Source of the DNA: Alphaproteobacteria bacterium
GTDB taxonomy: Bacteria; Pseudomonadota; Alphaproteobacteria; MPNO01
Length of the DNA: 64,000 bases
Direction of reading: 5' to 3'
NCBI GenBank assembly: GCA_964291675.2
Contig: OZ219866.1
Coordinates: 3,584,001-3,648,000, forward strand
Shown: positions 1 to 64,000 of the stretch, in pieces
Layout: each line of letters opens with the position of its first letter
Numbering within the stretch: position 1 is the first letter of the stretch
Notes under the pieces: generated by a model
Databases searched by the model: none
What the model was told of the DNA's origin: nothing
What the model saw: the letters and a program-made list of their open reading frames with translations, nothing else
Position numbers and translations under genes: made by a program

Positions 1-1
1 C

Positions 2-481
2 CACTCGATGCCCTTCTGGGACGAGCGCTTCGCCGCGATTGCCGCCGAGTATCCCGGGATCGAGACCGACCGGTACCATATCGACATCCTCGCGGCGCAT
101 TTCGTCGCCAACCCCGACTGGTTCGACGTCGTCGTGGGCTCCAATCTGTTCGGCGACATCCTGTCCGACCTCGGCCCCGCCGTCGCCGGCTCCATCGGGC
201 TCGCCGCGTCCGGCAACATCAACCCGGAGAAGGACCACCCCTCGATGTTCGAGCCGGTGCACGGCTCGGCGCCCGACATCGCCGGGCGCGGCATCGCCAA
301 CCCGATCGCCCAGATCCGGTCGGGCGCGATGATGCTGGAGCATTTCGGCCACGCCGACGCGGCCGGGGCCATCGTCGATGCCATCGCCGGGCTGCTGGCG
401 GAGGGCGGCCCCAGGACCGCCGATCTCGGCGGCAACGCCACGACCCGGGAGGTCGGCGCGGCGCTGGCATCCGCGCTGTGA
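2..481 (+). CDS. Tartrate dehydrogenase / beta-decarboxylating dehydrogenase (IPMDH family), 5'-partial
   Basis: FDVVVGSNLFGDILSD and SMFEPVHGSAPDIAG motifs; MPFWDE is typical of the tartrate/D-malate dehydrogenase clade; reading frame open to the window edge. Confidence 0.85.
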   Translation, partial: HSMPFWDERFAAIAAEYPGIETDRYHIDILAAHFVANPDWFDVVVGSNLFGDILSDLGPAVAGSIGLAASGNINPEKDHPSMFEPVHGSAPDIAGRGIANPIAQIRSGAMMLEHFGHADAAGAIVDAIAGLLAEGGPRTADLGGNATTREVGAALASAL

Positions 482-1191
482 TCGCGCTCTACGCCTGGCC
501 CACGCCGAACGGCCAAAAGATCTCGATCATGCTGGAGGAGTGCGGGCTCGACTACGCGGCGGTCGCGGTCGACATCAACAAGGGCGAGCAGTTCGCGCCC
601 GATTTCCTCGCGCTCTCGCCCAACAACCGGATCCCCGCCATCGTCGACGACGAGGGGCCGGGAGGCGCACGCATCGCCCTGTTCGAATCGGGCGCCATCC
701 TGCAATACCTGGCCGAGAAGACGGGAAGGTTCATGCCCGCCTCCGACGAGGGCCGCTACCGCGTGGTCGAGTGGCTGATGTTCCAGATGGGCGGGCTCGG
801 GCCGATGTGCGGGCAGGCGCATCATTTCCGCCAGCGCATGGGCGGCGAGGACGTGCCCTACGGGATCGAGCGCTACACCAGGGAGGTCGGCCGGCTCTAC
901 GGCGTGATGGACCGCAGGCTCGCCGACAACCCCTATCTGGCGGGCGCCGAGTACTCCATCGCCGACATCGCCTGCTGGCCCTGGGTGCGGCCGCACCGGC
1001 GCCAGGGCCAGGACCTCGCGGACTTCCCGGCGCTCGGGCGCTGGTTCGAGGAGATCCGCGCCCGCCCGGCGGTCGGGCGCGGCATGATGCTGCTCGACGA
1101 ACACCGCGGCCGCCGCGAGCTCACCCCGGAGGCGCGCGACCTGCTGTTCGGCGCGGGCCAGGCCCGGCGGGCGGGCGGCGGCGAGGCGTAG
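478..1191 (+). CDS. Glutathione S-transferase family (YfcG/YghU-like)
   Basis: N-terminal TPNG motif, SPNNRIPAIVD, LFESGAILQYLAEK, WLMFQMGGLGPMCGQ. Confidence 0.9.
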   Translation: MIALYAWPTPNGQKISIMLEECGLDYAAVAVDINKGEQFAPDFLALSPNNRIPAIVDDEGPGGARIALFESGAILQYLAEKTGRFMPASDEGRYRVVEWLMFQMGGLGPMCGQAHHFRQRMGGEDVPYGIERYTREVGRLYGVMDRRLADNPYLAGAEYSIADIACWPWVRPHRRQGQDLADFPALGRWFEEIRARPAVGRGMMLLDEHRGRRELTPEARDLLFGAGQARRAGGGEA

Positions 1192-1206
1192 GGCGCCACC
1201 CGCATC

Positions 1207-1315
1207 GTGATGCCCGGACTTGATCCGGGCAACCACTGGCGCCACCGCCCCTCCCTGCCGGCGTCCGTGCGGGCGGAGAGGCCGCATGGATGGCCGGATC
1301 AAGTCCGGCCATGAC
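1207..1315. repeat. Alphaproteobacterial REP/MITE-like palindromic element
   Basis: GTGATGCCCGGACTTGATCCGGGCA...TGGCCGGATCAAGTCCGGCCATGAC inverted ends between convergent genes; recurs at ~15.1, 15.3, 20.9 and 21.2 kb. Confidence 0.8.
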
Positions 1316-1349
1316 GGGAGGAGGGGACGGGCATCCATGACGGGGCGCT

Positions 1350-2225
1350 TCAATCCCGCCGGGCGCGGCGTTCCTGCCAGACGGAGTGGAAGTTGCCGGC
1401 GAACATCAGCGCCGCGCCGAGGAAGACGAACAGGTTGAGCGGCTCCCGGTATACCGCCCAGGCGAGCATGGCGGCCAAGGGCAGGCGCAGGAAGTCGATC
1501 GGCATGACCACCGTCGCGTCGGCGAGCGAGAACGCCTTGGCCATCGAGTAATGCGCGGTCAGCCCGGTGCAGCCGATCAGCAGCAGCCACGGCGCGTCGC
1601 TCCACAGCGGATCGGTCCAGCTCCAGATGCTGGCGAGGAAGCCGATGGGGAGCTGCATGATCTGCATCCAGATCACGATGGTCAGCGTGTCCTCGGTGCG
1701 CGTAAGCGCCTTGGCGATCACGTTGGAGGTGGCGAAGCAGAGCGCCGAGCCGAGCACGACCAGGGCTGCGAGCTGCACCGCCTCGACGCCCGGCCTGAGG
1801 ATGATCAGCACGCCGACCAGGCCGCTGAGCACGGCGATCACCCGGTGGCGCGACAGCCGCTCGCCGAGGAACAGGGCGGCCAGCAGCGCGACCCATAGCG
1901 GCGTCGAGAACTCGAGCGCGGTGACCGCCGCCAGCGGCAGCGTCGCCACGCCGTAGGCCCAGGCCGACTGGGCGGCGAAGTTGACGCCGTTGCGCGCGAA
2001 GTGCATGCCGATCCGCGAGGTATGCAGCAGCCGCCTGCCGTGCAAGGCGATCAGCGGCGTCACGATGGCGAACGAGACACAGCTCCGCATGAACATGATC
2101 TGGAACACGCCGAGATTGGCCGACAGCTCCCGGACCGCGATCATCTGCAGCAGGAAGGAGGCGATCATCGCCAGCGTCCATGCGGTCGCGCGGATCAGCG
2201 TGTCGCCGGGAAGCAGCGGCTTCAT
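1350..2225 (-). CDS. DMT (EamA) family transporter
   Basis: About 10 hydrophobic segments, LFLGERLS..R motif; ATG at 2225 overlaps the stop of the upstream paralog. Confidence 0.88.
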   Translation of the reverse strand: MKPLLPGDTLIRATAWTLAMIASFLLQMIAVRELSANLGVFQIMFMRSCVSFAIVTPLIALHGRRLLHTSRIGMHFARNGVNFAAQSAWAYGVATLPLAAVTALEFSTPLWVALLAALFLGERLSRHRVIAVLSGLVGVLIILRPGVEAVQLAALVVLGSALCFATSNVIAKALTRTEDTLTIVIWMQIMQLPIGFLASIWSWTDPLWSDAPWLLLIGCTGLTAHYSMAKAFSLADATVVMPIDFLRLPLAAMLAWAVYREPLNLFVFLGAALMFAGNFHSVWQERRARRD

Positions 2226-3139
2226 CGCGCGCCCGCGGCGCGTTCCCGCTCCTTGAGGCGCGCCTCGCGGCGCGCGACATAGGTGGTGGAGCCGAAGATC
2301 ACCGCCGCGCCCACCCAGGTCCAGCGGTCCGGCACCTCGGTGAAGATCAGCCATGCCGCGAAGGCGGTGAACGGCAGGCGCAGGAAGTCGAGCGGGGCGA
2401 CCACGCTGGCGTCGAGATTGGCGAGCGCGCGGGTGAAGCAATAGGGCGCCGCGGTGCCGATGAAGGCCAGCGCGAGCAGCATCGGTATGTCGGCAAGCGC
2501 CGGCCCCTGCCACAGGAAGATCGTCGGCACCAGCGCGATCGCCCCCATCAGCAGGTTGGAATAGAAAGCGATCGGCAGCGCCGCGTCGGTCCGGGTCAAG
2601 AGCTTGATCATCACCACGGCGCCGCCGTAGAAGGCGGCCGAGGCGAGCACCATCATCGCCTCCGAAGACACCGGCACCGCGCCCGGGCGGAGCACGATCA
2701 GCGCGCCGAAGAAGCCCACCGCCGTCGCCGACCAGCGCCGCCAGCCGACCCGCTCGCCGAGGAACAAGGCGGCGAAGATCACGGTATAGAGCGGCAGGGT
2801 GAAATGCAGCGCGGTGGCCTCGGCGAGCGGCATGGCGACGATCGCCTGGAACCACAGCGCCATGCCGGCGAAGTTGAGCGCCGCCCGCCCGACATGGGAC
2901 TTGAACACCCGGGTCCTGAGGCGCGCGATGCCGCGCCAGTAGAACCAGGCCAGCAGCACGGCGGTGGCGATAACCGAGCGGTGGAAGATGATCTCCACCG
3001 CGTGCATCTCGGCCGACAGGAAACGCACGAAGACCGGCGTGAGCGTGAACAGCGCCATCGACACCACGGCCCAGGCGATGCCTCTGAGCACGCGCGCCGG
3101 ATCGGCGACCGTGGCGGTCTGTCTCGGGGAGCTGTCCAC
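2222..3139 (-). CDS. DMT (EamA) family transporter
   Basis: Hydrophobic helices, LFLGERVGWRRW, PLDFLRLPF. Confidence 0.9.
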   Translation of the reverse strand: MDSSPRQTATVADPARVLRGIAWAVVSMALFTLTPVFVRFLSAEMHAVEIIFHRSVIATAVLLAWFYWRGIARLRTRVFKSHVGRAALNFAGMALWFQAIVAMPLAEATALHFTLPLYTVIFAALFLGERVGWRRWSATAVGFFGALIVLRPGAVPVSSEAMMVLASAAFYGGAVVMIKLLTRTDAALPIAFYSNLLMGAIALVPTIFLWQGPALADIPMLLALAFIGTAAPYCFTRALANLDASVVAPLDFLRLPFTAFAAWLIFTEVPDRWTWVGAAVIFGSTTYVARREARLKERERAAGAR

Positions 3140-3268
3140 GCGCCAATCTAGCGCAGGGCGGTCAATGCGTCAGTCAGCGGGCGCTACGCGACGTATCGAA
3201 GGACGCGCCATGACGGCTTGGGAAAACACCCGCCACTCGACCCGAATAGCCGACCGATGGACGCGCGG

Positions 3269-4186
3269 CTATTCCAGGATCGTCTCCAGCTTTCTCAAAT
3301 GCGCTTGCAGGCGCTCGCGAACCGCGCGCGCCGTCTCCGGCGTCCAGTCGCGGAAGCCGCCGCCGGCGGCCATGCCGAGCCGCCCGCCGCGCACCAGCGA
3401 CTCGAGATAGGGCGAGGGGCCGGGACGCGATTCCAGGTCGGACAGGACCGCCCGGTGGATATCGAGGGTCAGGTCGGTACCCACCAGGTCGGCATTCTCC
3501 AGCGGGCCGAGGACGGCAAGCCGCCGCCCGAAGCTCTCCTTGACCACGGTGTCCACCGTCTCGGCATCGCAGACGCCGTTCTCCACCAGGCCGATCGCCT
3601 CGCGCCACAGCGCGTGTTGCAGGCGGTTGCCGATGAAGCCGGGAACGTCCTTCTCGACCCGCACGGGACGCTTGCCGATCCGCTCAAGCACCGCGATCGT
3701 CGCGTCGAGGGCCGCCTCCGACGTCCATTGCGTGCGGATGACCTCGACCAGCGGAACGATGTGCGGCGGGTTCCACCAATGGGTGCCGAGGATTCGCTCG
3801 CGCGCCGTCAGCCCGGCGGCTATGTCCGTAATCGGCAGCACCGACGTGTTGGAGGCAAGGATGCAGCTCTCCGGCGCGGCGGCTTCCAGGTCGCGGAACA
3901 CCGACCGCTTGAGGTCGAGCTTCTCCGGCGCGGCTTCGATGACCAGATCGGCGTCCGCCACCGCATCGGCCAAAGCGGGACAGGTCGCGATGCGGCCGAG
4001 GGCGGCATCGATACCGGCGCGCCCGTCGCCCATCGCCGCCATGCTCGCCGCCACCCGATCGTTCAACCCCGCGAGAGCCTGCGCCGCCGGGTCGTGCACC
4101 CGGACCGCCAGCCCGGCGCGCGCGAAGGCAAGCGCGATGCCGTGCCCCATGAGCCCGGCGCCGACGATGCCCAAGGTTGCGACCAT
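3269..4186 (-). CDS. 3-hydroxyacyl-CoA dehydrogenase family protein
   Basis: GAGLMGHG Rossmann motif, IEAAPE, LASNTS, HWWNPP, PGFIGNRLQ. Confidence 0.92.
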   Translation of the reverse strand: MVATLGIVGAGLMGHGIALAFARAGLAVRVHDPAAQALAGLNDRVAASMAAMGDGRAGIDAALGRIATCPALADAVADADLVIEAAPEKLDLKRSVFRDLEAAAPESCILASNTSVLPITDIAAGLTARERILGTHWWNPPHIVPLVEVIRTQWTSEAALDATIAVLERIGKRPVRVEKDVPGFIGNRLQHALWREAIGLVENGVCDAETVDTVVKESFGRRLAVLGPLENADLVGTDLTLDIHRAVLSDLESRPGPSPYLESLVRGGRLGMAAGGGFRDWTPETARAVRERLQAHLRKLETILE

Positions 4187-4190
4187 CGAC

Positions 4191-4976
4191 CTACCCCGCG
4201 GTATAGCCGCCGTCGGCGTAGAGGATGTGCCCGGTGTAGAAGTCCGAGGCCTTCGATGCGAGGAAGAGCAGCGGGCCGGCCAGATCCTCGGGCTCTCCCA
4301 GGCGTCCCTTGGGGAGCCGGGCGAGAAACCCCTCGCGCACCCGCTTCGCCTCCGGCGTGTCTTCGAACATCCACCCGGTGACGGGCGAGCGGAAGACGGT
4401 GGGCGCGATCGCGTTGACGGTAATCCCCGTCGGGCCCAGCTCGCAGCCCAGCGCCCTGACGATCCCGTCTACCGCCGACTTGGAGGCGCAATAGGCGGTG
4501 TATCCGGCGGGGTGGCCGAGCAGGCCGCGGGCCGACGAGACCAGGACGATCTTGCCGCCGCCGCCCTGCGCCTTCATCCGGCGGGTCGCGGCGCGGGCCA
4601 GCAGCCAGGACTGGGTCACGTTGGCGTCCATGACCTCGGCGAAGGTGCCGGGCGCCATCTCGTCGATCTTCGCCACCCGGTTGGTGCCGGACGCGACGAC
4701 CAGGATGTCGAGCCCGCCATGGGCCTCGACCGCCCGGTCCACGATGGCATCGACCGCGGCCTCCGAGTCCGGGCGCGCATTCGCCGTGGCGACCGCGGCC
4801 CCCAGCTCCCGGCACGTGTCCGCGACCGCCTCCAGCGCCTGCGCATTGCCGCCGGCCAGCGTCAGCCGGCATCCGGCTTCCGCGAGGGTGCGCGCGGCGA
4901 CCGCCCCGAACGCGCCCGACGCGCCGGCGATCAGCGCCGACCGGCCGGCGACGTCGAAGATCTCCGACGGTGTCAT
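4191..4976 (-). CDS. SDR family oxidoreductase
   Basis: AGASGAFG cofactor motif, YCASK catalytic motif, GITVNAIAP, DGGYTAG; start inferred at ATG 4976. Confidence 0.9.
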   Translation of the reverse strand: MTPSEIFDVAGRSALIAGASGAFGAVAARTLAEAGCRLTLAGGNAQALEAVADTCRELGAAVATANARPDSEAAVDAIVDRAVEAHGGLDILVVASGTNRVAKIDEMAPGTFAEVMDANVTQSWLLARAATRRMKAQGGGGKIVLVSSARGLLGHPAGYTAYCASKSAVDGIVRALGCELGPTGITVNAIAPTVFRSPVTGWMFEDTPEAKRVREGFLARLPKGRLGEPEDLAGPLLFLASKASDFYTGHILYADGGYTAG

Positions 4977-5818
4977 GCAGCCTCCCCGGTCTCGATGCGG
5001 TAGCCGCCGGAACGGTCGACCATCGCCACCAGACGGACGATGCAGCCGTCGCCCTTCTTCCAGCGCCACGGGAAGGCGGCGAAGGTGACGCGCATGCCGG
5101 TGACCTTGTCGATGTCGCCGCCGACATTCTCGATGCCGCAGATGCCCTCGGACAGGATCGCGCGGTGGCACGGCTCCCATTCCGGGAAGTCGTCGAGCAC
5201 CCTGCGGCCGGTCTCCTCCTCGTATTGCCGCACGACATGCGGCATCAGGCCGTTCGGCCAGCCCGGGCCGTGCGGCGCGATCGCCGTCCCCAGCGGATGG
5301 TCGAGGGCCTGGGTGTCGGTGCCCACCATCTTGACCTTCCTGCGCGCGAACCACTCGCCGGCCTCCCTGTAGAAGCCGGGGGAGTAGGCGTAGTAGGTCT
5401 GGTTGTCGCCGTAATGCCGGTGCCAGCCGGTGTTGACGATGACGATATCGCCCTCCCGGATCGCCGGCCTCGCGTTCTCCAGATCGTCCGCCCCGATCAC
5501 CTCCCAGCGATCCTTCGGGATCGACACCACCACGCCCGTGCCGAAGAAATGCGGCAGGGGAACCTCGTCCATGAACGCCGTGCCTTCGACGACATGGCCG
5601 GGCGCGTCGATATGGGTTCCCGAATGCATGACGGTGGTGATGCGCTGGGTCAGCACGCCCGACTTGGCCATCGAGTGCAGGCGCTCGATCTTCACGTCCT
5701 CGAAATAGGGCCAGCAGGGTTGACCGAGCCCCCAGCGATGGCTCAGATCGTAGAACTCCAGCCCCATGTCGTTGTCCAGATTCTCCTGGTACTCGGCGCC
5801 CCGTACGGTGATCGTCAT
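4973..5818 (-). CDS. Cyclase family metal-dependent hydrolase (kynurenine formamidase-like)
   Basis: HSGTHIDAPGH motif, GDIVIVNTGW, GIEN. Confidence 0.9.
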   Translation of the reverse strand: MTITVRGAEYQENLDNDMGLEFYDLSHRWGLGQPCWPYFEDVKIERLHSMAKSGVLTQRITTVMHSGTHIDAPGHVVEGTAFMDEVPLPHFFGTGVVVSIPKDRWEVIGADDLENARPAIREGDIVIVNTGWHRHYGDNQTYYAYSPGFYREAGEWFARRKVKMVGTDTQALDHPLGTAIAPHGPGWPNGLMPHVVRQYEEETGRRVLDDFPEWEPCHRAILSEGICGIENVGGDIDKVTGMRVTFAAFPWRWKKGDGCIVRLVAMVDRSGGYRIETGEAA

Positions 5819-6042
5819 GCGGTGACCTCCTTGTCTGCCCCGATCATTGTAATGCGCTCCGCCCGGTCATCGGCGCGCCGCCGCGCGATACCGAAGAAGT
5901 CGTCGATCCGGCGGTGGATCGGGACGGTTTCGCGGGAAAAGGAAGCCTCGCGCAAGAGGCCCGTCGCGCTCGGGACGGAGATCGCCCGCGTGGCGCCGGA
6001 AGCGGAGTTCCGGGGCGGATAGTCGGTTCGCCCGCCGTCGCG

Positions 6043-6507
6043 CTACCCGTCCGCCTCGGCCTGGACGATCAGGGTCGTGCCGTCGACGTCGACGACGGCG
6101 ATCCGCGTTCCCTCGGCGAGATCCCGGCCCTCGGGGCGCACCGTGAAGCGCCAGACGGTGTCGCCGATGCGCACCCTCCCGCGGCCGCCCGCGGTCGCCG
6201 AATCCAGCACGTGCTGCGTGCCGACGAGATTCCGGCCCCGCTTGTTGAGCGTCGGGTGGTCGGTGGGGGCCCGGCGGGCGACGTAGATACGCCGGCCGAT
6301 GAAGATCGCCGCCACCGACAGCACGGCGAAGATCATCGCCTGGACTTCCCAGATCATCGAGGGAATCGCCGCCAGCAGGAGGCCGGTGACCACCGCGGCG
6401 ATGCCGAGCCAGAGGAAGATGGCGCCGGGCACCAGGACCTCGATCAGCATCACGAAGACGCCGAAGGCGAGCCAGTGCCAGAACGAGACGGCCTCGGGAA
6501 ACTCCAT
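6043..6507 (-). CDS. NfeD family membrane protein (YbbJ-like)
   Basis: Three TM helices plus OB-like C-terminus (GRVRIGDTVW, VVDVDGTTLIV); adjacent to an SPFH gene. Confidence 0.9.
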   Translation of the reverse strand: MEFPEAVSFWHWLAFGVFVMLIEVLVPGAIFLWLGIAAVVTGLLLAAIPSMIWEVQAMIFAVLSVAAIFIGRRIYVARRAPTDHPTLNKRGRNLVGTQHVLDSATAGGRGRVRIGDTVWRFTVRPEGRDLAEGTRIAVVDVDGTTLIVQAEADG

Positions 6508-6534
6508 CGTCGCTCGCGCGTGCCCTCCCGCCGG

Positions 6535-7503
6535 TCAGTCGCCGCCCGAGCGGGGGACCGAGCCGCGCCGCTCCGCCGCTCCTTCGTCGTCGCCAAAAGC
6601 CTGTCTGGCGATCTCGGTGAGCCCGGCGACGGCGCCGATCACGCCCGAGGCCTCCAGCGGCATCAGCACGAGCTTCTGGTTGCGCGCCTTGCCGATGGTC
6701 TCCAGCGCGGTGACGTATTTCTGGGCGACGAAGTAGTTGACCGCCTGGATGTTGCCCTCGCCGATCGCCCTGGAGACCATCTCGGTCGCCCGGGCCTCGG
6801 CCTCCGCCTCGCGCTCGCGCGCCTCGGCGTCGCGGAACGCCGCTTCGCGGCGGCCCTCGGCGTCGAGGATCTGCGCCTGTTTCTCGCCCTCGGCCTTGAG
6901 AATCTCGGATTGCCGGACGCCTTCGGCCTCGAGAATGGCGGCGCGCTTGTCGCGTTCGGCCTTCATCTGGCGCGCCATCGCGTCGACCAGCTCTTCGGGC
7001 GGCGAGATGTCCTTGATCTCGATCCGGGTGATCTTCACCCCCCAGGGCGAGGTCGCCTCGTCGACCACGCGCAGCAGGTCGGCGTTGATCTTGTCCCTTT
7101 GCGACAGGAGCTCGTCGAGGTCCATCGACCCCATGACGGTCCGGATATTGGTCATCGTCAGGTTGAGGATCGAGACTTCGAGCCGCCGCACCTCGTAGGA
7201 CGCCTTGACCGGGTCCAGCACCTGGAAGAACACCACCCCGTCGACCCGCACCATGGCGTTGTCCTTGGTGATGATCTCCTGCGACGGCACGTCGGTGACC
7301 TGCTCCATCACGTTCTGGCGCTGGCCGATGCGGTCGACCAGCGGCACGATCAAATGCAGCCCCGGGGTCAGCGTCCGGGTGTAGCGGCCGAACCGCTCCA
7401 CCGTGAACTCGAACCCCTGCGGCACGGTCTTCACCCCCATGAAGACCAGCGCGATCGCCAGCACGATGACGACGATCACGAAGACGGAGAACGCTTCATC
7501 CAT
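6535..7503 (-). CDS. qmcA: SPFH/Band 7 domain protein (QmcA-like)
   Basis: VERFGRYTRTL, QEIITKDNA, WGVKITRIEIKDI, QMKAERDKRA; start inferred at ATG 7503. Confidence 0.88.
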   Translation of the reverse strand: MDEAFSVFVIVVIVLAIALVFMGVKTVPQGFEFTVERFGRYTRTLTPGLHLIVPLVDRIGQRQNVMEQVTDVPSQEIITKDNAMVRVDGVVFFQVLDPVKASYEVRRLEVSILNLTMTNIRTVMGSMDLDELLSQRDKINADLLRVVDEATSPWGVKITRIEIKDISPPEELVDAMARQMKAERDKRAAILEAEGVRQSEILKAEGEKQAQILDAEGRREAAFRDAEAREREAEAEARATEMVSRAIGEGNIQAVNYFVAQKYVTALETIGKARNQKLVLMPLEASGVIGAVAGLTEIARQAFGDDEGAAERRGSVPRSGGD

Positions 7504-7647
7504 GTCGAAATGCCCCGGTCGATCCACTCGTTCCGGTCGCCGCGGCGCGCGCCCGGGACCGGCTAAATTATTGGGGGGTTCGGGCGCGGAAGCAAGGTTC
7601 TCTATCCCCAATCGTTCAAATCATATGTTCTTCCCGCATGGCGCGAA

Positions 7648-9159
7648 TTATGCCCGCGCACCCTTGCCCGCCTCCCACTCGGCGCGCAGCGCGAGGCGGT
7701 CGATCTTGCCGCTGGCGTTCTTCGGCAGGGCGTCGCGGAGCACGATCTCGCGCGGGCGCTTGAACTCCGGCAGCAGCGCCGCGCAGTGGCGGCCGAGGTC
7801 CTCTTCCGCGAGTTGGGCGCCCGCCCGGGCGACGACGTAAGCCACCACCGCCTCGCCGTAGATCGGATCGGGCACGCCGACGCTCGCCGCCTCCGCCACG
7901 TCTTCGTGACGGGCGAGCGCGTTGTCGATCTCCAGCGGGGCGATGTTGACGCCGCCGCGGATGATCACCTCCTTGGCGCGTCCGGTGACGTGCAGAAAGC
8001 CGTCCGCGTCGAGATAGCCGACATCGCCGGTCTTGAACCGCGTGCCGCGGATCGGCACCGCCTCCCCGCCTTCGAGCAGATAGGCCGATGCGTTCTGCGC
8101 GCCGCCGATCTCGATCTCGCCGACCTCGCCCGCCGGCGCCGCCGCCCCGCCGCGATCGAGGATTCGCAGGTTCTGGTAGAGGCCCGGACGGCCGACGCTG
8201 CCGATCCGGCGCGCGCCGACATGGTTGCCCGCGACCACCCCGCCCTCGCTCATGCCGTAGAGCTGCATGAGCTCGATGCCGTAGGTCGCCTCGAAACGCC
8301 GATGCGCGGACACCATCAGCGGCGCCGTGGACGAGCTCATGAAGCGCACCCCGGCGAAGCCGTCGCGGGGCGGCGGGCCGTCGCCCTCCAGCAGCATGTT
8401 CACCACCGTCGGCACGCCGATCGTCACGGTCGGGCGGTAATCGGCGATCCAGTCGAAGAAGCGGCCGCGCGAGAAGCGGCGGGCCAGGATTATGGTCCCG
8501 CCGGCCACCAGCATCGGCATCACGGTCAGCATGTGGGTCGAGGGCCAGCTTATCGAGCGGTATTCGAGGACCCGGTCGCCCGGCCCGAGCTTCCACATGT
8601 CGATCGTCTGGTCGGCGATCCAGAAATAGTTGCCGTGGTTGTGGATCATCCCCTTGGGCGCGGCGGAGGTGCCGGAGGTGAAGCCGATCACCGCCACCCC
8701 GTCCTCGCCGATTTCGGGCAGCGCCGCGGGCGGGTGCGAGGCGGCCTCGTGGTAGAGCGAATCCAGCGCCACCGCGCCTCGCGCAGGATCGAGCGCCTCC
8801 GCGCCCTCGCCCCGCACGACGAGCCGGGGATCGAGGCGGCGGGTCATCTCCCCGATATGCGCCGCGTTCACCTCCACGTTGATCGTGCAATAGGCGACGC
8901 CGGTCGCCAGGCAGGCCATGAACAGCGCCATCTGCTCCAGCCCGTTCTCGCTCAGCACCAGCAAGCGGTCGCCCGGCGCCAGCCCGCGTTCGGCGAAGAC
9001 CCCGGCGAATCCCTCGCAGAGCGCCAGCGTCCCGGCATGGGTCAGCGCCCTTCCGTCTTCCGCCGATTGCAGGAAGACCTTGTCGGGATCGGCCTCGGCG
9101 TGGCGGCGCAGCAGGGTCGAGACGGGGCGGAACCTTGTGCGGTCGGGGACCTGTTCCAT
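7648..9159 (-). CDS. AMP-dependent acyl-CoA synthetase
   Basis: FTSGTSAAPKG, YGMSE, FKTGDVGY, LPKNASGKIDR. Confidence 0.92.
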   Translation of the reverse strand: MEQVPDRTRFRPVSTLLRRHAEADPDKVFLQSAEDGRALTHAGTLALCEGFAGVFAERGLAPGDRLLVLSENGLEQMALFMACLATGVAYCTINVEVNAAHIGEMTRRLDPRLVVRGEGAEALDPARGAVALDSLYHEAASHPPAALPEIGEDGVAVIGFTSGTSAAPKGMIHNHGNYFWIADQTIDMWKLGPGDRVLEYRSISWPSTHMLTVMPMLVAGGTIILARRFSRGRFFDWIADYRPTVTIGVPTVVNMLLEGDGPPPRDGFAGVRFMSSSTAPLMVSAHRRFEATYGIELMQLYGMSEGGVVAGNHVGARRIGSVGRPGLYQNLRILDRGGAAAPAGEVGEIEIGGAQNASAYLLEGGEAVPIRGTRFKTGDVGYLDADGFLHVTGRAKEVIIRGGVNIAPLEIDNALARHEDVAEAASVGVPDPIYGEAVVAYVVARAGAQLAEEDLGRHCAALLPEFKRPREIVLRDALPKNASGKIDRLALRAEWEAGKGARA

Positions 9160-9172
9160 CGTCGCCGAAGCG

Positions 9173-10654
9173 TCAGCCGGCGCCGTCCGAGCCGTCCAGC
9201 AGATGGCCGAAGCGCCGCCTGGCGGCCTCCGCCTCGGCGGGGCTCGGCGCGTTGACCCTGGGGAAGTCGTCCTTCCAGTGGAACGGCCGGCAGGCGTCGA
9301 TCACCGCGCGCCCCATCGAGAGATCGCCCGAGCCGCGCCGGTCCGGGTGCAGCAGGGGGTCGGCGGGCGACGTCCGGGCGCCGGCGATGATGTCGATCGA
9401 GCTCGCCGGGTCGCTGCGCGTCAAGAGCGCCCACCAGAGCTCTTCCAGGTCGGTCACGTCGATGTCGTCGTCGACCACCACGACATAGCGGTTGGCGTAG
9501 TTGGCGGCATGGCAGGTGGCGGCGATGTGGCCGGCCTGCTTGGCGTGTCCCGGATAGCGCTGCCTGATGGCGACGCCGTGCAGCAGCCGCGACGAGCCGA
9601 TCTCGTAGCACCACACGCCGGTCACGTCCGGCACCCCGGCCGAGGCCAGCGCCTCCTTGACCATCGCCGAGCGCAGCACCGCGCGGTAGCGGCCCATCTC
9701 GTCCGACCCGCCGCCCATCGGCGGCACGCCGAGGATGATCGGATCGTTGCGGTGGTAGAGGCGCTCGATCTGCAGCACCGGCTCCGGATGCTCGCCGCTC
9801 GCGTAGTACCCCGTCCACTCGCCGAACGGGCCCTCCATCCTGTCGTGGCCGGCAACCAGGTACCCCTCGACGGCGATCTCGCAATTGGCCGGGAAGGGGA
9901 GGCCGGTGAGCTCGCCCCGCACGCACTGCACCGGCGCGCCGCGGATACCGCCCACCAGGTCGAGCTCGCAGGTGCCCGACGGCGCCTCGGTGCAGGCGGC
10001 GTAGAACGCCATCGGGTCCGAGCCCAGCACCATCACGATCGGGCATTTCTCGCCCCGGGCGAAGTACTTCTCGCGATGCACGTGGCCGTGCTTGCCGGGC
10101 ACCATGAGGACGCCGATGGAGGATCTGTCGTGCACCATCGCGCGGTAGGTGCCGACATTGAGCCAGCCGTCGTCGGGATCGCGGGTAACGGTGAGGCAGC
10201 CGGTGCCGATATAGCGCCCGCCGTCCTCGACATGCCAGATCGGGGTGGGGAACTTCATCAGGTCGATGTCGTCGCCCGCGAGCACGTTCTCCAGCACCGG
10301 GCCGGTGTCCACGATCTCGTGCGGGACCGTCTTGCGGTCCTTGACGAAGCCCTCGTAGCAGGCATCCGACAGCTCGGACTTGCTGAGGTCGTCGGGGAAG
10401 CCGAGGGTCATGTTGCGCCGCTTGCCGGCGAAGACGTTCATGATCACCCGGTAGCCCGGCGGGCAGCCCTCGACGTCGTCGAACAGCACCGCCGGCCCGT
10501 CGTCCTGCTTGATCACCGCCTCGGCGGCGAGCCCGATATCCTCCTCCCAGGACGCGCCGCGCACGACGCGCAGCTCGCCCAGCCGGTCGGCTTCGGCGAT
10601 CCATTCCCTGAGATCGTCGTATGGCAGCACGCAGCGCAGATTGCTTCGGTCCAT
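9173..10654 (-). CDS. UbiD family (prFMN-dependent) decarboxylase
   Basis: EDGGRYI, NVGTYR, EGPFGEWTGYY, VVVDDDID; start inferred at ATG 10654. Confidence 0.92.
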   Translation of the reverse strand: MDRSNLRCVLPYDDLREWIAEADRLGELRVVRGASWEEDIGLAAEAVIKQDDGPAVLFDDVEGCPPGYRVIMNVFAGKRRNMTLGFPDDLSKSELSDACYEGFVKDRKTVPHEIVDTGPVLENVLAGDDIDLMKFPTPIWHVEDGGRYIGTGCLTVTRDPDDGWLNVGTYRAMVHDRSSIGVLMVPGKHGHVHREKYFARGEKCPIVMVLGSDPMAFYAACTEAPSGTCELDLVGGIRGAPVQCVRGELTGLPFPANCEIAVEGYLVAGHDRMEGPFGEWTGYYASGEHPEPVLQIERLYHRNDPIILGVPPMGGGSDEMGRYRAVLRSAMVKEALASAGVPDVTGVWCYEIGSSRLLHGVAIRQRYPGHAKQAGHIAATCHAANYANRYVVVVDDDIDVTDLEELWWALLTRSDPASSIDIIAGARTSPADPLLHPDRRGSGDLSMGRAVIDACRPFHWKDDFPRVNAPSPAEAEAARRRFGHLLDGSDGAG

Positions 10655-10745
10655 CGCACCCTCCGTCGCGCCCGTTATAGCCGCTCGTCCGCCAAGTGGA
10701 CATTGCCGGGCGGCTGCGACACACTCGAACGAGCAGGAGCCAGCC

Positions 10746-12071
10746 ATGACACAACCGGCCTTCGACGCATCGCCCTTCATCGACGACCGCCCCGACGAGC
10801 GCGTCTTCCGCATCGACCGGCGGGCGTTCCACGACGCCGCGCTGTACGAGGCGGAGATGGCGCAGATCTTCGAGCGGCAGTGGAACTATCTCTGCCACGA
10901 GAGCCAGATCCCGAACCACGGCGATTATTTCGCCACCCATATCGGGCGCCAGCCGGTCTATGCGATCCGCCGCAAGGACGGGTCGGTCGGCTGCTACATC
11001 AACGCGTGTTCCCATCGCGGCGCGCTGTTGACGCCGTTCCGCCAGGGCAATGCGCGGGTGATCACCTGCCGGTTCCACGGCTGGGCCTACGATTCGGACG
11101 GGCGCTGCATCAAGATCAAGAACCAGGAGGCGGGATTCCCGGCGCCCGATTTCGACCGCGCGCGGTTCGACCTCAAGCCGGTGCCGCTCGCCGACAGCTA
11201 TCGCGGCTTCGTGTTCGGCTGCCTCGACCGCGCCGCCCCGCCGCTCGCGGACCATCTCGGCGAGGCGCGCCATTTCATCGACATGTTCGCCGACCAGGCC
11301 CCCGACGGGCTCGAGATCCTGCCCGGCTCGCAGACCTATGTCTGCGACCACAACTGGAAGTACCAGGCGGAGAACGTGACCGACGGCTACCATGTCGGCA
11401 CGGTGCACCGGAACTTCGCCAACACCATGCTGGCGCGCGAGGCGAGGGACGGCACCGAGGGGCTGCTCAAGACCGAGACCGGGCGGATGAAGGGTAACGT
11501 CGCCAACGGCGCGTTCTATCTCGGCCACGGCCATATCGCGCTCTGGGCCGACCGGGCGAGCCCGGAGGCGGCGCCGCTGGCGCCCGCGACCGAGCGGATC
11601 GAGCGCGACTTCCCCGGCGCCCGCGCCGACTGGATGCTGCGGCGCGGGCGCAACGTGCTGGTGTTCCCCAACATGGTCTTGAACGACCTCGCCTCGACGC
11701 ATCTCAGGACCCACCGCCCGCTGGGGCCGGAACGGACGGAGGTCACGATCTGGTGCATCGCGCCGAGGAACGAGCCGAAGGAGGCCCGCTTCGCGCGGCT
11801 CCGGAAGTTCGAGGATTTCTTCCTGGTCACCGGGCTCGCCACCTCGGACGACGTGATCTCGCTCGATGTCGCCCAGGCCGGCTGCCACGGCAGAGAGGCC
11901 GGGTGGAACGACTACGCGCGCGGGCTGGAGCAGGCGGTGGACGGCGCCGACGGGATGGCCGAGGGGCTCGGCATGAAACCCGTCACCTCATCGCCGAGCT
12001 GGGACCACGAGGCCGAATATGTCGGCTTCTACCGCCACTGGAGGGACCTGCTCGCCGATCGGCCGGGGTAG
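10746..12071 (+). CDS. Aromatic ring-hydroxylating Rieske oxygenase alpha subunit
   Basis: Rieske CSH...CRFH motif; mononuclear Fe motif NWK..AEN..DGYH...VH; RBS AGGAG before ATG 10746. Confidence 0.93.
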   Translation: MTQPAFDASPFIDDRPDERVFRIDRRAFHDAALYEAEMAQIFERQWNYLCHESQIPNHGDYFATHIGRQPVYAIRRKDGSVGCYINACSHRGALLTPFRQGNARVITCRFHGWAYDSDGRCIKIKNQEAGFPAPDFDRARFDLKPVPLADSYRGFVFGCLDRAAPPLADHLGEARHFIDMFADQAPDGLEILPGSQTYVCDHNWKYQAENVTDGYHVGTVHRNFANTMLAREARDGTEGLLKTETGRMKGNVANGAFYLGHGHIALWADRASPEAAPLAPATERIERDFPGARADWMLRRGRNVLVFPNMVLNDLASTHLRTHRPLGPERTEVTIWCIAPRNEPKEARFARLRKFEDFFLVTGLATSDDVISLDVAQAGCHGREAGWNDYARGLEQAVDGADGMAEGLGMKPVTSSPSWDHEAEYVGFYRHWRDLLADRPG

Positions 12072-12147
12072 CGGGCCGTCCCTCGATACGGCGCTGGCGC
12101 GCCTACTCGGGATGAGGGGGAGGGTCTTGGGCCGCGCCCCACCCACC

Positions 12148-13617
12148 TCATCCTGAGTAGCCCCCGTCAGGGGGCGTATCGAAGGGCGCGTCGTAGCCCG
12201 CCATCAGCCCGTCGACGATCCCGGCCAGCGAGTCCCAGTCGCAGGCGCCGTAGCTGTAGCCGCTCATCACGAAGCCCGGCCCGGCATAGAACTTCTCGTA
12301 CTGGGCGTGGCGGCCGGCGAATTCGGAGCTCAGCAGATCCCAGGCGAGGCGCAGCAGCTTCATGCGCTCCTTCGCCGTCTCGTCCGGGGTCGACCAGTAG
12401 GTCTCGAATTTTTGCGCCAGCGCCGGGTCTTCGAGGACCGAGGAATCGGCCGGCATCTGGATCGGCCCGCCGCCCAGCAGCTCGCGCACCGTGTCGCAGA
12501 TATCCGCGTAGCTGTTGGAGCACCAGTGGAGCGCGGCGTACATGTAGCGCCGGTTCACGGTCACGAAGCCCGGCACCATCTCCTCGCAGGAATGGAGCTG
12601 GCCCATCAGCATCCCTTCCAGCGCCGCGAGCCGGGCCGCGAGGTCGCCGAGCGTGGCGGCGACCGCCGGGATGCCGATCGTGCGGTTGGAGACGCAGACC
12701 CGGTGGGCCACCGCGACGATCAGCTTGAGCTTCTCGAGGAAGCGGATATTGGCCTGGTGGTTGGCGAGCGAGTGCCCCGGGGTGCGCACGTAGATCTCGC
12801 GCGTCATCGCCACGTCGTCGTGCAGGAACACGTCCTCCCACGGCACCCGCACATCCTCGAACAGCACCGCGGCGTCGGTCTCGTCGAAGCGCCAGGTAAG
12901 CGGCATGTCGAACTCCGAGGTGGCGAATTTCTCGTAGGGCTTGCGCGCCCATATCGAGACACCGGGAGCGTTCAGCGGCACCGCGCAGGTGATCGTCTCG
13001 GCCTCGTTGCCGGGCGGCACGGGCTGCAAATTGCCGACCCAGGTGTCGTGGCAGAACACGGCCGACGTGCCGATCATCTTGAGGCCGTTGAGGGTCACCC
13101 CCCGGTCGTCCTCCGCCGTCACCCTGAGCGTGGGCGAAGTCGCGCCCGGCTCGCCCCGGCGCGTCCCCTGCGGGTTGGTGACGGTGTGGGTGGTGAACAG
13201 GTCGTCGCGCCGGGCGCGGCGGTAGTAGCGCATCAGGTTCTCGCCGGTGCCCGGACGCAGCTCCTCGAACAGCTCCGGCCGCGTGGCGAGCCCCGACAGG
13301 TAGCTCGGGAAGTTGTCGGGCGAGCGGCCCAGCAGGCCGTAGCTCCAGGACGCGATCCGCCGGTGGGTCTCGTAGCGGCGTTCGAGGTCGGCGCGGCTGC
13401 GCGGGCGCAGGAAATAGGTCGAGAACGCCTCCCCGTCCTCCTCGCAGACCATCAGCGACCGGTTCTCCGGCGCCCGCTTGCGGTCGTAGATCGCGGCGAA
13501 GGAGCGGGCGGCGTTGCGGAAGGCGGCATGCGCGGTCACGTCGTCCACAAGCTCCTTGCCGATATAGACGACCCGCCCGTCGCGCAGGCTTTTCAGGTAT
13601 TCCTCGCCGGTCAGCAA
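12148..13617 (-). CDS. 4-hydroxyphenylacetate 3-hydroxylase (HpaB/PvcC) family flavin monooxygenase, oxygenase component
   Basis: TGEEYLKSLRDGR N-terminus, GRSPD, RFDETDA, AWDLLSSEFAGRHAQYEKFYAG; TTG start inferred. Confidence 0.9.
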   Translation of the reverse strand: MLTGEEYLKSLRDGRVVYIGKELVDDVTAHAAFRNAARSFAAIYDRKRAPENRSLMVCEEDGEAFSTYFLRPRSRADLERRYETHRRIASWSYGLLGRSPDNFPSYLSGLATRPELFEELRPGTGENLMRYYRRARRDDLFTTHTVTNPQGTRRGEPGATSPTLRVTAEDDRGVTLNGLKMIGTSAVFCHDTWVGNLQPVPPGNEAETITCAVPLNAPGVSIWARKPYEKFATSEFDMPLTWRFDETDAAVLFEDVRVPWEDVFLHDDVAMTREIYVRTPGHSLANHQANIRFLEKLKLIVAVAHRVCVSNRTIGIPAVAATLGDLAARLAALEGMLMGQLHSCEEMVPGFVTVNRRYMYAALHWCSNSYADICDTVRELLGGGPIQMPADSSVLEDPALAQKFETYWSTPDETAKERMKLLRLAWDLLSSEFAGRHAQYEKFYAGPGFVMSGYSYGACDWDSLAGIVDGLMAGYDAPFDTPPDGGYSG

Positions 13618-13665
13618 ACGCCCGCTCCCCAAGGGTGATCCGGCTCATGTACGCTAAGCCCCGGC

Positions 13666-15024
13666 ATGAGTCGAGAAACCACCCAGCAGCTCGCCGGGTT
13701 CGCCGCCACGCTGCGGCTCGATGCGGTTCCCGAAGACGTGCGCCGGTCGGCCAAGGCCCTGCTGCTCGATGCGCTCGCCTGCGCGTTTGCCGGGCACCGG
13801 GGGGAGGAGACCGGCCAGGTCCGGGCGCTCGCCTCCGCGCTCGGCGCCTCCGGGGAGAGCGCGGCGATCGGCGGCGGGCCGATGTCGCTTGCCGGCGCCA
13901 CGTTGATGAACGGCTATCTCATCACGGCCGTCACCATGTGCGACGTGCACCGCGCGACGCTCACCCATGTGACGCCCGAGATCGTCCCCCCGGCGCTCGC
14001 CATCGCCGCGCGCGACGACGCCTCGGGCGCCGACCTCCTGGCCGCGTTGGTCGCCGGGCTGGAGGTGACGACGCGGGTGGGCCTCGGGCTCGACTACGCG
14101 GCGTTCCGCGCCAAGGGGTGGCACGGCCCCGGGGTCACCGGCCCGTTCGGCGCGGCGGCGGCTTGCGGCAGGCTGCTCGGCTTCGATGCCGACGCCATGG
14201 CACGCGCCTTCGGCCTCGCCGGCAGCCAGTCCGCCGGTACCTTCGCCGCCTGGGGCACGCCGACGGTCAAGTGGCACCAGTGCCGCGCCGCGCTGTCCGG
14301 GCTGATGGCGGCGCTGCTCGCCGGGCAGGGCTTTGTCGCCGCGCGAAACTTTCTAACCGCGCCCGATGGCGGGCTCTACGCGACCTATGCCGATGGCGGG
14401 CTGCCCGAGCTGGCGACGCGGGATCTCGGGCGGCGCTGGGAGTTGCAGGAGATCGCGCTCCGCCTGTGGCCGGCCGCGACCGCGCTGCAGGACGTGTTGA
14501 CGGCGCTTGCCGACCTCCCCGACGACATCGCCTTCGACGACATCGCGTGGGTTCGGCTCGCCCTGCCGAAAACCGCGTTCGACATGCATGGCGGGTTCGC
14601 GACATACAGGGCCAAGTTCGAGGCCCTGCTTTCGGCGCATTACGTGGCCGCGGTCTATCTGCGCGACCGGAGGCTGACCCTCGACCAGTTCGAGCCCGCC
14701 TGCTACGACGACCCGGCGCTCAGGCGGTTCGCCGCCGAACGGGTCGAGGTCGCGCGCGACCCCGCGCTCCAGGGCGGCCAGGCTGCCGCCGAGATCGAGA
14801 CCGCGACCGGCGCGCGCGTTTCGGCGCGGTGCGACCACGCGCTGGGGACGCCGCAGAACCCGCTGTCATGGGCGCAGGTGGAGGAAAAGTTCAGGACCTA
14901 CGCGGAGCCCGCGCTCGGCTCGCAGCAGACCGACCGGACGATCGCCGCGGTCGATGGGCTGGAGAGACTCGCGTCGTCGCGCGAGTTGATGTCCTGGCTC
15001 GGCGCGCGGGAAGAGACGCCCTGA
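13666..15024 (+). CDS. MmgE/PrpD family protein
   Basis: AKALLLDALAC, KGWHGPG, GTPQNPLSWAQVEEKF. Confidence 0.9.
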   Translation: MSRETTQQLAGFAATLRLDAVPEDVRRSAKALLLDALACAFAGHRGEETGQVRALASALGASGESAAIGGGPMSLAGATLMNGYLITAVTMCDVHRATLTHVTPEIVPPALAIAARDDASGADLLAALVAGLEVTTRVGLGLDYAAFRAKGWHGPGVTGPFGAAAACGRLLGFDADAMARAFGLAGSQSAGTFAAWGTPTVKWHQCRAALSGLMAALLAGQGFVAARNFLTAPDGGLYATYADGGLPELATRDLGRRWELQEIALRLWPAATALQDVLTALADLPDDIAFDDIAWVRLALPKTAFDMHGGFATYRAKFEALLSAHYVAAVYLRDRRLTLDQFEPACYDDPALRRFAAERVEVARDPALQGGQAAAEIETATGARVSARCDHALGTPQNPLSWAQVEEKFRTYAEPALGSQQTDRTIAAVDGLERLASSRELMSWLGAREETP

Positions 15025-15071
15025 CGTTCGGCTTCCCGGTTTCGTGCGCTCTCGCACCGCGTTCCCACCTC

Positions 15072-15378
15072 GTCATGGCCGGCCCCCGGATCGAGTCCGG
15101 GGTGATCCGGCCATCCATGCGGCCTCCCGGCAGGCAGGGCAATCCGACCGGAGCGATGGCGATGGGGGCGGACCGCACCCGGCTCTCCATGCACCGCCCA
15201 TGGATGCCCGGATCAAGTCCGGGCATGACGGGAGGGAGGACGATGGCGCTTCCCCAACCACGTCATGGCCGGCCCCCGGATCGAGTCCGGGGGTGATCCG
15301 GCCATCCATGCCGCGCCTCCACCCGCGAGGCGATGGGTCGGAAGGGGTGCCGGCGCCCGGATCGAGTCCCGGCATGGC
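15072..15378. repeat. Two tandem REP/MITE-like palindromic elements
   Basis: GTCATGGCCGGCCCCCGGATCGAGTCCGGGG(G)TGATCCGGCCATCCATG at 15072 and 15262, each with an inverted partner downstream (to ~15229 and ~15378). Confidence 0.8.
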
Positions 15379-15388
15379 GGCTTGGGGG

Positions 15389-15841
15389 CTAGCGCCGCAC
15401 CTCGCATTCGATGGTCCAGCTCACCGCGCCGGCCTGCTCGCGGCGCGCGAGGTTGAGCCGGGATCTGGCCTTGAGGGCCGACCCGGCGGCCTTGCGCAGC
15501 TCGTCCCGCACCGCCTCCGGCAGGTCGTCGAAGGCCAGCGTGAGGCGGACCGGCGGTTTCGCCCGCGCCGGTCGCGCCGCGGCGCGCTCCCGCCGGGCTC
15601 CGTTCGCCTTGCTGCCGCCCCAGATACTGTCCCAGCCGGAGCGGTACTCGGGCGTCTTGACGTTGCTGAAATAGCCGTAATGGACTTCTGTCTTGCCGCC
15701 CACGGATTCGCGGGCCGACTTTTGTGCGGGCGCGGTCGAGGATTCGCTGGACGTCGACGGCTTGGCGCTCTCCGTCGAGCTCTTGGACTCGGCTTTTTCC
15801 GCGACCGGTTTGGCGGTCGAGGCGTCACTCATCGCTTGCAT
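15389..15841 (-). CDS. Hypothetical protein
   Basis: Ser/Thr-rich N-terminus, then a structured-looking HYGYFSNVKTPEYRSGWDSIWG segment; fills the gap with plausible codon usage. Confidence 0.6.
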   Translation of the reverse strand: MQAMSDASTAKPVAEKAESKSSTESAKPSTSSESSTAPAQKSARESVGGKTEVHYGYFSNVKTPEYRSGWDSIWGGSKANGARRERAAARPARAKPPVRLTLAFDDLPEAVRDELRKAAGSALKARSRLNLARREQAGAVSWTIECEVRR

Positions 15842-15948
15842 CGGTCTCCGGGTTGCAAAAACGGCGCATCCTGTTACATCGACCCACGCCTCGATGCAAG
15901 ACGTGCGGGGACCGTCGATCGCTGTAAGATGGACCCGGAAAGAGGAGC

Positions 15949-17177
15949 ATGGCGATGGACGGATCGGGTGGGCAAAAGTTCAATGTCGGCGGGGTGCTGC
16001 TCGACCGGCCGTTCAAGATCCGCAGGCTCGGGCATTTCGGCTTCAACGTCTGCAATTTCGACGCCTGCCTAAAGTTCTATTCGGAGCTGCTCGGCTTCGC
16101 GCTGTCCGATCCGCTCGATTTCAGCCCCCGCGTGGCGGACGACGAAGAGCGCGGGCGGTTCGACGCCACCGTCGGCTGGTTCATGCGCCACGGCGGCGAC
16201 CACCATTCCTTCGTGCTGTTCCCCAAGCCCATCCTGGACCATATCGGCGGACGGTCGACCCGGCCGGACATCACCGTCAACCAGATCACCTGGCAGGTCG
16301 GCAGCCTGCGCGAGGTCGCCGAGGCGGAGAGCTGGCTGCGCGGGCACGACGTCCGGATCAGGCGTTCGGGGCGCGACCAGCCGGGCTCCAACTGGCATGT
16401 CTACCCGTTCGATCCCGACGAGCACATCAACGAGCTCTATTACGGCATCGAGCAGATCGGCTGGGACGGGCGCTCCAAGCCCCCGCGCTGCACGAGGAGG
16501 AGTTCCGCGAGCAGCCCGGCCTGCCGCAGATCCCGGAATACGCCGAGGTCGACCGAGCGCGGGACAAGGGCACCGATCTCGGCTCCGGCTACCGCCACGA
16601 GACCGGGCTCGAAGCGCGCTACGACGTGGGCGGCGTGCTGCTGCCGCGGCCCTTCAAGGTCGTGCGGGTCGGCCCGGTGCGGCTGTTCACCGACGACCTC
16701 GACGCGGCGGTCGGCTTCTACCGCGACCGGCTCGGCATGACGGTCACCGAGGAGATCGCGTGGAACGGGCATCGCTGCGCGTTTCTCAGGGTCAACACCG
16801 AGCACCACTCGCTCGCGCTATATCCGATCGCGCTGCGCGCGGAGCTGGGCTTGAGCGACCACACCACCTGCATGGCCTTCGGGGTGCAGCTCGGCGACTA
16901 CGCCCAGCTTCGCGCCTCGCTCGGCTTTCTCGAGGAGCGCGGCGTGGACATCGTCCGCCTGCCGCCGGAGCTGTCGCCCGGGATCGACTACGCCGCCTTC
17001 GCCATCGACCCCGACGGCCACGCGATCCAGCTTTATTACTACATGGAGCAGATCGGCTGGGACGGCAGGCCGCGCGACGCGGCCGAGCGCCGCAAGGCGG
17101 GCGAGGACTGGCCCGAGGCGCTGGACCCGCTGCCCGACACCTTCGCCGGCGAGCCCTTCCTCGGGCCGCTGGGGTAG
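15949..17177 (+). pseudogene. Two-domain VOC (glyoxalase/extradiol dioxygenase-like) protein with a single-base frameshift
   Basis: Repeated halves (VGGVLLDRPFKIRRLGH / VGGVLLPRPFKVVRVGP; EQIGWDGR twice) lie in two frames; one extra C in the C5 run at 16480-16484 restores the frame. Confidence 0.8.
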
Positions 17178-17211
17178 GCGGGTCGGTTCGGAAGAAAAGG
17201 GAGAAATTTCG

Positions 17212-17628
17212 ATGAGCGATTCGAAGGAAACGGCGCTCGGCTTCTATCACGCCTGCGAGAGCGGCGCGGGCTGGGCGGGTTGCGCCGAATTCTGCACGCC
17301 CGACGCTGGGTTCTCCGCGCAGGCGGGGGCCATCGCTGAGATGGAGACCCTGGAAGCCTATTGCGACTGGATGCAGGGCGTGGTGACGATCCTGCCGGAC
17401 GCGAGCTATGTCCTGAAGGCGGTCGGGGCCGACGAAGAGAACGACAGGGTGACGATCTTCGGCGTCTTTTCCGGAACCCATACCGGCGAGGGCGGGCCGG
17501 TTCCGCCGACCGGCAAGAAGACCGAGTCCGACTATGTCTACGTGGCGGACATGCAGGACGGCAAGATCGCGCATGTCACCAAGATCTGGAACGACGGCTG
17601 GGCCTTCGGCCAGCTCGGCTGGGGATAG
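17212..17628 (+). CDS. SnoaL/ester cyclase-like NTF2-fold protein
   Basis: FSGTHTG.GGPVPPTGK, DGKIAHVTKIWND. Confidence 0.85.
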   Translation: MSDSKETALGFYHACESGAGWAGCAEFCTPDAGFSAQAGAIAEMETLEAYCDWMQGVVTILPDASYVLKAVGADEENDRVTIFGVFSGTHTGEGGPVPPTGKKTESDYVYVADMQDGKIAHVTKIWNDGWAFGQLGWG

Positions 17629-17648
17629 CCCGTCCTTCGATACGCCCC

Positions 17649-19370
17649 TCACCCCGCCCGGTCGGCGATCAGCGCATCGGCGATCTTCTCGGCGCACATG
17701 ATGGTGGGGATGTTGGTGTTGGCGCGCGGCACGCAGGGGAACAGCGAGGCGTCGCAAACGGTCAGCCCGTCGACGCCGTAGACCGCGCCCGACGGGTCGG
17801 TCACCGCCATCGGATCGTCGGCCGCGCCCATCCGGCAGGTGCCGGACGGGTGCCAGCAGCCGGTGACGTTCCCGCGCACGTAGTCCTCCATCCGCTTCTC
17901 GTCGCCGAGCAGGTCGGCGAGGGTATCGCCCATGGTGATCAGGTTGCGGATCGCCGAGCGCCGCACCGGGCCGGGCAGGTCGAGAATGGCGCCGAGGATG
18001 GTGGTGAGGATGTGGTTCCTGGTCGTCACCGCGCCGATCTTCTTGACCCGCTCCGAATAGGCGCTCGGGAACGGGTCGCGGGCGATGCGCCGGAGCGCCG
18101 GATGGTCGAAATACCCCGCGAGCCGCCTTATCCCCTGGGTCAGGCGGTCATAGTCCCGCCGGTCGGACAGCATGTTGAAATCGACGTCCGGCTCGGCCCC
18201 GGGCTCGGCGCTCGCCAGCTTCAGCCGGCCGCGCGAATAGGGCTTGTTGCACCACATCAGGAAGGAGCCGAGCCGCACCCCCACGGGATGCCAGCCCGAC
18301 TTAGCGGTCACCGAGACATACATGTCGCCCGGCCCGCATTCGGCCACCCCGGAAGAGTAGCGGAAGGCGATATGGGCGTGCCGCCGATCCGGCGCGTTCA
18401 GCCGCGCGCCGCTCGAAAGATAGGCGGAGACCGCGAGCGTCGGGTGCTCGTTCAGATTGGCGCCGACGCCCGGCCGGTCGGCGAGGACCTCGATGCCGAG
18501 CTCGCGCAGATCGCCCGCCGGGCCGACGCCCGAGCGCATCAGCAGCGGCGGCGTGTGCAGCGCGCCCGACGAGACGACGATGCGCTGGCCGCGGATCTCG
18601 TGGGCCGCGCCGCGATGCCGCACGCGCGCGCCGACCGCGCGCCTGCCCTCGAAGACCAGCCGCTCGACCGTGGTCTCCGGCACGATGTGGAGGTTGGGCC
18701 GATCGCGCGTCCCGGCGTCGAGGAACCCCATCGCCGCCGACGCGCGCTGCTCGTTCTTGTTGGAGATCGCGCAGGCGAACCAGCCGTCCTCGAAACGCCC
18801 GTTCTGGTCGGGCAGCGGCTTGAGGCCGTCATCGGTCAGGGCCCGCGAGACCGCGCGCGAGAAATCGGTCCATTGCGGCTCCGGCACCCGGCGGACCGGG
18901 ATCGGCCCGTCTTTGCCGTGGAATTCGTCGTCGATGTCCTGGTCGGTCTCGAGCTTCCTGAAATAGGGCAGCACGTCGTCCCAGCCCCAGCCCCGCGCGC
19001 CGAGCCGCTCCCACTCGTCGTAGTCGAGCGGCGAGCCGCGATTGGCCATCTGGGCGTTGATCGACGAGCCGCCGCCGACCACGCGAGCCTGCTCCATGAA
19101 GCGGGGGGTGCGCCGGTCCGGCCGGTTGCTCGGGCTGTGCGAGAGCCGCACCCGCAGATCGCTCCAGTGATAGGCCGGGTTGAAGGCCGCGCCCAGCGCG
19201 TAGGAGCTGCGGATGTCCGCGGGCTCGGTTCCCGGCGGGTGGTCCTTGCCCGCCTCGATCAGCGCGACCTCGCTCCCGCAGTCCGCCGACAGCCGGTTGG
19301 CCAGTGTGCAGCCGGCCGAGCCGCCGCCGAGGATCACGTAGTCGAAGCGTCTGGAAAAAATCTCGGACAC
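17649..19370 (-). CDS. GMC family FAD oxidoreductase (HmfH-like clade)
   Basis: GGGSAG, GGGSSINAQ, WHPSGTCRMG, ANTNIPTIM. Confidence 0.92.
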   Translation of the reverse strand: MSEIFSRRFDYVILGGGSAGCTLANRLSADCGSEVALIEAGKDHPPGTEPADIRSSYALGAAFNPAYHWSDLRVRLSHSPSNRPDRRTPRFMEQARVVGGGSSINAQMANRGSPLDYDEWERLGARGWGWDDVLPYFRKLETDQDIDDEFHGKDGPIPVRRVPEPQWTDFSRAVSRALTDDGLKPLPDQNGRFEDGWFACAISNKNEQRASAAMGFLDAGTRDRPNLHIVPETTVERLVFEGRRAVGARVRHRGAAHEIRGQRIVVSSGALHTPPLLMRSGVGPAGDLRELGIEVLADRPGVGANLNEHPTLAVSAYLSSGARLNAPDRRHAHIAFRYSSGVAECGPGDMYVSVTAKSGWHPVGVRLGSFLMWCNKPYSRGRLKLASAEPGAEPDVDFNMLSDRRDYDRLTQGIRRLAGYFDHPALRRIARDPFPSAYSERVKKIGAVTTRNHILTTILGAILDLPGPVRRSAIRNLITMGDTLADLLGDEKRMEDYVRGNVTGCWHPSGTCRMGAADDPMAVTDPSGAVYGVDGLTVCDASLFPCVPRANTNIPTIMCAEKIADALIADRAG

Positions 19371-19389
19371 CGCCCGGGCTCCTTCCTGT

Positions 19390-20787
19390 TCAGTCGAGAA
19401 AATCGCGCGGATCGACCTCCGCCAGGTTGAGCGGCATCGCCGGCGCGAAACGGCCGCGCGCCGCCTCGTCCGCCGGCATGGTCGCGTCGATGACGGTCTT
19501 GGTGCCGATCCGGTACATCGGGCTCATCCCCGGCACGATGTCGGAGACGTTGTCGAGCGACCAGATGCGGGTGTTGGGGATGCGGATCACGTCGCGTTCG
19601 GCATGGACGCGCGTGGTCAGCGACCAGAACACCTGGCGCAGATCGCCCGCGTCGATGTCCTCGTCGACCGCGATCGCGAGCTTGGGGTGGAGATAGGGGC
19701 TCGACAGCGCCGCCATCAGCGCCGTCTTGGCCTGTCCCTCGACCCTGGGCCGGAGCTTGAGCACCACCGCCATCAGCCCCGAGATGCCGAGCAGCCGCAC
19801 GTCCTTGAGGTCGAGCCCGCCTTCGACCGAGCGCAGATGGTCGGTCACCACGGTCTCGATGCAGGTGCCGGTGATCGACTGGGTGTCGGTCATCGGGATG
19901 CCGCACTGCATCGAATAGAACATCGGCTCGCTGCGGTGGGTGACCGCCTTGACCCGAAAGATCTCGGTCGAGCCCTCCATGGCATAGGTGCCGGTGGCCT
20001 CGCCGAACGGGCCTTCCGGCGTCATGCCGGTCGGCGCGACCTCGCCTTCGAGGACGATCTCCGCCTCCGCCGGGACCTCCATGTCGATGGTCTCGCACTT
20101 GACCAGCCGCACCGGGTCGCCGAGCAGCGCGCCCGCGACGGTGAGCTCGTCGAGCCCGTAGGACGAGGTGAACCCGGCGGCGTAGTAGAGCGCGGGATGC
20201 GCGCCGATCACCATCGCCACCGGCATCGGCTCGCCCCGCGCCTGGTACATCTGGTAGATGCGCAGCGCGTGGCGCGGGCAGATCAGGAACCCGGTCGTGT
20301 CGGGACCGAGGATCTGCATCCGGTGGATCGACATGTTGCGGATCCCGGTCTCGGGGTCCTTGATGATCGCCATGCCGGACGCGATGTAGGGGCCGGGGTC
20401 GCGTTCCGAGTGCCAGACCGCCGGCAGCGCCGTCAGGTCGACCGCGCCGCCGCGCTTGACGACCTCCCTGACCGGCGCGCCCGCCGGGTCGATGACGACC
20501 GGCTCGACGGGTTCTCTTATCCGTTCGCCGAGGGTCGGGATCAGGGTGTCGGGCTCGACGCCGAGCGCGATCGCCCATTTGCGCCGGTCGGCGATCACCT
20601 GGGCGCAGATCCGCCAGCCCGGGAAGCCTTCGAGGTTGGAGAACAGCGCCGACTTGCCGAGCCGGTCGTAGGTCTTCCACGACAGCGCCGAGACGTTGCC
20701 GTGCGGATCGACCGGGCTGGTGAAATGGATCAGCTCGCCCTGCTGCTCGAGATTCCGGACATGCCCCCGTATCGACTGGTCGCGCAT
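19390..20787 (-). CDS. UbiD family decarboxylase (second copy)
   Basis: RDPGPYI, NMSIHR, EGPFGEATG, AVDEDID; start inferred at ATG 20787 after GGAGG. Confidence 0.9.
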   Translation of the reverse strand: MRDQSIRGHVRNLEQQGELIHFTSPVDPHGNVSALSWKTYDRLGKSALFSNLEGFPGWRICAQVIADRRKWAIALGVEPDTLIPTLGERIREPVEPVVIDPAGAPVREVVKRGGAVDLTALPAVWHSERDPGPYIASGMAIIKDPETGIRNMSIHRMQILGPDTTGFLICPRHALRIYQMYQARGEPMPVAMVIGAHPALYYAAGFTSSYGLDELTVAGALLGDPVRLVKCETIDMEVPAEAEIVLEGEVAPTGMTPEGPFGEATGTYAMEGSTEIFRVKAVTHRSEPMFYSMQCGIPMTDTQSITGTCIETVVTDHLRSVEGGLDLKDVRLLGISGLMAVVLKLRPRVEGQAKTALMAALSSPYLHPKLAIAVDEDIDAGDLRQVFWSLTTRVHAERDVIRIPNTRIWSLDNVSDIVPGMSPMYRIGTKTVIDATMPADEAARGRFAPAMPLNLAEVDPRDFLD

Positions 20788-20880
20788 CGCCCCTCCCGCC
20801 CGGCGGCCGATCCTAGAGCATTTGCGGATCGAGTCGAGGCGGGGCGGCGCGTCCCCTTTCGACGCCGTGGCACATCGCCC

Positions 20881-21010
20881 GTCATGCCCGGACTTGATCC
20901 GGGCACCCACTGGCGCCGCCGCCTCTCCCGACGGGGCGTTGTACCGGTGGCGCCAGTGGTTGCGCGGATCAAGTCCGCGCATGGGTGGCCGGATCAAGTC
21001 CGGCCATGAC
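20881..21010. repeat. REP/MITE-like palindromic element
   Basis: GTCATGCCCGGACTTGATCCGGGCACCCACTGGCGCC...GGCGCCAGTGG...GGCCGGATCAAGTCCGGCCATGAC. Confidence 0.8.
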
Positions 21011-21210
21011 GGGGTGGTGGTGGCGGTGGAGGAGTACGGGAGCCGGGGGCGGACCGCCCCGCCCGTGGGTGCCCAGAACGAGGCCGGCGTGACAACGGAG
21101 GGGCAGGGACGGCGAGTGCGGGCGTGCGCCGATCCGTGTCCCGATCCGGCGGATGCGCCGATATCCCGCCCGGAACAAGGCTTTGCGCCCGGTCCAGCGC
21201 ATCTAAACGG

Positions 21211-21318
21211 ACAGCAGTGGACTTGATCCGGGCATCCATGGGCGGTACAGGAAGAGCCGGGTGCGGCCCGCGTCGAGAATCCAAACCGGACAGCGGTGGA
21301 CCAAGCCCGGCCATGACG
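21211..21318. repeat. Degenerate REP-like element
   Basis: ACAGCAGTGGACTTGATCCGGGCATCCATG ... ACAGCGGTGGACCAAGCCCGGCCATGAC. Confidence 0.6.
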
Positions 21319-21372
21319 CGGTTGGGAAGGGTGCGAAGGCACGCGAACTTCGACGCCGGACAGGAGGCGGGC

Positions 21373-21684
21373 ATGGTTGCGGCTCAGGGCATTCGGATGA
21401 AGAACCCGGCGCATCCGGGCGGGTTCGTCAAGAGCGAGATCGTCGAGGCTCCCGGACTGTCGGTGACCGACGCTGCGCGGATGCTGGGAGTCACCCGGCC
21501 CGCGCTGTCGGCGCTGCTCAACGAGCGGGCGAGTCTTTCGCCCGAAATGGCGCTCAGGATCGAGAAGGTCTTCGGCGTATCCATGGATACGCTGCTGCGG
21601 ATGCAGACCAGTCACGACATCGCCCGAATTCGCCGGCGCGAGGGCGAAATCCAGCTTGCACCGTTCGCGGAGCGGACCGGCTGA
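21373..21684 (+). CDS. higA: HigA family addiction-module antitoxin (orphan)
   Basis: HPGGFVK..LSVTDAARMLGVTRPALSALLN..SLSPEMALRIEKVFG; RBS AGGAGG. Confidence 0.9.
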   Translation: MVAAQGIRMKNPAHPGGFVKSEIVEAPGLSVTDAARMLGVTRPALSALLNERASLSPEMALRIEKVFGVSMDTLLRMQTSHDIARIRRREGEIQLAPFAERTG

Positions 21685-21763
21685 GCACGAACCGGCGCGG
21701 GGCCGGAGCGAGGCTCGCGACTTCCCGTCTATTCGCTCGACAAGGTGCTTGAGAGGGCGTTGC

Positions 21764-22780
21764 CTAGCGGAAGGTGAGCGTCACCATCAGCGGCCGGTGG
21801 TCGGAGACGCCCCTGTCCGGAGTCGGGCCGGTGCTGGCGCGGATGCCGCCCCGCTTGGCCGCAGTGACGATCGACCGGGAGAGCAGGATGTGGTCCAGCT
21901 GTTCGCGAAGTCCCCGGAATTCCACCGTCCAGCGTTCGCCGTCGTCCCGGAAATATCGGTGGTGGCCGGTCTGCACCAGGTCGGGCCAGATGTCGTCGAG
22001 CCCGCGCACGCGGCGGATCGCCGGATCGCCCCTGCGGTCGTTGAGGTCGCCGGCGACGATGACGTGCTCGCCCGCGTTGATCGCCGCAAGCGTGAGGCGG
22101 CGCAGGATCGACGCCTGGGCGATGCGTTGCGCGTCCTGCCAGTGGCCGCCGCGCTCGCTCGCGAAGTGAACGGCATAGAGCCGGAACGCCCGCCCGGCCA
22201 CTTCCAGGCGCACGGCGAGACCCTTGGAAATCCCCGTCTCCGCCTCGGACTCCGGGTCGTCGAGCTCCTCGAAATAGCCCTCGCGGCCCGGCAGGCGGCG
22301 CATCGCATCGGTCAGCGGGAAGCGCGAGAAGACCGCGACATGCTGCGCCGTCCGCCGCGCCGTGCAGTCGCAGATCTCGACATGCGGGAAATCCGCCCCT
22401 TCGGCGGCCAGGCGGTCCCTGAGCTCCAGCACGTCGCGCCTGCCGCCCACCTCGGTCAGCGCCAGCACGTCGGCCGGGACGCGACGGGCGAGGTAGCGCG
22501 CGACCCGCGCCGTCGCCTCGGCGAATTTTCCGTCCCGGTAGCCGGGCGCGTCCCAAATCTCCCGGTCCCGCTTGCGCAGGTCGAAGGGGTAGCCGAACTT
22601 CAGGTGCACTTTCGGGCGGGTGAGGAACTCCGCGTTGAAGGTCGCCACGGTAAGGGTGCCCGCCCCGGCAGGCGCGGAGAGCAACAGCGCCGCGCTAGCG
22701 CCAACGATGCGCGCGCCCCGGGCGAACCCGCCCGGGGCGAGAAAGAAAGAATGCGCCCGGATGTCGGCAAACATCCTCAT
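21764..22780 (-). CDS. Endonuclease/exonuclease/phosphatase family protein, probably secreted
   Basis: Signal-like N-terminus, VATFNAE, LALTEV, IVAGDLND, LDHILL, SDHRP. Confidence 0.88.
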   Translation of the reverse strand: MRMFADIRAHSFFLAPGGFARGARIVGASAALLLSAPAGAGTLTVATFNAEFLTRPKVHLKFGYPFDLRKRDREIWDAPGYRDGKFAEATARVARYLARRVPADVLALTEVGGRRDVLELRDRLAAEGADFPHVEICDCTARRTAQHVAVFSRFPLTDAMRRLPGREGYFEELDDPESEAETGISKGLAVRLEVAGRAFRLYAVHFASERGGHWQDAQRIAQASILRRLTLAAINAGEHVIVAGDLNDRRGDPAIRRVRGLDDIWPDLVQTGHHRYFRDDGERWTVEFRGLREQLDHILLSRSIVTAAKRGGIRASTGPTPDRGVSDHRPLMVTLTFR

Positions 22781-23193
22781 GTTCCCAAAATTGATCTGCG
22801 CCGATTGGAAATAGTATCGACAGTCCTTGCTATGGAATCCATGTTGGATATTGGAGAAAGGAATTCGAACATTAGCCTAATACTGTATCCCCCCTGCAAG
22901 TCGACGGGAGATCGCGGCCCGGCCATGACATCGCCCTGCGGATCGGGGCGTGCGCCCGGACCTGAATTGTACTCTATTTTGTAACAACCGATCAAAAGTG
23001 CAAGTACAAAAGAGGAACATTAATCAAACGGAGCAATTTCTGCGCGCCAAGGGGCACCATCCCGGTCGGTTTGCCGCGGTCGCGCGGTGAAGCTGCGGGG
23101 AGGTTGCACCGCCGTCTATCGTGGCCGCGCGGATATCTGGCCGTGCCGCGCGCGGGTGTCGTATAGTCGGCGAAAGCGGGGAGGGGAGGCGTC

Positions 23194-24231
23194 GTGGAGC
23201 CCAGGATTCTGCCGACCACCGTGGTCGGAAGTCACGTTCAGCCCGACTGGCTGGTCGACCGCGAGAATTTGAAGAGCCGGCTGCCGCCAAGGGTGCGGGC
23301 GCGCGAGATCTGGAAGGTGCCGGAAGACGCGCTGGAGGAGGCGCAGGACACCGCGACGCTCGCCGCGATCCACGACTTCGAGCATGCCGGCATCGACATC
23401 ATCACCGACGGCGAGATGCGCCGCGAGAGCTATTCCAACCGCGTCGCCACCGCGCTCGGCGGAGTCGACATCGACACGCCTGGCACCGCGATCGACCGCA
23501 CCGGCCACCCCAACCCGGTGCCCCGCATCGCGGGCCCGATCCACCGGGCGCGGCCCATCGAGGTGCGCGACGCCGAGTTCCTGGTCGCCAACACCGACCG
23601 GATGACCAAGATCACCGTGCCCGGGCCGTTCACCATGACCCAGCAGGCGCAGAACGACCATTACGACACCGACGAGGCGGCGGCGATGGATTATGCCGCC
23701 GCGATGAACGAGGAGATCAAGGCGCTGTTCGCCGCCGGGGTCGACGTGGTCCAGCTCGACGAGCCCTATATGCAGGCGAGGCCGGAGATCGCCAGGTCAT
23801 ACGCGGTCAAGGCGATCGACCGCGCGCTGGAGGGCGTCGAGGGGACGACGGCGGTGCATCTCTGCTTCGGCTACGCCCACATCGTGCACGAGAAGGGGAG
23901 CGCGTACTCGTTCCTGCCGGAGCTGGAGAACGCGGCGGTCGACCAGGTCTCGATCGAGGCCGCGCAGCCCGGGCTCGACCTCGGGATCCTGGAAAGACTT
24001 CCGTCGAAGACCGTGATCCTCGGCGTGCTGAATCTCGGCGACCCCGAAGTGGAGACGGCCGAGACGGTGGCCGCGCGCATCCGCCGGGCGCTCGAAGTCC
24101 TGCCGCCGGAGCGCATCGTGGTGGCGCCCGATTGCGGGATGAAGTATCTCGACCGCGACACCGCGCTCGGCAAGCTCAGGGCGATGGTCGCCGGCGCCGA
24201 CATCGTGCGCCGCGAGATCGGCGGCGAGTAA
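23194..24231 (+). CDS. Cobalamin-independent methionine synthase II (MetE C-terminal domain) family Zn enzyme
   Basis: TTVVGS, ITDGEMRRESY, VQLDEP; Zn ligands HLC...E...PDCGMK. Confidence 0.9.
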   Translation: MEPRILPTTVVGSHVQPDWLVDRENLKSRLPPRVRAREIWKVPEDALEEAQDTATLAAIHDFEHAGIDIITDGEMRRESYSNRVATALGGVDIDTPGTAIDRTGHPNPVPRIAGPIHRARPIEVRDAEFLVANTDRMTKITVPGPFTMTQQAQNDHYDTDEAAAMDYAAAMNEEIKALFAAGVDVVQLDEPYMQARPEIARSYAVKAIDRALEGVEGTTAVHLCFGYAHIVHEKGSAYSFLPELENAAVDQVSIEAAQPGLDLGILERLPSKTVILGVLNLGDPEVETAETVAARIRRALEVLPPERIVVAPDCGMKYLDRDTALGKLRAMVAGADIVRREIGGE

Positions 24232-24242
24232 GGGGGAGGACG

Positions 24243-24548
24243 ATGCAGAGACAGCACGACATGGGGGGCATGCCGGCCGGCCCGGTCGACCCCGAGAGCC
24301 CGCCGACCAGGCCGTGGGCCAAGCTGCTCACCGCGACGGTGAACGCGCTCCGCGAGGAGAAGCTGATGACCGTCGACGAGATGCGCCGCGCGCTGGAGGA
24401 CCTGCCGGAGGAGCAGTACGACCTCTACTATTTCGAGCGCTGGGCCGAGGCGCTGAGCGATCTGCTGGAGGAGAAGGGGCTGGCGACCCACGCCGAGATC
24501 GAGTCCCGGATGGAAGCGATACGGCGCCGGCTGGAGGGCGGGACATGA
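24243..24548 (+). CDS. Nitrile hydratase beta N-terminal half / thiocyanate hydrolase beta-like subunit
   Basis: HDMGG, VDEMRRALEDL, YYFERWAEALSDLLEEKGL. Confidence 0.85.
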   Translation: MQRQHDMGGMPAGPVDPESPPTRPWAKLLTATVNALREEKLMTVDEMRRALEDLPEEQYDLYYFERWAEALSDLLEEKGLATHAEIESRMEAIRRRLEGGT

Positions 24549-24847
24549 CCGGCCCAACCCCCGAGGAGCGCCGCTTCGAGGTCGGCGACACGGTCAGGAT
24601 CGCGCTCAGCCACCCGCCCGGCCATCGGCGGACGCCGTTCTATATCCGCGGCAAGACCGGGATCATCGAGCGCTATTGCGGCGCCTTCCCGAACCCCGAG
24701 GAGCTCGCCTACGGGTTCGACGGCGAGCCGAGGCGGCACCTCTACCGGGTGCGGTTCCGGCAGCACGACATCTGGGACCGCTATGACGGTCCGGAGCGGG
24801 ACACGCTCGATCTGGAAATCTTTCAGCACTGGCTGGAACGGGTCTAG
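24545..24847 (+). CDS. Nitrile hydratase beta C-terminal SH3-like half / thiocyanate hydrolase alpha-like subunit
   Basis: FEVGDTVR, GHRRTPFYIRGKTG, LYRVRF, EIFQHWLE; ATGA overlap with the upstream gene. Confidence 0.87.
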   Translation: MTGPTPEERRFEVGDTVRIALSHPPGHRRTPFYIRGKTGIIERYCGAFPNPEELAYGFDGEPRRHLYRVRFRQHDIWDRYDGPERDTLDLEIFQHWLERV

Positions 24848-24857
24848 GAGACAGGAG

Positions 24858-25508
24858 ATGGCGGAAGACGAAAGGGGCCACGCGGAGGTCCACCACCACG
24901 ACCACGAGGTCGCGCCGGAGAACCGCGATGTCGAGGAGACCGGCCATTACGAGCTGATGGCGACCGCGATCCGCGACCTGCTGGTCGAGAAGGGGGTGGT
25001 CACGCCCGAGCAGATCCGCACCCAGCTCGAATTCATGGACTCGCGGGGGCCCGCGGTCGGCGCACGGATCGTCGCCAAGGCCTGGACCGACCCGGCGTTC
25101 AGGGAGCGGCTGCTCGACGACGGCACCGCGGCGGTCGCCGAGCTCGGCATCCCGATGGCCGGGACCGAGCTGGTGGTGGTCGAGAACACGCCCGATGCGC
25201 ACAACATGATCGTGTGCACGCTGTGCTCGTGCTACCCGCGGACCATCCTCGGCCTGCCGCCCGACTGGTACAAGTCGAAGTCCTACCGCTCGCGCGCGGT
25301 CATCGAGCCGCGCGCGGTGCTGAAGGAGTTCGGCACCGAGATCCCCGACGGCGTCACCGTCCGGGTGCATGACAGCAACGCCGACATGCGCTACCTCGTC
25401 CTGCCGATGCGCCCCGGGGGAACGGAAGGCTGGGACGCCGAGCGCCTCGCCGGCATCGTCACCCGCGACTGCATGGTGGGAACCGCGCTTCCCGACGCGG
25501 CGGGCTGA
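24858..25508 (+). CDS. Co-type nitrile hydratase alpha / thiocyanate hydrolase gamma-like subunit
   Basis: VCTLCSCYP metal-binding motif (Co type), GARIVAKAWTDP, YRSRAV.EPR, RYLVLPMRP. Confidence 0.93.
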   Translation: MAEDERGHAEVHHHDHEVAPENRDVEETGHYELMATAIRDLLVEKGVVTPEQIRTQLEFMDSRGPAVGARIVAKAWTDPAFRERLLDDGTAAVAELGIPMAGTELVVVENTPDAHNMIVCTLCSCYPRTILGLPPDWYKSKSYRSRAVIEPRAVLKEFGTEIPDGVTVRVHDSNADMRYLVLPMRPGGTEGWDAERLAGIVTRDCMVGTALPDAAG

Positions 25509-25534
25509 TCGGCGGCGCGGCGGCGGCGTGACGG

Positions 25535-28500
25535 CTACCAGGAGAGCCTGGAGCGCAGCATGAATCCGTGGGCCGCGCGGTTGTCGTTGGCGGCCCTGCG
25601 GCGCGTCGCCTCGAGCCCCAGGTCGAAGGACATCCGGGCGGGTCGCGCCGGCGACAGGGTCCAGCCGATGCTGTAGTCGCGGCCCGTCCGGGAGAGTCCG
25701 AAACCCAGCCTCGGCGTCGCGGTGAAGCGGCTGCCGAAGGCGGGCAGGCCGTACCCGATCTCGCCGTCCAGCCGGCCCTCCGGACGGATGCCGGCATCGG
25801 CCGCGAGCGCCGCCGCGTCGCGCGCCGACCGCAACCGCCCCAACCCGCCCGGCGCGGGACCCCAGCTCGGCGTCATGGTGAGGGACACCCCCCTTCCCGA
25901 GTCGTCCGGCGCGACGTGGAACGAGCCGCCGGCACGCCACTCCCGGTAGCCGCTCCGGCCGCGCAGCGCCAGCGTCTCCACCCGGCCCGAGGCCGAGATC
26001 CGGTTGGCGGCGAAGCGCAGGCCGGCGCCGATTTCCACGCCCAGCCCGTCACGCGCATCCGCGCCGTCATAGCGCAGCCCCATCTCGACGGAGGGGGTGA
26101 GCGTCGCGCCTTCGGCGACCCGAACGGCGCTCTCGCTCTCTACGCTGAGCCGGACCTGGGTCGCTTCGCCTTCCTCCCGCCGCAGGTGGGCGGTGGCATC
26201 CGATTGGATCCGCATCCACATCGCGTCGGATTTCAGCGTCACCTCCGTGCCGAGCGGTCCGGACGGTTCGAGAATTGCGCCTTCCAGCCCGGCGGCGCCC
26301 ATCTGCATCCTGAGATCCGCGCGAAACGCGGGCATGCCCTCGGGGCGAAGCGAGACCTCGCCCCGGGCGGCGCCGGCCGTGCCCCAGGCGGACAGCCCCT
26401 CGCCGAGACGGAAACGCAGATAGGGGTAGGCGCCGGTCAAGTGGCCTTGCAGGTCGCCGCGGGGTCTGACCATGTCGGTTTTCGCGGAATAGGTTCCCTC
26501 GCCCTTGCTGAGCGAGACCAGCACCCCGGCGAGCGTTCGCGACCAGGCCAAGTCGACGCCGATCAGCCCGGTGACCGCCGCGCTGTCCAGATCGACGCCG
26601 TCGGACCGCTCGTCGATCCAATCGCCGACCGCGACGTTGCCCCATGCGGCGAACGCGGCGCCGTCGCCGGGGTCCCCGGCCGATGCGGCGTGGAAGCTGC
26701 TGCCGCGCAGAAACTCGCGCATGGTGGCGGTGCCCGTGCTGCGCCGCGGCTCGTTCTCCTCGTCCCGTCCGAGCCGGGCGTCGGGTTCCGGCGCGCGCGG
26801 GCCGGAGGATTCCGGGGTACCGCCGACCCGCGCGCCGCCCATGGTCACGTGCGACCCGCTGCGCTCGAACCTGTCGGCCAGCGCCTCCACGATCTGGCTC
26901 CCGACCATCCGTCCGAACCGGACGATCCAGACACGCAGCAGCGAGTCCCGGTCCTCGATCGTGCCGGTCGCCACGCCGTCGACGATGCGGGCGCCCGGAG
27001 ACGGGTTGGACAGCGTGAACGTCATCGTCTCGCGGTGTTCGTGCTGGACGTCGTCGAGCACCGGGACCTGCACGACCCGCGAGGTCACCCCGGCGGCGAA
27101 GTCGAGCGTGCCGCTCGCGGCCACATAGTCCTCCCCGGCCGTGGCGCTTCCGTCGCCCGTCGCGTATTCGACCGTCGTCGCGACGGTCCGCGACTGGCTC
27201 AGGGTCACCACGAAGCCGAGCGTCGCGCCCGGCGCTTCCCGGGTTTCCGCATCGGCGACGGAAAACGCGGCCTCGTCGGGCGTGTTCGGCGCCAGGGAGA
27301 GAGCCAACTCCGGCACCAAGTCGTCGTCCTGTATGGTGAGCGGTCCCTGGCCGGACGCGGTGCCGACCGCGAGATTGGCCGACGTGCCGGAGATGGAGAC
27401 GGTCTCGTCGTCCTCGACGAGCGTGTCGTCCACGGGCGTGAGGGTGAACGTGGCGCTGCCCGAGGCCTGGCCGGCGGTCACCGTCAGGTCGAAATCCGCG
27501 ACCTCGTCGAAATCGGTCCCCTCGATCGCCGTGCCGGAGCCGACCGAGACCCGGACCGTGGTGTCCTCCGACCGCGCGGCGCCGACCAGGGTCCCGGTCA
27601 CCGTGACCCGCTGCGCGCCGCCGCCCTCGTCCAGCGTGTCCGGCGACCAGGAGAGCCTCAGCCCCAGCGTCGTGTCGTCGTCCTGAATGGTCAGCGGCCC
27701 CTGGCCGGACGCGGTGCCGACCGCGAGATTGTCCGTCGTGCCGGCGATGGCGACGGTCTCGTCGGCCTCTTCGAGCGTGTCGTCGACCGGCGTGAGGGTG
27801 AAGCTGGCGCTGCCCGAGGCCTGGCCGGCGGTCACCGTCAGGTCGAAATCCGCGACCTCGGCGAAATCGGTCCCTTCGATCGCCGTGCCGGAGCCGACCG
27901 AGACCCGGACCGTGACGTTCTCCGTCTGCGTGGCGCCGACCAGGGTCCCGGTCACCGTGACCTGCTGCGCGCCGCCGCCCTCGTCCAGCGTGCTCGGCGA
28001 CCAGGAGAGCCTCAGCCCCAGCGCCGTGTCGTCGTCCTGAATGGTCAGCGGCCCCTGGCCGGACGCGGTGCCGACCGGGAGGCCTCCCGCCGCGCCGGAG
28101 ATGGCGACCGTTTCGTCGCCCTCTTCGAGCGTGTCGTCGACTGGGGCGAGGGTGACGCTGGCGCTGCCCGAGGCCTGGCCGCCGGTCACGGTGATGTCGA
28201 AATCCGCGACCTCGGCGAAATCGGTCCCCTCGATCGCCGTGCCGGAGCCGACCGAGACCCGGACCGTGACGTCCTCCGGCAGGGTGGCGCCGGTGAGCGT
28301 CGCGGTCACCGTGACCTGCTGCGCGCCGCCGCCCTCGTCCAGCGTGTCCGGCGACCAGGAGAGCTCGACCTGCGCCGTGTCGTCGTCCTCGATGGTCAGC
28401 GCAGCCTGGCCGGACACGGTGCCGACCGCGAGACCGTCCGCCGTGCCGGCGATGGCGACGGTCTCGTTGTCCTCGTCCAGCGTGTCGTCGACCGGGGTGA

Positions 28501-31237
28501 GGGTGAAGGCGGCGCTGCCCGAGGTCTGGCCGCCGGTCACCGTGATGTCGAAATCCGCGACCTCGGCGAAGTCGGTCTCCTCGATCGCCGTGCCGGAGCC
28601 GACCGAGACCCGGACCGTGGTGTCCTCCGACCGGGTGGCGCCGGTGAGCGTCGCGGTCACCGTGACCTGCCGCGCGCCGCCGCCCTCGCTCAGCGTGTCC
28701 GGCGACCAGGAGAGCGCGACCTGCGCCGTGTCGTCGTCCTGTATCGTCAGCGGCCCCTGGCCGGACGCGGTGCCGACCGCGAGATTGTCCGCCGTGCCGG
28801 AGACGGCGACGGTCTCGTCGGCCTCGTCCAGCGTGTCGTCGACCGGGGTGAGGGTGAAGCTGGCGTTGCCCGAGGTCTGGCCGCCGGTCACGGTGAGGTC
28901 GAAATCCGCGACGTCGTCGAAATCGGTCCCCTCGATCGCCGTGCCGGAGCCGACCGAGACCCGGACGGTGACGTCCTCCGTCTGCGTGGCGCCGACCAGC
29001 GTCCCGGTCACCGTGACCTGCCGCGCGCCGCCGTCCTCGTCCAGCGTGCTCGGCGTCCAGGAGAGCCTCAGCCCCAGCGTCGTGTCGTCGTCCTGAATGG
29101 TCAGCGGCCCCTGGCCGGACGCGGTGCCGACCGCGAGGCCTCCCGCCGCGCCGGAGATGGCGACCGTCTCGTCGCCCTCCTCGTGCGTGTCGTCGACCGG
29201 GGTGAGGGTGAAGCTGGCGCTGCCCGAGGCCTGGCCGCCGGTCACCGTGATGTCGAAATCCGCGACCTCGTTGAAGTCGGTCCCCTCGATCGCCGTGCCG
29301 GAGCCGACCGAGATCCGGACCGTGGTGTCCCCCGGCCGGGTGGCGCCGGTCAAGGTCGCGGTCACCGTGACCTGCCGCGCGCCGCCGTCCTCGTCCAGCG
29401 TGTCCGGCGTCCAGGAGAGCTCGACCCGCGCCGTGTCGTCGTCCTCGATGGTCAGCGCGGCCTGGCCGGACGCGGTGCCGACTTCGAGACCGCCGGCGTC
29501 GCCGGCGATGGCGACGGTCTCGTTGTCCTCGTCCAGCGTGTCGTCGACCGGGGTGAGGGTGAAGCTGGCGCTGCTCGAGGTCTGGCCGCTCGCCACCGTG
29601 ATGTCGAAATCCGCGACCTCGGCGAAGTCGGTCCCCTCGATCGCCGTGCCGGAGTCGACCGAGACCCGGACGGTGGTGTCCTCCGGCCGGGTGGCGCCGG
29701 TCAAGGTCGCGGTCACCGTGACCTGCCGCGCGCCGCCGCCCTCGTCCAGCGTGTCCGGCGTCCAGGAGAGCGCGACCCGCGCCGTGTCGTCGTCCGCGAT
29801 GGTCAGCGCAGCCTGACCGGACGCGGTGCCGACTTCGAGACCGCTGGCGGCGCCGGAGATGGCGACGGTCTCGTTGTCCTCGTCCAGCGTGTCGTCGACC
29901 GGGGTGAGGCTGAAGCTGGCGCTGCCCGAGGTCTGGCCGCCGGTCACCGTCAGGTTGAAATCCGCGACCTCGGCGAAGTCGGTCCCCTCGATCGCCGTGC
30001 CGGAGCCGACCGAGACCCGGACCGTGGTGTCCTCCGGCCGGGTGGCGCCGACCATCGTCCCGGTCACCGTGACCTGCCGCGCGCCGCCGTCCTCGTCCAG
30101 CGTGTCCGGCGACCAGGAGAGATCCACCCGGGGTATGTCGTCGTCCTGTATGGTGAGCGGGCCCTGGCCGCTGGCGGTCCGGACCTCGAGGTCGTCCTCC
30201 GCGCCGGTGATGGAGACCGTCTCGTCGTCCTCTTCCAGCGTGTCGTCGACCGGGGTGAGGGTGAAGCTGGCGCTGCCCGAGGTCTGGCCGGCGGTCACGT
30301 TCAGGTCGAAATCCGCGACCTCGTCGAAATCGGTCCCTGCGATCGCCGTGCCGGAGCCGACCGAGACCCGGATTGTGGTGTCGTGCGCCCGCGCGCCGTC
30401 GATCATGGTCGCGGTCACCGTGATCTGCCGCGCGCCGCCGCCCTCCTCCACCGCGCTCGGCGACCAGGAGAGCCTCACCCGGCTGGGGATGCAGAGCACA
30501 GCGGAGAGCCCGTAGAGATGCTTGGCGTTGTCGTTCTCGTAGAGGCTGCCTCCGGAGTAAATCCCCGAATTGTACCAGGGGCGTCCGATGGAGACGTGAC
30601 GTTGGCCCAGGGCCCGGCTCACGCCGTCCTGGACATTCTCGGTGCCGTTGGCCGTGCTCCCGGTCCAGACATGGACATTCTGCAGCTCGTAGACCAGGTC
30701 GCCGCGCTCGTTCCTGGCGATGAAGCTGTCCCAGCTTCCGTCGTAGAAGTCCTCATAGTCGTCGGCGATCCTGTGGCCGTTGAGCCAGTAGATCGGGACG
30801 CCCTTGTCTTCGTCCGTGTAGGTGGAGACCGTGTTGTCCCGCGCGTCGACCAGCGTGGTGCTCGCCACCGCGTTGAACTTCTTCCAGTAGCTGCGGATCG
30901 ACCTGTGTCCGAACCACTTCATGTCGAGCCTTACCCTCCCGTTGTACCACAATATGTCGGATCGCGTACCCGGCACGGTGGTTCTGGAGGTGATGAACAT
31001 CAGCCGGAAGCTGTCGCCCCTGCCGATCGCGGACGGTTTCAGCGGCCAATCGAGCGGGAACTCGATGCACGCCTGCGCGGGCGCGTGTCCGGCGGCGGCG
31101 AGAACGGCGGGCGCCAGCACCAGGAGCAGCGCCAGACGCCTGCCCCATGCCCGCCGACATCCACCGGGACGAACGCCGCCGCGCGTGGCGCCGTGTGAGA
31201 CTGCTGCGCCGCCGAACCCGAACCGAAGCCTCCCCAT
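25535..31237 (-). CDS. Giant autotransporter-like adhesin: N-terminal lectin-like domain, nine Calx-beta-like repeats, one Calx-beta domain, C-terminal beta-barrel
   Basis: Signal peptide ending AQA; nine acidic ~117-aa repeats; DYVAASGTLDFAAG Calx-beta; WIVRFGRMVGSQ linker; terminal aromatic residue (RLSW). Confidence 0.85.
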   Translation of the reverse strand: MGRLRFGFGGAAVSHGATRGGVRPGGCRRAWGRRLALLLVLAPAVLAAAGHAPAQACIEFPLDWPLKPSAIGRGDSFRLMFITSRTTVPGTRSDILWYNGRVRLDMKWFGHRSIRSYWKKFNAVASTTLVDARDNTVSTYTDEDKGVPIYWLNGHRIADDYEDFYDGSWDSFIARNERGDLVYELQNVHVWTGSTANGTENVQDGVSRALGQRHVSIGRPWYNSGIYSGGSLYENDNAKHLYGLSAVLCIPSRVRLSWSPSAVEEGGGARQITVTATMIDGARAHDTTIRVSVGSGTAIAGTDFDEVADFDLNVTAGQTSGSASFTLTPVDDTLEEDDETVSITGAEDDLEVRTASGQGPLTIQDDDIPRVDLSWSPDTLDEDGGARQVTVTGTMVGATRPEDTTVRVSVGSGTAIEGTDFAEVADFNLTVTGGQTSGSASFSLTPVDDTLDEDNETVAISGAASGLEVGTASGQAALTIADDDTARVALSWTPDTLDEGGGARQVTVTATLTGATRPEDTTVRVSVDSGTAIEGTDFAEVADFDITVASGQTSSSASFTLTPVDDTLDEDNETVAIAGDAGGLEVGTASGQAALTIEDDDTARVELSWTPDTLDEDGGARQVTVTATLTGATRPGDTTVRISVGSGTAIEGTDFNEVADFDITVTGGQASGSASFTLTPVDDTHEEGDETVAISGAAGGLAVGTASGQGPLTIQDDDTTLGLRLSWTPSTLDEDGGARQVTVTGTLVGATQTEDVTVRVSVGSGTAIEGTDFDDVADFDLTVTGGQTSGNASFTLTPVDDTLDEADETVAVSGTADNLAVGTASGQGPLTIQDDDTAQVALSWSPDTLSEGGGARQVTVTATLTGATRSEDTTVRVSVGSGTAIEETDFAEVADFDITVTGGQTSGSAAFTLTPVDDTLDEDNETVAIAGTADGLAVGTVSGQAALTIEDDDTAQVELSWSPDTLDEGGGAQQVTVTATLTGATLPEDVTVRVSVGSGTAIEGTDFAEVADFDITVTGGQASGSASVTLAPVDDTLEEGDETVAISGAAGGLPVGTASGQGPLTIQDDDTALGLRLSWSPSTLDEGGGAQQVTVTGTLVGATQTENVTVRVSVGSGTAIEGTDFAEVADFDLTVTAGQASGSASFTLTPVDDTLEEADETVAIAGTTDNLAVGTASGQGPLTIQDDDTTLGLRLSWSPDTLDEGGGAQRVTVTGTLVGAARSEDTTVRVSVGSGTAIEGTDFDEVADFDLTVTAGQASGSATFTLTPVDDTLVEDDETVSISGTSANLAVGTASGQGPLTIQDDDLVPELALSLAPNTPDEAAFSVADAETREAPGATLGFVVTLSQSRTVATTVEYATGDGSATAGEDYVAASGTLDFAAGVTSRVVQVPVLDDVQHEHRETMTFTLSNPSPGARIVDGVATGTIEDRDSLLRVWIVRFGRMVGSQIVEALADRFERSGSHVTMGGARVGGTPESSGPRAPEPDARLGRDEENEPRRSTGTATMREFLRGSSFHAASAGDPGDGAAFAAWGNVAVGDWIDERSDGVDLDSAAVTGLIGVDLAWSRTLAGVLVSLSKGEGTYSAKTDMVRPRGDLQGHLTGAYPYLRFRLGEGLSAWGTAGAARGEVSLRPEGMPAFRADLRMQMGAAGLEGAILEPSGPLGTEVTLKSDAMWMRIQSDATAHLRREEGEATQVRLSVESESAVRVAEGATLTPSVEMGLRYDGADARDGLGVEIGAGLRFAANRISASGRVETLALRGRSGYREWRAGGSFHVAPDDSGRGVSLTMTPSWGPAPGGLGRLRSARDAAALAADAGIRPEGRLDGEIGYGLPAFGSRFTATPRLGFGLSRTGRDYSIGWTLSPARPARMSFDLGLEATRRRAANDNRAAHGFMLRSRLSW
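27320..30480 (-). repeat. Intragenic tandem array of nine ~351-354 bp units
   Basis: Near-identical units encoding LSW.P.TLDE.GGA.QVTVT...LTIQDDD. Confidence 0.9.
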
Positions 31238-31425
31238 ATCGGCGTCTCCCCAACACCGTCAGATATCAGACATAACAATTTATGAATACTAAGACAACCA
31301 AAAGTAATCGCAGGCGAGCGTGCGCGAGGCGTCCACACAGGATTGTGAAGGATTCCCGGGACGCCGGCGGGTTGGGCCGGGTTCGGCCGGCTTCAGCGAA
31401 ACGCGCGGCCGAAGCGACCGGCGCT

Positions 31426-32343
31426 TCACCCCGCCGGGCGGCGCCGCAGCGTACCGGCGGGGACGGTTGCGAGGTAGATGCCGCCGAGCACCAGGAGGCC
31501 GCCCGCCGCGTGGTACCAGGCGATGGCCTCGCCGAGGAAGACGACGGCGAGCAGGGCGCTGAACACCGGGTACAGGTTGCCGAAATAGCCGGCGCTCGCG
31601 GAGCCGACGCGGATGACGCCGGCGTTGTAGAGGCTGAAGGCGATGACGCTCGCGAACAGCCCGAGATAGCCGACCATGAGCAGCGTGTCCCGGTCGAAGC
31701 GCATCGCGCCGCCGAGCGCGATCTCGACCGCGTAGATCGGTAGCAAAGCGAGCCAGCCGAGCCCCATCGAGGCCGTCACCAGGGCCATGATGTCCATCTC
31801 GGGCGGCTTGTAGCGCAGCATGAAGGTCTGCACCGCCCAGCACAGCACGGCGGCGAGGCACCAGAAATCGCCCGGGTTGAGCCGAAGCGTCCGCAGCACC
31901 GCGACATCGCCGTGGACGACGACCAGCGCCGCGCCGCCGATCGACAGGACGAGGCCGCCCACCTGCCGCCCGGTGATGCCGGTGCCGGCGTAGACCGCGC
32001 CGAGGACGAGGATCATCAGCGGCAGGAGGGCGGCGATCAGCGAGCCCTGGACGGCGGTCGTGCTCTGCAGCCCGACATAGAAGAAGGCGTTGAAGAAGGT
32101 CACCCCGGACAGGCCCAGACCGAGGCAATAGACCCGGTGGCGCCAGAGCAGCGCGCGCTGGCGCCACAGTGTGCGGGCGGTCAGCGGCGCGAGGATCGCG
32201 AAGGCCACCGTCCAGCGCCAGAAATTCACCCCGATCGGCGGCAGCTCGGCGGTCATCGCGTAGCGGCCGATCGTGGCGTTGCCGCCCCAGAACAGCATCG
32301 CGACCACGATAAAGGCGGCGCCGAGCAGCGCGTTCCGTTTCAT
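31426..32343 (-). CDS. DMT (EamA) family transporter
   Basis: MLFWGGN, FWRW, LNPGD, FLGEAI.WYH. Confidence 0.9.
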   Translation of the reverse strand: MKRNALLGAAFIVVAMLFWGGNATIGRYAMTAELPPIGVNFWRWTVAFAILAPLTARTLWRQRALLWRHRVYCLGLGLSGVTFFNAFFYVGLQSTTAVQGSLIAALLPLMILVLGAVYAGTGITGRQVGGLVLSIGGAALVVVHGDVAVLRTLRLNPGDFWCLAAVLCWAVQTFMLRYKPPEMDIMALVTASMGLGWLALLPIYAVEIALGGAMRFDRDTLLMVGYLGLFASVIAFSLYNAGVIRVGSASAGYFGNLYPVFSALLAVVFLGEAIAWYHAAGGLLVLGGIYLATVPAGTLRRRPAG

Positions 32344-32932
32344 GACGCAGCTTCGCGGCCCGGTTCCGCGCCTTCCGGTTCGTCAGGGGGTACAGGCCGG
32401 CCACCCGGTCCTGTCGTCGTGGCTTCTTCGAGCAATCTATCCGGGTTCCACAGCGGGTCCAATGCACGGCCCGCTCGCCCGTCTGCACGGCGCCCGCACC
32501 GTCAATGGGGAGCCGCGGGCGCTCCGCATCCGCGCCGCCGCGGTCCGTCCGGTCCGGTGCGACCTTCTATCGCAACGCCACGCGGCGAAGCGGGCAGGCC
32601 CGGCGCCGGCCGAGCGGCCTCCAGGCCATGGCGGGCAAGGGTTTAGGAGGAAATTTCGGCGCGGTCCGCCGGTCGCATCGCGATCTCCCCGAAGGCACGC
32701 CGCCCCGGCCGAACACAATAATTTGTTCGGAGGCCGATAACTATTCCTCATATACGGCGCCCGTTGTGACTCGACGCCTGAAACAGACTTTTCGTGGCTG
32801 TTCGTCGTCCGAACTCGCTGGCGGGTTCGCCTCGACGCAGCCTCGCAATCGTCCGTCCGGCAGGACGATCGCTCTTCGATCGACGGTCCGGACACCGCAG
32901 GCGGCGAGCCGTTTTTTGGAGGTAGTTGCATC

Positions 32933-35900
32933 ATGCGTGGGCTGAAGGGCCGAGTCTCAGGAGTTGCGAATCGTGCACCGGGGAACGCCGCTGCGCGGCG
33001 CCGGGGCGGCGGCGCGTTGCGGAAGTCGCCCACGGCGGCGGTTCTGCTGATTTCGGCGTCCATCGCGTGGGTCGCCCCGGCGGAGGCCCAGAACGCCGCT
33101 CCGGTCTTCGGCAGCGGCGCGGAGACGCGGAGCTTCAGGGAGACGCCCCCCGACAGACAGGAGACCCAGGCCCGCCCGGTGGGCGCGCCGGTGGTCGCGA
33201 CGGATGCGGATGGCCACGCGATTGCCTACAGCCTCGAGGGATCGCACGCGTCCGCGTTCGCGATCGACGGGACAACCGGTCAGATCAGCACCAGGACCGG
33301 CCGCTCCTACAGGATCACCGACAGCTCCAGATATTCGGTGACGGTCAAGGCGGCGGACGGCCAGGGCGGCGAGGCGACGGTACCGGTCACGATCCGCGTA
33401 ACCGAGCTGAAGCCACCGGAGGTCCGGGGCAGGCCCCGGGTGGGCGGCGCCGGCCGCAGCGCCCGCTGGGGCTATCGCGACACCGTCGAGGTGACGCTGA
33501 CCTTCAGCGAGGCGGTGGATGTGGACACGAGCGGCGGCAGGCCGACGATCGTCATCCGGCTCGGGGGCTTCACCAACCGGGTGCGCAGCGCCCGCTACCT
33601 GAGCGGCAGCGGGACGACGGAGCTGGTCTTCGGCTACACGCTCGCGCGGAGAGACCGCAGACACTCCACGATCTATGTGCAGCACAACAGCCTGGCGCTG
33701 AGCGGAGGGATCATCCGCAGCTCGGAGAGCGGATTGCCTGCCGTGCTGAGTCACCTGCACCGGACGGCGCGGGCCAGCTCGACGTCCGGCGCGGCAGCGA
33801 CGGCGAGCCTTCGGAACGTGCCGAGCAGCCATGACGGGGAGACGGCGTTCACCATGCGCGTCAATTTCAGCGGCGCGCCCGCGGGGCTCTCGCCGGCTAC
33901 GGACGCGGCCTCGGTGCTGGAGCTGACCGGGGGGAGCGTGACCAGCGCACGGCAGGCGCCCGGTGGCGGGAGCAATGCCTGGGAGGTGACGGTCACGCCG
34001 GACGGCGTCGCAGACGTGGCGATACGGCTCCCGGCGCGGCGCTGCGCGGAGCCGCACGCGGTCTGCATCGGCGGCCAGCGGCTCCGCGAGGCGGTCATGG
34101 CGAGCGTGCGGGGGCCGGCGATCACGGCGTCCTTCCCGTGGTCGAAATCCGAGCATAACGGTTCGAGGCGCTTCCGGGCTCATTTCGAGTTCAGCCACGA
34201 GCCGCGGAGTTTCAGCTTCGTCACGGTGCGCGACGCGCTGTTCGACGTCGAGGGCGGGCGAATCGTGAAGGCGCGCCGGCTCAGGCGCGGCCGCAGCCTG
34301 CGGTGGGAGGTAACCGTTGACCCGGCCGGGGTCGGCGACGTGACGTTGACGGCGCGCGCGACGACCGACTGCGCGGCGGCGCACGCCGTCTGCGACGCGC
34401 AGGGGCGGAAGTTCGGCGGCGGGACCAGCCTGACGATCCCCGGGCCGCCCAGCCTCTCGGTGGCGAACGCGACGGCGGCGGAGGCGGCGGGCGCGACCCT
34501 GGACTTCGTCGTGACGCTGAATCGGCAGCTTTCGCGGCGGGTATGGGTCAACTACTCGACGTCCAACGGCACCGCCCGGGCCGGGTCGGACTACACCGCG
34601 GTCTCGGGGAGGCTCGCCTTCCGGGCGTACGAGACCCGGAAGACGGTTTCGGTGCCGGTGCGGAACGACAGCCACAACGAATCTTCGGAGACCATGACCC
34701 TCACCCTCGCGAACCCGTACCCGTCGCGGGTGAGGCTGGCGGATGCGACCGCGACCGGGACGATCACCAACACCGATCCCATGCCCCAGGCGTGGATGGC
34801 GCGCTTCGGGCGGACGGTGGCGGACCAGGCGCTGGCCGCGGTGGAGGGGCGCATGCGGGCCGCCCGGCAGCCGGGCTCGGAGGTCAATCTCGCGGGCGAA
34901 CGGCTCGGAGCCGTTGCCGACGCGCCGTCCGGGGCCGCCGGCGATCCGGCGATCGGGTCGGGCCTGGAGCAAGGCTTCGGTGCGCCGACCGGGTCGAAGC
35001 AAACGATACGGACGATGGCCGGGCGCGAGCTGCTGCTCGGCTCGTCCTTCTCGCTGGCGGCGGAGAGCGCGGGCGAGGGCTCCGTGTCGCTCTGGGGCCG
35101 GGGCGCGGTGACGCGCTTCGACGGCCGCGAGGGCACGCTGACGCTCGAAGGCGAGGTGGCGAGCGCGCTTTTCGGGACCGACTGGTCGCGGGGGCGCTGG
35201 ACCACCGGGCTTCTGCTCTCGCACAGCCTGGGCGAGGGCGGCTACCGCGACGGCGCGGACGACGGCACGGTGTCGGCGACGGCGACCGGGATCTGGCCGT
35301 GGCTGCGTCATGCGCTGAGCGAGCGGCTGGAGGTCTGGGGCATGGCGGGCTTCGGCGGGGGCGGGCTGACGCTCAAGCCCGGCGGCAGTCCGGCGCTTCG
35401 GACCGACCACGACCTGTGGATGGCGGCGACGGGTCTGCGCGGAGCCCTGCACGAGGGCGGCAAGGACGGGCCGACGCTGACCGGGAAGACGGACGCCATG
35501 ATCGTGTCCAGCTCGACGGACGCGGTGTCCGGCGCGCGCGGCGGCAACCTGGCGGCGGCGGAGGCCGAGGTGACGCGGCTGCGTCTCGGGCTGGAGGGCG
35601 CGCTGCCGGTGGTGCTGGCGCCTGGCTCGGTTGTGACGCCGGACTTCGAGATCGGGATGCGTCATGACGGAGGCGACGCCGAGACCGGGTTCGGGGCGGA
35701 TATCGGCGCGGGGCTGACCGCGGTATATCCGCGGCGCGGCCTGTCGGCGGAGTTGCGCGGGCGCGGGCTGCTGACCCACGAAGCGCAGGGCTTCCGGGAG
35801 CGCAGCCTGTCGGGCTCGATTTCCTGGGACCCGGTATCGGGCGATCGGGGGCCGAAGCTGAGCCTGACGCAGACCTTCGGCGGTCCGTCCTCGGGCGGCG

Positions 35901-36223
35901 CCGAGGCGCTGCTCCGAGGCGCCACGCCGGCGGGTCTTGCCGGGAACGACGATGGCGACCTCGACAGAAGCCGGCTGGACGCGACGTTCGGCTACGGTTT
36001 GTCGGCGTTCGGCGGCCGCTTCACCTGGATACCGGAAGGCGGCATCGGTCTGTCGGACACCGGGCGGAGCTACAGCACGGGCTGGCGGCTGGTGAACGAC
36101 GGGCCGGGGGCGTCCGAAGGCGCCTCGTTCAGCCTGTCCTTCGAGGTCCGGCGGCGCGAGGACGCCGCCGACGATCCGCCGCGGGAGCACGAGGTCGACC
36201 TTCGGCTGACGGCCATTTACTGA
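32933..36223 (+). CDS. Autotransporter-like adhesin with cadherin-like and Calx-beta domains
   Basis: Signal peptide (AEAQ); NAAPVF..ATDADG..YSL..FAIDGTTGQI cadherin-like domain; GSDYTAVSGRLAF Calx-beta; WMARFGRTVADQ linker; terminal Y. Confidence 0.85.
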   Translation: MRGLKGRVSGVANRAPGNAAARRRGGGALRKSPTAAVLLISASIAWVAPAEAQNAAPVFGSGAETRSFRETPPDRQETQARPVGAPVVATDADGHAIAYSLEGSHASAFAIDGTTGQISTRTGRSYRITDSSRYSVTVKAADGQGGEATVPVTIRVTELKPPEVRGRPRVGGAGRSARWGYRDTVEVTLTFSEAVDVDTSGGRPTIVIRLGGFTNRVRSARYLSGSGTTELVFGYTLARRDRRHSTIYVQHNSLALSGGIIRSSESGLPAVLSHLHRTARASSTSGAAATASLRNVPSSHDGETAFTMRVNFSGAPAGLSPATDAASVLELTGGSVTSARQAPGGGSNAWEVTVTPDGVADVAIRLPARRCAEPHAVCIGGQRLREAVMASVRGPAITASFPWSKSEHNGSRRFRAHFEFSHEPRSFSFVTVRDALFDVEGGRIVKARRLRRGRSLRWEVTVDPAGVGDVTLTARATTDCAAAHAVCDAQGRKFGGGTSLTIPGPPSLSVANATAAEAAGATLDFVVTLNRQLSRRVWVNYSTSNGTARAGSDYTAVSGRLAFRAYETRKTVSVPVRNDSHNESSETMTLTLANPYPSRVRLADATATGTITNTDPMPQAWMARFGRTVADQALAAVEGRMRAARQPGSEVNLAGERLGAVADAPSGAAGDPAIGSGLEQGFGAPTGSKQTIRTMAGRELLLGSSFSLAAESAGEGSVSLWGRGAVTRFDGREGTLTLEGEVASALFGTDWSRGRWTTGLLLSHSLGEGGYRDGADDGTVSATATGIWPWLRHALSERLEVWGMAGFGGGGLTLKPGGSPALRTDHDLWMAATGLRGALHEGGKDGPTLTGKTDAMIVSSSTDAVSGARGGNLAAAEAEVTRLRLGLEGALPVVLAPGSVVTPDFEIGMRHDGGDAETGFGADIGAGLTAVYPRRGLSAELRGRGLLTHEAQGFRERSLSGSISWDPVSGDRGPKLSLTQTFGGPSSGGAEALLRGATPAGLAGNDDGDLDRSRLDATFGYGLSAFGGRFTWIPEGGIGLSDTGRSYSTGWRLVNDGPGASEGASFSLSFEVRRREDAADDPPREHEVDLRLTAIY

Positions 36224-36257
36224 GCGGCGGCGTGCCCCGGTCGCCGAGCCGGCGCGC

Positions 36258-37433
36258 CTACTGCGCGGCCGTGGCGGCGATCGGGGCCTCCCCGAGATGG
36301 CGGAGCCTGGGCATGACCTCTTTGGCGAACAGGGTCATGCTCTTCTCCGTCAGCTCGCCCGGCAGGGTGCCGAACTGGAGCATGCAGACGAGGTTGCCGT
36401 AGCCCATCTCGTCGAAGCGCCGGGCGAGGATCTCGCTCACCGTCTCCGGGCTGCCGCAGACGAACATGCCGTTGCCGGTCAGCGCCTCGTGGCTGAGGAA
36501 CTGCTCGCGCACCTTGAACTTGGTCTCCATGACGTATTTGTAGGACGCCATCGAGGAGTAGCCCGGCGGCAGCTTGTACTCCGCCGGCGAGTTGATGAAC
36601 TTGTTGAAGAACACCTCGATATGGTTCGCCGCCTCGCGGTTGGCGGCCTCGTCGGTCTCCGCGACGTAGATCGGCAGCGCCCAGCCGAGCTGGTCCGGGC
36701 TGCATTCGTAGCCGTAGGTCTCGCACTGGCGGGCATAGGCGTCGAGATTGCGCTTCACCGCCTCGGCCGGGTTGAAGGTGATCAGATAGGTGTATTTACG
36801 GTCCGGGTGGGCGGCCCATTCATAGGTCTCGCGCGAGCCCTGGGAGGGAATCCAGATCGGCGGGTGCGGCGTCTGGTAGGGCCGGGGCCAGATATTGACG
36901 TAGCGGTAGCGGTAGTGCCTGCCGTCGAAGGCGAAGGGGCCGGTCTCGCTCCACGCCCGGACGATCAGGTCGTGCGCCTCGTGGAAGCGGGCGTGGCTGA
37001 ACGAGGGGTTCGCCATCGAGGCGTGGTACTCGGTGCCCAGCCCGCGCACGAAGCCGGCGATGAAGCGCCCCTCCGCCAGATTGTCGAGCATCGCGAACTC
37101 TTCGGCGATGGAGAGCGGGTTGTCGGTGATCGGCAGCGCCCGGCCGAGCACGCAGATCTTCGCGTTCCTGACGCTGCGGGTGAGCGCGCCGGCCAGCAGG
37201 TTGGGCGCCGGCATCAGCCCGTAGGCGGTCTGGTGGTGCTCGTTGACGCACACCCCGTCGAAGCCGAGCCGGTCCGCGAGCTCCAATTCGTCGAGATAGC
37301 GGTGGTAGAGCGCCGATCCCTTCTTCGGGTCGTAGTAGCTGTTGGGGAGCGTCAGATAGGCGCCCGGATAGGTCTTGTCGTAGTCGAGGTCGAGATGCGC
37401 ATAGGGCATCAGGTGGAAGAAGAAGAACTTCAT
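36258..37433 (-). CDS. LLM class (luciferase-like) flavin-dependent oxidoreductase
   Basis: GFDGVCVNEHH, AEEFAMLD, PYQTPHPPIW; start at ATG 37433. Confidence 0.92.
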   Translation of the reverse strand: MKFFFFHLMPYAHLDLDYDKTYPGAYLTLPNSYYDPKKGSALYHRYLDELELADRLGFDGVCVNEHHQTAYGLMPAPNLLAGALTRSVRNAKICVLGRALPITDNPLSIAEEFAMLDNLAEGRFIAGFVRGLGTEYHASMANPSFSHARFHEAHDLIVRAWSETGPFAFDGRHYRYRYVNIWPRPYQTPHPPIWIPSQGSRETYEWAAHPDRKYTYLITFNPAEAVKRNLDAYARQCETYGYECSPDQLGWALPIYVAETDEAANREAANHIEVFFNKFINSPAEYKLPPGYSSMASYKYVMETKFKVREQFLSHEALTGNGMFVCGSPETVSEILARRFDEMGYGNLVCMLQFGTLPGELTEKSMTLFAKEVMPRLRHLGEAPIAATAAQ

Positions 37434-38212
37434 GCGGCTTGCTCCGCGATGGCGGCGACGGCGTCGAGAAACGCGTCGGTCTTTTCCTGGTGCGGCAGGT
37501 GGCCGCATTGCGGGACGATGCGGAGCTCCGAGCCCGGGATCGACGCCGCATAGGCCTCGCCATAGGCGGGCGGAAAAATCCTGTCCTCGGCGCCCCAGAC
37601 GATCATCGTCGGAATCCGGATGCGGTGCAGCCATTTCGGCAAATCCGGGTTGCAGAAGCGCGGGTTCCAGGCGAGCCGCGAGGTGGTGAAGTAGTTTTTT
37701 AGCGCGATGTCCGCCTCCTCCTCGCTCGGGTTCCGGGCGAGCCGGGCGTCCGCGAGCGACTGGTCGCAATAGACGTTGCGCACCCGGTCTTCGGGGCTCC
37801 ACAGGAAGAGGTCGCCCATCGGCACGCCGTCCACCGGGATGCCGGCCGCCCCCACCAGCGTGAGCGAGCGCATCGAACGGGTCGATCGCACCGCGATCTC
37901 GCAGGCGAGCCAGCCGCCGAGCGAATTGCCGACGACATGGACGTCATGGAGCCCCAGCGCCTCGAACGCATCGAGGTAGAAATAGGCGAGGTCCGACATG
38001 GAATCGAGCCACTCGGGCGTGTCCGACCGGCCGAAACCGGGATGGCTCGGCACCGTCACCGCGAAGCGCTCGGCGAGGCGGTCCATATAGGGCGCCCAGT
38101 CGCTCGCCCCGCCGGCGCCGTGCAGGAACACCAGCCCCGGACCCGACCCGCCGCGCAGCACCTCGATCGCGCAGCCGCCGACATCGACCGTTTCGCGCAC
38201 ATGATCGACCAT
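37430..38212 (-). CDS. Alpha/beta fold hydrolase
   Basis: FLHGAGG, PGFGRS, GNSLGG nucleophile elbow, WGAEDR, CGHLPH. Confidence 0.92.
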   Translation of the reverse strand: MVDHVRETVDVGGCAIEVLRGGSGPGLVFLHGAGGASDWAPYMDRLAERFAVTVPSHPGFGRSDTPEWLDSMSDLAYFYLDAFEALGLHDVHVVGNSLGGWLACEIAVRSTRSMRSLTLVGAAGIPVDGVPMGDLFLWSPEDRVRNVYCDQSLADARLARNPSEEEADIALKNYFTTSRLAWNPRFCNPDLPKWLHRIRIPTMIVWGAEDRIFPPAYGEAYAASIPGSELRIVPQCGHLPHQEKTDAFLDAVAAIAEQAA

Positions 38213-38346
38213 GCCCGGATTGTTGTGAGGCACCGCCGGCGCGTCAACGTCCCCCCGGCCGTGTCACGCCTCGCCGAAGAAAGACCGGCGACTCGACCGG
38301 CACGATCGTGGTGCACCGCCATCCGGGTTCGACTGCATTGCTATCG

Positions 38347-38364
38347 ATGCTTAATTTTAAGCAT
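38347..38364. promoter_or_regulatory. Putative autoregulatory operator of the RHH antitoxin
   Basis: Perfect palindrome ATGCTTAA-TT-TTAAGCAT just upstream of the RBS; type II TA operons are usually autorepressed. Confidence 0.55.
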
Positions 38365-38379
38365 TCGGAGGAACCCGAC

Positions 38380-38622
38380 ATGGCAAGCATCACCATTCGC
38401 AACCTGGATGACGGGGTAAAGCGCCGCCTGCGCGTGCGCGCCGCGGAGAACGGCCGGTCGATGGAGGAGGAGGCCCGCGACATCCTGCGCCGCGCCGTCG
38501 GCGAGCCGGTGCCGCCGAAGGATCTGGGCCGCGCCATCCACGCCCGCTTCGCCGCGCTCGGCGGGGTGGAGCTCGTGCTTCCCGAACGCGGGCCGATGCG
38601 ACAGCCGCCCGCGTTCGGGTGA
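38380..38622 (+). CDS. FitA/StbC-like ribbon-helix-helix antitoxin
   Basis: MASITIRNLDDGVKRRLRVRAAENGRSMEEEARDIL. Confidence 0.9.
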   Translation: MASITIRNLDDGVKRRLRVRAAENGRSMEEEARDILRRAVGEPVPPKDLGRAIHARFAALGGVELVLPERGPMRQPPAFG

Positions 38623-38632
38623 GGCGACGATC

Positions 38633-38674
38633 GTGATCGTCGTGGACACGCAAATCGTAGAAAACGCTCAGTAA
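38633..38674 (+). pseudogene. Truncated PIN-domain (FitB/VapC) toxin start
   Basis: Reads MIVVDT (the canonical PIN start is MIxxDTN) then diverges to QIVENAQ* where composition changes. Confidence 0.7.
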
Positions 38675-39077
38675 CGCCGTAAGTTACCGTTATACCGTAG
38701 TTTATTCGACCTTCCTGCTGGACTGATTCCAGCCCCGTAAGCATCCAGAGAGCGATCTGACTCCGAAACCGCGCGCCGCGGTGAACGCGTATGCCGCGGG
38801 CGTGGAGGACTCCTCCCAATTCCGGAATTTCTCCGCCGCACTGACCTGGGCCGGGGCCTTCGCGGACGCGGCAGGCGGGCGCCGGACGGGCTGACGACGG
38901 CCTCCAGTCGCGCGGTGCCGGCGCTGTCGTGCGGGAGCGCGCGCATTGGTCCGGACGGCGGGAGGTCGCCGGATTTCTCCTTACCGTGCGCTTTGCAAAC
39001 CCAGGCGGCGCCTCCTACGGTCGCTGCGTCGGTGCGCGGCAGCTCCGGCACATCCGGCAATCGGACGGGGGGGTAGC

Positions 39078-39296
39078 ATGGGCAACGACGACAGAGGCTT
39101 TTTCGATACCCGGCGCGCTGCGATCTACCTCGGCCTCTCGCACCGTACGCTGGACGGTTACCGCGTGAGCGGCGACGGGCCTGCTTTCCACCGCTTCGGG
39201 AACCGGGTGCGCTATTGCAGGTCGGATCTCGACGCGTGGGCTGCGAAGCGCAGGGCGACCACCACGGCGGAGGCCGACAGGCTCAGCGCGGCATAA
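39078..39296 (+). CDS. Helix-turn-helix DNA-binding protein (excisionase/AlpA-like)
   Basis: TRRAAIYLGLSHRTL..YR..GDGPAFHRFGNRVRYCRSDLDAW. Confidence 0.85.
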   Translation: MGNDDRGFFDTRRAAIYLGLSHRTLDGYRVSGDGPAFHRFGNRVRYCRSDLDAWAAKRRATTTAEADRLSAA

Positions 39297-39622
39297 GCGC
39301 GGATGCGATCGTGGGCAATGTGTCCGCGTGACCGTTCGTGCGAATGATCTTAGGGCAGAAGTCGAGGCGATTCCTCGCTTTGGGCATCCGGCGTCCCTGT
39401 CTGGTTGCTTCGTATGTTCCCGGCCCCAAAATTCCCGACGTGAACGGGAGATTCGTGTAGACACGGTCTTACGGCCAGAGTTCCCGGCAGTAATCGGCAC
39501 CGAACTTCAAGCCGACTACCAGTGAATTCATCGCAAGCGGCCCCGTTCAATGCGCCGCGTGTTACGTCGTAGATTTGCACAAGGTAGCATAAGCATCTTT
39601 CCGACGGCTCTTGGGAGGTATC

Positions 39623-40342
39623 GTGGAGATCGAAGTACTCGAATGCGACTGGGGCGTGGCGCGGCGCGATGACATCCGGGTACTGTTGATGGACGTCGCA
39701 TCGCACATCGTACGCGAGCTGCGAGATCCGCTCGACGAAACGATTCGCGTCATGAACCTGCCCGGGGAACCCCCGAGAGCCTTCTTCAGGAGACCGGGCG
39801 ATACCGCCTACGAAGTGAACCTCACGGCGAAGGATCGGAAGTGGAGTCAATTCGCCTACCAGTTCGGGCACGAGTCTTGCCATGTCCTTTCGGGACACGA
39901 CAAGTTGCGATGCGGTCCGAACAACTGGTTCCATGAGTCGCTCTGCGAGCTCTCCTCGTTCTTCGTGCTTCGCCGGATGGCAGAACGCTGGCCAACCGAT
40001 CCGCCGTACTCCACGTGGGCAGGCTACTCTGCGTCGCTGGCCGACTACGCTGAGTCTACGGCGAGCAAGTACAGTGAAGCCGCGCCGACCGGCTCTTTTC
40101 ACGCATGGTTGTTCGCGAACGAAATCCACATGCGAGATGACCCCTATCTTCGCGAACGGAACGGCGTCGTGGCTCTCAGGCTTCTCCCGTTGTTCGAGGA
40201 GACCCCGCAAGGGTGGAACGCCGTAAGGCATCTTCCGGTGTCCACGGGGATGATCGGTGAATACATCGAGGCGTGGAGGGCCGACGTGCAAGCTGTCGAC
40301 CGCCTGTTCGTCGAACGTGTCGGCGAAGCCTTAGCAGACTAA
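39623..40342 (+). CDS. Hypothetical protein with HExxH motif (putative zinc metallopeptidase)
   Basis: YQFGHESCH followed by NWFHESLCE; GTG start after GGAGG. Confidence 0.65.
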   Translation: MEIEVLECDWGVARRDDIRVLLMDVASHIVRELRDPLDETIRVMNLPGEPPRAFFRRPGDTAYEVNLTAKDRKWSQFAYQFGHESCHVLSGHDKLRCGPNNWFHESLCELSSFFVLRRMAERWPTDPPYSTWAGYSASLADYAESTASKYSEAAPTGSFHAWLFANEIHMRDDPYLRERNGVVALRLLPLFEETPQGWNAVRHLPVSTGMIGEYIEAWRADVQAVDRLFVERVGEALAD

Positions 40343-40742
40343 AAAGTTCCGGTCGTAGGATCATGTTTGAGTGAATGGAACTCGAACACGTGCACCTCCA
40401 AGACGAGGAGATTGCCGCCGTCGAAGTCTGGGGAGCCGTCGCGTCCCCGGACTGTGAAAGGCCAATCGGGATTGTGCCGCACACCTCGAGGCCCGGGGGT
40501 GGCGACTCGTTCCTGAACTGCATTGACGGTTCGGCGGCTTCCGACTTCTGCCCGCCCCCCCGAGGGCTGAAGCTCAGCTCTTAGCGTGAATATCTACACG
40601 AATGTTGTCGTACCCGTACAAGTTGAAACGAGTCTTGGCAGAGTTTGATCCGATTGGCGAGGCGCGGCCTCGCGATGCCTGATTCTCGCGGCGGTCTGGT
40701 TCGGAAGGGGCGCGTTCTCTGGACACGGGCAAACCCGTCCAT

Positions 40743-41765
40743 CTACTGAGTGACCAAGGAGAACACGAACCGCACCTGCAGAAAGTCGTCGGGGCCAGTT
40801 TCCAGCAGCTCACCGCGTTCGGAGAGGGTCAGTTGAGCAATTCGTTCGTGCGCAAGCGTGTCGAACCCGAGCGGAAGGCGTGCATTCGGATTGTGGATGA
40901 CGTAGAGGCCGTCAAGGAGATGTTCGGTGTATTCGGACTTGGGTGTTCTTCGGACGCGCGGTTCGATGGAGTCGGGATTGGGGTGGACGGTCGTGAACAC
41001 GAGATGGTCGACTGGGTCTTCGGCGAGCGCACGGATCTTCCCCATACCGGCGATAGGACTGTAAATCACGGCGCTGACGTGAGCATAGCGGTCGTCGCAG
41101 AAGAAACCGACCGGCAGGTCAACCGAATCGGACTTTGGAACTGTTGACAACGGATAGCGGATGACACGAGAGGACCGCGTCGCCATGCTCTGTTCTTCGT
41201 CAAAGTAGAGACCGAACAGGGCGGCGATGATCGGACGATTGTGCGCAAGCTGTGCGGCGGGTCGGTCGAAGGGCGCGAGCGCGATCACGAACGGTTTGTC
41301 CTTGACGTGGGCAAGCGTCGAGTGCCTATGGAGGTAGAGGTCGGATTTCGCGGTGAAGCGACTGCTGATCCGCACGATGGAATCTCGGTTGAACTCGTTG
41401 AGATCGACCGGAATCTCCGGCGGGCCCTCGCCAAATGCCGGCGGGCCGCCGGCGGGGGGCTGGGCGACGGTAGCTTCGACACACAGGTCGACTCCACGCA
41501 GGCTGGCCACGAAGTCGGGTCGGGAGTGCTTGAACTCGACGCCGCCGCCGAGCTCTCGGATGCAAGCGTGCACGTACAGCTCCCACATCGACGACTCGAA
41601 AGTGGTCTGGAACTCCTTGACGAACTTACCGTCGCGATCGACGAATCCTTGGCTCCAGTCGCGCAGCACGTCTCGCTCGGCGGCCTGTCGAGGGCCGCAA
41701 AGCCGACGGAAGATCGGATGCTGCTGCTGATCTTCGATCACTGGCGAAAACAGATCCACAGTCAC
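40743..41765 (-). CDS. Conserved hypothetical protein (possible restriction-endonuclease-like fold)
   Basis: GFVDRDGKFVKEFQTTFESSMWELY; RPDF...CVEAT resembles a PD-(D/E)xK core. Confidence 0.65.
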   Translation of the reverse strand: MTVDLFSPVIEDQQQHPIFRRLCGPRQAAERDVLRDWSQGFVDRDGKFVKEFQTTFESSMWELYVHACIRELGGGVEFKHSRPDFVASLRGVDLCVEATVAQPPAGGPPAFGEGPPEIPVDLNEFNRDSIVRISSRFTAKSDLYLHRHSTLAHVKDKPFVIALAPFDRPAAQLAHNRPIIAALFGLYFDEEQSMATRSSRVIRYPLSTVPKSDSVDLPVGFFCDDRYAHVSAVIYSPIAGMGKIRALAEDPVDHLVFTTVHPNPDSIEPRVRRTPKSEYTEHLLDGLYVIHNPNARLPLGFDTLAHERIAQLTLSERGELLETGPDDFLQVRFVFSLVTQ

Positions 41766-42075
41766 TAACCTCTCCGCTCTACCGTTGGCCTAGCACCATT
41801 GATCGACACAGGGCCTGTTTGCAAGCCACCAACCTGATTACGTAAAGGTGATACCTGTGGCGAACCGACAAGGTTACGGCTCCGCGACGGTGCTCGGCTG
41901 CGATGTTCTCGTCGGACCGGCACGTTGTGAGCTGCTCCGGGACGCAAACGTCGTGAGTGGGTCCGCGGGCGTCGGACAAAGTGCCATTCACAGGCGACAA
42001 CCGAACACGAACTGAGTGGTTTAGCCATTTCCTCGAGACAGAGACGTAATCAGGCGATTTCGTTCTTCGCGATTT

Positions 42076-42729
42076 CTAGTGACCGCGGGCCATTGGCTTG
42101 TGTTGCGCGAGGGCCCATCCCCGGTTCTCTGGCCAAGCTACGCCCTGATAGGCCACATCCAGCTCCTTCGCCGTAGGCAAGAAGCACTTTTCGTCAACGG
42201 TTCGAATATCTCCATAGAGTTGCGAGAGAAAATTCCTGTCAACACAGCGAAACACTAGGGAGAGAGGTTCCGTTGCATTTTCGTGTTTGCATTTGCAGTC
42301 CTTGAGCCTGCTCAGGCATTTGGAGCATCTCATGAACTCACGAATTGATTTTAGTGCAGTTGTCGTTGGAGTATATAGAAGATATTGTCTGAAGGGCTGT
42401 ACCTGTGCATGGCCAAATCCATTGCGATAGATCACTAACCGTTCAATAGCATCGTGTATTTTCGTATCCGCTTTCCATTTTGGCCAAGCGGACAAGAATT
42501 CGTTCTTGATTCTGCCGAAAGTAAGACGACCGATTTCGAGTCTTCGTCTCGCAAATTCCGGTGGATGATTGCTCGCTCCGTACGCCTTGTTGTAATTCGC
42601 CCGTAGAGCGCAGCTACCTTCGTGTAGGACCAACAAATCCCGCATTGTGCTTTCGACCCAACACAGAAACATGAAGCACTCGCCTGCGGACTGCAGATGG
42701 TTATCCGTTTCTACCCGCTTAGATGGCAT
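42076..42729 (-). CDS. Hypothetical protein, low GC
   Basis: 217-aa ORF in an AT-richer segment; RNGFGH resembles an Rx4H (HEPN-like) motif; CxxC..CxC cluster. Confidence 0.55.
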   Translation of the reverse strand: MPSKRVETDNHLQSAGECFMFLCWVESTMRDLLVLHEGSCALRANYNKAYGASNHPPEFARRRLEIGRLTFGRIKNEFLSAWPKWKADTKIHDAIERLVIYRNGFGHAQVQPFRQYLLYTPTTTALKSIREFMRCSKCLSRLKDCKCKHENATEPLSLVFRCVDRNFLSQLYGDIRTVDEKCFLPTAKELDVAYQGVAWPENRGWALAQHKPMARGH

Positions 42730-43155
42730 GTCAAAGGGACTCCTAGTTGGAAAGGTTCTTCATGATCACGTGCCAAGCTCATCCGGATCACCACCCCGGA
42801 GGATGTTCGACGACGATCTCGTCGGAACCGCGCGGTTCCGGCACTTGAACGACGGTTGCCGTCGACACCGTAAGCGGGCGGATACCGGGTGGTGCATCAG
42901 CCGCGCGCACTGGCCCGCAGCGTCGTCGTCGGAGCAATCCTGCGTCTCGCCATATAAGGATTCCCGCGCGCGAGGGAGCCGATGTCTGCCGCTGCTCTGC
43001 GCAGGCGTTCGCGCCGGTGGCGAATTTCAACGTTTCTCCCCAACTCCTCCCTGCCACAAACGCCCCGGACCCCCGGGTGGGCCTGGCGATGGTGCGCATC
43101 TGCGGCATGGGCGTTGCCGGGGCGAGCGGCAAGACGCGGGCCGGTTGGGCCGACT

Positions 43156-43431
43156 CTAGCCGTTGACCGCGTCGCGGAGGGCCTTCGCCGCCTTGAACGA
43201 AGGCGCCTTCGAGGCCGCGATGTCGACGGGCTCTCCGGTTCGGGGATTGCGGGCCGTTCGCGCCGCCCGGATGCGGGTCGTGAATTTCCCGAACCCCGCG
43301 ATGGTCACCGGCTCGTCGTTCGCCAGGGCGTCGGCGATGGTGGAGAACACGGCGGCGACCGTGCGCTCGGCGGAGGCCCTGGTCACCGACGTCTCGGCGG
43401 CAATACGCGCGGCGAGTTCGTTCCTGGTCAT
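43156..43431 (-). CDS. HU family DNA-binding protein
   Basis: MTRNEL, GFGKF, ARNPRTGE, PSFKAAKALRDAVN. Confidence 0.95.
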   Translation of the reverse strand: MTRNELAARIAAETSVTRASAERTVAAVFSTIADALANDEPVTIAGFGKFTTRIRAARTARNPRTGEPVDIAASKAPSFKAAKALRDAVNG

Positions 43432-44502
43432 TTTCGATTCCCCTGGACTTCGATCTCAGTGTGGGACACGGCGCGAGCTCGGATCAAGCGCGTCGGCGGC
43501 GTGACCATGTCCCAACCGGCATTTGGAACGCTGCCGGACCGAACGGACCTGCTCAAGCTCGGCCGGGTCTCGCCCGGCAGCGGCGACGCTGGCGTGGGGC
43601 GCCACGGGAAGGCAGAGAAGACTCGCGCGTCGCCTGTGCGCCGGAAGCCGCCGAAAGAGGTCGCGTGCCGGCGAGAGCCCAATGGCCATGGCCGCTTGAA
43701 TGGCGCAGCGGCCGCCTCACTTCGATCGGTAGAGAAGTTGCGGCCCGCCGAGCCTGATCGGGACGGCGGTATGTTCCAGAGCAGAAGTCACGTCATCGGC
43801 TGTCCCACCGTCGCCCGGACGCGAAGGACCGGAAAGGCGGCGGGGCCACCCACCCCCGACGAGCGTTCGCTCGCAATCGCGCCGGACAGGTTGAGGAGCG
43901 CCGGGCGCACTGTACAGAAGGTGCGCCCGGCAGAGTCCGCGCCCATCCCCACGGAAGTGTATCTGGCGCCGGCGGGAAGGCCGGCCGTACGGTCCGCCCC
44001 TCAGGCGACATGGTGCGCCACGGCGCCGGGAAAGATCGAACCGCGAAGCGGCCGACGGCGGCCGGGCGCATGCGGCACGGGCATGAATTTGGTGCGCAAA
44101 GGCATTTTCTTCCCGCTTGCGATGGCGGTAGTGGAATCGGTCCGGCACGCGGTGACGGAAGGGTCCGCCGCGGGAGGCGGGACCATGAGGGTAGAGCGAA
44201 CGAGCGAGACGCGGTCGTACGGGGCCGCCCGGCCGCCTCCGGACCTGCGGCGGCGGGGTCCCGCGAGCGGTTCTCCGGCCCGCGCGGAGGCGGCGGCAAG
44301 TGCGCCCCGGGCCCGGGGACGGCCCCGTGAGACGGCCTGGCGCGGAGCGCCGGGATGGGGCACGGAGCGGCGCGCGCGGGGCGGTGAAGGGACCGTCGGC
44401 ACCCGGTGCGTACCGGACGGCCTTCCGGGGCCGGATAGTCCAGCAATACCAAGAAGTTACAGCGAAGGACAGGCGTCGCGGGGCGGGTCTGCCGGGGGCC
44501 GT

Positions 44503-44536
44503 TTGGCTCGCGATAACTATTGTTATCAGGAGCCAA
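44503..44536 (-). other. lox-like recombination site L (13-8-13)
   Basis: TTGGCTCGCGATA-ACTATTGT-TATCAGGAGCCAA (arms match at 11 of 13); spacer is the reverse complement of the site R spacer. Confidence 0.85.
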
Positions 44537-44611
44537 CCCGCCAATTCCACCGTTTCCGACGGGCGGCCCCGAGGCCGCCCGGTCACGCGGCGGCAATCCT
44601 AGTTACCCTCG

Positions 44612-44640
44612 AAATCAATTGCAACCTGCTGGATTGTCAA
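44612..44640 (-). promoter_or_regulatory. Candidate outward-facing sigma70 promoter inside the invertible segment
   Basis: Perfect TTGACA on the minus strand at 44640-44635 in an AT-enriched patch; the -10 element is weak (TGATTT). Confidence 0.35.
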
Positions 44641-44722
44641 CGGGTTATCCGCGTCGGAGCGCCAGCGCGGCGCCATCCGGGCCCTCGGCGCGTGGACACC
44701 GGCCCAGCGCCAAGCGGCGAAT

Positions 44723-44735
44723 TTGGCTCGCGATA
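44723..44735 (+). other. Isolated lox-like half-site
   Basis: TTGGCTCGCGATA(AC) identical to the left arm of site L, with no matching right arm. Confidence 0.7.
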
Positions 44736-44820
44736 ACACTTTGTGGAAAACCGCCCCCTTGCACCGGTTCGGGACGGATCGACGCCAGCGGGGCAGGCCC
44801 CATCATAAGCCATCGCGCAC

Positions 44821-45792
44821 TCACGCACGACGCTGAAGACGCGCGAGCTGCGCCGCCCCGCTGCGCCGCGCCAGGAGCCGCTCGCCGTAGCGGTGCACCA
44901 TCGCCGTCGTCTTCCAGCGCCCCGCGTCCAGGATGGCCGGCATCCCGATGCCTTCGGCCACCATGTCCTGCGCCGCGCCCACCCGGGTGCTGTGCCCGGA
45001 GATGCGCGCGACAACGTCGCCCGGCAGCCCCGCGCGCTCGGCCATCGTCTTGAAGATGCGCGGCACCTGGCTCGCGTCGAGCCGCTCGCCGAGCGCGCCG
45101 CGGTTGAGCGAGCGGAACACCCTCCCCCCGGTCACACCGCTCCGCTCGCACCATGCGCGCACCAGCGCCACACTGTCGGGGGCGAGGTACAGGGTTGCGC
45201 CGCACCCCTCCGCGTCGGTCTTTGAGCGGCGCACCAGCACCGTCCCCGAGCCGTCCGCATCCACCACGATATCAGACACTTGCAGCGCGACGAGCTCGCC
45301 CCGGCGCAGCAGCGTGTCGTAGGCGACGGCGAGCAGGGCGCGGTTGCGCGCGTCGATGAGCGTGTCGCCGGTGGCGCCCATCAGGCGCTCGAGCAGCGCC
45401 CAGTTGAGCCCCTCGGCCTGCGCCTGGCGCCGCCCCTTGCGCCGGTGCATGCGCGCGAGCGCGCGGCGCACCGGCTCGCTTCGCGTCGTCTTCTCGAACC
45501 CCACCGCGCGGTGCGCGGCCGCGATGCTCGCCACGTAGCGGCGCACCGTCGCGGGCGCGCGCTCCTTCGCCATGGCGTCGACGAAGGCCGCGACCGTCTT
45601 CGGCGCCGCCGGCAGCGCGGTCAGTCCATGCGCCCCGCACCAGTCCTCGTAGATGGCGAGGTCCGAGCGCATCGCCCGCTCGGTGTTGTCGGCGAGCGCC
45701 CCGCGCGCGGACGCCGCGCAAGCGGTCCGCGGGCTCCGCTCGACGCAGCTTGCGCTCGTCTGCGCCGGCCGGTTCAGCGGTTCGACAAGCAT
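44821..45792 (-). CDS. Cre-family tyrosine recombinase
   Basis: SAM-like N-terminus (ADNTERAMRSD..DWC), RRGEL, RSKTD, SGHSTRVGAAQDM..G.....LDAGRW....VHRY, closely matching the Cre C-terminal catalytic region; RBS GGAGG. Confidence 0.92.
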   Translation of the reverse strand: MLVEPLNRPAQTSASCVERSPRTACAASARGALADNTERAMRSDLAIYEDWCGAHGLTALPAAPKTVAAFVDAMAKERAPATVRRYVASIAAAHRAVGFEKTTRSEPVRRALARMHRRKGRRQAQAEGLNWALLERLMGATGDTLIDARNRALLAVAYDTLLRRGELVALQVSDIVVDADGSGTVLVRRSKTDAEGCGATLYLAPDSVALVRAWCERSGVTGGRVFRSLNRGALGERLDASQVPRIFKTMAERAGLPGDVVARISGHSTRVGAAQDMVAEGIGMPAILDAGRWKTTAMVHRYGERLLARRSGAAQLARLQRRA

Positions 45793-45829
45793 CGATAAGC
45801 CTCCAGGTCCGTGAAACACGGCCCGGAGA

Positions 45830-45863
45830 TCGGCTCGCGATAACAATAGTTATCGCGAGCCGA
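45830..45863 (+). other. lox-like recombination site R (13-8-13)
   Basis: TCGGCTCGCGATA-ACAATAGT-TATCGCGAGCCGA with perfect arms (extending to 15 bp, 45828-45865), about 40 bp upstream of the recombinase start. Confidence 0.9.
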
Positions 45864-46150
45864 TCGACAGCGTCAGGGGGGTGGTCGATGGGCAATCCCG
45901 GGGACGGATACGGGTCTTCCTTCCTGCGGTTGGCAGGCAGACCCGGTGCACTCCGCGGCGGCGTCTCCACAGGCGCGGGTGCGCCGGCGAGGGATGCCGC
46001 ATGGCGACGTCGAGGGCGTCCATCTCCGGGCATCCATCCGAACCATAGGGCCAGGTCTTTCCCGGCGCGTCCCCAGTCCTGGGGAGGCGCGCGGGCGCGC
46101 GGCTCGGCTGCCGCCTGCGGCTTCGTCGGGGAAATCTTTGTGCGAACGCG

Positions 46151-49100
46151 ATGACGGGGGGTTCAGTGAGCGTATTCCGGAACGCATTCAATCGCGGCGG
46201 TTGCCGGTCGGCGGTCGCGGCGGCATCGGTGAGGTTCGGCTTCGGCGACGGGCCGGTAACGGGCGCGGAGGCGCCGGCGGAGGACCGGGCGGCCGCTCCC
46301 GAATTCTCCCCGGGCGGGGCCGAGGCGCGCGCGGACCGGCGGGCGCGGAACGCCGGGCCGGAGTCCGGGGCCGGAGCGGGGCGTCGCCAACGAGGACCGC
46401 GCCGGTCGGCCGGGGCATTCGCGGGGCGGGCGAACGCGGGCCGTCGTTCTTCCGACGACGGGCCGGCCCGCCCGAGGGCGACGCCGGCCGGTGCGCTGGC
46501 CACGGCCCGCCGCGCCGGGACGGCCGCGCTGCTGCTGGCCTGTCTCGCGCTGCCGCTCGCGGCGCTCTTCTCCACGCCGGCCCACGCGCAGACCGAGAAG
46601 ACGCGGGTCACCAACCACAGCGGGGCCAACGCGACCTCGAACGGCACCGTCGGCGGGCCGAGCGGGAGCCAGTGGGGCCAAGCGCAGCAGTTCACAACCG
46701 GCGCCGGCAGCCACACCCTCGGCTCGGTGGTCGCGCATCTGAGGTCTGTCGGCTCGCAGGCGGCTGTGAAGGTGAGCATCTACACCTCCACGTCCGGCAA
46801 CAAGCCCGACACCAGCCTCTACGTGCTGAACAATCCGACGACGATCGCCGCGACGTCGGACAACACCTTCACCGCGCCGAACAATGCGACGCTGGCAGCG
46901 AACACGAAGTACTTCGTGGTGTTCGAGAACACGGCCATGGGCAGCGGGAGCAGCTACACCTACAGCGTGCGGCGGACGACCTGGAACTCCGCGACCGCGA
47001 ATACCGGGTGGAGCATCGCCGACACATCCAGGAGTCGGACCAGTGAGACCGATAACTGGACCTCAACCATCAACGATTCCATCAAGATCGCCGTCAAGAC
47101 GTCCCACAACGCCGCGACGGGCCAGCCGGCGATTTCCGGCACGGCGCAGGTCGGAAACACGCTGACGGCCAACAAGGGCACCATCGCGGACTCCGACGGG
47201 CTGCCCTCGTTCCCGGGCGGCTTCACCTTCCAGTGGGTGCGCGGCGGCACCAACATCTCGGGGGCGACGTCGCGCGAATACACGCTGACGGACGACGACC
47301 AGGGCAACACCCTCAAGGTGAGGGTCTCCTTTACCGACAATGAGGGGTTTTCCGAGGGACCGCTCGAGAGCGTCGCGACGTCGTCGGTCGCGGCGATGCC
47401 GGCGAACGGCTGCACGCCGGACGACCTGCGGCTCGTCGGCGGCGACAACGACCGCGAGGGCGAGGTGGAGATCTGCCACAACAACCAGTGGCGGAACGTG
47501 TGCGACGACGATTGGGAGAAGGTGGACGCCAACGTCGCGTGCAAGCAGCTCGGCTACACCCAGGGCGCCCGGCGGGCCACGATACTCTCCGAGTTCACTA
47601 CTTTGATCTCCGTCCAATTCTGGCTTGACGATGTCGCGTGCACCGGCAGCGAGACGAAGCTGGCGGAGTGCGAGCATGCGGGCTGGGGCGTGAACAACTG
47701 CACCCACGCCGAACGGGCCGGCGTGGTCTGCAAGGCGAATGCCAACGTCGCCGCCACGGGCCAGCCGGCGATATCCGGCACGGCCGTCACCGGCGAGGAC
47801 CTGACGGCGTCGACCGACGGGATCTCGGACGACAACGGCAACACCAAGGCGGAGGACGGCGATACCGGCTTCGCCTACACCTACCAGTGGTTCCGGGTCG
47901 ATTCCGACGGCACCTCGAACAAGACCCAGATCACGGGCGAGACGGCATCGACCTACACCCTGGTCGCGGCCGACGTGGGCAAGAAGGTCATCGTGGAGGT
48001 GAGCTTCACCGACGACGAGAGCAACGCCGAGGGGCCGCTCGCGAGCGACGCCTATCCCGCCGGGACCGGCACGGTCGAGTCGGCCGACTCGACGCCGCCG
48101 GAGGTGGACTCGGCGACGGTGGACGGCACGTCGCTGGCGATCACCTTCAACGAGGACCTCGCCGCCGCGGCCAACCTCGCGAACGATGCCTTCGAGGTGA
48201 AGCGGACGCCGCCGGGCGAGGCCGAGGAGACGGTGACGCTCACCGGCTCGCCGGCGATCAGCGGCATGACCGTGACGCTGACGCTGGATGCCGCGGTGAT
48301 TGCGGGCGACGCGGTGACGGTGGGCTACACCAAGCCGACCTCGGGCACCGACAACGTGCTCGAGGACGCGGCGGGCAACGAGGTGGCGGATTTCACGGAG
48401 ACGGTCACGAACGACACCGAGGTCGTCAACAACCCCGCGACGGGTGTGGCCATCGACGGCCCGGCGCAGGTGGGCATGACGCTGACGGCGGACACCTCCG
48501 GCATCGAGGACGCCGACGGTCTGACCGGCGCGACGTTCGAATACCAGTGGTTCAGCGGCGGCACCGAAATCCCGGGCGAGACCGGGTCCACCTACACGGT
48601 GCGGCCCGCGGACGTCCTCAAGCGGATCAAGCTGCGGGTGACGTTCAAGGACGACGCCGGCAACGACGAGGCGCCGGAGAGCCCCGCCATAGCGCCGGCC
48701 GTGCCGGCGGCGGCCGACCACTGCGACTCCCTGACCGTCTGGTGCGCCACGCTGACCGCGGGTGCAGACGATGCAATTCTTGACGACGCTGGCAGACTAC
48801 TAGACGCTGACGAAACGGGTTACCTGCGCGCTACGCGTTCCGGGCGTGGCAGGGCGCCTGCGGTTCCGCGGCGCATCCGGCGAAGACTCTTGGCGGACGT
48901 CATCGAACCATTCGAGGAGCAGAAGGCAGAACGTGGCGAGTCTGACTGGAACGATGTCGCTATCGAAGCCGCAGCTACGCATAGCCATGGCTACGATGTG
49001 GTCGTGGTCGATGAAGCCCAGGACCTCTCAGCAAACCAAGTAAGAACCATCCTCGCGCACTTGAGGGAAGACCACTCGACGACCTTCATCATGGATGCCG

Positions 49101-49750
49101 TGCAGCGAATCTACCCGCAGGGCTTCCAATGGAGAGAAGTGGGCATCGATATGCGTCCGCAAATGGTGTTCGCCCTAACTCGCAACCATCGCAATACAGG
49201 GGAGATCGCCAGGTTTGCGGCGTCATTAGTACGGGACCTCCCGCTAGAGGAGGATGGTTTGGTGCCTGACGCAAACGCGTGCGAGCGTTCGGGTCCACTT
49301 CCTCGTGTGGTGGTAGGAAGATACGCTGCTCAGGTCAACTACATGCTGAACGAGGTTCAAGAAGCTATAGAATCCGAGGAAACGATCGCTATCCTCCACC
49401 CCAAGGGGTGGTTCGATTACGCAAGGGGGACGCTTGACCGACGCGGCATCGACTACTGTGAGCTGACACGACAGCGCGAATGGCCGACCGGGCCGGAGCT
49501 GGTCGCGTTGTCAACGTTTCATTCCGCAAAAGGTCTCGAATTCGATCATGTGCTTATGCCTGGCCTAAATCAGGAGGTCACCCCTCATGGTGACGAAGAC
49601 GGAGACGGCACGCTCGACTCTCTTCGCCGCTTGGTGGCTATGGGTATCGGGCGCGCCAGACGCTCCGTCATGGTCGGTTGCAAACCTGGAGAAGAATCGA
49701 CGTTGATTGAGATGTTTGATCCCGAAACCTACGAACTCGTTCGGGTTTGA
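46151..49750 (+). CDS. Chimeric ORF: secreted adhesin N-terminal part (Ig-like repeats, SRCR, SwmB-like) fused to a UvrD-like SF1 helicase C-terminal half
   Basis: Signal peptide (AHAQ), ATGQPAISGTA repeats, SRCR; after ~48820 VVVDEAQD, LTRNHRNT, STFHSAKGLEFD, GIGRAR; no Walker A; no beta-barrel; codon usage changes. Confidence 0.75.
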   Translation: MTGGSVSVFRNAFNRGGCRSAVAAASVRFGFGDGPVTGAEAPAEDRAAAPEFSPGGAEARADRRARNAGPESGAGAGRRQRGPRRSAGAFAGRANAGRRSSDDGPARPRATPAGALATARRAGTAALLLACLALPLAALFSTPAHAQTEKTRVTNHSGANATSNGTVGGPSGSQWGQAQQFTTGAGSHTLGSVVAHLRSVGSQAAVKVSIYTSTSGNKPDTSLYVLNNPTTIAATSDNTFTAPNNATLAANTKYFVVFENTAMGSGSSYTYSVRRTTWNSATANTGWSIADTSRSRTSETDNWTSTINDSIKIAVKTSHNAATGQPAISGTAQVGNTLTANKGTIADSDGLPSFPGGFTFQWVRGGTNISGATSREYTLTDDDQGNTLKVRVSFTDNEGFSEGPLESVATSSVAAMPANGCTPDDLRLVGGDNDREGEVEICHNNQWRNVCDDDWEKVDANVACKQLGYTQGARRATILSEFTTLISVQFWLDDVACTGSETKLAECEHAGWGVNNCTHAERAGVVCKANANVAATGQPAISGTAVTGEDLTASTDGISDDNGNTKAEDGDTGFAYTYQWFRVDSDGTSNKTQITGETASTYTLVAADVGKKVIVEVSFTDDESNAEGPLASDAYPAGTGTVESADSTPPEVDSATVDGTSLAITFNEDLAAAANLANDAFEVKRTPPGEAEETVTLTGSPAISGMTVTLTLDAAVIAGDAVTVGYTKPTSGTDNVLEDAAGNEVADFTETVTNDTEVVNNPATGVAIDGPAQVGMTLTADTSGIEDADGLTGATFEYQWFSGGTEIPGETGSTYTVRPADVLKRIKLRVTFKDDAGNDEAPESPAIAPAVPAAADHCDSLTVWCATLTAGADDAILDDAGRLLDADETGYLRATRSGRGRAPAVPRRIRRRLLADVIEPFEEQKAERGESDWNDVAIEAAATHSHGYDVVVVDEAQDLSANQVRTILAHLREDHSTTFIMDAVQRIYPQGFQWREVGIDMRPQMVFALTRNHRNTGEIARFAASLVRDLPLEEDGLVPDANACERSGPLPRVVVGRYAAQVNYMLNEVQEAIESEETIAILHPKGWFDYARGTLDRRGIDYCELTRQREWPTGPELVALSTFHSAKGLEFDHVLMPGLNQEVTPHGDEDGDGTLDSLRRLVAMGIGRARRSVMVGCKPGEESTLIEMFDPETYELVRV
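47426..47731 (+). other. Scavenger receptor cysteine-rich (SRCR) domain
   Basis: LRLVGG..EGEVEI..N.W..VCDDDW...A.V.CKQLGY...WLDDVAC.GSE..L..C...GWG..NC.H.E.AGVVC. Confidence 0.92.
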
Positions 49751-49755
49751 TCCCC

Positions 49756-50448
49756 ATGTCGAGGGACAACTTCATTCCGGCTCGTCCAAGAAGATCGGAC
49801 GAAATCGAACTTCTGCCGACATGTCCGGAAGTCCTCGCGGCGGCGGAAGAGCGGGAAGTGCGGAACGTGATGCATTTCACAACGATGACCGGCGCGGTCG
49901 GGGTTTTGGCCGCTGGCGCCGTCAAGAGTCGAGAGCGGCTACCCGAAGACAAGTATCTTGAATACGTCTATCAACCGAACGCAGCATACCGCAAGGACAC
50001 TGCCTGGCTGGACTATGTGAATCTCTCCGTGGAGCGCATCAACGCCTGGATGTTCGATGCATCTCAGCGTTGGCATGCGGCCGAGGGAAATCCTTGGGTT
50101 TTGCTGTCGTTTTGCCCGGAGATATTGGCGCATCCGGGGGTGGTGTTTACGACGACAAACAACATTTATCCAGCGTGTACTCGCGCCGAAGGCTTACCGG
50201 GATTCGAGCGGATGTTCGCAGAGACGGTTGTTGGTCGTTACAACAGCGTTCATGGCCGTGATGGAAAGCATTCCGCATGGCCCACCGACCGACAGGCGGA
50301 AGTTCTGTATCCAGGCGAGCTGTCGTGCGAGTATCTGCAACGGATTGATGCCCAAACAGAAGATGCTGCTGACGGGATTCATGGCATGTTGAGTGGTCTC
50401 CAATTGGATGAGATTACCGTTCGTCATGCACCGGAGGCGTTCGAATGA
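49756..50448 (+). CDS. darT: DarT-like (DUF4433) DNA ADP-ribosyltransferase
   Basis: HFTT N-terminal motif, G...SR, YVNLS, FTTTN, QAEVL catalytic glutamate motif. Confidence 0.8.
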   Translation: MSRDNFIPARPRRSDEIELLPTCPEVLAAAEEREVRNVMHFTTMTGAVGVLAAGAVKSRERLPEDKYLEYVYQPNAAYRKDTAWLDYVNLSVERINAWMFDASQRWHAAEGNPWVLLSFCPEILAHPGVVFTTTNNIYPACTRAEGLPGFERMFAETVVGRYNSVHGRDGKHSAWPTDRQAEVLYPGELSCEYLQRIDAQTEDAADGIHGMLSGLQLDEITVRHAPEAFE

Positions 50449-52181
50449 CTGTTTCGGAATCGCTTCGTGGGGCTCCGCCACCGGATACCGGGGAGGTTCC
50501 ACAGCCTAGCAATGTGGCTTCAACTCAGTTTGCAGCGCGTGCCGCGATGACCCACCGTTCCGCTCTGTGGGCGGCTTACGGGGACGCATTGGGCTGGATC
50601 AGTGAACTGACCGATTCGAGAGGACTGAAGCGAAGGACGGGAGGTGAGCCGCTTTGCCGTCCCATCGCATGGAATAGGAGGATCGGTGGGCGGGGGGGAA
50701 TCACCGTAACGTTGCCGGTGGGTTGCTACTCAGATGATTCCCAGTTGCGTCTCGCCACCGGCCGGGCGATTGGGCCTAGTGGTTTCGATGTTGAAGCGTT
50801 CGCAAAGGTCGAACTCCCAGTCTGGCTAAGCTATGGGCTCGGGGGAGGCAAATCTACGAGCGCTGCTGCGGGGAACCTGTCTAGACAGACAGTCCCTTGG
50901 TTCGCCAACACGTTCAAGGGATGGAGTAACTCCGGCGGAAACGGCGCGGCGATGCGCATCCAACCCCACGTCTGGGCGAGCTCGGATTTGGACGACGCTC
51001 GCACGTACCTGCCCGACGTTGTGCGCAACTCGATCTGTAGCCATTCCCATCCCATCGGATTGCTCGGGTCGGTGGTTCATGCACTGACGCTCGCACAAAC
51101 CATGTCCACCGGCCATCAACCATCGGTCAGTGACGTAATGGAGGCTGTCAAGAAAGCGGCTGAACTCCCCGAGTTGATGAGGAGCGATACCGAGGTAGGA
51201 AGCTATTGGCGCGGAGCTTTTGAACGGGAGTCAGGAAGTTTCGATGACGCATGGAGGCGTGCAATCGAAGAATGCAGGGAAGCGGTGTCAGTTGCTGGAG
51301 CAAGCCCTTCGAATGCGAATGGAGCTGAACGCTATGGCGCTTTGATCCAGGGCCTTAGACTTCGCGAGCCAGCGCGGAGAGGCAGCGGAATGCTGACTGC
51401 AGTCGCGGCGGTCGGTTTGTTGTGGTGCGAAGCTGAACCGGAAAAGGCCATGCGTATCGCAGCAAACGAACTAGGGACAGATACTGATACGATTGCGTCG
51501 ATGGCCGGCGCGATCGCCGGTGCGGTCGCTGAAGCCGAGCCGCAAGTGCAGGTGCTGGATGCGGAGCTATTCCGTTCTGAGGCTAATCGGTTGGTAAGGG
51601 TTGCCTTTGGCGAACGTCCGGTTGGCCATCGTTATCCCGATCTGCTGCGCTGGTCGGCGCCGTCCAGACGCGCCGATACTTTGGTGCGCACGAAAGACGA
51701 GGGTCTCTACGTTCGGGGTCTAGGCCTCGCTAAAACTGCGAGCGATCCGATAACGTCGCCGAGTGGCGATTTCCAATGGCAGTGGTTGACGCTTGAATCT
51801 GGTCAGACCTTGCTAATCAAGCGCAGGGCTGACCTGATGCTCATCGAAGATGAAATTGAGACATCGCCGGCGCAACGGTCTCTGCATCCGATGCCGCCCA
51901 GGGTCGATGCCGGCCAGGAGCCATCTGCGGTGGAGCGTCGAGCAACCGATTCGGATTGTCCGGTGGAAGCGCCTCCCGAGGAAGCAAGGGATGCTACCTC
52001 AAGAACTGAGTCGTCCTTGGATCTGCAGGTCGCGCTCCACTATATCGAGGAGCACAAGGATGATGACAGAGCTGTCGGGGCCGCCTTGCGGCGCGTCGTC
52101 AACAAGGGGACTCCAGGCCAAATTGCAGCATTCACCTCCGCCTTGATCGATCATCTGGGAAAGACTGAGAGGAGGAGGTGA
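50445..52181 (+). CDS. ADP-ribosylglycohydrolase (ARH/DraG family) with C-terminal extension
   Basis: AYGDALG, YSDDSQL, GNGAAMR, HSHP, DTDTIASMAGAIAGA; ATGA-coupled to darT. Confidence 0.9.
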   Translation: MTVSESLRGAPPPDTGEVPQPSNVASTQFAARAAMTHRSALWAAYGDALGWISELTDSRGLKRRTGGEPLCRPIAWNRRIGGRGGITVTLPVGCYSDDSQLRLATGRAIGPSGFDVEAFAKVELPVWLSYGLGGGKSTSAAAGNLSRQTVPWFANTFKGWSNSGGNGAAMRIQPHVWASSDLDDARTYLPDVVRNSICSHSHPIGLLGSVVHALTLAQTMSTGHQPSVSDVMEAVKKAAELPELMRSDTEVGSYWRGAFERESGSFDDAWRRAIEECREAVSVAGASPSNANGAERYGALIQGLRLREPARRGSGMLTAVAAVGLLWCEAEPEKAMRIAANELGTDTDTIASMAGAIAGAVAEAEPQVQVLDAELFRSEANRLVRVAFGERPVGHRYPDLLRWSAPSRRADTLVRTKDEGLYVRGLGLAKTASDPITSPSGDFQWQWLTLESGQTLLIKRRADLMLIEDEIETSPAQRSLHPMPPRVDAGQEPSAVERRATDSDCPVEAPPEEARDATSRTESSLDLQVALHYIEEHKDDDRAVGAALRRVVNKGTPGQIAAFTSALIDHLGKTERRR

Positions 52182-52525
52182 TGCGGCGGCCGAAGCATCG
52201 AGTATGGGCTAGTGGTTATAGCGCCCGAGCGGGGATCTTTGCTGGTCGCGGGTCCTCGGGCGACTGCGCGAACGCATCGGTGAGTGCGTCCGCGCCGCGG
52301 GACTGCTCTTGCTCGCAGAGAGTCCCTGGCTTTCTTGGTTTCCCTTCGCGTTCTTGACTTGCCCTACCCGCACCCGAAGTCGCACCGTTACCGTTCGGCT
52401 GGGGCGCTTGCGCAGGTGCGGCTGTTCGCGGAGATCGTGCGCGATATCGCGCCCTTCAACAAGAAAACATTCATACTTACTATTGACCTTCGAACATGAC
52501 CGTCAAAGGCGACGACACAAATACA

Positions 52526-53815
52526 ATGACAAAACAGAAACAAGACTTTTTGGCTGAACAACAAGAACGATATGAATGGTTGCGTCGTGTCACTGACGAA
52601 GCAATTGCTGCGCGCACGAAGGAGGTAGAATTCCACGGCCTAGAGGAAGAGTTGCGGAATTTACAGAAAGCAATTCTGGATAGTTACAATCACACAAAAC
52701 CAATAAAACATCCTCGCGACAAAGGCGATCATCGCGAAGAGATATTGAGACATTTTCTCACCAAACACGGCCTCCTGCCCAACAGTGTCAGTATACCATC
52801 TGTCAGCACACGAGTAGTTTCCCCATCAGGCCACATCAGTCCGGAGCTTGATATTCTTTTTGTCAACGCGAACGATTCAATAGTTCTTAAGAGATATGAA
52901 AACACGCTTGAATACTATCCCGTAGAATCTGTGCTTGGTACGATACAAGTGAAGTCGAAACTAACGAAAAAGGAGTTGGCATCTGGGCTAAAGCATATAC
53001 AGGCTTTCAAGAACATAAGACCAATCCGCTCGCTAAGGCGTCAAATGGGCGGCTTCACAATGGAGGCAGGTCTCTACCGGAGGTTTGGCATTCTATTCGC
53101 ATACGAGCGTGCCTTACGGTGGGAGAAAATGGTTGAGGTCATTCGTGAGCATTTAGCTGAGTGCCCAAACAGCCTTTGGCCAAACATGATAGTGATTCTG
53201 GACGCGGGTTATTTTCTTATTGGTGACAAGTCGCGTTATGCGTGGAATCAGAGAACTCTTGAGGACATATCAAATCCAGAAATTCATGGTTCTCCGGACT
53301 ATTCTGGGCACTGTCTACAGCAATTCTATTCTTATCTGATTGCTCTCGTGAAGGAAGCAAATAGTGGTTGGCCGGATACGAACGATTACTTGCGTATGCC
53401 GATTGCTGTGGGGGAACACTCTCTCGAATTTGCGCATGGCGGGTTTTCTGAATTCGCCAAATGTCCTCAACATGGAAACTACTTGAAAAAGATTAAGGTG
53501 GAGAATATCAAGATAATACTAGATAAGACCAAAAATAGTGAACCAATTAATTGGATTAAGGCGTTGGACCTGGCAGCGGGCAAACCCGGCACGGACTCTG
53601 AACGTTATGCGAAACAACCTGGCGACGTTATTGTGTATGATCCGGATAGTCTTGGTCTAGAGAATGTATTGTTGAGCGCGGAGGGGTTCATTACGCACGA
53701 ACAGGTTATCATTGACGGCCGTCAATACTGGCTTCCTTGGCACTACGTTGTTGCTCACGAGCTTATTGATCCGTGTCCGCAGTGCCGAGATGGTGCGAAA
53801 GATGCGAAGTCATAG
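52526..53815 (+). CDS. DUF6602/NucC-like restriction-fold nuclease with C-terminal extension, low GC
   Basis: HPRDKGDHREEIL..LP..VVSPSGHISPELDILF..YPVESVLGTIQVKS pattern resembles the NucC N-terminal core; start could be 52496. Confidence 0.7.
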   Translation: MTKQKQDFLAEQQERYEWLRRVTDEAIAARTKEVEFHGLEEELRNLQKAILDSYNHTKPIKHPRDKGDHREEILRHFLTKHGLLPNSVSIPSVSTRVVSPSGHISPELDILFVNANDSIVLKRYENTLEYYPVESVLGTIQVKSKLTKKELASGLKHIQAFKNIRPIRSLRRQMGGFTMEAGLYRRFGILFAYERALRWEKMVEVIREHLAECPNSLWPNMIVILDAGYFLIGDKSRYAWNQRTLEDISNPEIHGSPDYSGHCLQQFYSYLIALVKEANSGWPDTNDYLRMPIAVGEHSLEFAHGGFSEFAKCPQHGNYLKKIKVENIKIILDKTKNSEPINWIKALDLAAGKPGTDSERYAKQPGDVIVYDPDSLGLENVLLSAEGFITHEQVIIDGRQYWLPWHYVVAHELIDPCPQCRDGAKDAKS

Positions 53816-53992
53816 CATGTGGATCCCCGGTTACGGCATGTCCAAAAGTCAGTTCTGTTGCCGCTGTAGCCCTGCGTAAAGGTAATGGGGTTGCGAGGGA
53901 ACAGCTAGACGAGGAAATGGGGGCTTTTTTCACAAGGTACAGGGTCTCGCACAGGCATATGGATGGGATTTGCCGCAAGAGAGTGGTTTAGA

Positions 53993-55195
53993 TCACATGG
54001 CGGCGGCAACCTCTGGCGGCGTGTCCATGTCGGCTTCGAGACTGTCGGAAATCCGAACGGCAGCGACCTTGACCGAGTGCTGGCCAAGGTGTGCATAGCG
54101 CGCGGTCGTCTGCACCTTAGTGTGACCGAGCAGCTTCCCGATCATCGGGAGACCCTCCCCGAGGGCGAGCAATCGCGAGGCGAAGCTGTGACGCAAATCA
54201 TGCAGGCGGACGTCTTCGAGCCCCGCCTCCCTGCGGACGAGCTGCCACGACGCGTTCAGCGTCCGCAGGCGGGAGCCGCGCACGCGGCCGGGAAACACCC
54301 ACGGGTTGTCGGGCCGGCGCGGCAGCGCGATCAGGACCTGCTTCGCCGCGGGCGAGAGCGGCACGGCCCGCGCCCCGGTCTTCGCATCCCGGAGCCGCAA
54401 CTCGTCGTGTTCGAGGTCGACATGCTCCCATTTCAGGGTCACGATCTCGTTGCGTCGGCAGCCGGTCAGCATCAGCAGGCGCAGCGCCCCGGCGGCGCTC
54501 GTTGAGACCGTGCCCGCGGCTTCGAGCTCGGCGAGCACGCGGCCCAACCGGTCGAACTCCTGCTCCGACAGGAAGCGCTCGCGCCCGCGCGTGGGGTATT
54601 TCTGGATGAACCGGCAGGGATTGCCGCCGGCCGGCGCCGCGCCCGACTTGGCGGCGGTGTAGAACAGTCGGGAAAGCAGCGAGACCGCCTGGTTCGCCAT
54701 GGTCGGCGTCGCGCGCATCCGGTAGTGTAGCGCCGCAATATGGTCGGGCGTGACCTCGCTCAGGCGCAGGGCCCCGAACTTCGGCAGCAGGAACCTGTCC
54801 AGGATGTAGCGGCATCCCCGCTGCGTCGTCGGCTTGCAGCGCACGGCGACATGTTCGGTCATGTAGCGCTCGGCCATCTCGGCGATCGTCGGCCCGTTGG
54901 CCGAGGGGGAATCGGCGCCCGGGCGGCTCGGCGTCTCGCCCGCCTTCAGGCTGGCAAGCAGCCGTCCCGCCTCGCGCCGCGCCCGCTCGGGCGTCCACAC
55001 TCCGTGGCGGCCGATGGTGACGCGGCGTGTTTTCCCCCGGGCGCGGGTCTGCACCATGTAGACCTTCGAGCCCGAGGGATGGACGCGCACCCCGAAGCCG
55101 GTGAGGTCGCGGTCCCAGAACAGGGCTTCGCGCTCGGCGACCGGCAGGGCGTCCACCGCGCGCCGGGAAAGGACGAGCTTGTTCGGGCTTGGCAT
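53993..55195 (-). CDS. Tyrosine integrase with N-terminal Arm DNA-binding domain
   Basis: WDRDLTGFGVRV, TIGRHG; TGCRRNE, AKTG, HDLRH, LLGH, TTARYAH. Confidence 0.93.
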   Translation of the reverse strand: MPSPNKLVLSRRAVDALPVAEREALFWDRDLTGFGVRVHPSGSKVYMVQTRARGKTRRVTIGRHGVWTPERARREAGRLLASLKAGETPSRPGADSPSANGPTIAEMAERYMTEHVAVRCKPTTQRGCRYILDRFLLPKFGALRLSEVTPDHIAALHYRMRATPTMANQAVSLLSRLFYTAAKSGAAPAGGNPCRFIQKYPTRGRERFLSEQEFDRLGRVLAELEAAGTVSTSAAGALRLLMLTGCRRNEIVTLKWEHVDLEHDELRLRDAKTGARAVPLSPAAKQVLIALPRRPDNPWVFPGRVRGSRLRTLNASWQLVRREAGLEDVRLHDLRHSFASRLLALGEGLPMIGKLLGHTKVQTTARYAHLGQHSVKVAAVRISDSLEADMDTPPEVAAAM

Positions 55196-55215
55196 GGCGG
55201 TCTCCCGTGAGAAGT

Positions 55216-55896
55216 TCATTTGACGCCGACGTGCTGGGAGCCGTCCGGCGGCACGAGCCTGGGGCCGAGGTCGTCGCCGATGTTGGCCGTGGCATGGCGC
55301 ACCGAGTCGCGGGCGAGATGCGCGTACCGCGCGGTCGTGGTCACCATGCGATGACCGAGCAGGTCGCCAATCATCGGCAGCCCCTCGCCGAGCGCGAGCG
55401 CCCGGGAGGCGAACGTATGTCGCAAGTCATGCAGGCGGACGTCTTCGAGCCCGGCCTCCTTGCGCACGCGGTCCCACGAGTCGTTGAGGTTGACCAGCCG
55501 GGTGCCCTTCTTCTTGCCCGGGAACACCCACGGATTGCCGGGCGTGCGGGCGAGGCCATCGAACACTCTCGCGGCGGCGGGGGTGAGCGGGACCATGCGG
55601 GTACCAGTCTTCGTGTCGGGGAGCCGCATTTCGCCGGTGTGGAAGTTGAGGTCGTCCCACCGAAGCCCGAGGATTTCGTTACGGCGGCACCCGGTCAGCA
55701 CCAGGAGCCGGATGGCCGCCGCCGCGTGGGTGGAGGCGAGCCGCTTTCCCGGGGCCGCCCGCAGCGTCTCGCCGAGCCGGAAGAGCTCCTCGCGGGTCAG
55801 GAACCGCTCGTGCTTCTCGACCCGGAAGCGGGGCACGCTCCGGGCCGGGTTGCTGCCGGAGGGCCGCCAGCCCCAAGCGTCCGCCAGGTTGAACAT
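55216..55896 (-). pseudogene. 5'-truncated tyrosine integrase (catalytic domain only)
   Basis: Begins mid-protein at MFNLA..NP; TGCRRNE, TKTG, HDLRH, TTARYAH intact; Arm and core-binding regions missing. Confidence 0.8.
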
Positions 55897-56050
55897 CTTC
55901 GTAAGACCTATTATCGGGGCATGGCCGCAAGTGCCTGCGCTTGTCTATGCGTTACTTTTCTTGCGTGTTTAGAATGCTCTAGGGAGATCAGGCCTTGCCT
56001 GCCCGTATCTGCGCAGGGCTTCCAGTGATCGCCGGGTGTTGGCGAATGTG

Positions 56051-56080
56051 TTGACATATGGGTGGCCATTCCGCCACAAT
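56051..56080 (+). promoter_or_regulatory. Candidate sigma70 promoter for a leaderless integrase transcript
   Basis: TTGACA-N18-CACAAT ending 6 nt before ATG 56087; no Shine-Dalgarno sequence. Confidence 0.45.
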
Positions 56081-56086
56081 CCCCCC

Positions 56087-57370
56087 ATGACCGGAAAACG
56101 CGTCGCTCGCCACAAGCTCACCCTCACCAAGCGCGCCGTCGAGGCCATGAAGCCCGCCGACAGGCCCTGGATCGCATGGGACGTCAAGGTCACCGGATTC
56201 GGCGTCCAGGTCCAGCCCACCGGCACCAAGTCCTTCCTGGTCAACTACCGCACCGACGGCGGCGGCAGGAAGGCCCCCAACAAGCGCGTCGTCATCGGCA
56301 GGTTCGACAGGATGTCGGTCGATGACGCACGCAAGATGGCCTACCAGATGCTGGGCAGGGCCGCGGGCGGGGACGATCCTGCGGTCGAGCGCGCCGTGGC
56401 GCGCGGCATGCCCCTGCTTGAGGAGGCCTTCGAGGACTACATGGCGGTCAATCCCAAGCGGGCCGCCAGCTCCAACCGGATGTACCGCGCCGAGTTCGAC
56501 AACATGCTGGGCGACTGGCGCAGGCGCCCGCTCGACAGCATCACCCGGCGCGACGTGGAGGAGCGGTTCAACCGGCTCAGCCGGGATCACGGCTGGGCGC
56601 CTGCCAACCGGGCGATCGCGCAGTTGCGCTCGGTCTACCGCCGTCCCTGCGTCGATCTGGAGGGCTTGCGCAACCCGGTCGATCTCTGGCTCGCCGGCGG
56701 GGGCGAGTACCACACGCCCAGGCGGCGCAAGATCTCCACCCCGGCGGACGTGCTGCCGCGCTGGCGGGCCGGGATCGAGGCGGTGGTGGTCACGCCCGGG
56801 GCGCGGGACGCCTTCCACTTCGGGCTCTACACCGGCATGCGCATTCAGGAGGTGCTGCCGCTGCGCTGGGAGCGCGTGGACATGGCGGGCCTCTTCTTCC
56901 GGGTCGAGGAAACCAAGACGGGGGAGCCTCTGGAGCTGCCCGTCACCCGCCAGCTCGCCGCCATCCTGGAGCGCCGCCGCTCGGAGTGCGACGGCCTGGA
57001 AGGCGGTCTCCGGGACTGGATCTTCCCTTCCGCCCTGAGCGGCTCGGGGCATATCGCCAGTCTGAGCCATCTCTACGCGCGGATCGGCAAGGCCGCCGGC
57101 ACGAAGTTCTGGTATCACGGCCTGCGCAACTGCTTCATCACCGTGGCCGAGCGCGACCTGCTGCTGCCCAGGGCCCTGACCAAGCGTCTGGTCAACCACG
57201 CCCGGCCGGCGGACGTCACCGAGGGCTACGCCGCCGACTGGACCATCGAGCAGCTTCGCGGCCCGGCGCAACTCATCGCCGACAGGATCGAGCTGCTGAT
57301 GAACGGGGGCGAGGTCTCGCCGGCTGACAGTGGTGACGACCGAGCGGCGCACGCGGCGGCAGCGAAATGA
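56087..57370 (+). CDS. Tyrosine integrase with Arm domain
   Basis: AWDVKVTGFGV, TGMRIQE, TKTG, HGLR, LVNH, VTEGY. Confidence 0.92.
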   Translation: MTGKRVARHKLTLTKRAVEAMKPADRPWIAWDVKVTGFGVQVQPTGTKSFLVNYRTDGGGRKAPNKRVVIGRFDRMSVDDARKMAYQMLGRAAGGDDPAVERAVARGMPLLEEAFEDYMAVNPKRAASSNRMYRAEFDNMLGDWRRRPLDSITRRDVEERFNRLSRDHGWAPANRAIAQLRSVYRRPCVDLEGLRNPVDLWLAGGGEYHTPRRRKISTPADVLPRWRAGIEAVVVTPGARDAFHFGLYTGMRIQEVLPLRWERVDMAGLFFRVEETKTGEPLELPVTRQLAAILERRRSECDGLEGGLRDWIFPSALSGSGHIASLSHLYARIGKAAGTKFWYHGLRNCFITVAERDLLLPRALTKRLVNHARPADVTEGYAADWTIEQLRGPAQLIADRIELLMNGGEVSPADSGDDRAAHAAAAK

Positions 57371-58602
57371 CCGACCCCTCCGGCAAGCGGGTCGCGCGGA
57401 CCAGGCTGACCCTGAACCGGCGCAGCGTGAAGGCGCTGAAGCCCGCCGACAAATCCTGGATCGCCTGGGACGACAGGCTGACCGGCTTCGGCGTCCGGGT
57501 GCAGCCCACCGGCCTCAAGTCCTTCATCGTCAACTACCGCGCAGGCGACGGCGGGCGGAAGGCGCCCAACCGGCGCGTCGTGCTCGGCCGCCACGGCGCG
57601 ATATCGGTGGCTCACGCCAGGCGCGAGGCGCGCGAGCTGTTGAACAAGGCGGCCCGCGGCGAGGACCCGGCGGGAGCACGTTCCGAGGCGCGCCGCATGC
57701 CGACGCTGGAGCAGGCCTTCACGGATTTCATGGACGCCAACACCAAGCGGGCGGCGGGGACCGACAGGCTCTACCGCGAGGAGTTCGCCCGCCACTTCTC
57801 CGAGTGGCACGAGCGTCCGCTCGACACCATCTCGCGGCGCGACGTGGAGGCCCACTTCAACCGGCTCACCGAGGACAGCGGCTGGTCTCCGGCCAACCGG
57901 GCGATCTCGCTGCTGCGCTCGATCTACCGCCGCCCCTGCGTCGATCTCGACGGCCTGCGCAACCCGGTCGATCTGTGGCTTGCGGGCGGCGGCAAGTACC
58001 ACCGCCAACGGCGGCGCAAGATCTCCACCCCGGCGGAGGTGCTGCCGCGCTGGAAGAAGGGGATCGTGGAGACGGTGAGCACGCCGTGCGTGCGCGACGC
58101 CTTCTGGTTCGGCTTCTACACCGGCATGCGCCTGAGGGAGGTGCTGCCGTTGTGCTGGGACCGAGTGGAGAAGACGAACATGGTCTTCCGGGTCGAGGAG
58201 ACCAAGACGGGCGCACCTCTGGAGCTGCCGATCACCCGGCAGCTTGCCGCGATCCTGCAACGCCGATTGGCAGACAGCGGGGCGTCATCGGACGATGACG
58301 ACGACTGGGTGTTTCCGTCCGCCCTGCCTGGCGCCGTGGGCCACATCGCGGACCTGTCGCACCACTACAAATGCATCGGCGAGGCGGGCGGGGCGCGGTT
58401 CTGGTACCACGGCCTGCGCAACTGCTTCATCACCGTCGCTGAGCGCGACCTGCTGCTGCCCCATGCGCTGACCAAGCGGCTGGTGAACCACGCGCCCGCT
58501 AGCGACATCACCGAGGGCTACGCGGCCGACTGGACCATCGAGCAGCTCCGCGAGCCGGCGCAGAGGATCGCGGACCGCATCGAGGAATTGATGAACTCCT
58601 GA
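57367..58602 (+). CDS. Tyrosine integrase with Arm domain (tandem paralog)
   Basis: AWDDRLTGFGV, TGMRLRE, TKTG, HGLR, LVNH, ITEGY; ATGA overlap. Confidence 0.92.
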   Translation: MTDPSGKRVARTRLTLNRRSVKALKPADKSWIAWDDRLTGFGVRVQPTGLKSFIVNYRAGDGGRKAPNRRVVLGRHGAISVAHARREARELLNKAARGEDPAGARSEARRMPTLEQAFTDFMDANTKRAAGTDRLYREEFARHFSEWHERPLDTISRRDVEAHFNRLTEDSGWSPANRAISLLRSIYRRPCVDLDGLRNPVDLWLAGGGKYHRQRRRKISTPAEVLPRWKKGIVETVSTPCVRDAFWFGFYTGMRLREVLPLCWDRVEKTNMVFRVEETKTGAPLELPITRQLAAILQRRLADSGASSDDDDDWVFPSALPGAVGHIADLSHHYKCIGEAGGARFWYHGLRNCFITVAERDLLLPHALTKRLVNHAPASDITEGYAADWTIEQLREPAQRIADRIEELMNS

Positions 58603-59105
58603 GGCTGGCGGGTCGTCGAGGCATGCGCCGCGGTCCCCGCTCGTCCGGAACCATTGGCAAGCCTGTCCCGATGGAGCGCGGCATGATCTTCATGCATGCG
58701 CGGCACCGTGCCATCATGTGAGATCGCCGAGCCTCTGTGGCATCCACCTTGCGGGCCCTCGCGGACTACGCCAAGGCCGCATCTTCTTTAGCCTGCGATC
58801 AATACGACTGGCTTCGCTGACGACCCGGAAGCGAAAACTCGGTTGAGAAGAGACTCGGACCTGCGTCTGGCTTAGTCCCCACTGGAATCGCGCCCGATTG
58901 TTCAATATGAAAGCCGAGGCCGACTACACTGCATTGTACAGTTCAATTTGAGGTCCGCTATCTTTCAGGATTTGAAAAGAGACGCCTGTCTACTCCCCCG
59001 CTATCCTCAGCTCGCCATGCGGCGATAACCCGACACGGCAGCGTGCAAGATCCGTCCGATCCTCGCAGTAATTCACCTCCCGCAGAATCAGCCCCCGCGA
59101 CCACA

Positions 59106-62100
59106 GTGACCAAGCAGGACGAGCCCCTACGCTGCCTCTCGCTTGACCTTGAGGTCAGCAAAGAAACCGGCCGCATCCAAGCCTTCGGTGCGGTGTGCGC
59201 CAATACCGGACAGGGTTATTCCGGCGGCGGCTCTGCATCGGAGCTCTCGAAGCTCGACGAACTCGCCTCCGACGCGTCCTTCGTTCTCGGCCACAACCTG
59301 ATTGCCTTCGACCTGCCCCACCTCAAGGCGGCGAAGCCCGATCTGCATCTGCTCACGCTGCCGGCGATAGACACGCTGCGTCTCAACCCCCTCGCCTTCC
59401 CCCGCAATCCGTATCACCACCTCGTCAAGCACTATCAGGACGGGGGGCTCAAACGCGGCCAGATCAACGACCCGGAGCTCGATTCCCGTCTTGCGCTCGA
59501 GGTTTTCGACGATCAGCGGGAAGCACTGCGGAAAACCGCGCCCGATCTGCTCACCGCCTGGCACCGGTTGACCACACCGGCACCGCAGGGTGCGGACCGT
59601 GCTCTCGACGATTTCCTTTCCGAGCTAAGGGGGGCACGCCGCCCGTCGGACGCGGAGGCCCTCGCGGCGACTTTTAGGCTTCTGGAGGGCAACGCCTGCG
59701 GATCCAATGGACACGAGGCCTGGCCGGTCGCGGAGAGTTCAGGCTGGCCGCTGGCCTACGCACTGGCCTGGCTGTCGGTCGCCGGTGGTAACTCTGTAAT
59801 GCCGCCCTGGGTTCGTCACCAGTTCCCGGAGGCAGGACGCCTCGTGCGCCGGCTCAGGGACACGGCCTGTGCCGACCCCTCTTGCGGCTGGTGCCGCGAG
59901 CGCCACGACGCCCGCAAGCAGCTGAAGCGCTGGTTCGGCTTCGACGACTTCCGTCCCAAACCGGCGAACGCCGACGGACATCCCATGCAGCACGCCATCG
60001 TCGAGGCGGCCATGCAGGGCAACCATGTGCTGGGCATCCTGCCCACCGGCACAGGCAAGTCGCTCTGCTACCAGATCCCGGCGCTATCGCGCTACGACAA
60101 CACCGGTGCGCTGACAGTGGTGATCTCGCCCCTGGTAGCGCTCATGGCAGACCAGGTGGCGGGACTGGAAGCGAGGGGGATCGTCTCGTGCGTGACGATC
60201 AACGGTCTTCTGTCGATGCCCGAGCGGGCCGACGCATTGGATCGGGTACGCCTCGGGGATGCGGCAATCCTGCTGATCTCGCCGGAGCAGCTCCGCGCCC
60301 GCTCCCTGCGCCGGATTCTCGACCAGCGCGAGATCGGCGCCTGGGTCTTGGACGAGGCTCATTGCCTGTCGCGCTGGGGTCACGACTTTCGTCCCGACTA
60401 CCGCTATGTCGGCCGCTTCATCCGGGAGAAGGCCGGTGAAGAGCCTGTGCCGCCGGTGCTGTGCTTGACCGCCACCGCCAAGCCGGACGTTACCGAGGAC
60501 ATCGCGCGGCACTTTCGAGACAAGCTCGGCATCGAGCTCATGGTCTTCGATGGCGGCGCCGAACGCAGCAATCTGACTTTCGAAGTGATGCCGACGTCGG
60601 GCGGTGAGAAGTTCGGGCACATCCATCAGGTCCTGACCTCGCACCTTCCGCCGCACACGCCCGGCGGTGCCATCGTCTATTGCGCGACGCGTCGCCAAAG
60701 CGAGGAGGTGGCGGAGTTCCTGCAACTGAAGGACCTCGCGGCAGAGTATTTCCACGCCGGCGTGCCGCCGGAAACCAAGAAGGACGTGCAGCGGCGCTTC
60801 ATCGGCGGCGAGTTGCGCGCCATCGCGGCGACCAATGCCTTCGGCATGGGCATCGACAAGCCGGACGTGCGCCTCGTGGTCCACGCCGACATCCCCGGCT
60901 CTCTGGAGAACTACCTTCAGGAGGCGGGACGTGCCGGACGGGACCGGCAATCGGCGCGCTGCGTCCTGCTCTATGCAGCGGACGACGTGGAACGCCAATT
61001 CGGCATGTCCGCCCGCTCGCGGCTTACGCGCCAGGAGATACACGGCGTGCTGAGGGCGCTCCGCAATCTGCACCGCAAGAGGCGGTGCAACGGCGCGGTC
61101 GTTGCCACAACCGCCGAAATCCTCGGCGAGGACGACGAGCAGGCGTTCGAACGCGACACGGCGACGGACGACACGCGCGTTCGCACCGCCATCGCCTGGC
61201 TGGAGGAGGCCTCGCTCCTGCAACGCGAGGAAAACGTGGTTCAGGTGTTCCCCTCGTCGCTCCGGGTAAACTCGGTCGGGGAGGCTCGCAAGCAGCTCGC
61301 ACGAGCCGACATTGCGGACTCCTATCGCCGGCAGTTGCTGCGCATCGCCGAAGCGCTGATACAGGCCGGTGCGGACGAGGGTCTCAGCACCGACGAGTTG
61401 ATGGCGGTCTCGGGCCTGGGCCCCAAGGCCGTAGTCGGCGCCCTGTACGATCTCGAGCGGCTCGGCATCGCCAGCAACGACACGATGCTTACCGCGTTCG
61501 TGCATACCGGCGTGGAGCGCTCGTCCTCCAAGCGTCTCGGCCAGGCGGCCGAGCTGGAGACCGCCCTGATCGCGCACATGCGCGAGGCGGCATGGGATCA
61601 GGGCAAGGGAGACACGGCATTGCTGCACCTGCGCATCGCCGCGCAGGAACTGCGGGACCAGGGATTGCCCGATCCGCTTCCCGAGCGCCTGTGGCGCATC
61701 GTTCGCAGCATCGCCTACGACGGCCGCGGCGAGGACGGCGCTGCCGGCAGTCTTTCGGTCAGAAAGCAGGATGCGGAAACCGCACGAATAACCTTGCAGC
61801 GGGAATGGTCAGCGCTTGAGGAGACGGCGCAGATCCGGCGCGAGGCAGCCGGACGCCTGCTGGAGCATCTCTTGTCCTGTTTGCCCTCAGGAACCCGTGG
61901 CACGGACCTCCTGGCGGAGACGACACTCGGCAAGCTGATGCAAGCGATCGAATCGGACATCGTTCTGAGGAGCAGAGTGAGGTATCCCGACAAACTTCTG
62001 GACCGCGCCCTGCTTTGGCTCCACGAGCAGGAGGTCATCCGCCTCAACAAGGGGCTGACGGTATTCCGACCGGCCATGACCGTCCACTTGGAACAGCGGG

Positions 62101-64000
62101 AACGGACTGGCTTCACCAAGGCCGACTTCGAACCTCTCGCTCTCCATTACAAGGGCCAGGTCCTGCAGATCCATGTCATGGTGGCGTTCGCGGAGCATGG
62201 CCTCGCTTCCATGAGGGACGCGCATCGTCTTGCGATGGACTACTTCACGCTCAACGAGGAGGGGTTCCTCGACCGCTGGCTCGCCGGCCGGGACAAGGAA
62301 ATCGGCCGGGAAACCACGCCGGAATCCTGGCATGCCATCGTCGAGAGTCTGCGGGACACCGTGCAGCAGAGGATCGTGGCTGACGACCGCGATCAGACCA
62401 ACGTTCTCGTGCTCGCCGGGCCCGGGTCCGGCAAGACGCGGGTGCTGGTGCACCGCATCGCCTATCTGATCCGGGCACGCCGCGAGAATCCCAGAGGCAT
62501 CCTCGCGCTCGCCTACAACCGCCATGCGGCGGTCGATATCCGCCGCCGCCTGCACGAGTTGATCGGCGACGACGCGCGAGCCGTCACCGTGCTCACCTGC
62601 CATGCCCTTGCCATGCGGCTCGCCGGTGCCAGTTTCACGGGCCGGTCGGAGCAGCCCGACGACGAGGTCTTCCGCGAAGTCTTGCGCCGCGCGGTCGAGC
62701 TGCTGCGCGGCGAGGGCCTTCCGCCGGACGAGGCCGACGACCAGAGGGAGCGGCTTCTGGCCGGGTTCCGCTGGATCCTGGTGGACGAGTACCAGGACAT
62801 CGGTGCGGATCAGTACGAGCTGATCTCCGCACTGGCCGGCCGGACCCTCGAGGACGAGGCCGGCAAGCTCACCCTGTTCGCCGTCGGCGACGACGACCAG
62901 AACATCTACGCCTTCAACGGCGCCTCGGTTGAGTTCATCCGCCGTTTCGAGGCGGACTACGGACCAACGCCCACTTATCTCGTCGGCAACTACCGCTCCA
63001 CCGGTCATATCATCGCGGCGGCCAACGCGATGATCGCGCCGGCCCGCGAGCGAATGAAAGCACAGCATCCGATCCACATCGACAGGGCGCGCGCGAAGGA
63101 CCCGCCGGGCGCAGCGTGGAAGGAGCTCGACCCGGTCGGGCAAGGGCGTGTGCAAATCCTGCCGGCCGGAAGCGATCCGGTTTCCCAGGCGCAGACCGTG
63201 ATGGCGGAGTTCCTGCGCCTTGCCACTCTACCGGGCTGGGACTGGTCGCGATGCGCAGTGATCGCGCGCGAGTGGAAATACTTGGCGCCGGTGCGTGCCT
63301 TCTGCGAAGCGCACGATATTCCGGCTCAGATGGGGAACGAGGAAATCCCGAGCTTCTGGCGTCTACGAGAGACCCAAACATTCGTCGATTGGCTGCGCGC
63401 GCGGGAGCCCCGCGTCGTGGACGGCGCGGCACTGGCAGGCTGGGTCGAAGCATGCCCGCCCGGTCCCTGGCACGACCTCCTGCGTCAAGCTATCGAAGAG
63501 CACGCACTCGAGACCGGCGGTGGTGAAGCGCCAGCGGACCACGTAATCGAATGGCTGGCCGAGTGGGGTCGGGACATACGCCGGCGCCAGCAAGGCCTGT
63601 TGCTGTTGACCGGACACCGGGCCAAAGGTTTGGAGTTCGACCACGTCGCCGTGCTCGACGGCGGCTGGGGCCGCGTCGGACGGGACGAGGATCCAGACGC
63701 ACCCCGCAGGCTCTACTATGTAGCCATGACCCGCGCTCGACAGACCCTCGCGCTCGCGCGTTTCGAGGGGCGTCACCCGCTACAGGATGTCCTGCGCGAT
63801 CATCCTTCGGTGCTCAATCGCGCCCGGGCTGAGCTTCCGCCACCATCCGCCGAGCTTCTCTATCATCACGTTCGCGCTCGTTTGCGGGACGTGCACTTGA
63901 GCTTTGCCGGACGCCGGCACGAACATCAACCCATACACCGCGCGATCGCCGCTCTTTCGCCCGGCGACGGGCTACAGACGCGTGTCAAGGACAGCGGGCG
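59106..64000 (+). CDS. Large RecQ-family helicase fused to an N-terminal exonuclease-like domain and a C-terminal UvrD helicase, 3'-partial
   Basis: Motifs all in one frame (absent from the ORF track because it runs off the window): LDLE..GHN..FD; LPTGTGKSLCYQ, DEAHC, ATNAFGMGIDK, QEAGRAGRD; AGPGSGKT, VDEYQD, GDDDQ, NYRS, HRAKGLEFD, YVAMTRA; start could be GTG 59043. Confidence 0.9.
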   Translation, partial: MTKQDEPLRCLSLDLEVSKETGRIQAFGAVCANTGQGYSGGGSASELSKLDELASDASFVLGHNLIAFDLPHLKAAKPDLHLLTLPAIDTLRLNPLAFPRNPYHHLVKHYQDGGLKRGQINDPELDSRLALEVFDDQREALRKTAPDLLTAWHRLTTPAPQGADRALDDFLSELRGARRPSDAEALAATFRLLEGNACGSNGHEAWPVAESSGWPLAYALAWLSVAGGNSVMPPWVRHQFPEAGRLVRRLRDTACADPSCGWCRERHDARKQLKRWFGFDDFRPKPANADGHPMQHAIVEAAMQGNHVLGILPTGTGKSLCYQIPALSRYDNTGALTVVISPLVALMADQVAGLEARGIVSCVTINGLLSMPERADALDRVRLGDAAILLISPEQLRARSLRRILDQREIGAWVLDEAHCLSRWGHDFRPDYRYVGRFIREKAGEEPVPPVLCLTATAKPDVTEDIARHFRDKLGIELMVFDGGAERSNLTFEVMPTSGGEKFGHIHQVLTSHLPPHTPGGAIVYCATRRQSEEVAEFLQLKDLAAEYFHAGVPPETKKDVQRRFIGGELRAIAATNAFGMGIDKPDVRLVVHADIPGSLENYLQEAGRAGRDRQSARCVLLYAADDVERQFGMSARSRLTRQEIHGVLRALRNLHRKRRCNGAVVATTAEILGEDDEQAFERDTATDDTRVRTAIAWLEEASLLQREENVVQVFPSSLRVNSVGEARKQLARADIADSYRRQLLRIAEALIQAGADEGLSTDELMAVSGLGPKAVVGALYDLERLGIASNDTMLTAFVHTGVERSSSKRLGQAAELETALIAHMREAAWDQGKGDTALLHLRIAAQELRDQGLPDPLPERLWRIVRSIAYDGRGEDGAAGSLSVRKQDAETARITLQREWSALEETAQIRREAAGRLLEHLLSCLPSGTRGTDLLAETTLGKLMQAIESDIVLRSRVRYPDKLLDRALLWLHEQEVIRLNKGLTVFRPAMTVHLEQRERTGFTKADFEPLALHYKGQVLQIHVMVAFAEHGLASMRDAHRLAMDYFTLNEEGFLDRWLAGRDKEIGRETTPESWHAIVESLRDTVQQRIVADDRDQTNVLVLAGPGSGKTRVLVHRIAYLIRARRENPRGILALAYNRHAAVDIRRRLHELIGDDARAVTVLTCHALAMRLAGASFTGRSEQPDDEVFREVLRRAVELLRGEGLPPDEADDQRERLLAGFRWILVDEYQDIGADQYELISALAGRTLEDEAGKLTLFAVGDDDQNIYAFNGASVEFIRRFEADYGPTPTYLVGNYRSTGHIIAAANAMIAPARERMKAQHPIHIDRARAKDPPGAAWKELDPVGQGRVQILPAGSDPVSQAQTVMAEFLRLATLPGWDWSRCAVIAREWKYLAPVRAFCEAHDIPAQMGNEEIPSFWRLRETQTFVDWLRAREPRVVDGAALAGWVEACPPGPWHDLLRQAIEEHALETGGGEAPADHVIEWLAEWGRDIRRRQQGLLLLTGHRAKGLEFDHVAVLDGGWGRVGRDEDPDAPRRLYYVAMTRARQTLALARFEGRHPLQDVLRDHPSVLNRARAELPPPSAELLYHHVRARLRDVHLSFAGRRHEHQPIHRAIAALSPGDGLQTRVKDSG

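Follow-up and report, generated by a model that had tools for sequence, protein, structure and literature searches.

What role could a Cre-like recombinase gene play when it lies on a chromosome between two inverted lox-like sites and beside the gene of a surface protein? The window, a 64,000-nt stretch of an alphaproteobacterial contig (OZ219866.1), contains this arrangement (Table 1). We consider it probable that this is a self-contained inverton in which a Cre-type recombinase controls the neighbouring adhesin-like gene.

The encoded protein has one Pfam match, PF00589 (Phage_integrase; E 2.4e-18), with no other domain type found. By phmmer, its closest PDB relatives are Cre and Tre, which account for 17 of 18 matches (E ~1e-21), and its 323 aa fall in the 320-345 aa range of two-domain Cre-like proteins. 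The alignment, which rests on sequence only with no fold predicted, pairs residues 31-309 with Cre 34-330, at 28% identity to Cre of P1-like phage. R163, K191, H267, R270, W293 and Y302 align with the identical residues R173, K201, H289, R292, W315 and Y324 of Cre, and all six are invariant across 28 family members; in this R-K-H-R-W-Y set, a Trp stands where the usual second His would be. These residues are numbered from the annotated ATG; in the search outputs, whose query started a codon earlier, each number is one higher. The enzyme is thus a Cre-type tyrosine recombinase, as judged from sequence alone, its activity being untested. Assignment to the integron or Xer recombinases was rejected, the NCBIfam scores being far under the cut-offs. 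We identified no convincing candidate for the recombinase's own promoter.

Table 1. Coordinates of the cassette and its presumed target gene, numbered from the first base of the window
Feature	Position	Strand	Description
Site D (= L, distal)	44503-44536		34 bp, 13-8-13; TTGGCTCGCGATA-ACTATTGT-TATCAGGAGCCAA
P_out, promoter-like	44516-44544	minus	Reads outward from the segment across the distal site; -35 TTGGCG (44544-44539), 17-nt gap, -10 AATAGT (44521-44516) within the spacer
Half-site M	44723-44737	plus	TTGGCTCGCGATAAC; single arm, no partner arm
Recombinase CDS	44821-45792	minus	323 aa; start ATG 45792-45790
Ribosome-binding site GGAGG	45800-45804	minus	Of the recombinase gene; CGGAGGC kept in relatives' leaders
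Site U (= R, proximal)	45830-45863		34 bp, 13-8-13; TCGGCTCGCGATA-ACAATAGT-TATCGCGAGCCGA
Presumed target gene	45864-48700	plus	Divergent; large, secreted SRCR/Ig-like/SWM-repeat protein; listed ORF 46151-49750

Site U, 37 nt upstream of the recombinase ATG, is part of a perfect 17-4-17 palindrome (45828-45865), and the inner arm of D carries two mismatches; paired as an inverted repeat of 35 nt, the two sites are 89% complementary. Their spacers are exact reverse complements. Compared directly they are identical at 6 of 8 positions, so that, with the spacer nearly a palindrome, only two of the eight define its orientation. The exact 13-mer arm GGCTCGCGATAAC is found at four places in the 4,808,006-base genome, all within the cassette. 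GATA-N8-TATC occurs 11 times genome-wide, with arms that are palindromic at 11 or more of 13 positions in only four cases, namely the pair of sites around each of this genome's two recombinase paralogs. The match between D and U is far beyond chance, and the same search excludes a genome-wide repeat family, having returned only these two pairs with palindromic arms. An initial annotation of the window had called a Cre-like recombinase gene enclosed by 34-bp sites with reverse-complementary spacers, and both calls held, at the positions and with the sequences of Table 1. It did not report the half-site, the promoter-like element facing outward or the neighbouring divergent surface-protein gene; together these supply a purpose for a switch.

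The layout is not confined to the window. Homologous proteins number more than 2,600. The second recombinase copy, on the genome's other contig (cassette at 265842-267227), is a 66%-identical paralog with the same layout and different arms and spacer, and we found the layout in 15 further loci (one of them, L035, a variant), again with differing arms and spacers. We tabulated these 17 site pairs: besides those of the window and the paralog, they were taken from two genomes of the same genus and from metagenome contigs; most relatives were drawn from metagenome contigs because species-representative genomes yielded few loci. Because the loci are related, and several were assembled more than once, these counts make the evidence look more independent than it is. 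The initial annotation had proposed checking whether homologs are also flanked by inverted sites, and many are: the pair brackets the recombinase gene in 16 of the 17 cases, U being 32-62 nt upstream of the start codon and D 114-321 nt past the stop codon. Between L010 and L013, homology spans U to D, outer edge to outer edge, which marks the boundary of the element. In the exception, L035, both full sites lie past the end of the recombinase gene, inverted and enclosing a 324-bp segment beside it; this segment carries TTGACA, and an SWM/fn3-class gene follows. The two-site loci form a single group in the tree (support 93/80). Palindrome and inverted-repeat scans gave no convincing sites in four members of the same clade (L016, L030, L031 and L036), and the partner of the L012 site was not found, the contig ending first. 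Among relatives of at most 54% identity, a U-like site is present in some and a partner site in none. A single-protein search of the genome contigs returned one degraded fragment only (L011), and extra CGATA-N8-TATCG matches in genomes G016, G017 and G019 have non-palindromic arms and represent another motif.

Evidence on what the sites do comes from their spacers. We compared U with the reverse complement of D in all 17 pairs, finding that partners differ at 66 of 440 arm positions and at 11 of 34 positions when only spacer positions 1 and 8 are counted. At spacer positions 2-7, there were 0/102 mismatches in the inverted register versus 80/102 in the direct register. There are 10 distinct spacer cores, each exactly matched by its partner site; Fisher p for the co-variation is 7.6e-7 over all pairs and 2.8e-4 when each core is represented by one pair. 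Between the sister loci L034 (ACGGGATT/AATCCCGT) and L038 (ACTGGATT/AATCCAGT), there are two changes that compensate each other. The co-variation is thus shown as a pattern, and its likely explanation is Cre-like strand exchange over a 6-bp core between inverted partners, a conclusion that is comparative only, with no biochemistry behind it.

This bears on a reading in which nothing recombines and the sites are either operators at a divergent promoter region or resolution relics of an integrated plasmid. In its favour, the proximal site sits where an operator would be expected, with divergent start codons on either side, the single site of plasmid relatives overlaps their presumed promoter region, and the inverted form was observed neither in assembled contigs nor in the comparison of loci. 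An operator role, however, leaves unexplained the second full site 1.3 kb away; strict inverted identity of only the central 6 bp of the spacer, while the arms drift, is unexplained as well, and the invariance of all six catalytic residues in 28 members also speaks against this reading, which we consider very unlikely. A dimer-resolution system of the Cre/lox or Xer/dif kind was also rejected: its feature of one site per replicon, used in direct repeat on dimers, does not fit a cassette with two inverted full sites. The plasmid relatives do show this feature.

The neighbouring gene beyond U is conserved as well. The nearest U-side gene is divergent in all 15 distinct loci with a U-side flank, and in 14 of them it encodes extracellular-repeat domains or a signal peptide, the domains seen being SRCR, Calx-beta, SWM_repeat, fn3, Big, cadherin-like, fasciclin and PPC. 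For the U-side gene of L021, we saw a PPC domain alone and no signal peptide. In the window, the signal-peptide codons lie ~660 nt from U, the listed ORF is preceded by an in-frame stop (46046-46048), and the 3' end of the gene is replaced at ~48700 by lower-GC DNA encoding a UvrD-like C-terminal fragment. With its inner arm mutated, its -35 weak and its target gene truncated, the window copy looks partly eroded.

At the other end of the segment, the window P_out matches the promoter consensus at 8 of 12 positions. A perfect TTGACA lies 1-3 nt inward of the D inner arm in 9 of 15 tabulated loci, in a stretch from M to D that otherwise shows little conservation, and is absent from L026, L039 and L081. 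The P_out of L021 (TTGACA-17-TACAGT) passes a strict sigma-70 scan; those of L034 and L018 do not, and the strict scan of 43000-46800 found no promoter, window P_out included. That P_out is a promoter is therefore no more than possible, the evidence being at consensus level, read from sequence alone and without transcript data. A promoter formed at the junction of an excision circle is ruled out, the spacers being inverted rather than direct, and Rfam and tRNA scans of the window gave no matches. Between P_out and the recombinase gene, M contains an exact half-site (44725-44737), 83 nt past the recombinase stop codon and 188 nt inward of the distal site. A half-site 155-199 nt from D is kept in 9 of 16 loci examined.

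In the inverton reading, the enzyme would bind both 34-bp 13-8-13 sites bracketing its own gene and exchange strands within the central 6 bp of their spacers, and because the sites are inverted, the ~1.33-kb segment would flip. P_out, placed in the segment at the end far from the recombinase start, would in the assembled orientation face DNA without ORFs; once the segment was inverted, it would read through a hybrid site into the divergent gene of the secreted adhesin-like protein, and this placement upstream of the surface gene would switch it on. M, ~180 nt inward of the distal site, would probably be bound by an additional recombinase monomer and may influence how often, or in which direction, the segment switches. 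That P_out is active, that inversion gives ON/OFF control and that M has such a role are all inferences.

Inversion, too, is an inference. A run search found 0.92 of the words in run X6 and small shares in five other runs, and our orientation check used assembled contigs only (Logan) from X6, X1, X2 and X4. In the subset of joints examined in the contigs of these four runs, none changes strand. Comparing all loci with one another by megablast returned nothing but co-linear matches among near-duplicates, and in no pair of loci is the cassette turned around between shared flanks. The search for inverted junctions that the initial annotation had proposed, run here on assembled contigs and related loci, thus found no inverted form; its claim that a ~1.33-kb segment flips is supported by the comparative evidence, and the flipping itself has not been directly observed. 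In the assemblies of all 15 distinct loci, P_out points away from the surface-protein gene, and this uniformity requires either a strong OFF bias or a wrong ON/OFF assignment. Some unitigs start at the L site (records 3 and 28), which the palindrome alone could explain, and we did not count them.

The segment could also invert with an output other than surface-gene ON/OFF, toggling the recombinase itself or a distal RNA or gene, or merely modulating a surface gene that has its own promoter. Consistent with this, the distance from U to the signal-peptide codons is 165-660 nt in most loci, leaving room for such a promoter, 0.6-1 kb of ORF-free DNA lies beyond D in most loci, a short conserved stretch with hairpin potential can be read by eye beyond D, and all loci were assembled in the supposed OFF state. 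Against it, the surface gene starts 25-40 nt from U in L032, L034, L038 and L021, so that no room is left there for a promoter of its own, the D-side genes differ in kind and orientation among loci, and in L035 the small TTGACA-bearing segment lies immediately upstream of the same gene class. We regard this alternative as unlikely.

A third alternative, very unlikely in our judgement, is a small mobile element, with the 34-bp sites as terminal inverted repeats of a ~1.36-kb unit moved by the recombinase and the association with surface genes due to target preference or hitch-hiking. The distribution is indeed patchy (present in 3 of the genus's 11 other genomes, in 0 of 66 from elsewhere in the order and in 1 of the 400 others sampled across the class), several diverged paralogs can share one chromosome, contig depth in metagenome runs is 250-1000 over the gene versus 20-60 in the flanks, and homology between L010 and L013 ends at the outer edge of U. 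However, each site type has one copy in its genome, with no multiple identical copies and a paralog that is only 66% identical; no target-site duplication or flanking direct repeat is seen in the sequence at the ends; inverted cores yield inversion, not excision; position and orientation relative to the secreted-protein gene are constant in 15 of 15 distinct loci; and the D-side flank is syntenic between L010 and L013.

Taking the cassette as an inverton, we compared it with known systems. The Cre/loxP group (Dre/rox, Vika/vox, Nigri/nox, Panto/pox) likewise has a 34-bp 13-8-13 site beside the gene, and loxP arms end in ATA...TAT, as the cassette arms do. The cassette enzyme can be aligned with Cre along its whole length, with the catalytic R, K, H, R, W and Y identical. 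In contrast to these systems, which use one site for circularisation or dimer resolution, the cassette has two inverted native sites bracketing the gene, plus a half-site; beyond the low identity to Cre, it is chromosomal and adjoins a surface-protein gene. A paper on finding Cre-type sites (PMC10250229) does not mention inverted flanking pairs in its relevant sections, its supplementary candidate table excluded, and a term search of PMC5903667 gave no matches. We found no description of a cassette-type layout in the literature searched, supplementary files being outside its scope.

Among invertible switches, the Salmonella Hin/hix H-segment of ~1 kb holds a recombinase gene and an outward promoter, with the surface-protein gene just outside. 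The cassette would share each of these features, and the Hin-like architecture proposed in the initial annotation holds as an analogy only: Hin is a serine recombinase needing an enhancer and Fis, whereas Pfam gives PF00589, a tyrosine-recombinase domain, alone for the cassette enzyme, which thus does not belong to the Hin/Gin serine invertases. In FimB/FimE-fimS, the RecV switches of C. difficile and ipuS/UpaE, a tyrosine recombinase likewise inverts a promoter-bearing segment beside an adhesin gene, and L035, with its recombinase gene outside the 324-bp segment, has exactly such a layout. The layout in the window differs in that the recombinase gene lies inside the segment, with a private enzyme for each switch, and fimS-type switches use short inverted repeats needing IHF or Lrp, whereas the cassette has a Cre-type enzyme and long 13-8-13 sites. 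Promoter-inversion phase variation is well known, and Cre-type enzymes are known as single-site resolution or circularisation enzymes and as engineering tools. The locus appears to unite both, as a Cre-type private invertase encoded within the segment that it would flip, beside the genes of large adhesin-like/eukaryote-like surface proteins. If this is true, phase-variable surface display in symbionts of sponge-type communities becomes directly testable.

The plasmid relatives suggest where such a cassette may have come from. In relatives on Methylobacterium/Methylorubrum plasmids (NC_010510.1 and NC_012987.1; ~50% protein identity), one GATA-N8-TATC site precedes the gene by ~40 nt, and no partner site lies within 3 kb; the site type is the same as in the cassette, but there is one site only and no adhesin neighbour. 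These systems presumably resolve plasmid multimers, by inference. The cassette layout appears to derive from plasmid Cre/lox-like systems with a single upstream site, and would then be a worked example of a resolution system turned into a switch by the gain of one inverted site.

In a bolder reading, these loci would be Cre-type invertons of one family, plug-in and orthogonal to one another. Each cassette would have its own recombinase, private 34-bp site pair, accessory half-site and outward promoter, and would independently phase-vary one adhesin-like/eukaryote-like surface protein in symbionts of sponge-type communities; their ancestor would be a plasmid resolution system that gained a second, inverted site; and the uniform orientation would reflect a built-in bias, from orientation-dependent recombinase expression or from the half-site. 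Taken jointly, these propositions seem to us slightly more likely to fail than to hold. A new orthogonal recombinase/site pair had been suggested initially, and that suggestion held in that one genome carries two paralogs with different arms and spacers; since they coexist there, the two enzymes are presumably orthogonal. The family would then supply diverged Cre-like enzymes whose native 34-bp targets are known and, on the bolder reading, would be a natural library in which at least 10 such enzymes are paired with sites evident from the sequence.

Two further systems offer partial analogies, for which no sequence relationship was tested. In the yeast 2-micron Flp/FRT system, inverted target sites flank a tyrosine recombinase gene, as in the cassette, and inversion is the natural reaction. 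Tn4430 TnpI/IRS has extra recombinase-binding motifs beside the core site, which resemble M. Their purposes differ from that proposed here, being copy-number amplification and cointegrate resolution, respectively. An HU gene lies 1 kb from the cassette and, together with the conserved half-site M, leaves a need for a host accessory factor possible.

To establish what kind of enzyme is encoded between the two sites, we compared the 323-aa recombinase with domain and structure databases. Phage_integrase is its sole Pfam domain (E 2.4e-18), it scores far under the cut-offs of the NCBIfam Xer and integron models, and 17 of 18 PDB matches are Cre or Tre, covering nearly its whole length at E about 1e-21, with XerD next at E 2e-6. 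By BLASTP it is 28% identical to Cre of a P1-like phage, and Cre R173, K201, H289, R292, W315 and Y324 align to identical residues, all six invariant across 28 family members. (The query began one codon further upstream, so residue numbers in tool outputs are one higher.) Because of these matches and conserved residues, we assign the recombinase, on sequence evidence, to the Cre type.

The initial annotation had placed a 34-bp site (13-bp arms, 8-bp spacer) on each side of this gene, with reverse-complementary, inverted spacers. We denote the proximal site, before the ATG, U and the distal site, beyond the stop, D. Positions and sequences held, as did the exact reverse complementarity of the spacers ACTATTGT and ACAATAGT; a half-site between gene and D (M), a third exact arm copy, had been overlooked. 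U lies inside a perfect 17-4-17 palindrome, the two sites pair as a 35-nt inverted repeat with 89% complementarity, and the inner arm of D has two mismatches (CAGGAGCC in place of CGCGAGCC). The spacer is close to a palindrome, so only two positions define its polarity, and 6/8 positions match in direct register. The exact 13-mer arm occurs four times in the 4.8-Mb genome, always in this cassette. GATA-N8-TATC occurs 11 times genome-wide, and the four occurrences with arms at least 11/13 palindromic are the window pair and a second pair on the genome's other contig, excluding a chance origin of the site match.

The second pair belongs to a 66%-identical paralog with the same layout but other sites: upstream, ATTACGCGCGATA-ACTGTCGC-TATCGCGCGTAAT; behind the gene, a half-site; and further on, ATTACGCTCGATA-GCGACAGC-TATCGCGCGTAAT. 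More than 2,600 relatives are present in the protein database, nearly all of 323 aa and the majority from metagenome assemblies, with up to three on a single chromosome-sized contig. Few species-representative genomes carry the family, and its distribution among them is patchy (3/11 other genomes of the genus, 0/66 in the remainder of the order, 1/400 others in a class sample). A metagenome scan with the family alignment yielded 71 loci. The plan that recurs, in gene orientation, is U 32–62 nt before the ATG, D 114–321 nt after the stop and, in 9/16 loci examined, M 155–199 nt (chiefly 177–178 nt) inside D. We tabulated 17 site pairs, several of them close kin (window, L010, L013, L014, L017, L018, L020, L021, L022, L026, L027, L029, L032, L034, L035, L038, L039), leaving out exact duplicates (L019, L023, L024, L028, L033, L055, L048, L056). 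The pair brackets the recombinase gene in 16; in L035, two inverted full sites enclose 324 bp of non-coding DNA immediately beyond its 3' end. Homology between L010 and L013 spans the outer edge of U to the outer edge of D, stopping at both. No sites were detectable in four clade members (L016, L030, L031, L036).

Some related loci carry other features. In place of a 13-8-13 site, the 100 nt that precede the gene in L030, L031 and L036 contain repeated TTCATA motifs. In L017 and L016, a LuxR-type gene lies ahead of a second paralog of the recombinase (327 aa, PF00589) without detectable sites, a two-gene pair also present in G232, a genome of another family. About 800 nt downstream of its recombinase gene, L042, a relative at ≤54% identity, carries part of the gene's 3' region a second time, inverted and 234 nt long. 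A motif with non-palindromic arms, CCCTTCGATA-GGGGCTTA-TATCGACNNCTTGACAG, recurs in several places in two same-genus genomes (L092, L098 and L099; G017 and G019) and is unrelated to the cassettes.

To evaluate inversion, we matched each U against its reverse-complemented D across the 17 pairs, which have ten distinct spacer cores. Mismatches were found at 66/440 arm positions and at 11/34 of spacer positions 1 and 8, and at 0/102 of spacer positions 2–7, as against 80/102 for the same positions in direct register (core versus arms, Fisher's test, p = 7.6e-7; one pair per core, p = 2.8e-4). L034 and L038 are sister loci with about 94% identity around the cassette, and the changes between their spacers form a matched pair (ACGGGATT/AATCCCGT versus ACTGGATT/AATCCAGT). 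Cre cuts 6 bp apart and requires identity within that overlap. The conserved core is what this would predict, and we infer that it is expected solely if both sites stay compatible as inverted partners. Core co-variation, comparative rather than direct, is the strongest evidence here for segment inversion. The earlier proposal that the segment flips is thereby backed, without the inverted form having been observed: no opposite-orientation contig or joint was found among assembled metagenome contigs, which drop minor variants, or by locus comparison.

Fifteen distinct loci include U-side flank. In each, the closest gene past U is oriented divergently to the recombinase gene, and its product is inferred from domains, signal peptides or N-terminal likeness to be a large extracellular-type protein. 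These genes encode SRCR, SWM_repeat and Ig-like domains in the window; Calx-beta beside the paralog; fn3, Calx-beta and cadherin-like domains (about 1,900 aa) in genome G019; Ig-like, SWM, Big_5, Calx-beta, SRCR and fn3 collectively in L017, L020, L022, L027 and L032; fn3 in L050 (L039 type); fasciclin in L012; and PPC, with no signal peptide seen, in L021. L013 and L018 have a signal peptide only (Calx-like repeats in L018 were judged by eye), and L034 and L038 were assigned by likeness to L032. Because the start codon is 25–40 nt from U in L032, L034, L038 and L021, these loci have no space for a promoter outside U; in the remaining loci, signal-peptide codons lie 165–660 nt away.

At the other end, an outward-pointing TTGACA lies 1–3 nt inside the inner arm of D in 9/15 loci tabulated, 16–17 nt from a (T/G)ACAG(T/C) hexamer in the spacer, the M-to-D stretch being otherwise poorly conserved; in the L032 group, TTGAC(A/G) is about 30 nt further in. 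The L021 element passes a strict sigma-70 scan, those of L034 and L018 fail, and the same scan of the window, whose element is TTGGCG-17-AATAGT (8/12), found no promoter. Flipping the segment would bring this element next to U, and from there it would read through the hybrid site into the gene for the surface protein, although we have no transcript data. In L035, the small TTGACA-bearing segment sits between the recombinase gene and an SWM/fn3 gene, a classical layout that, by inference, lends support to promoter inversion. Every locus, including L035, is assembled with the element facing away from the surface gene, so either the switch is strongly OFF-biased or the ON/OFF assignment is wrong. 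We looked for a promoter of the recombinase gene itself and found no convincing one. Beyond D, ORF-free DNA extends for 0.6–1 kb in most relatives, the window likewise has no credible ORF over about 1.07 kb, and in several loci D is immediately followed by a brief conserved sequence with hairpin potential.

If inversion occurs as inferred, the cassette would work as an inverton. The Hin H-segment carries its recombinase and promoter inside the segment, with the surface gene outside, and the cassette parallels this layout; Hin, however, is a serine invertase, whereas the cassette enzyme is Cre-type (Pfam). Fim-type and RecV-type tyrosine invertons differ from the cassette in where the recombinase gene lies, in the type of site and in the enzyme subfamily. 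Literature searches, which did not cover supplementary files such as the candidate table of PMC10250229, gave no account of a Cre-type recombinase enclosed by inverted copies of its native site.

Plasmid relatives at about 50% identity (Methylobacterium, Methylorubrum and others) have one GATA-N8-TATC site about 40 nt upstream of the gene, as in Cre/loxP, and no partner within 3 kb. In a tree rooted with Cre for drawing only, one group of 20 rows (support 93/80, not starred) holds the two-site loci along with L035 and the four site-less rows; a single origin remains possible. The simplest account, we infer, is a resolution-type system that gained a second, inverted site. Separately, L061 and L062, relatives at about 49% identity, adjoin the apparent 3' end of a tRNA gene, suggesting that this branch may comprise ordinary integrase-type elements.

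The window copy retains an intact recombinase ORF, a perfect U and matching spacer cores, alongside the altered inner arm of D and a weak -35. Because its surface-protein ORF shifts in composition at about 48,700 (GC3 about 0.95 to about 0.65) and runs on in frame as a UvrD-like helicase C-terminal fragment, the switch may no longer have a complete target. The lower-GC island beginning there may reflect insertion of a defence island into the surface-protein gene. Below the cassette lies a second lower-GC block, and summed contig depth in metagenome runs peaks beside and over the HU gene, at up to about 1085 versus 20–60 nearby.

Coordinates of the cassette, its surroundings and features of related loci
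Feature	Sequence	Positions	Strand	Remark
Second lower-GC block	window	39000-43000		GC 0.53-0.62
Larger ORFs of that block	window	39350-40291, 40743-41765, 42076-42729	minus	no Pfam match
ORFs	window	42647-43159, 42788-43132		no Pfam match
Depth peak	window	42834-43334
HU gene	window	43156-43431	minus
Stretch beyond D	window	43432-44502		about 1.07 kb, no credible ORF
Site D	window	44503-44536
Half-site M	window	44725-44737
Recombinase CDS	window	45792-44821	minus	GGAGG ribosome-binding site
Site U	window	45830-45863
Lower-GC island	window	48700-55300		GC 0.48-0.59
DarT	window	49747-50448		island
ADP-ribosylglycohydrolase	window	50445-52181		island
DUF6602 protein	window	52496-53815		island
P4-type integrase	window	53993-55219	minus	island
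LuxR-type gene and 327-aa paralog	L017	6003-8634
LuxR-type gene and 327-aa paralog	L016	115-2425
Inverted partial gene copy	L042	4486-4719
Apparent 3' end of a tRNA gene	L061	250-300
Apparent 3' end of a tRNA gene	L062	16-45

Follow-up and report, generated by a model that had tools for sequence, protein, structure and literature searches.

A DarHTG-type operon with a truncated, adhesin-joined darH in an alphaproteobacterial genome and the predicted guanine specificity of its DarT and DarG3

The window analysed here, i.e., the whole stretch of 64,000 nucleotides from an alphaproteobacterial genome, contains the remnant of a UvrD-like helicase gene, a darT gene and a gene encoding a hydrolase of the ARH/DraG family (Table 1). 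The helicase frame stops at 49750, leaving a gap of 5 bp before the ATG of darT at 49756, and the end of darT overlaps the start of the ARH ORF (50445-52181, 578 aa) by an ATGA at 50445-50448; both junctions are as described in the initial annotation. Profile searches against Pfam agreed with the domain calls made there: the DarT-like gene at 49756-50448, whose product contains the motifs HFTT, YVNLS and QAEVL, matched PF14487 (86.9 bits, E 2e-24; cut-off 22.5), the ARH protein matched only ADP_ribosyl_GH, PF03747 (110.2 bits, E 2e-31; cut-off 26.2), and the helicase half matched UvrD_C (37.6 bits; cut-off 25.6). The ARH fold extends to about residue 390, and the additional C-terminal region, previously put at about 200 aa, measured ~190 aa. 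A scan limited to consensus sequences found no promoter-like sites on the + strand between 45800 and 54200; no tRNA genes were present in the window, and the stretch was not found in any RNA run searched.

Table 1. Features of the locus, with positions counted from the first nucleotide of the window.
Feature	Position	Strand	Remarks
Adhesin 5' part	46151..48763	+	choice-of-anchor R, SRCR, SwmA-type and Ig-like repeats; in-frame fusion with the helicase remnant
Linker, 57 bp, open in frame	48764..48820	+	codon usage differs from the adhesin; could not be aligned to darH of the three closest relatives
darH 3' two-thirds, UvrD-like helicase	48821..49750	+	DEAQD and HSAKGLEFD kept; first ~157 residues including Walker A missing
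darT, intact ADP-ribosyltransferase	49756..50448	+	DarT1-type active site by alignment: H40, F41, R59, R79, D81, S91, M99, F100, N135, Q180, E182
darG3 ARH domain, aa 1-390	50445..51614	+	metal ligands D47, E54, D97, D98, D346, D348 intact
darG3 C-terminal extension	51615..52181	+	beta domain, linker, three-helix bundle

There is no separate gene for the helicase half. A 1199-aa ORF (46151-49750) begins with ~870 aa of adhesin domains, and the helicase half makes up its last 309 codons; the adhesin part has a signal-peptide-like stretch near aa 125-146 and an uncertain true start codon. A homologue, P0128, matches the adhesin part up to 48763 and then diverges, and DNA similarity to the helicase of the closest relatives begins at 48820-48821. 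The UvrD-like C-terminal half had thus been correctly placed from 48820, whereas the fusion to the adhesin and the absence of Walker A had been missed. The linker had a codon score of -17.2, versus -0.2 to 9.9 in 37 adhesin windows; it could not be aligned to darH from the three closest relatives and had no exact match among the metagenome contigs. As the linker matches neither parent, we rejected an origin of the join by one deletion at TTAC, a short shared sequence. An intact relative of 468 aa (locus L008) shares 83% identity with the retained part of DarH. Walker A, nearly invariant among intact DarH relatives, is absent from the fused ORF and from the rest of the genome, and the missing helicase N-terminus occurs nowhere else in the assembly. 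Judged from the sequence, darH is decapitated by a rearrangement and joined in frame to an adhesin gene. Lineage-specific changes revealed no clear extra decay in the remnant, with replacement to silent ratios of 7:9 in the helicase, 5:7 in darG3 and 1:9 in darT; a 2-aa deletion at 49404 was rejected as a sign of decay, being common to 6/54 intact helicases.

We surveyed the gene neighbourhoods of related DarT proteins. At all 68 related genome loci found via DarT, a helicase gene lies upstream and an ARH gene downstream, and because it is kept at 68/68 loci the arrangement is not due to chance. The gene order was also kept in 3/3 viral-contig loci; all eight plasmid DarT matches had an adjoining ARH match, and in the five plasmid loci read the helicase was always upstream, once as a fragmented gene. 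Broken genes were found for darH at 7/65 scorable loci and for darG3 and darT at 1/68 each (Fisher p 0.03, a value that overstates the difference, since the 68 loci are not independent and many come from related MAGs). Such a bias towards darH would be expected were the helicase an activator, the loss of which is safe.

A module of this composition has already been described and tested against phages as DarHTG, or Liu-DS3, composed of DarH, DarT and DarG3 (PMC13069673, April 2026; preprint bioRxiv 10.64898/2025.12.08.692795, December 2025). In that paper, anti-phage activity was demonstrated for Liu-DS3 only, defence required the DarT active site and was lost in DarH ATP-site mutants, making ATP binding by DarH essential, and the failed cloning of a mutant supported the antitoxin role of DarG3. 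DarH was characterised there as lacking the 2B domain; intact DarH relatives have ~465 aa, compared with 715-725 positions in UvrD/PcrA models, a length that would fit such a lack. A homologous E. coli operon encodes proteins of 465, 221 and 561 aa (WP_000699006, the helicase, WP_000151475 and WP_001087212) that are 41, 39 and 39% identical to the helicase (over its retained part), DarT and ARH proteins of the window, respectively. It occurs in 21/5426 genomes, which fits the '<0.5%' given in PMC13069673. Indirect support for the assignment also comes from Table S2 of that source, where two DarTG-type operons are listed in 3/3 carrier genomes versus one in 3/3 non-carriers, i.e., genomes outside the 21 E. 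coli operon matches; against it, Table S3 gives a DarTG candidate in only 2/3 carrier genomes checked.

The window shares with DarHTG a UvrD-like helicase, a DarT and an ARH-fold antitoxin within one operon, the antitoxin being directly downstream of DarT with neither macrodomain nor NADAR in the window protein. It differs in that its darH has lost ~157 N-terminal residues and is fused to an adhesin, and the ATP-binding site is not intact. From this architecture and the E. coli homologue at 39-41% identity we infer that the trio belongs to DarHTG. The initial annotation had proposed a conserved anti-phage module, which the neighbourhood survey and the published phage tests bear out; its idea of a non-canonical system as a novelty falls, since the trio matches one already named, and the third eraser class that it postulated, an ARH-type DarG antitoxin, had likewise been published, as DarG3 (PMC13069673). 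The names DarHTG, DarG3, TgaH and Liu-DS3 appeared only in the paper and its preprint in a literature search covering largely openly accessible literature. PADLOC v2 did not name the trio: its DarT match was weak (E 4e-6), and it has no ARH model. Two further candidates were discarded: DefensePredictor DS-32, a NADAR plus PRTase, is another system, and the ARG-centred systems (PMC9503650) are defined by the absence of a coupled transferase. Taken as a whole, the locus is best explained as a darH-darT-darG3 operon of DarHTG in which darH was decapitated and joined to an adhesin, with the toxin, eraser and helicase roles proposed below; we assign to this reading a probability of about 0.85.

The closest solved structure to DarT is DarT1, 8BAQ (profile E 1e-16), which Foldseek also ranked first (TM 0.71, versus 0.62 for DarT2). 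In the alignment to 8BAQ the DarT1 set R52, D54, S63, M71, N104 and E152 corresponds to R79, D81, S91, M99, N135 and E182 of the window protein, which by this comparison carries the signature of guanine-specific DarT1. Among 64 family members, H40, N135 and E182 are kept in 64, R79 in 62 and D81 in 60, and position 99 varies (M 25, F 24, Y 9, L 6). As in DarTG1 (E. coli C7 DarT1 plus NADAR, PMC11543638), the catalytic and base-holding residues of the toxin are present; by contrast, the guanine O6/N7 readers K74 and Y75 of DarT1 are replaced by A102 and S103, and the antitoxin is an ARH instead of a NADAR, with a helicase in the operon. DarTG2 (DarT2 plus the macrodomain protein DarG) shares the DarT fold (TM 0.54-0.62), and its antitoxin, too, is extended at the C-terminus by a region that in DarG2 binds the toxin (PMC11543638), but DarT2 has Y71 and H119 where the window DarT has S91 and N135, and its macrodomain antitoxin has no counterpart here.

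The ARH domain of DarG3 resembles ARH/DraG hydrolases (ARH1, ARH3, DraG, Tri1, MJ1187) in fold (Z 30.6-36.5; MJ1187 36.5, ARH1 34.1, ARH3 33.9) and in its acidic metal-binding motifs; it differs in sharing only 16-23% identity with them, in its extension and in its DNA-type transferase partner, and its 27.6 bits are far below the DraG equivalog cut-off of 337. The extension, found across the family, comprises a small beta domain (aa ~410-462), a variable disordered linker (472-522) and a three-helix bundle (525-578); its best Pfam match had an E of 0.13, the ESM Atlas gave no usable match, and structure searches, which hardly probed the beta domain, returned only generic helical matches (Z up to 7.3). 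Pfam detected no NADAR in the window antitoxin. Among the relatives NADAR occurs only as a fusion to DarG3, in L060 (P0129), P0130 and P0131, and these have lost the ARH metal ligands in 3/3 cases, versus 1/117 unfused proteins; the three form one clade, in a quick tree of 45/121 proteins.

The N2 of guanine is part of a guanidine group, as in arginine. The DarT1 signature of the toxin and the ligand loss in the NADAR-fused relatives lead us to predict that DarG3 takes ADP-ribose off guanine N2. Somewhat better than even are, in our judgement, the chances that DarG3 is an ARH erasing the guanine-N2 ADP-ribose set by a DarT1-type toxin, that the ARH-decayed, NADAR-fused clade reflects an eraser swap, and that the ARH scaffold and extension have a second, non-catalytic job. 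This last suggestion follows from the retention of a decayed ARH site in proteins onto which a NADAR was fused, and the job could be, e.g., holding DarT or DarH. The guanine-N2 eraser reading concerns the DarHTG family and not the broken copy of the window. The removal of DNA-linked ADP-ribose by the ARH, as previously put forward, thus gains comparative support from the DarT1-type residues and the NADAR-fused clade. Guanine-N2 removal is an activity unlisted for ARH enzymes in PMC12945103 and PMC7050489: in the table of the former (Feb 2026), guanine-N2 adducts are assigned to NADARs only and ARH3 to phosphate-linked ADP-ribose only. Against this reading, guanosine-ADP-ribose on RNA was not removed by a Streptomyces ARH or by human hydrolases (PMC11833690).

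In an intact DarHTG, DarT is the toxin and, by its residues and fold, would most likely ADP-ribosylate guanine N2 of single-stranded DNA, like DarT1, and DarG3, the antitoxin, would most likely remove the guanine adduct through its two-metal ARH site. DarH would use ATP to tip the balance during infection; most likely it would make single-stranded phage DNA accessible to DarT or drive DarT off DarG3. We considered it rather unlikely that DarT instead modifies a protein (arginine or serine of a host protein, a phage protein or DarH) or DNA end phosphates, with DarG3 reversing this. Such targets would suit the characterised ARH enzymes, which act on arginine-, serine- and phosphate-linked ADP-ribose (PMC7050489; PMC12945103 Table 1), as well as the loss of K74/Y75, and the available sections of the DarHTG paper report no substrate; however, the DarT1 asparagine that holds the base is retained, along with the catalytic R/D/E set, and the eraser acquired by the clade with the lost ARH site is one for base-linked ADP-ribose.

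In the window itself, the DarH step would fail, since the protein lacks Walker A and lies behind a probable export signal. The copy is probably defence-dead, a neutralised toxin-antitoxin remnant, because ATP binding by DarH is essential and Walker A is missing; the initial annotation had not drawn this conclusion. It is improbable that the fusion works as a new protein, or that darT and darG3 defend without DarH, even if the frame is open across two breakpoints, darT and darG3 are unbroken and retain every catalytic residue, and two studies gave the same join: the fusion is a singleton (cluster of 1) whose join is spanned by no other protein among 563 candidates, no adhesin sequence lies near any of the 68 related loci, an open frame would arise by chance in roughly 1 in 8 cases (an estimate), Walker A is absent, and ATP-site mutants of DarH lose defence (PMC13069673). 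Still more improbable is an intact darH in the real genome, with the join an artefact of chimeric assembly. The abrupt change of composition at about 48760, the contamination of the assembly (6.67%) and adhesin repeats, able to mislead assemblers, would fit a chimera; nevertheless, single contigs of runs X2 (47983-54044) and X3 (48425-50697), from two studies, cross the join with 0 differences, X2 being possibly the source sample and X3 having a depth of 2, and the missing 5' part of darH is nowhere in the assembly.

DarHTG being already published, the locus does not represent a new type of defence. Its relatives offer a comparative clue to the base modified by DarT and to the possible erasure of base-linked ADP-ribose by an ARH enzyme; relative to the available sections of the DarHTG paper, the DarT1 signature of DarT and the ligand loss in NADAR-fused DarG3 are the additions made here. 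Should the adducts made by DarT be on guanine, phage NADARs, T4 AdfN among them (10.1101/2024.07.11.602962), should bear on DarHTG as well, although activity of DarHTG against T4 is reported. Finally, the repeated loss of the helicase shows a way of silencing such a toxin system that does not kill the host.

The initial annotation had read a helicase, a DarT-like toxin and an ARH-family hydrolase in tandem, and the gene ends, the ATGA by which the ARH gene start overlaps the DarT gene end, and the Pfam domains all agree with this arrangement, each of the three families being recovered by its own profile. The GC content of the module is 0.57–0.59, against 0.66–0.74 in the first 39 kb of the window, and its neighbours are tyrosine integrases, a PD-T7-5 match and a NucC-like nuclease. 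The DarT copy is the only one in the whole genome, and a DNA match longer than 1 kb to the module was found in 1 of 40 related genomes.

Features of the module and of its surroundings (window positions)
Feature	Position	Strand	Evidence or remark
Helicase frame (darH)	stop at 49750	+	UvrD_C, Pfam E 2e-9
DarT gene	49756-50448	+	DarT, Pfam E 2e-24
ARH gene (darG3)	50445-52181	+	ADP_ribosyl_GH, Pfam E 2e-31
DUF6602 / NucC-like PD-(D/E)xK nuclease	52496-53815	+	439 aa, low GC, just 3' of darG3
PD-T7-5	40743-41765	-	strong match, E 3e-99
Low-GC ORFs beside PD-T7-5	39611-40342, 42076-42729		no family match
HU/IHF-like DNA-binding protein	43156-43431	-	within mobile region
Tyrosine-integrase-like ORF	44821-45846
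Tyrosine-integrase-like ORF	53993-55219		Pfam-confirmed; first of cluster 53993-58602
Tyrosine-integrase-like ORFs	55216-55896, 56036-57370, 57367-58602		sequence resemblance only
RecQ-type + UvrD-type double helicase, large ORF	59043-63998	+	DpdF and PsyrT profile matches; runs off window

The system cannot be regarded as new, as had been proposed, since it is already published as DarHTG, or Liu-DS3, consisting of a UvrD-like helicase without the 2B domain (DarH; TgaH in the preprint), DarT and DarG3, an antitoxin similar to ARH hydrolases (PMC13069673). In that paper, Liu-DS3 changed growth after infection by T4, T5, T7 and SSL_2009a; the system was shown to defend against phage and to depend for this on catalysis by DarT and on ATP binding by DarH, as mutants of the DarT active site and of the helicase ATP site no longer defended. 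Cloning of a DarG3 mutant failed, and DarG3 is probably the antitoxin. The window trio is linked to Liu-DS3 indirectly, by this description and by a homologous E. coli operon (465/221/561 aa), 41/39/39% identical to the window helicase, DarT and ARH proteins. The E. coli operon is present in 21 of 5426 genomes, in agreement with the frequency below 0.5% given for Liu-DS3 (PMC13069673). In Table S2 of that paper, all three carrier genomes checked have two DarTG-type operons and all three genomes outside the 21 matches have one; the Table S3 counts are 1, 0 and 1 for carriers versus 0, 0 and 0 for non-carriers.

Scanning a species-representative genome collection with the window DarT gave 68 loci, and the gene neighbourhood bore out the three-gene order in every one of them, with the helicase 5' and the ARH 3' of DarT. 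Judging by record titles, the loci come from groups that include Proteobacteria, Actinomycetota, Chloroflexota, Acidobacteria and Planctomycetota. On plasmids the ARH match adjoins the DarT match in 8/8 loci, and in the five examined for the helicase it was present upstream, fragmented in one; all three loci on viral contigs have the complete trio. On two Streptomyces plasmids (L003, L004) the operon adjoins TnsA/TniQ (Tn7-like) transposition genes. In a variant on a Nostoc plasmid (NZ_CP040275.1; L087:1-8927), a large AAA protein is encoded together with an ARH and with a DarT that a long N-terminal extension brings to 531 aa, and BREX pglZ and brxL follow immediately 3'. A more distant helicase-DarT-ARH branch (L005, L088, L089) has helicases that share 26–28% identity with the main family; in L005 and L089, DarT is more DarT1-like, judged by eye.

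In the window copy the helicase is broken. What remains of it closes a 1199-aa ORF in which adhesin domains take up the first ~870 aa and which has no Walker A motif. Similarity to the closest darH genes begins abruptly at 48820-48821, corresponding to residue 158 of an intact relative, and the missing 5' part was not found elsewhere in the assembly. The match to an adhesin homologue ends at 48763 and, because the 57 bp in between resemble neither side, the join probably arose with two breakpoints. The join is real, being spanned with 0 differences by contigs from sequencing runs of two studies (X2, possibly the source sample itself, and X3, at depth 2); no relatives of the fused protein were found across it. 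Helicase loss is recurrent: among 65 scorable loci (three contig-edge loci excluded) darH is broken in 7, versus 1/68 for darT and 1/68 for darG3 (p 0.03, the loci being non-independent). Since the remnant lacks clear extra decay, the break may be recent. The window copy very probably no longer defends. Elsewhere, an in-frame deletion joins DarH 1-90 to DarT 115-229 with darG3 intact (L064:5722-6342, also L077), and in L007:3748-5268 darH is split by an element of 1.5 kb that contains an ORF resembling a transposase.

By sequence and predicted structure, the window toxin is DarT1-like. Against solved structures the family profile matched solely E. coli C7 DarT1 (E 1e-16), and the model (pLDDT 91.6) is nearest to DarT1 (TM 0.71), followed by DarT2 (0.54–0.62). 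The essential DarT1 residues R52, D54, M71, N104 and E152, and S63, which with N104 occupies the places of DarT2 Y71 and H119 (PMC11543638), correspond to window R79, D81, M99, N135, E182 and S91. In an alignment that took in 64 of 68 intact DarT sequences, near-duplicates being excluded, no sequence departs from N135, S91 or E182, while R79 is kept in 62 and D81 in 60. By contrast, K74 and Y75, which in DarT1 read guanine O6 and N7 (PMC11543638), are not conserved in the window protein; guanine as the target is thus a prediction, not a result.

In the DarG3 model (pLDDT 86.5) the ARH domain occupies roughly the first 390 residues (Z 36.5 to MJ1187, 34.1 to ARH1, 33.9 to ARH3); behind it come a small beta domain, a linker that is disordered and a tail of three helices. 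D47, E54, D97, D98, D346 and D348 are predicted metal ligands, a role assigned by aligning the protein with DraG and ARH3 and from the general ARH background (PMC7050489). They are identical in all 61 aligned sequences, a set from which near-duplicates and the fusions in L033, L060 and L074 were excluded. DarG3 of Syntrophorhabdus aromaticivorans (L033:6643-9888) carries a fused SIR2-like domain (PF13289, E 2e-12).

In the mechanism that we propose, DarT would modify guanine N2 in single-stranded DNA, a target we consider fairly probable; given this modification, DarG3 would very likely remove the adduct catalytically, and DarH would likely activate the system rather than act as an antitoxin. 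That DarG3 is an ARH erasing nucleobase-linked ADP-ribose has, in our estimate, a probability of about 0.55. A bearing on this comes from locus L060 (L060:793-2931), where DarT is intact and DarG3 lacks the ARH acidic residues and carries a C-terminal NADAR (E 5e-51). Searching with this protein, itself a fusion, gave 262 proteins; among the best 120, three are ARH-NADAR fusions, and at least two of five key acidic residues are missing in 3/3 fusions versus 1/117 unfused proteins. The three (P0129 of L060, P0130, P0131; gene context known for L060) are 41–56% identical and group together on a single branch when 45 proteins are placed in a quick tree; they therefore represent one evolutionary event. 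As NADARs reverse guanine-linked ADP-ribose (PMC11543638), the swap supports a base-linked adduct. Against this, a Streptomyces ARH and human hydrolases left guanosine-ADP-ribose on RNA (PMC11833690), and NADARs act on cytidine adducts too (PMC12945103).

The NADAR fusions still keep the decayed ARH together with its extension, which suggests a binding role. The comparative work adds to DarHTG a testable prediction on its chemistry.
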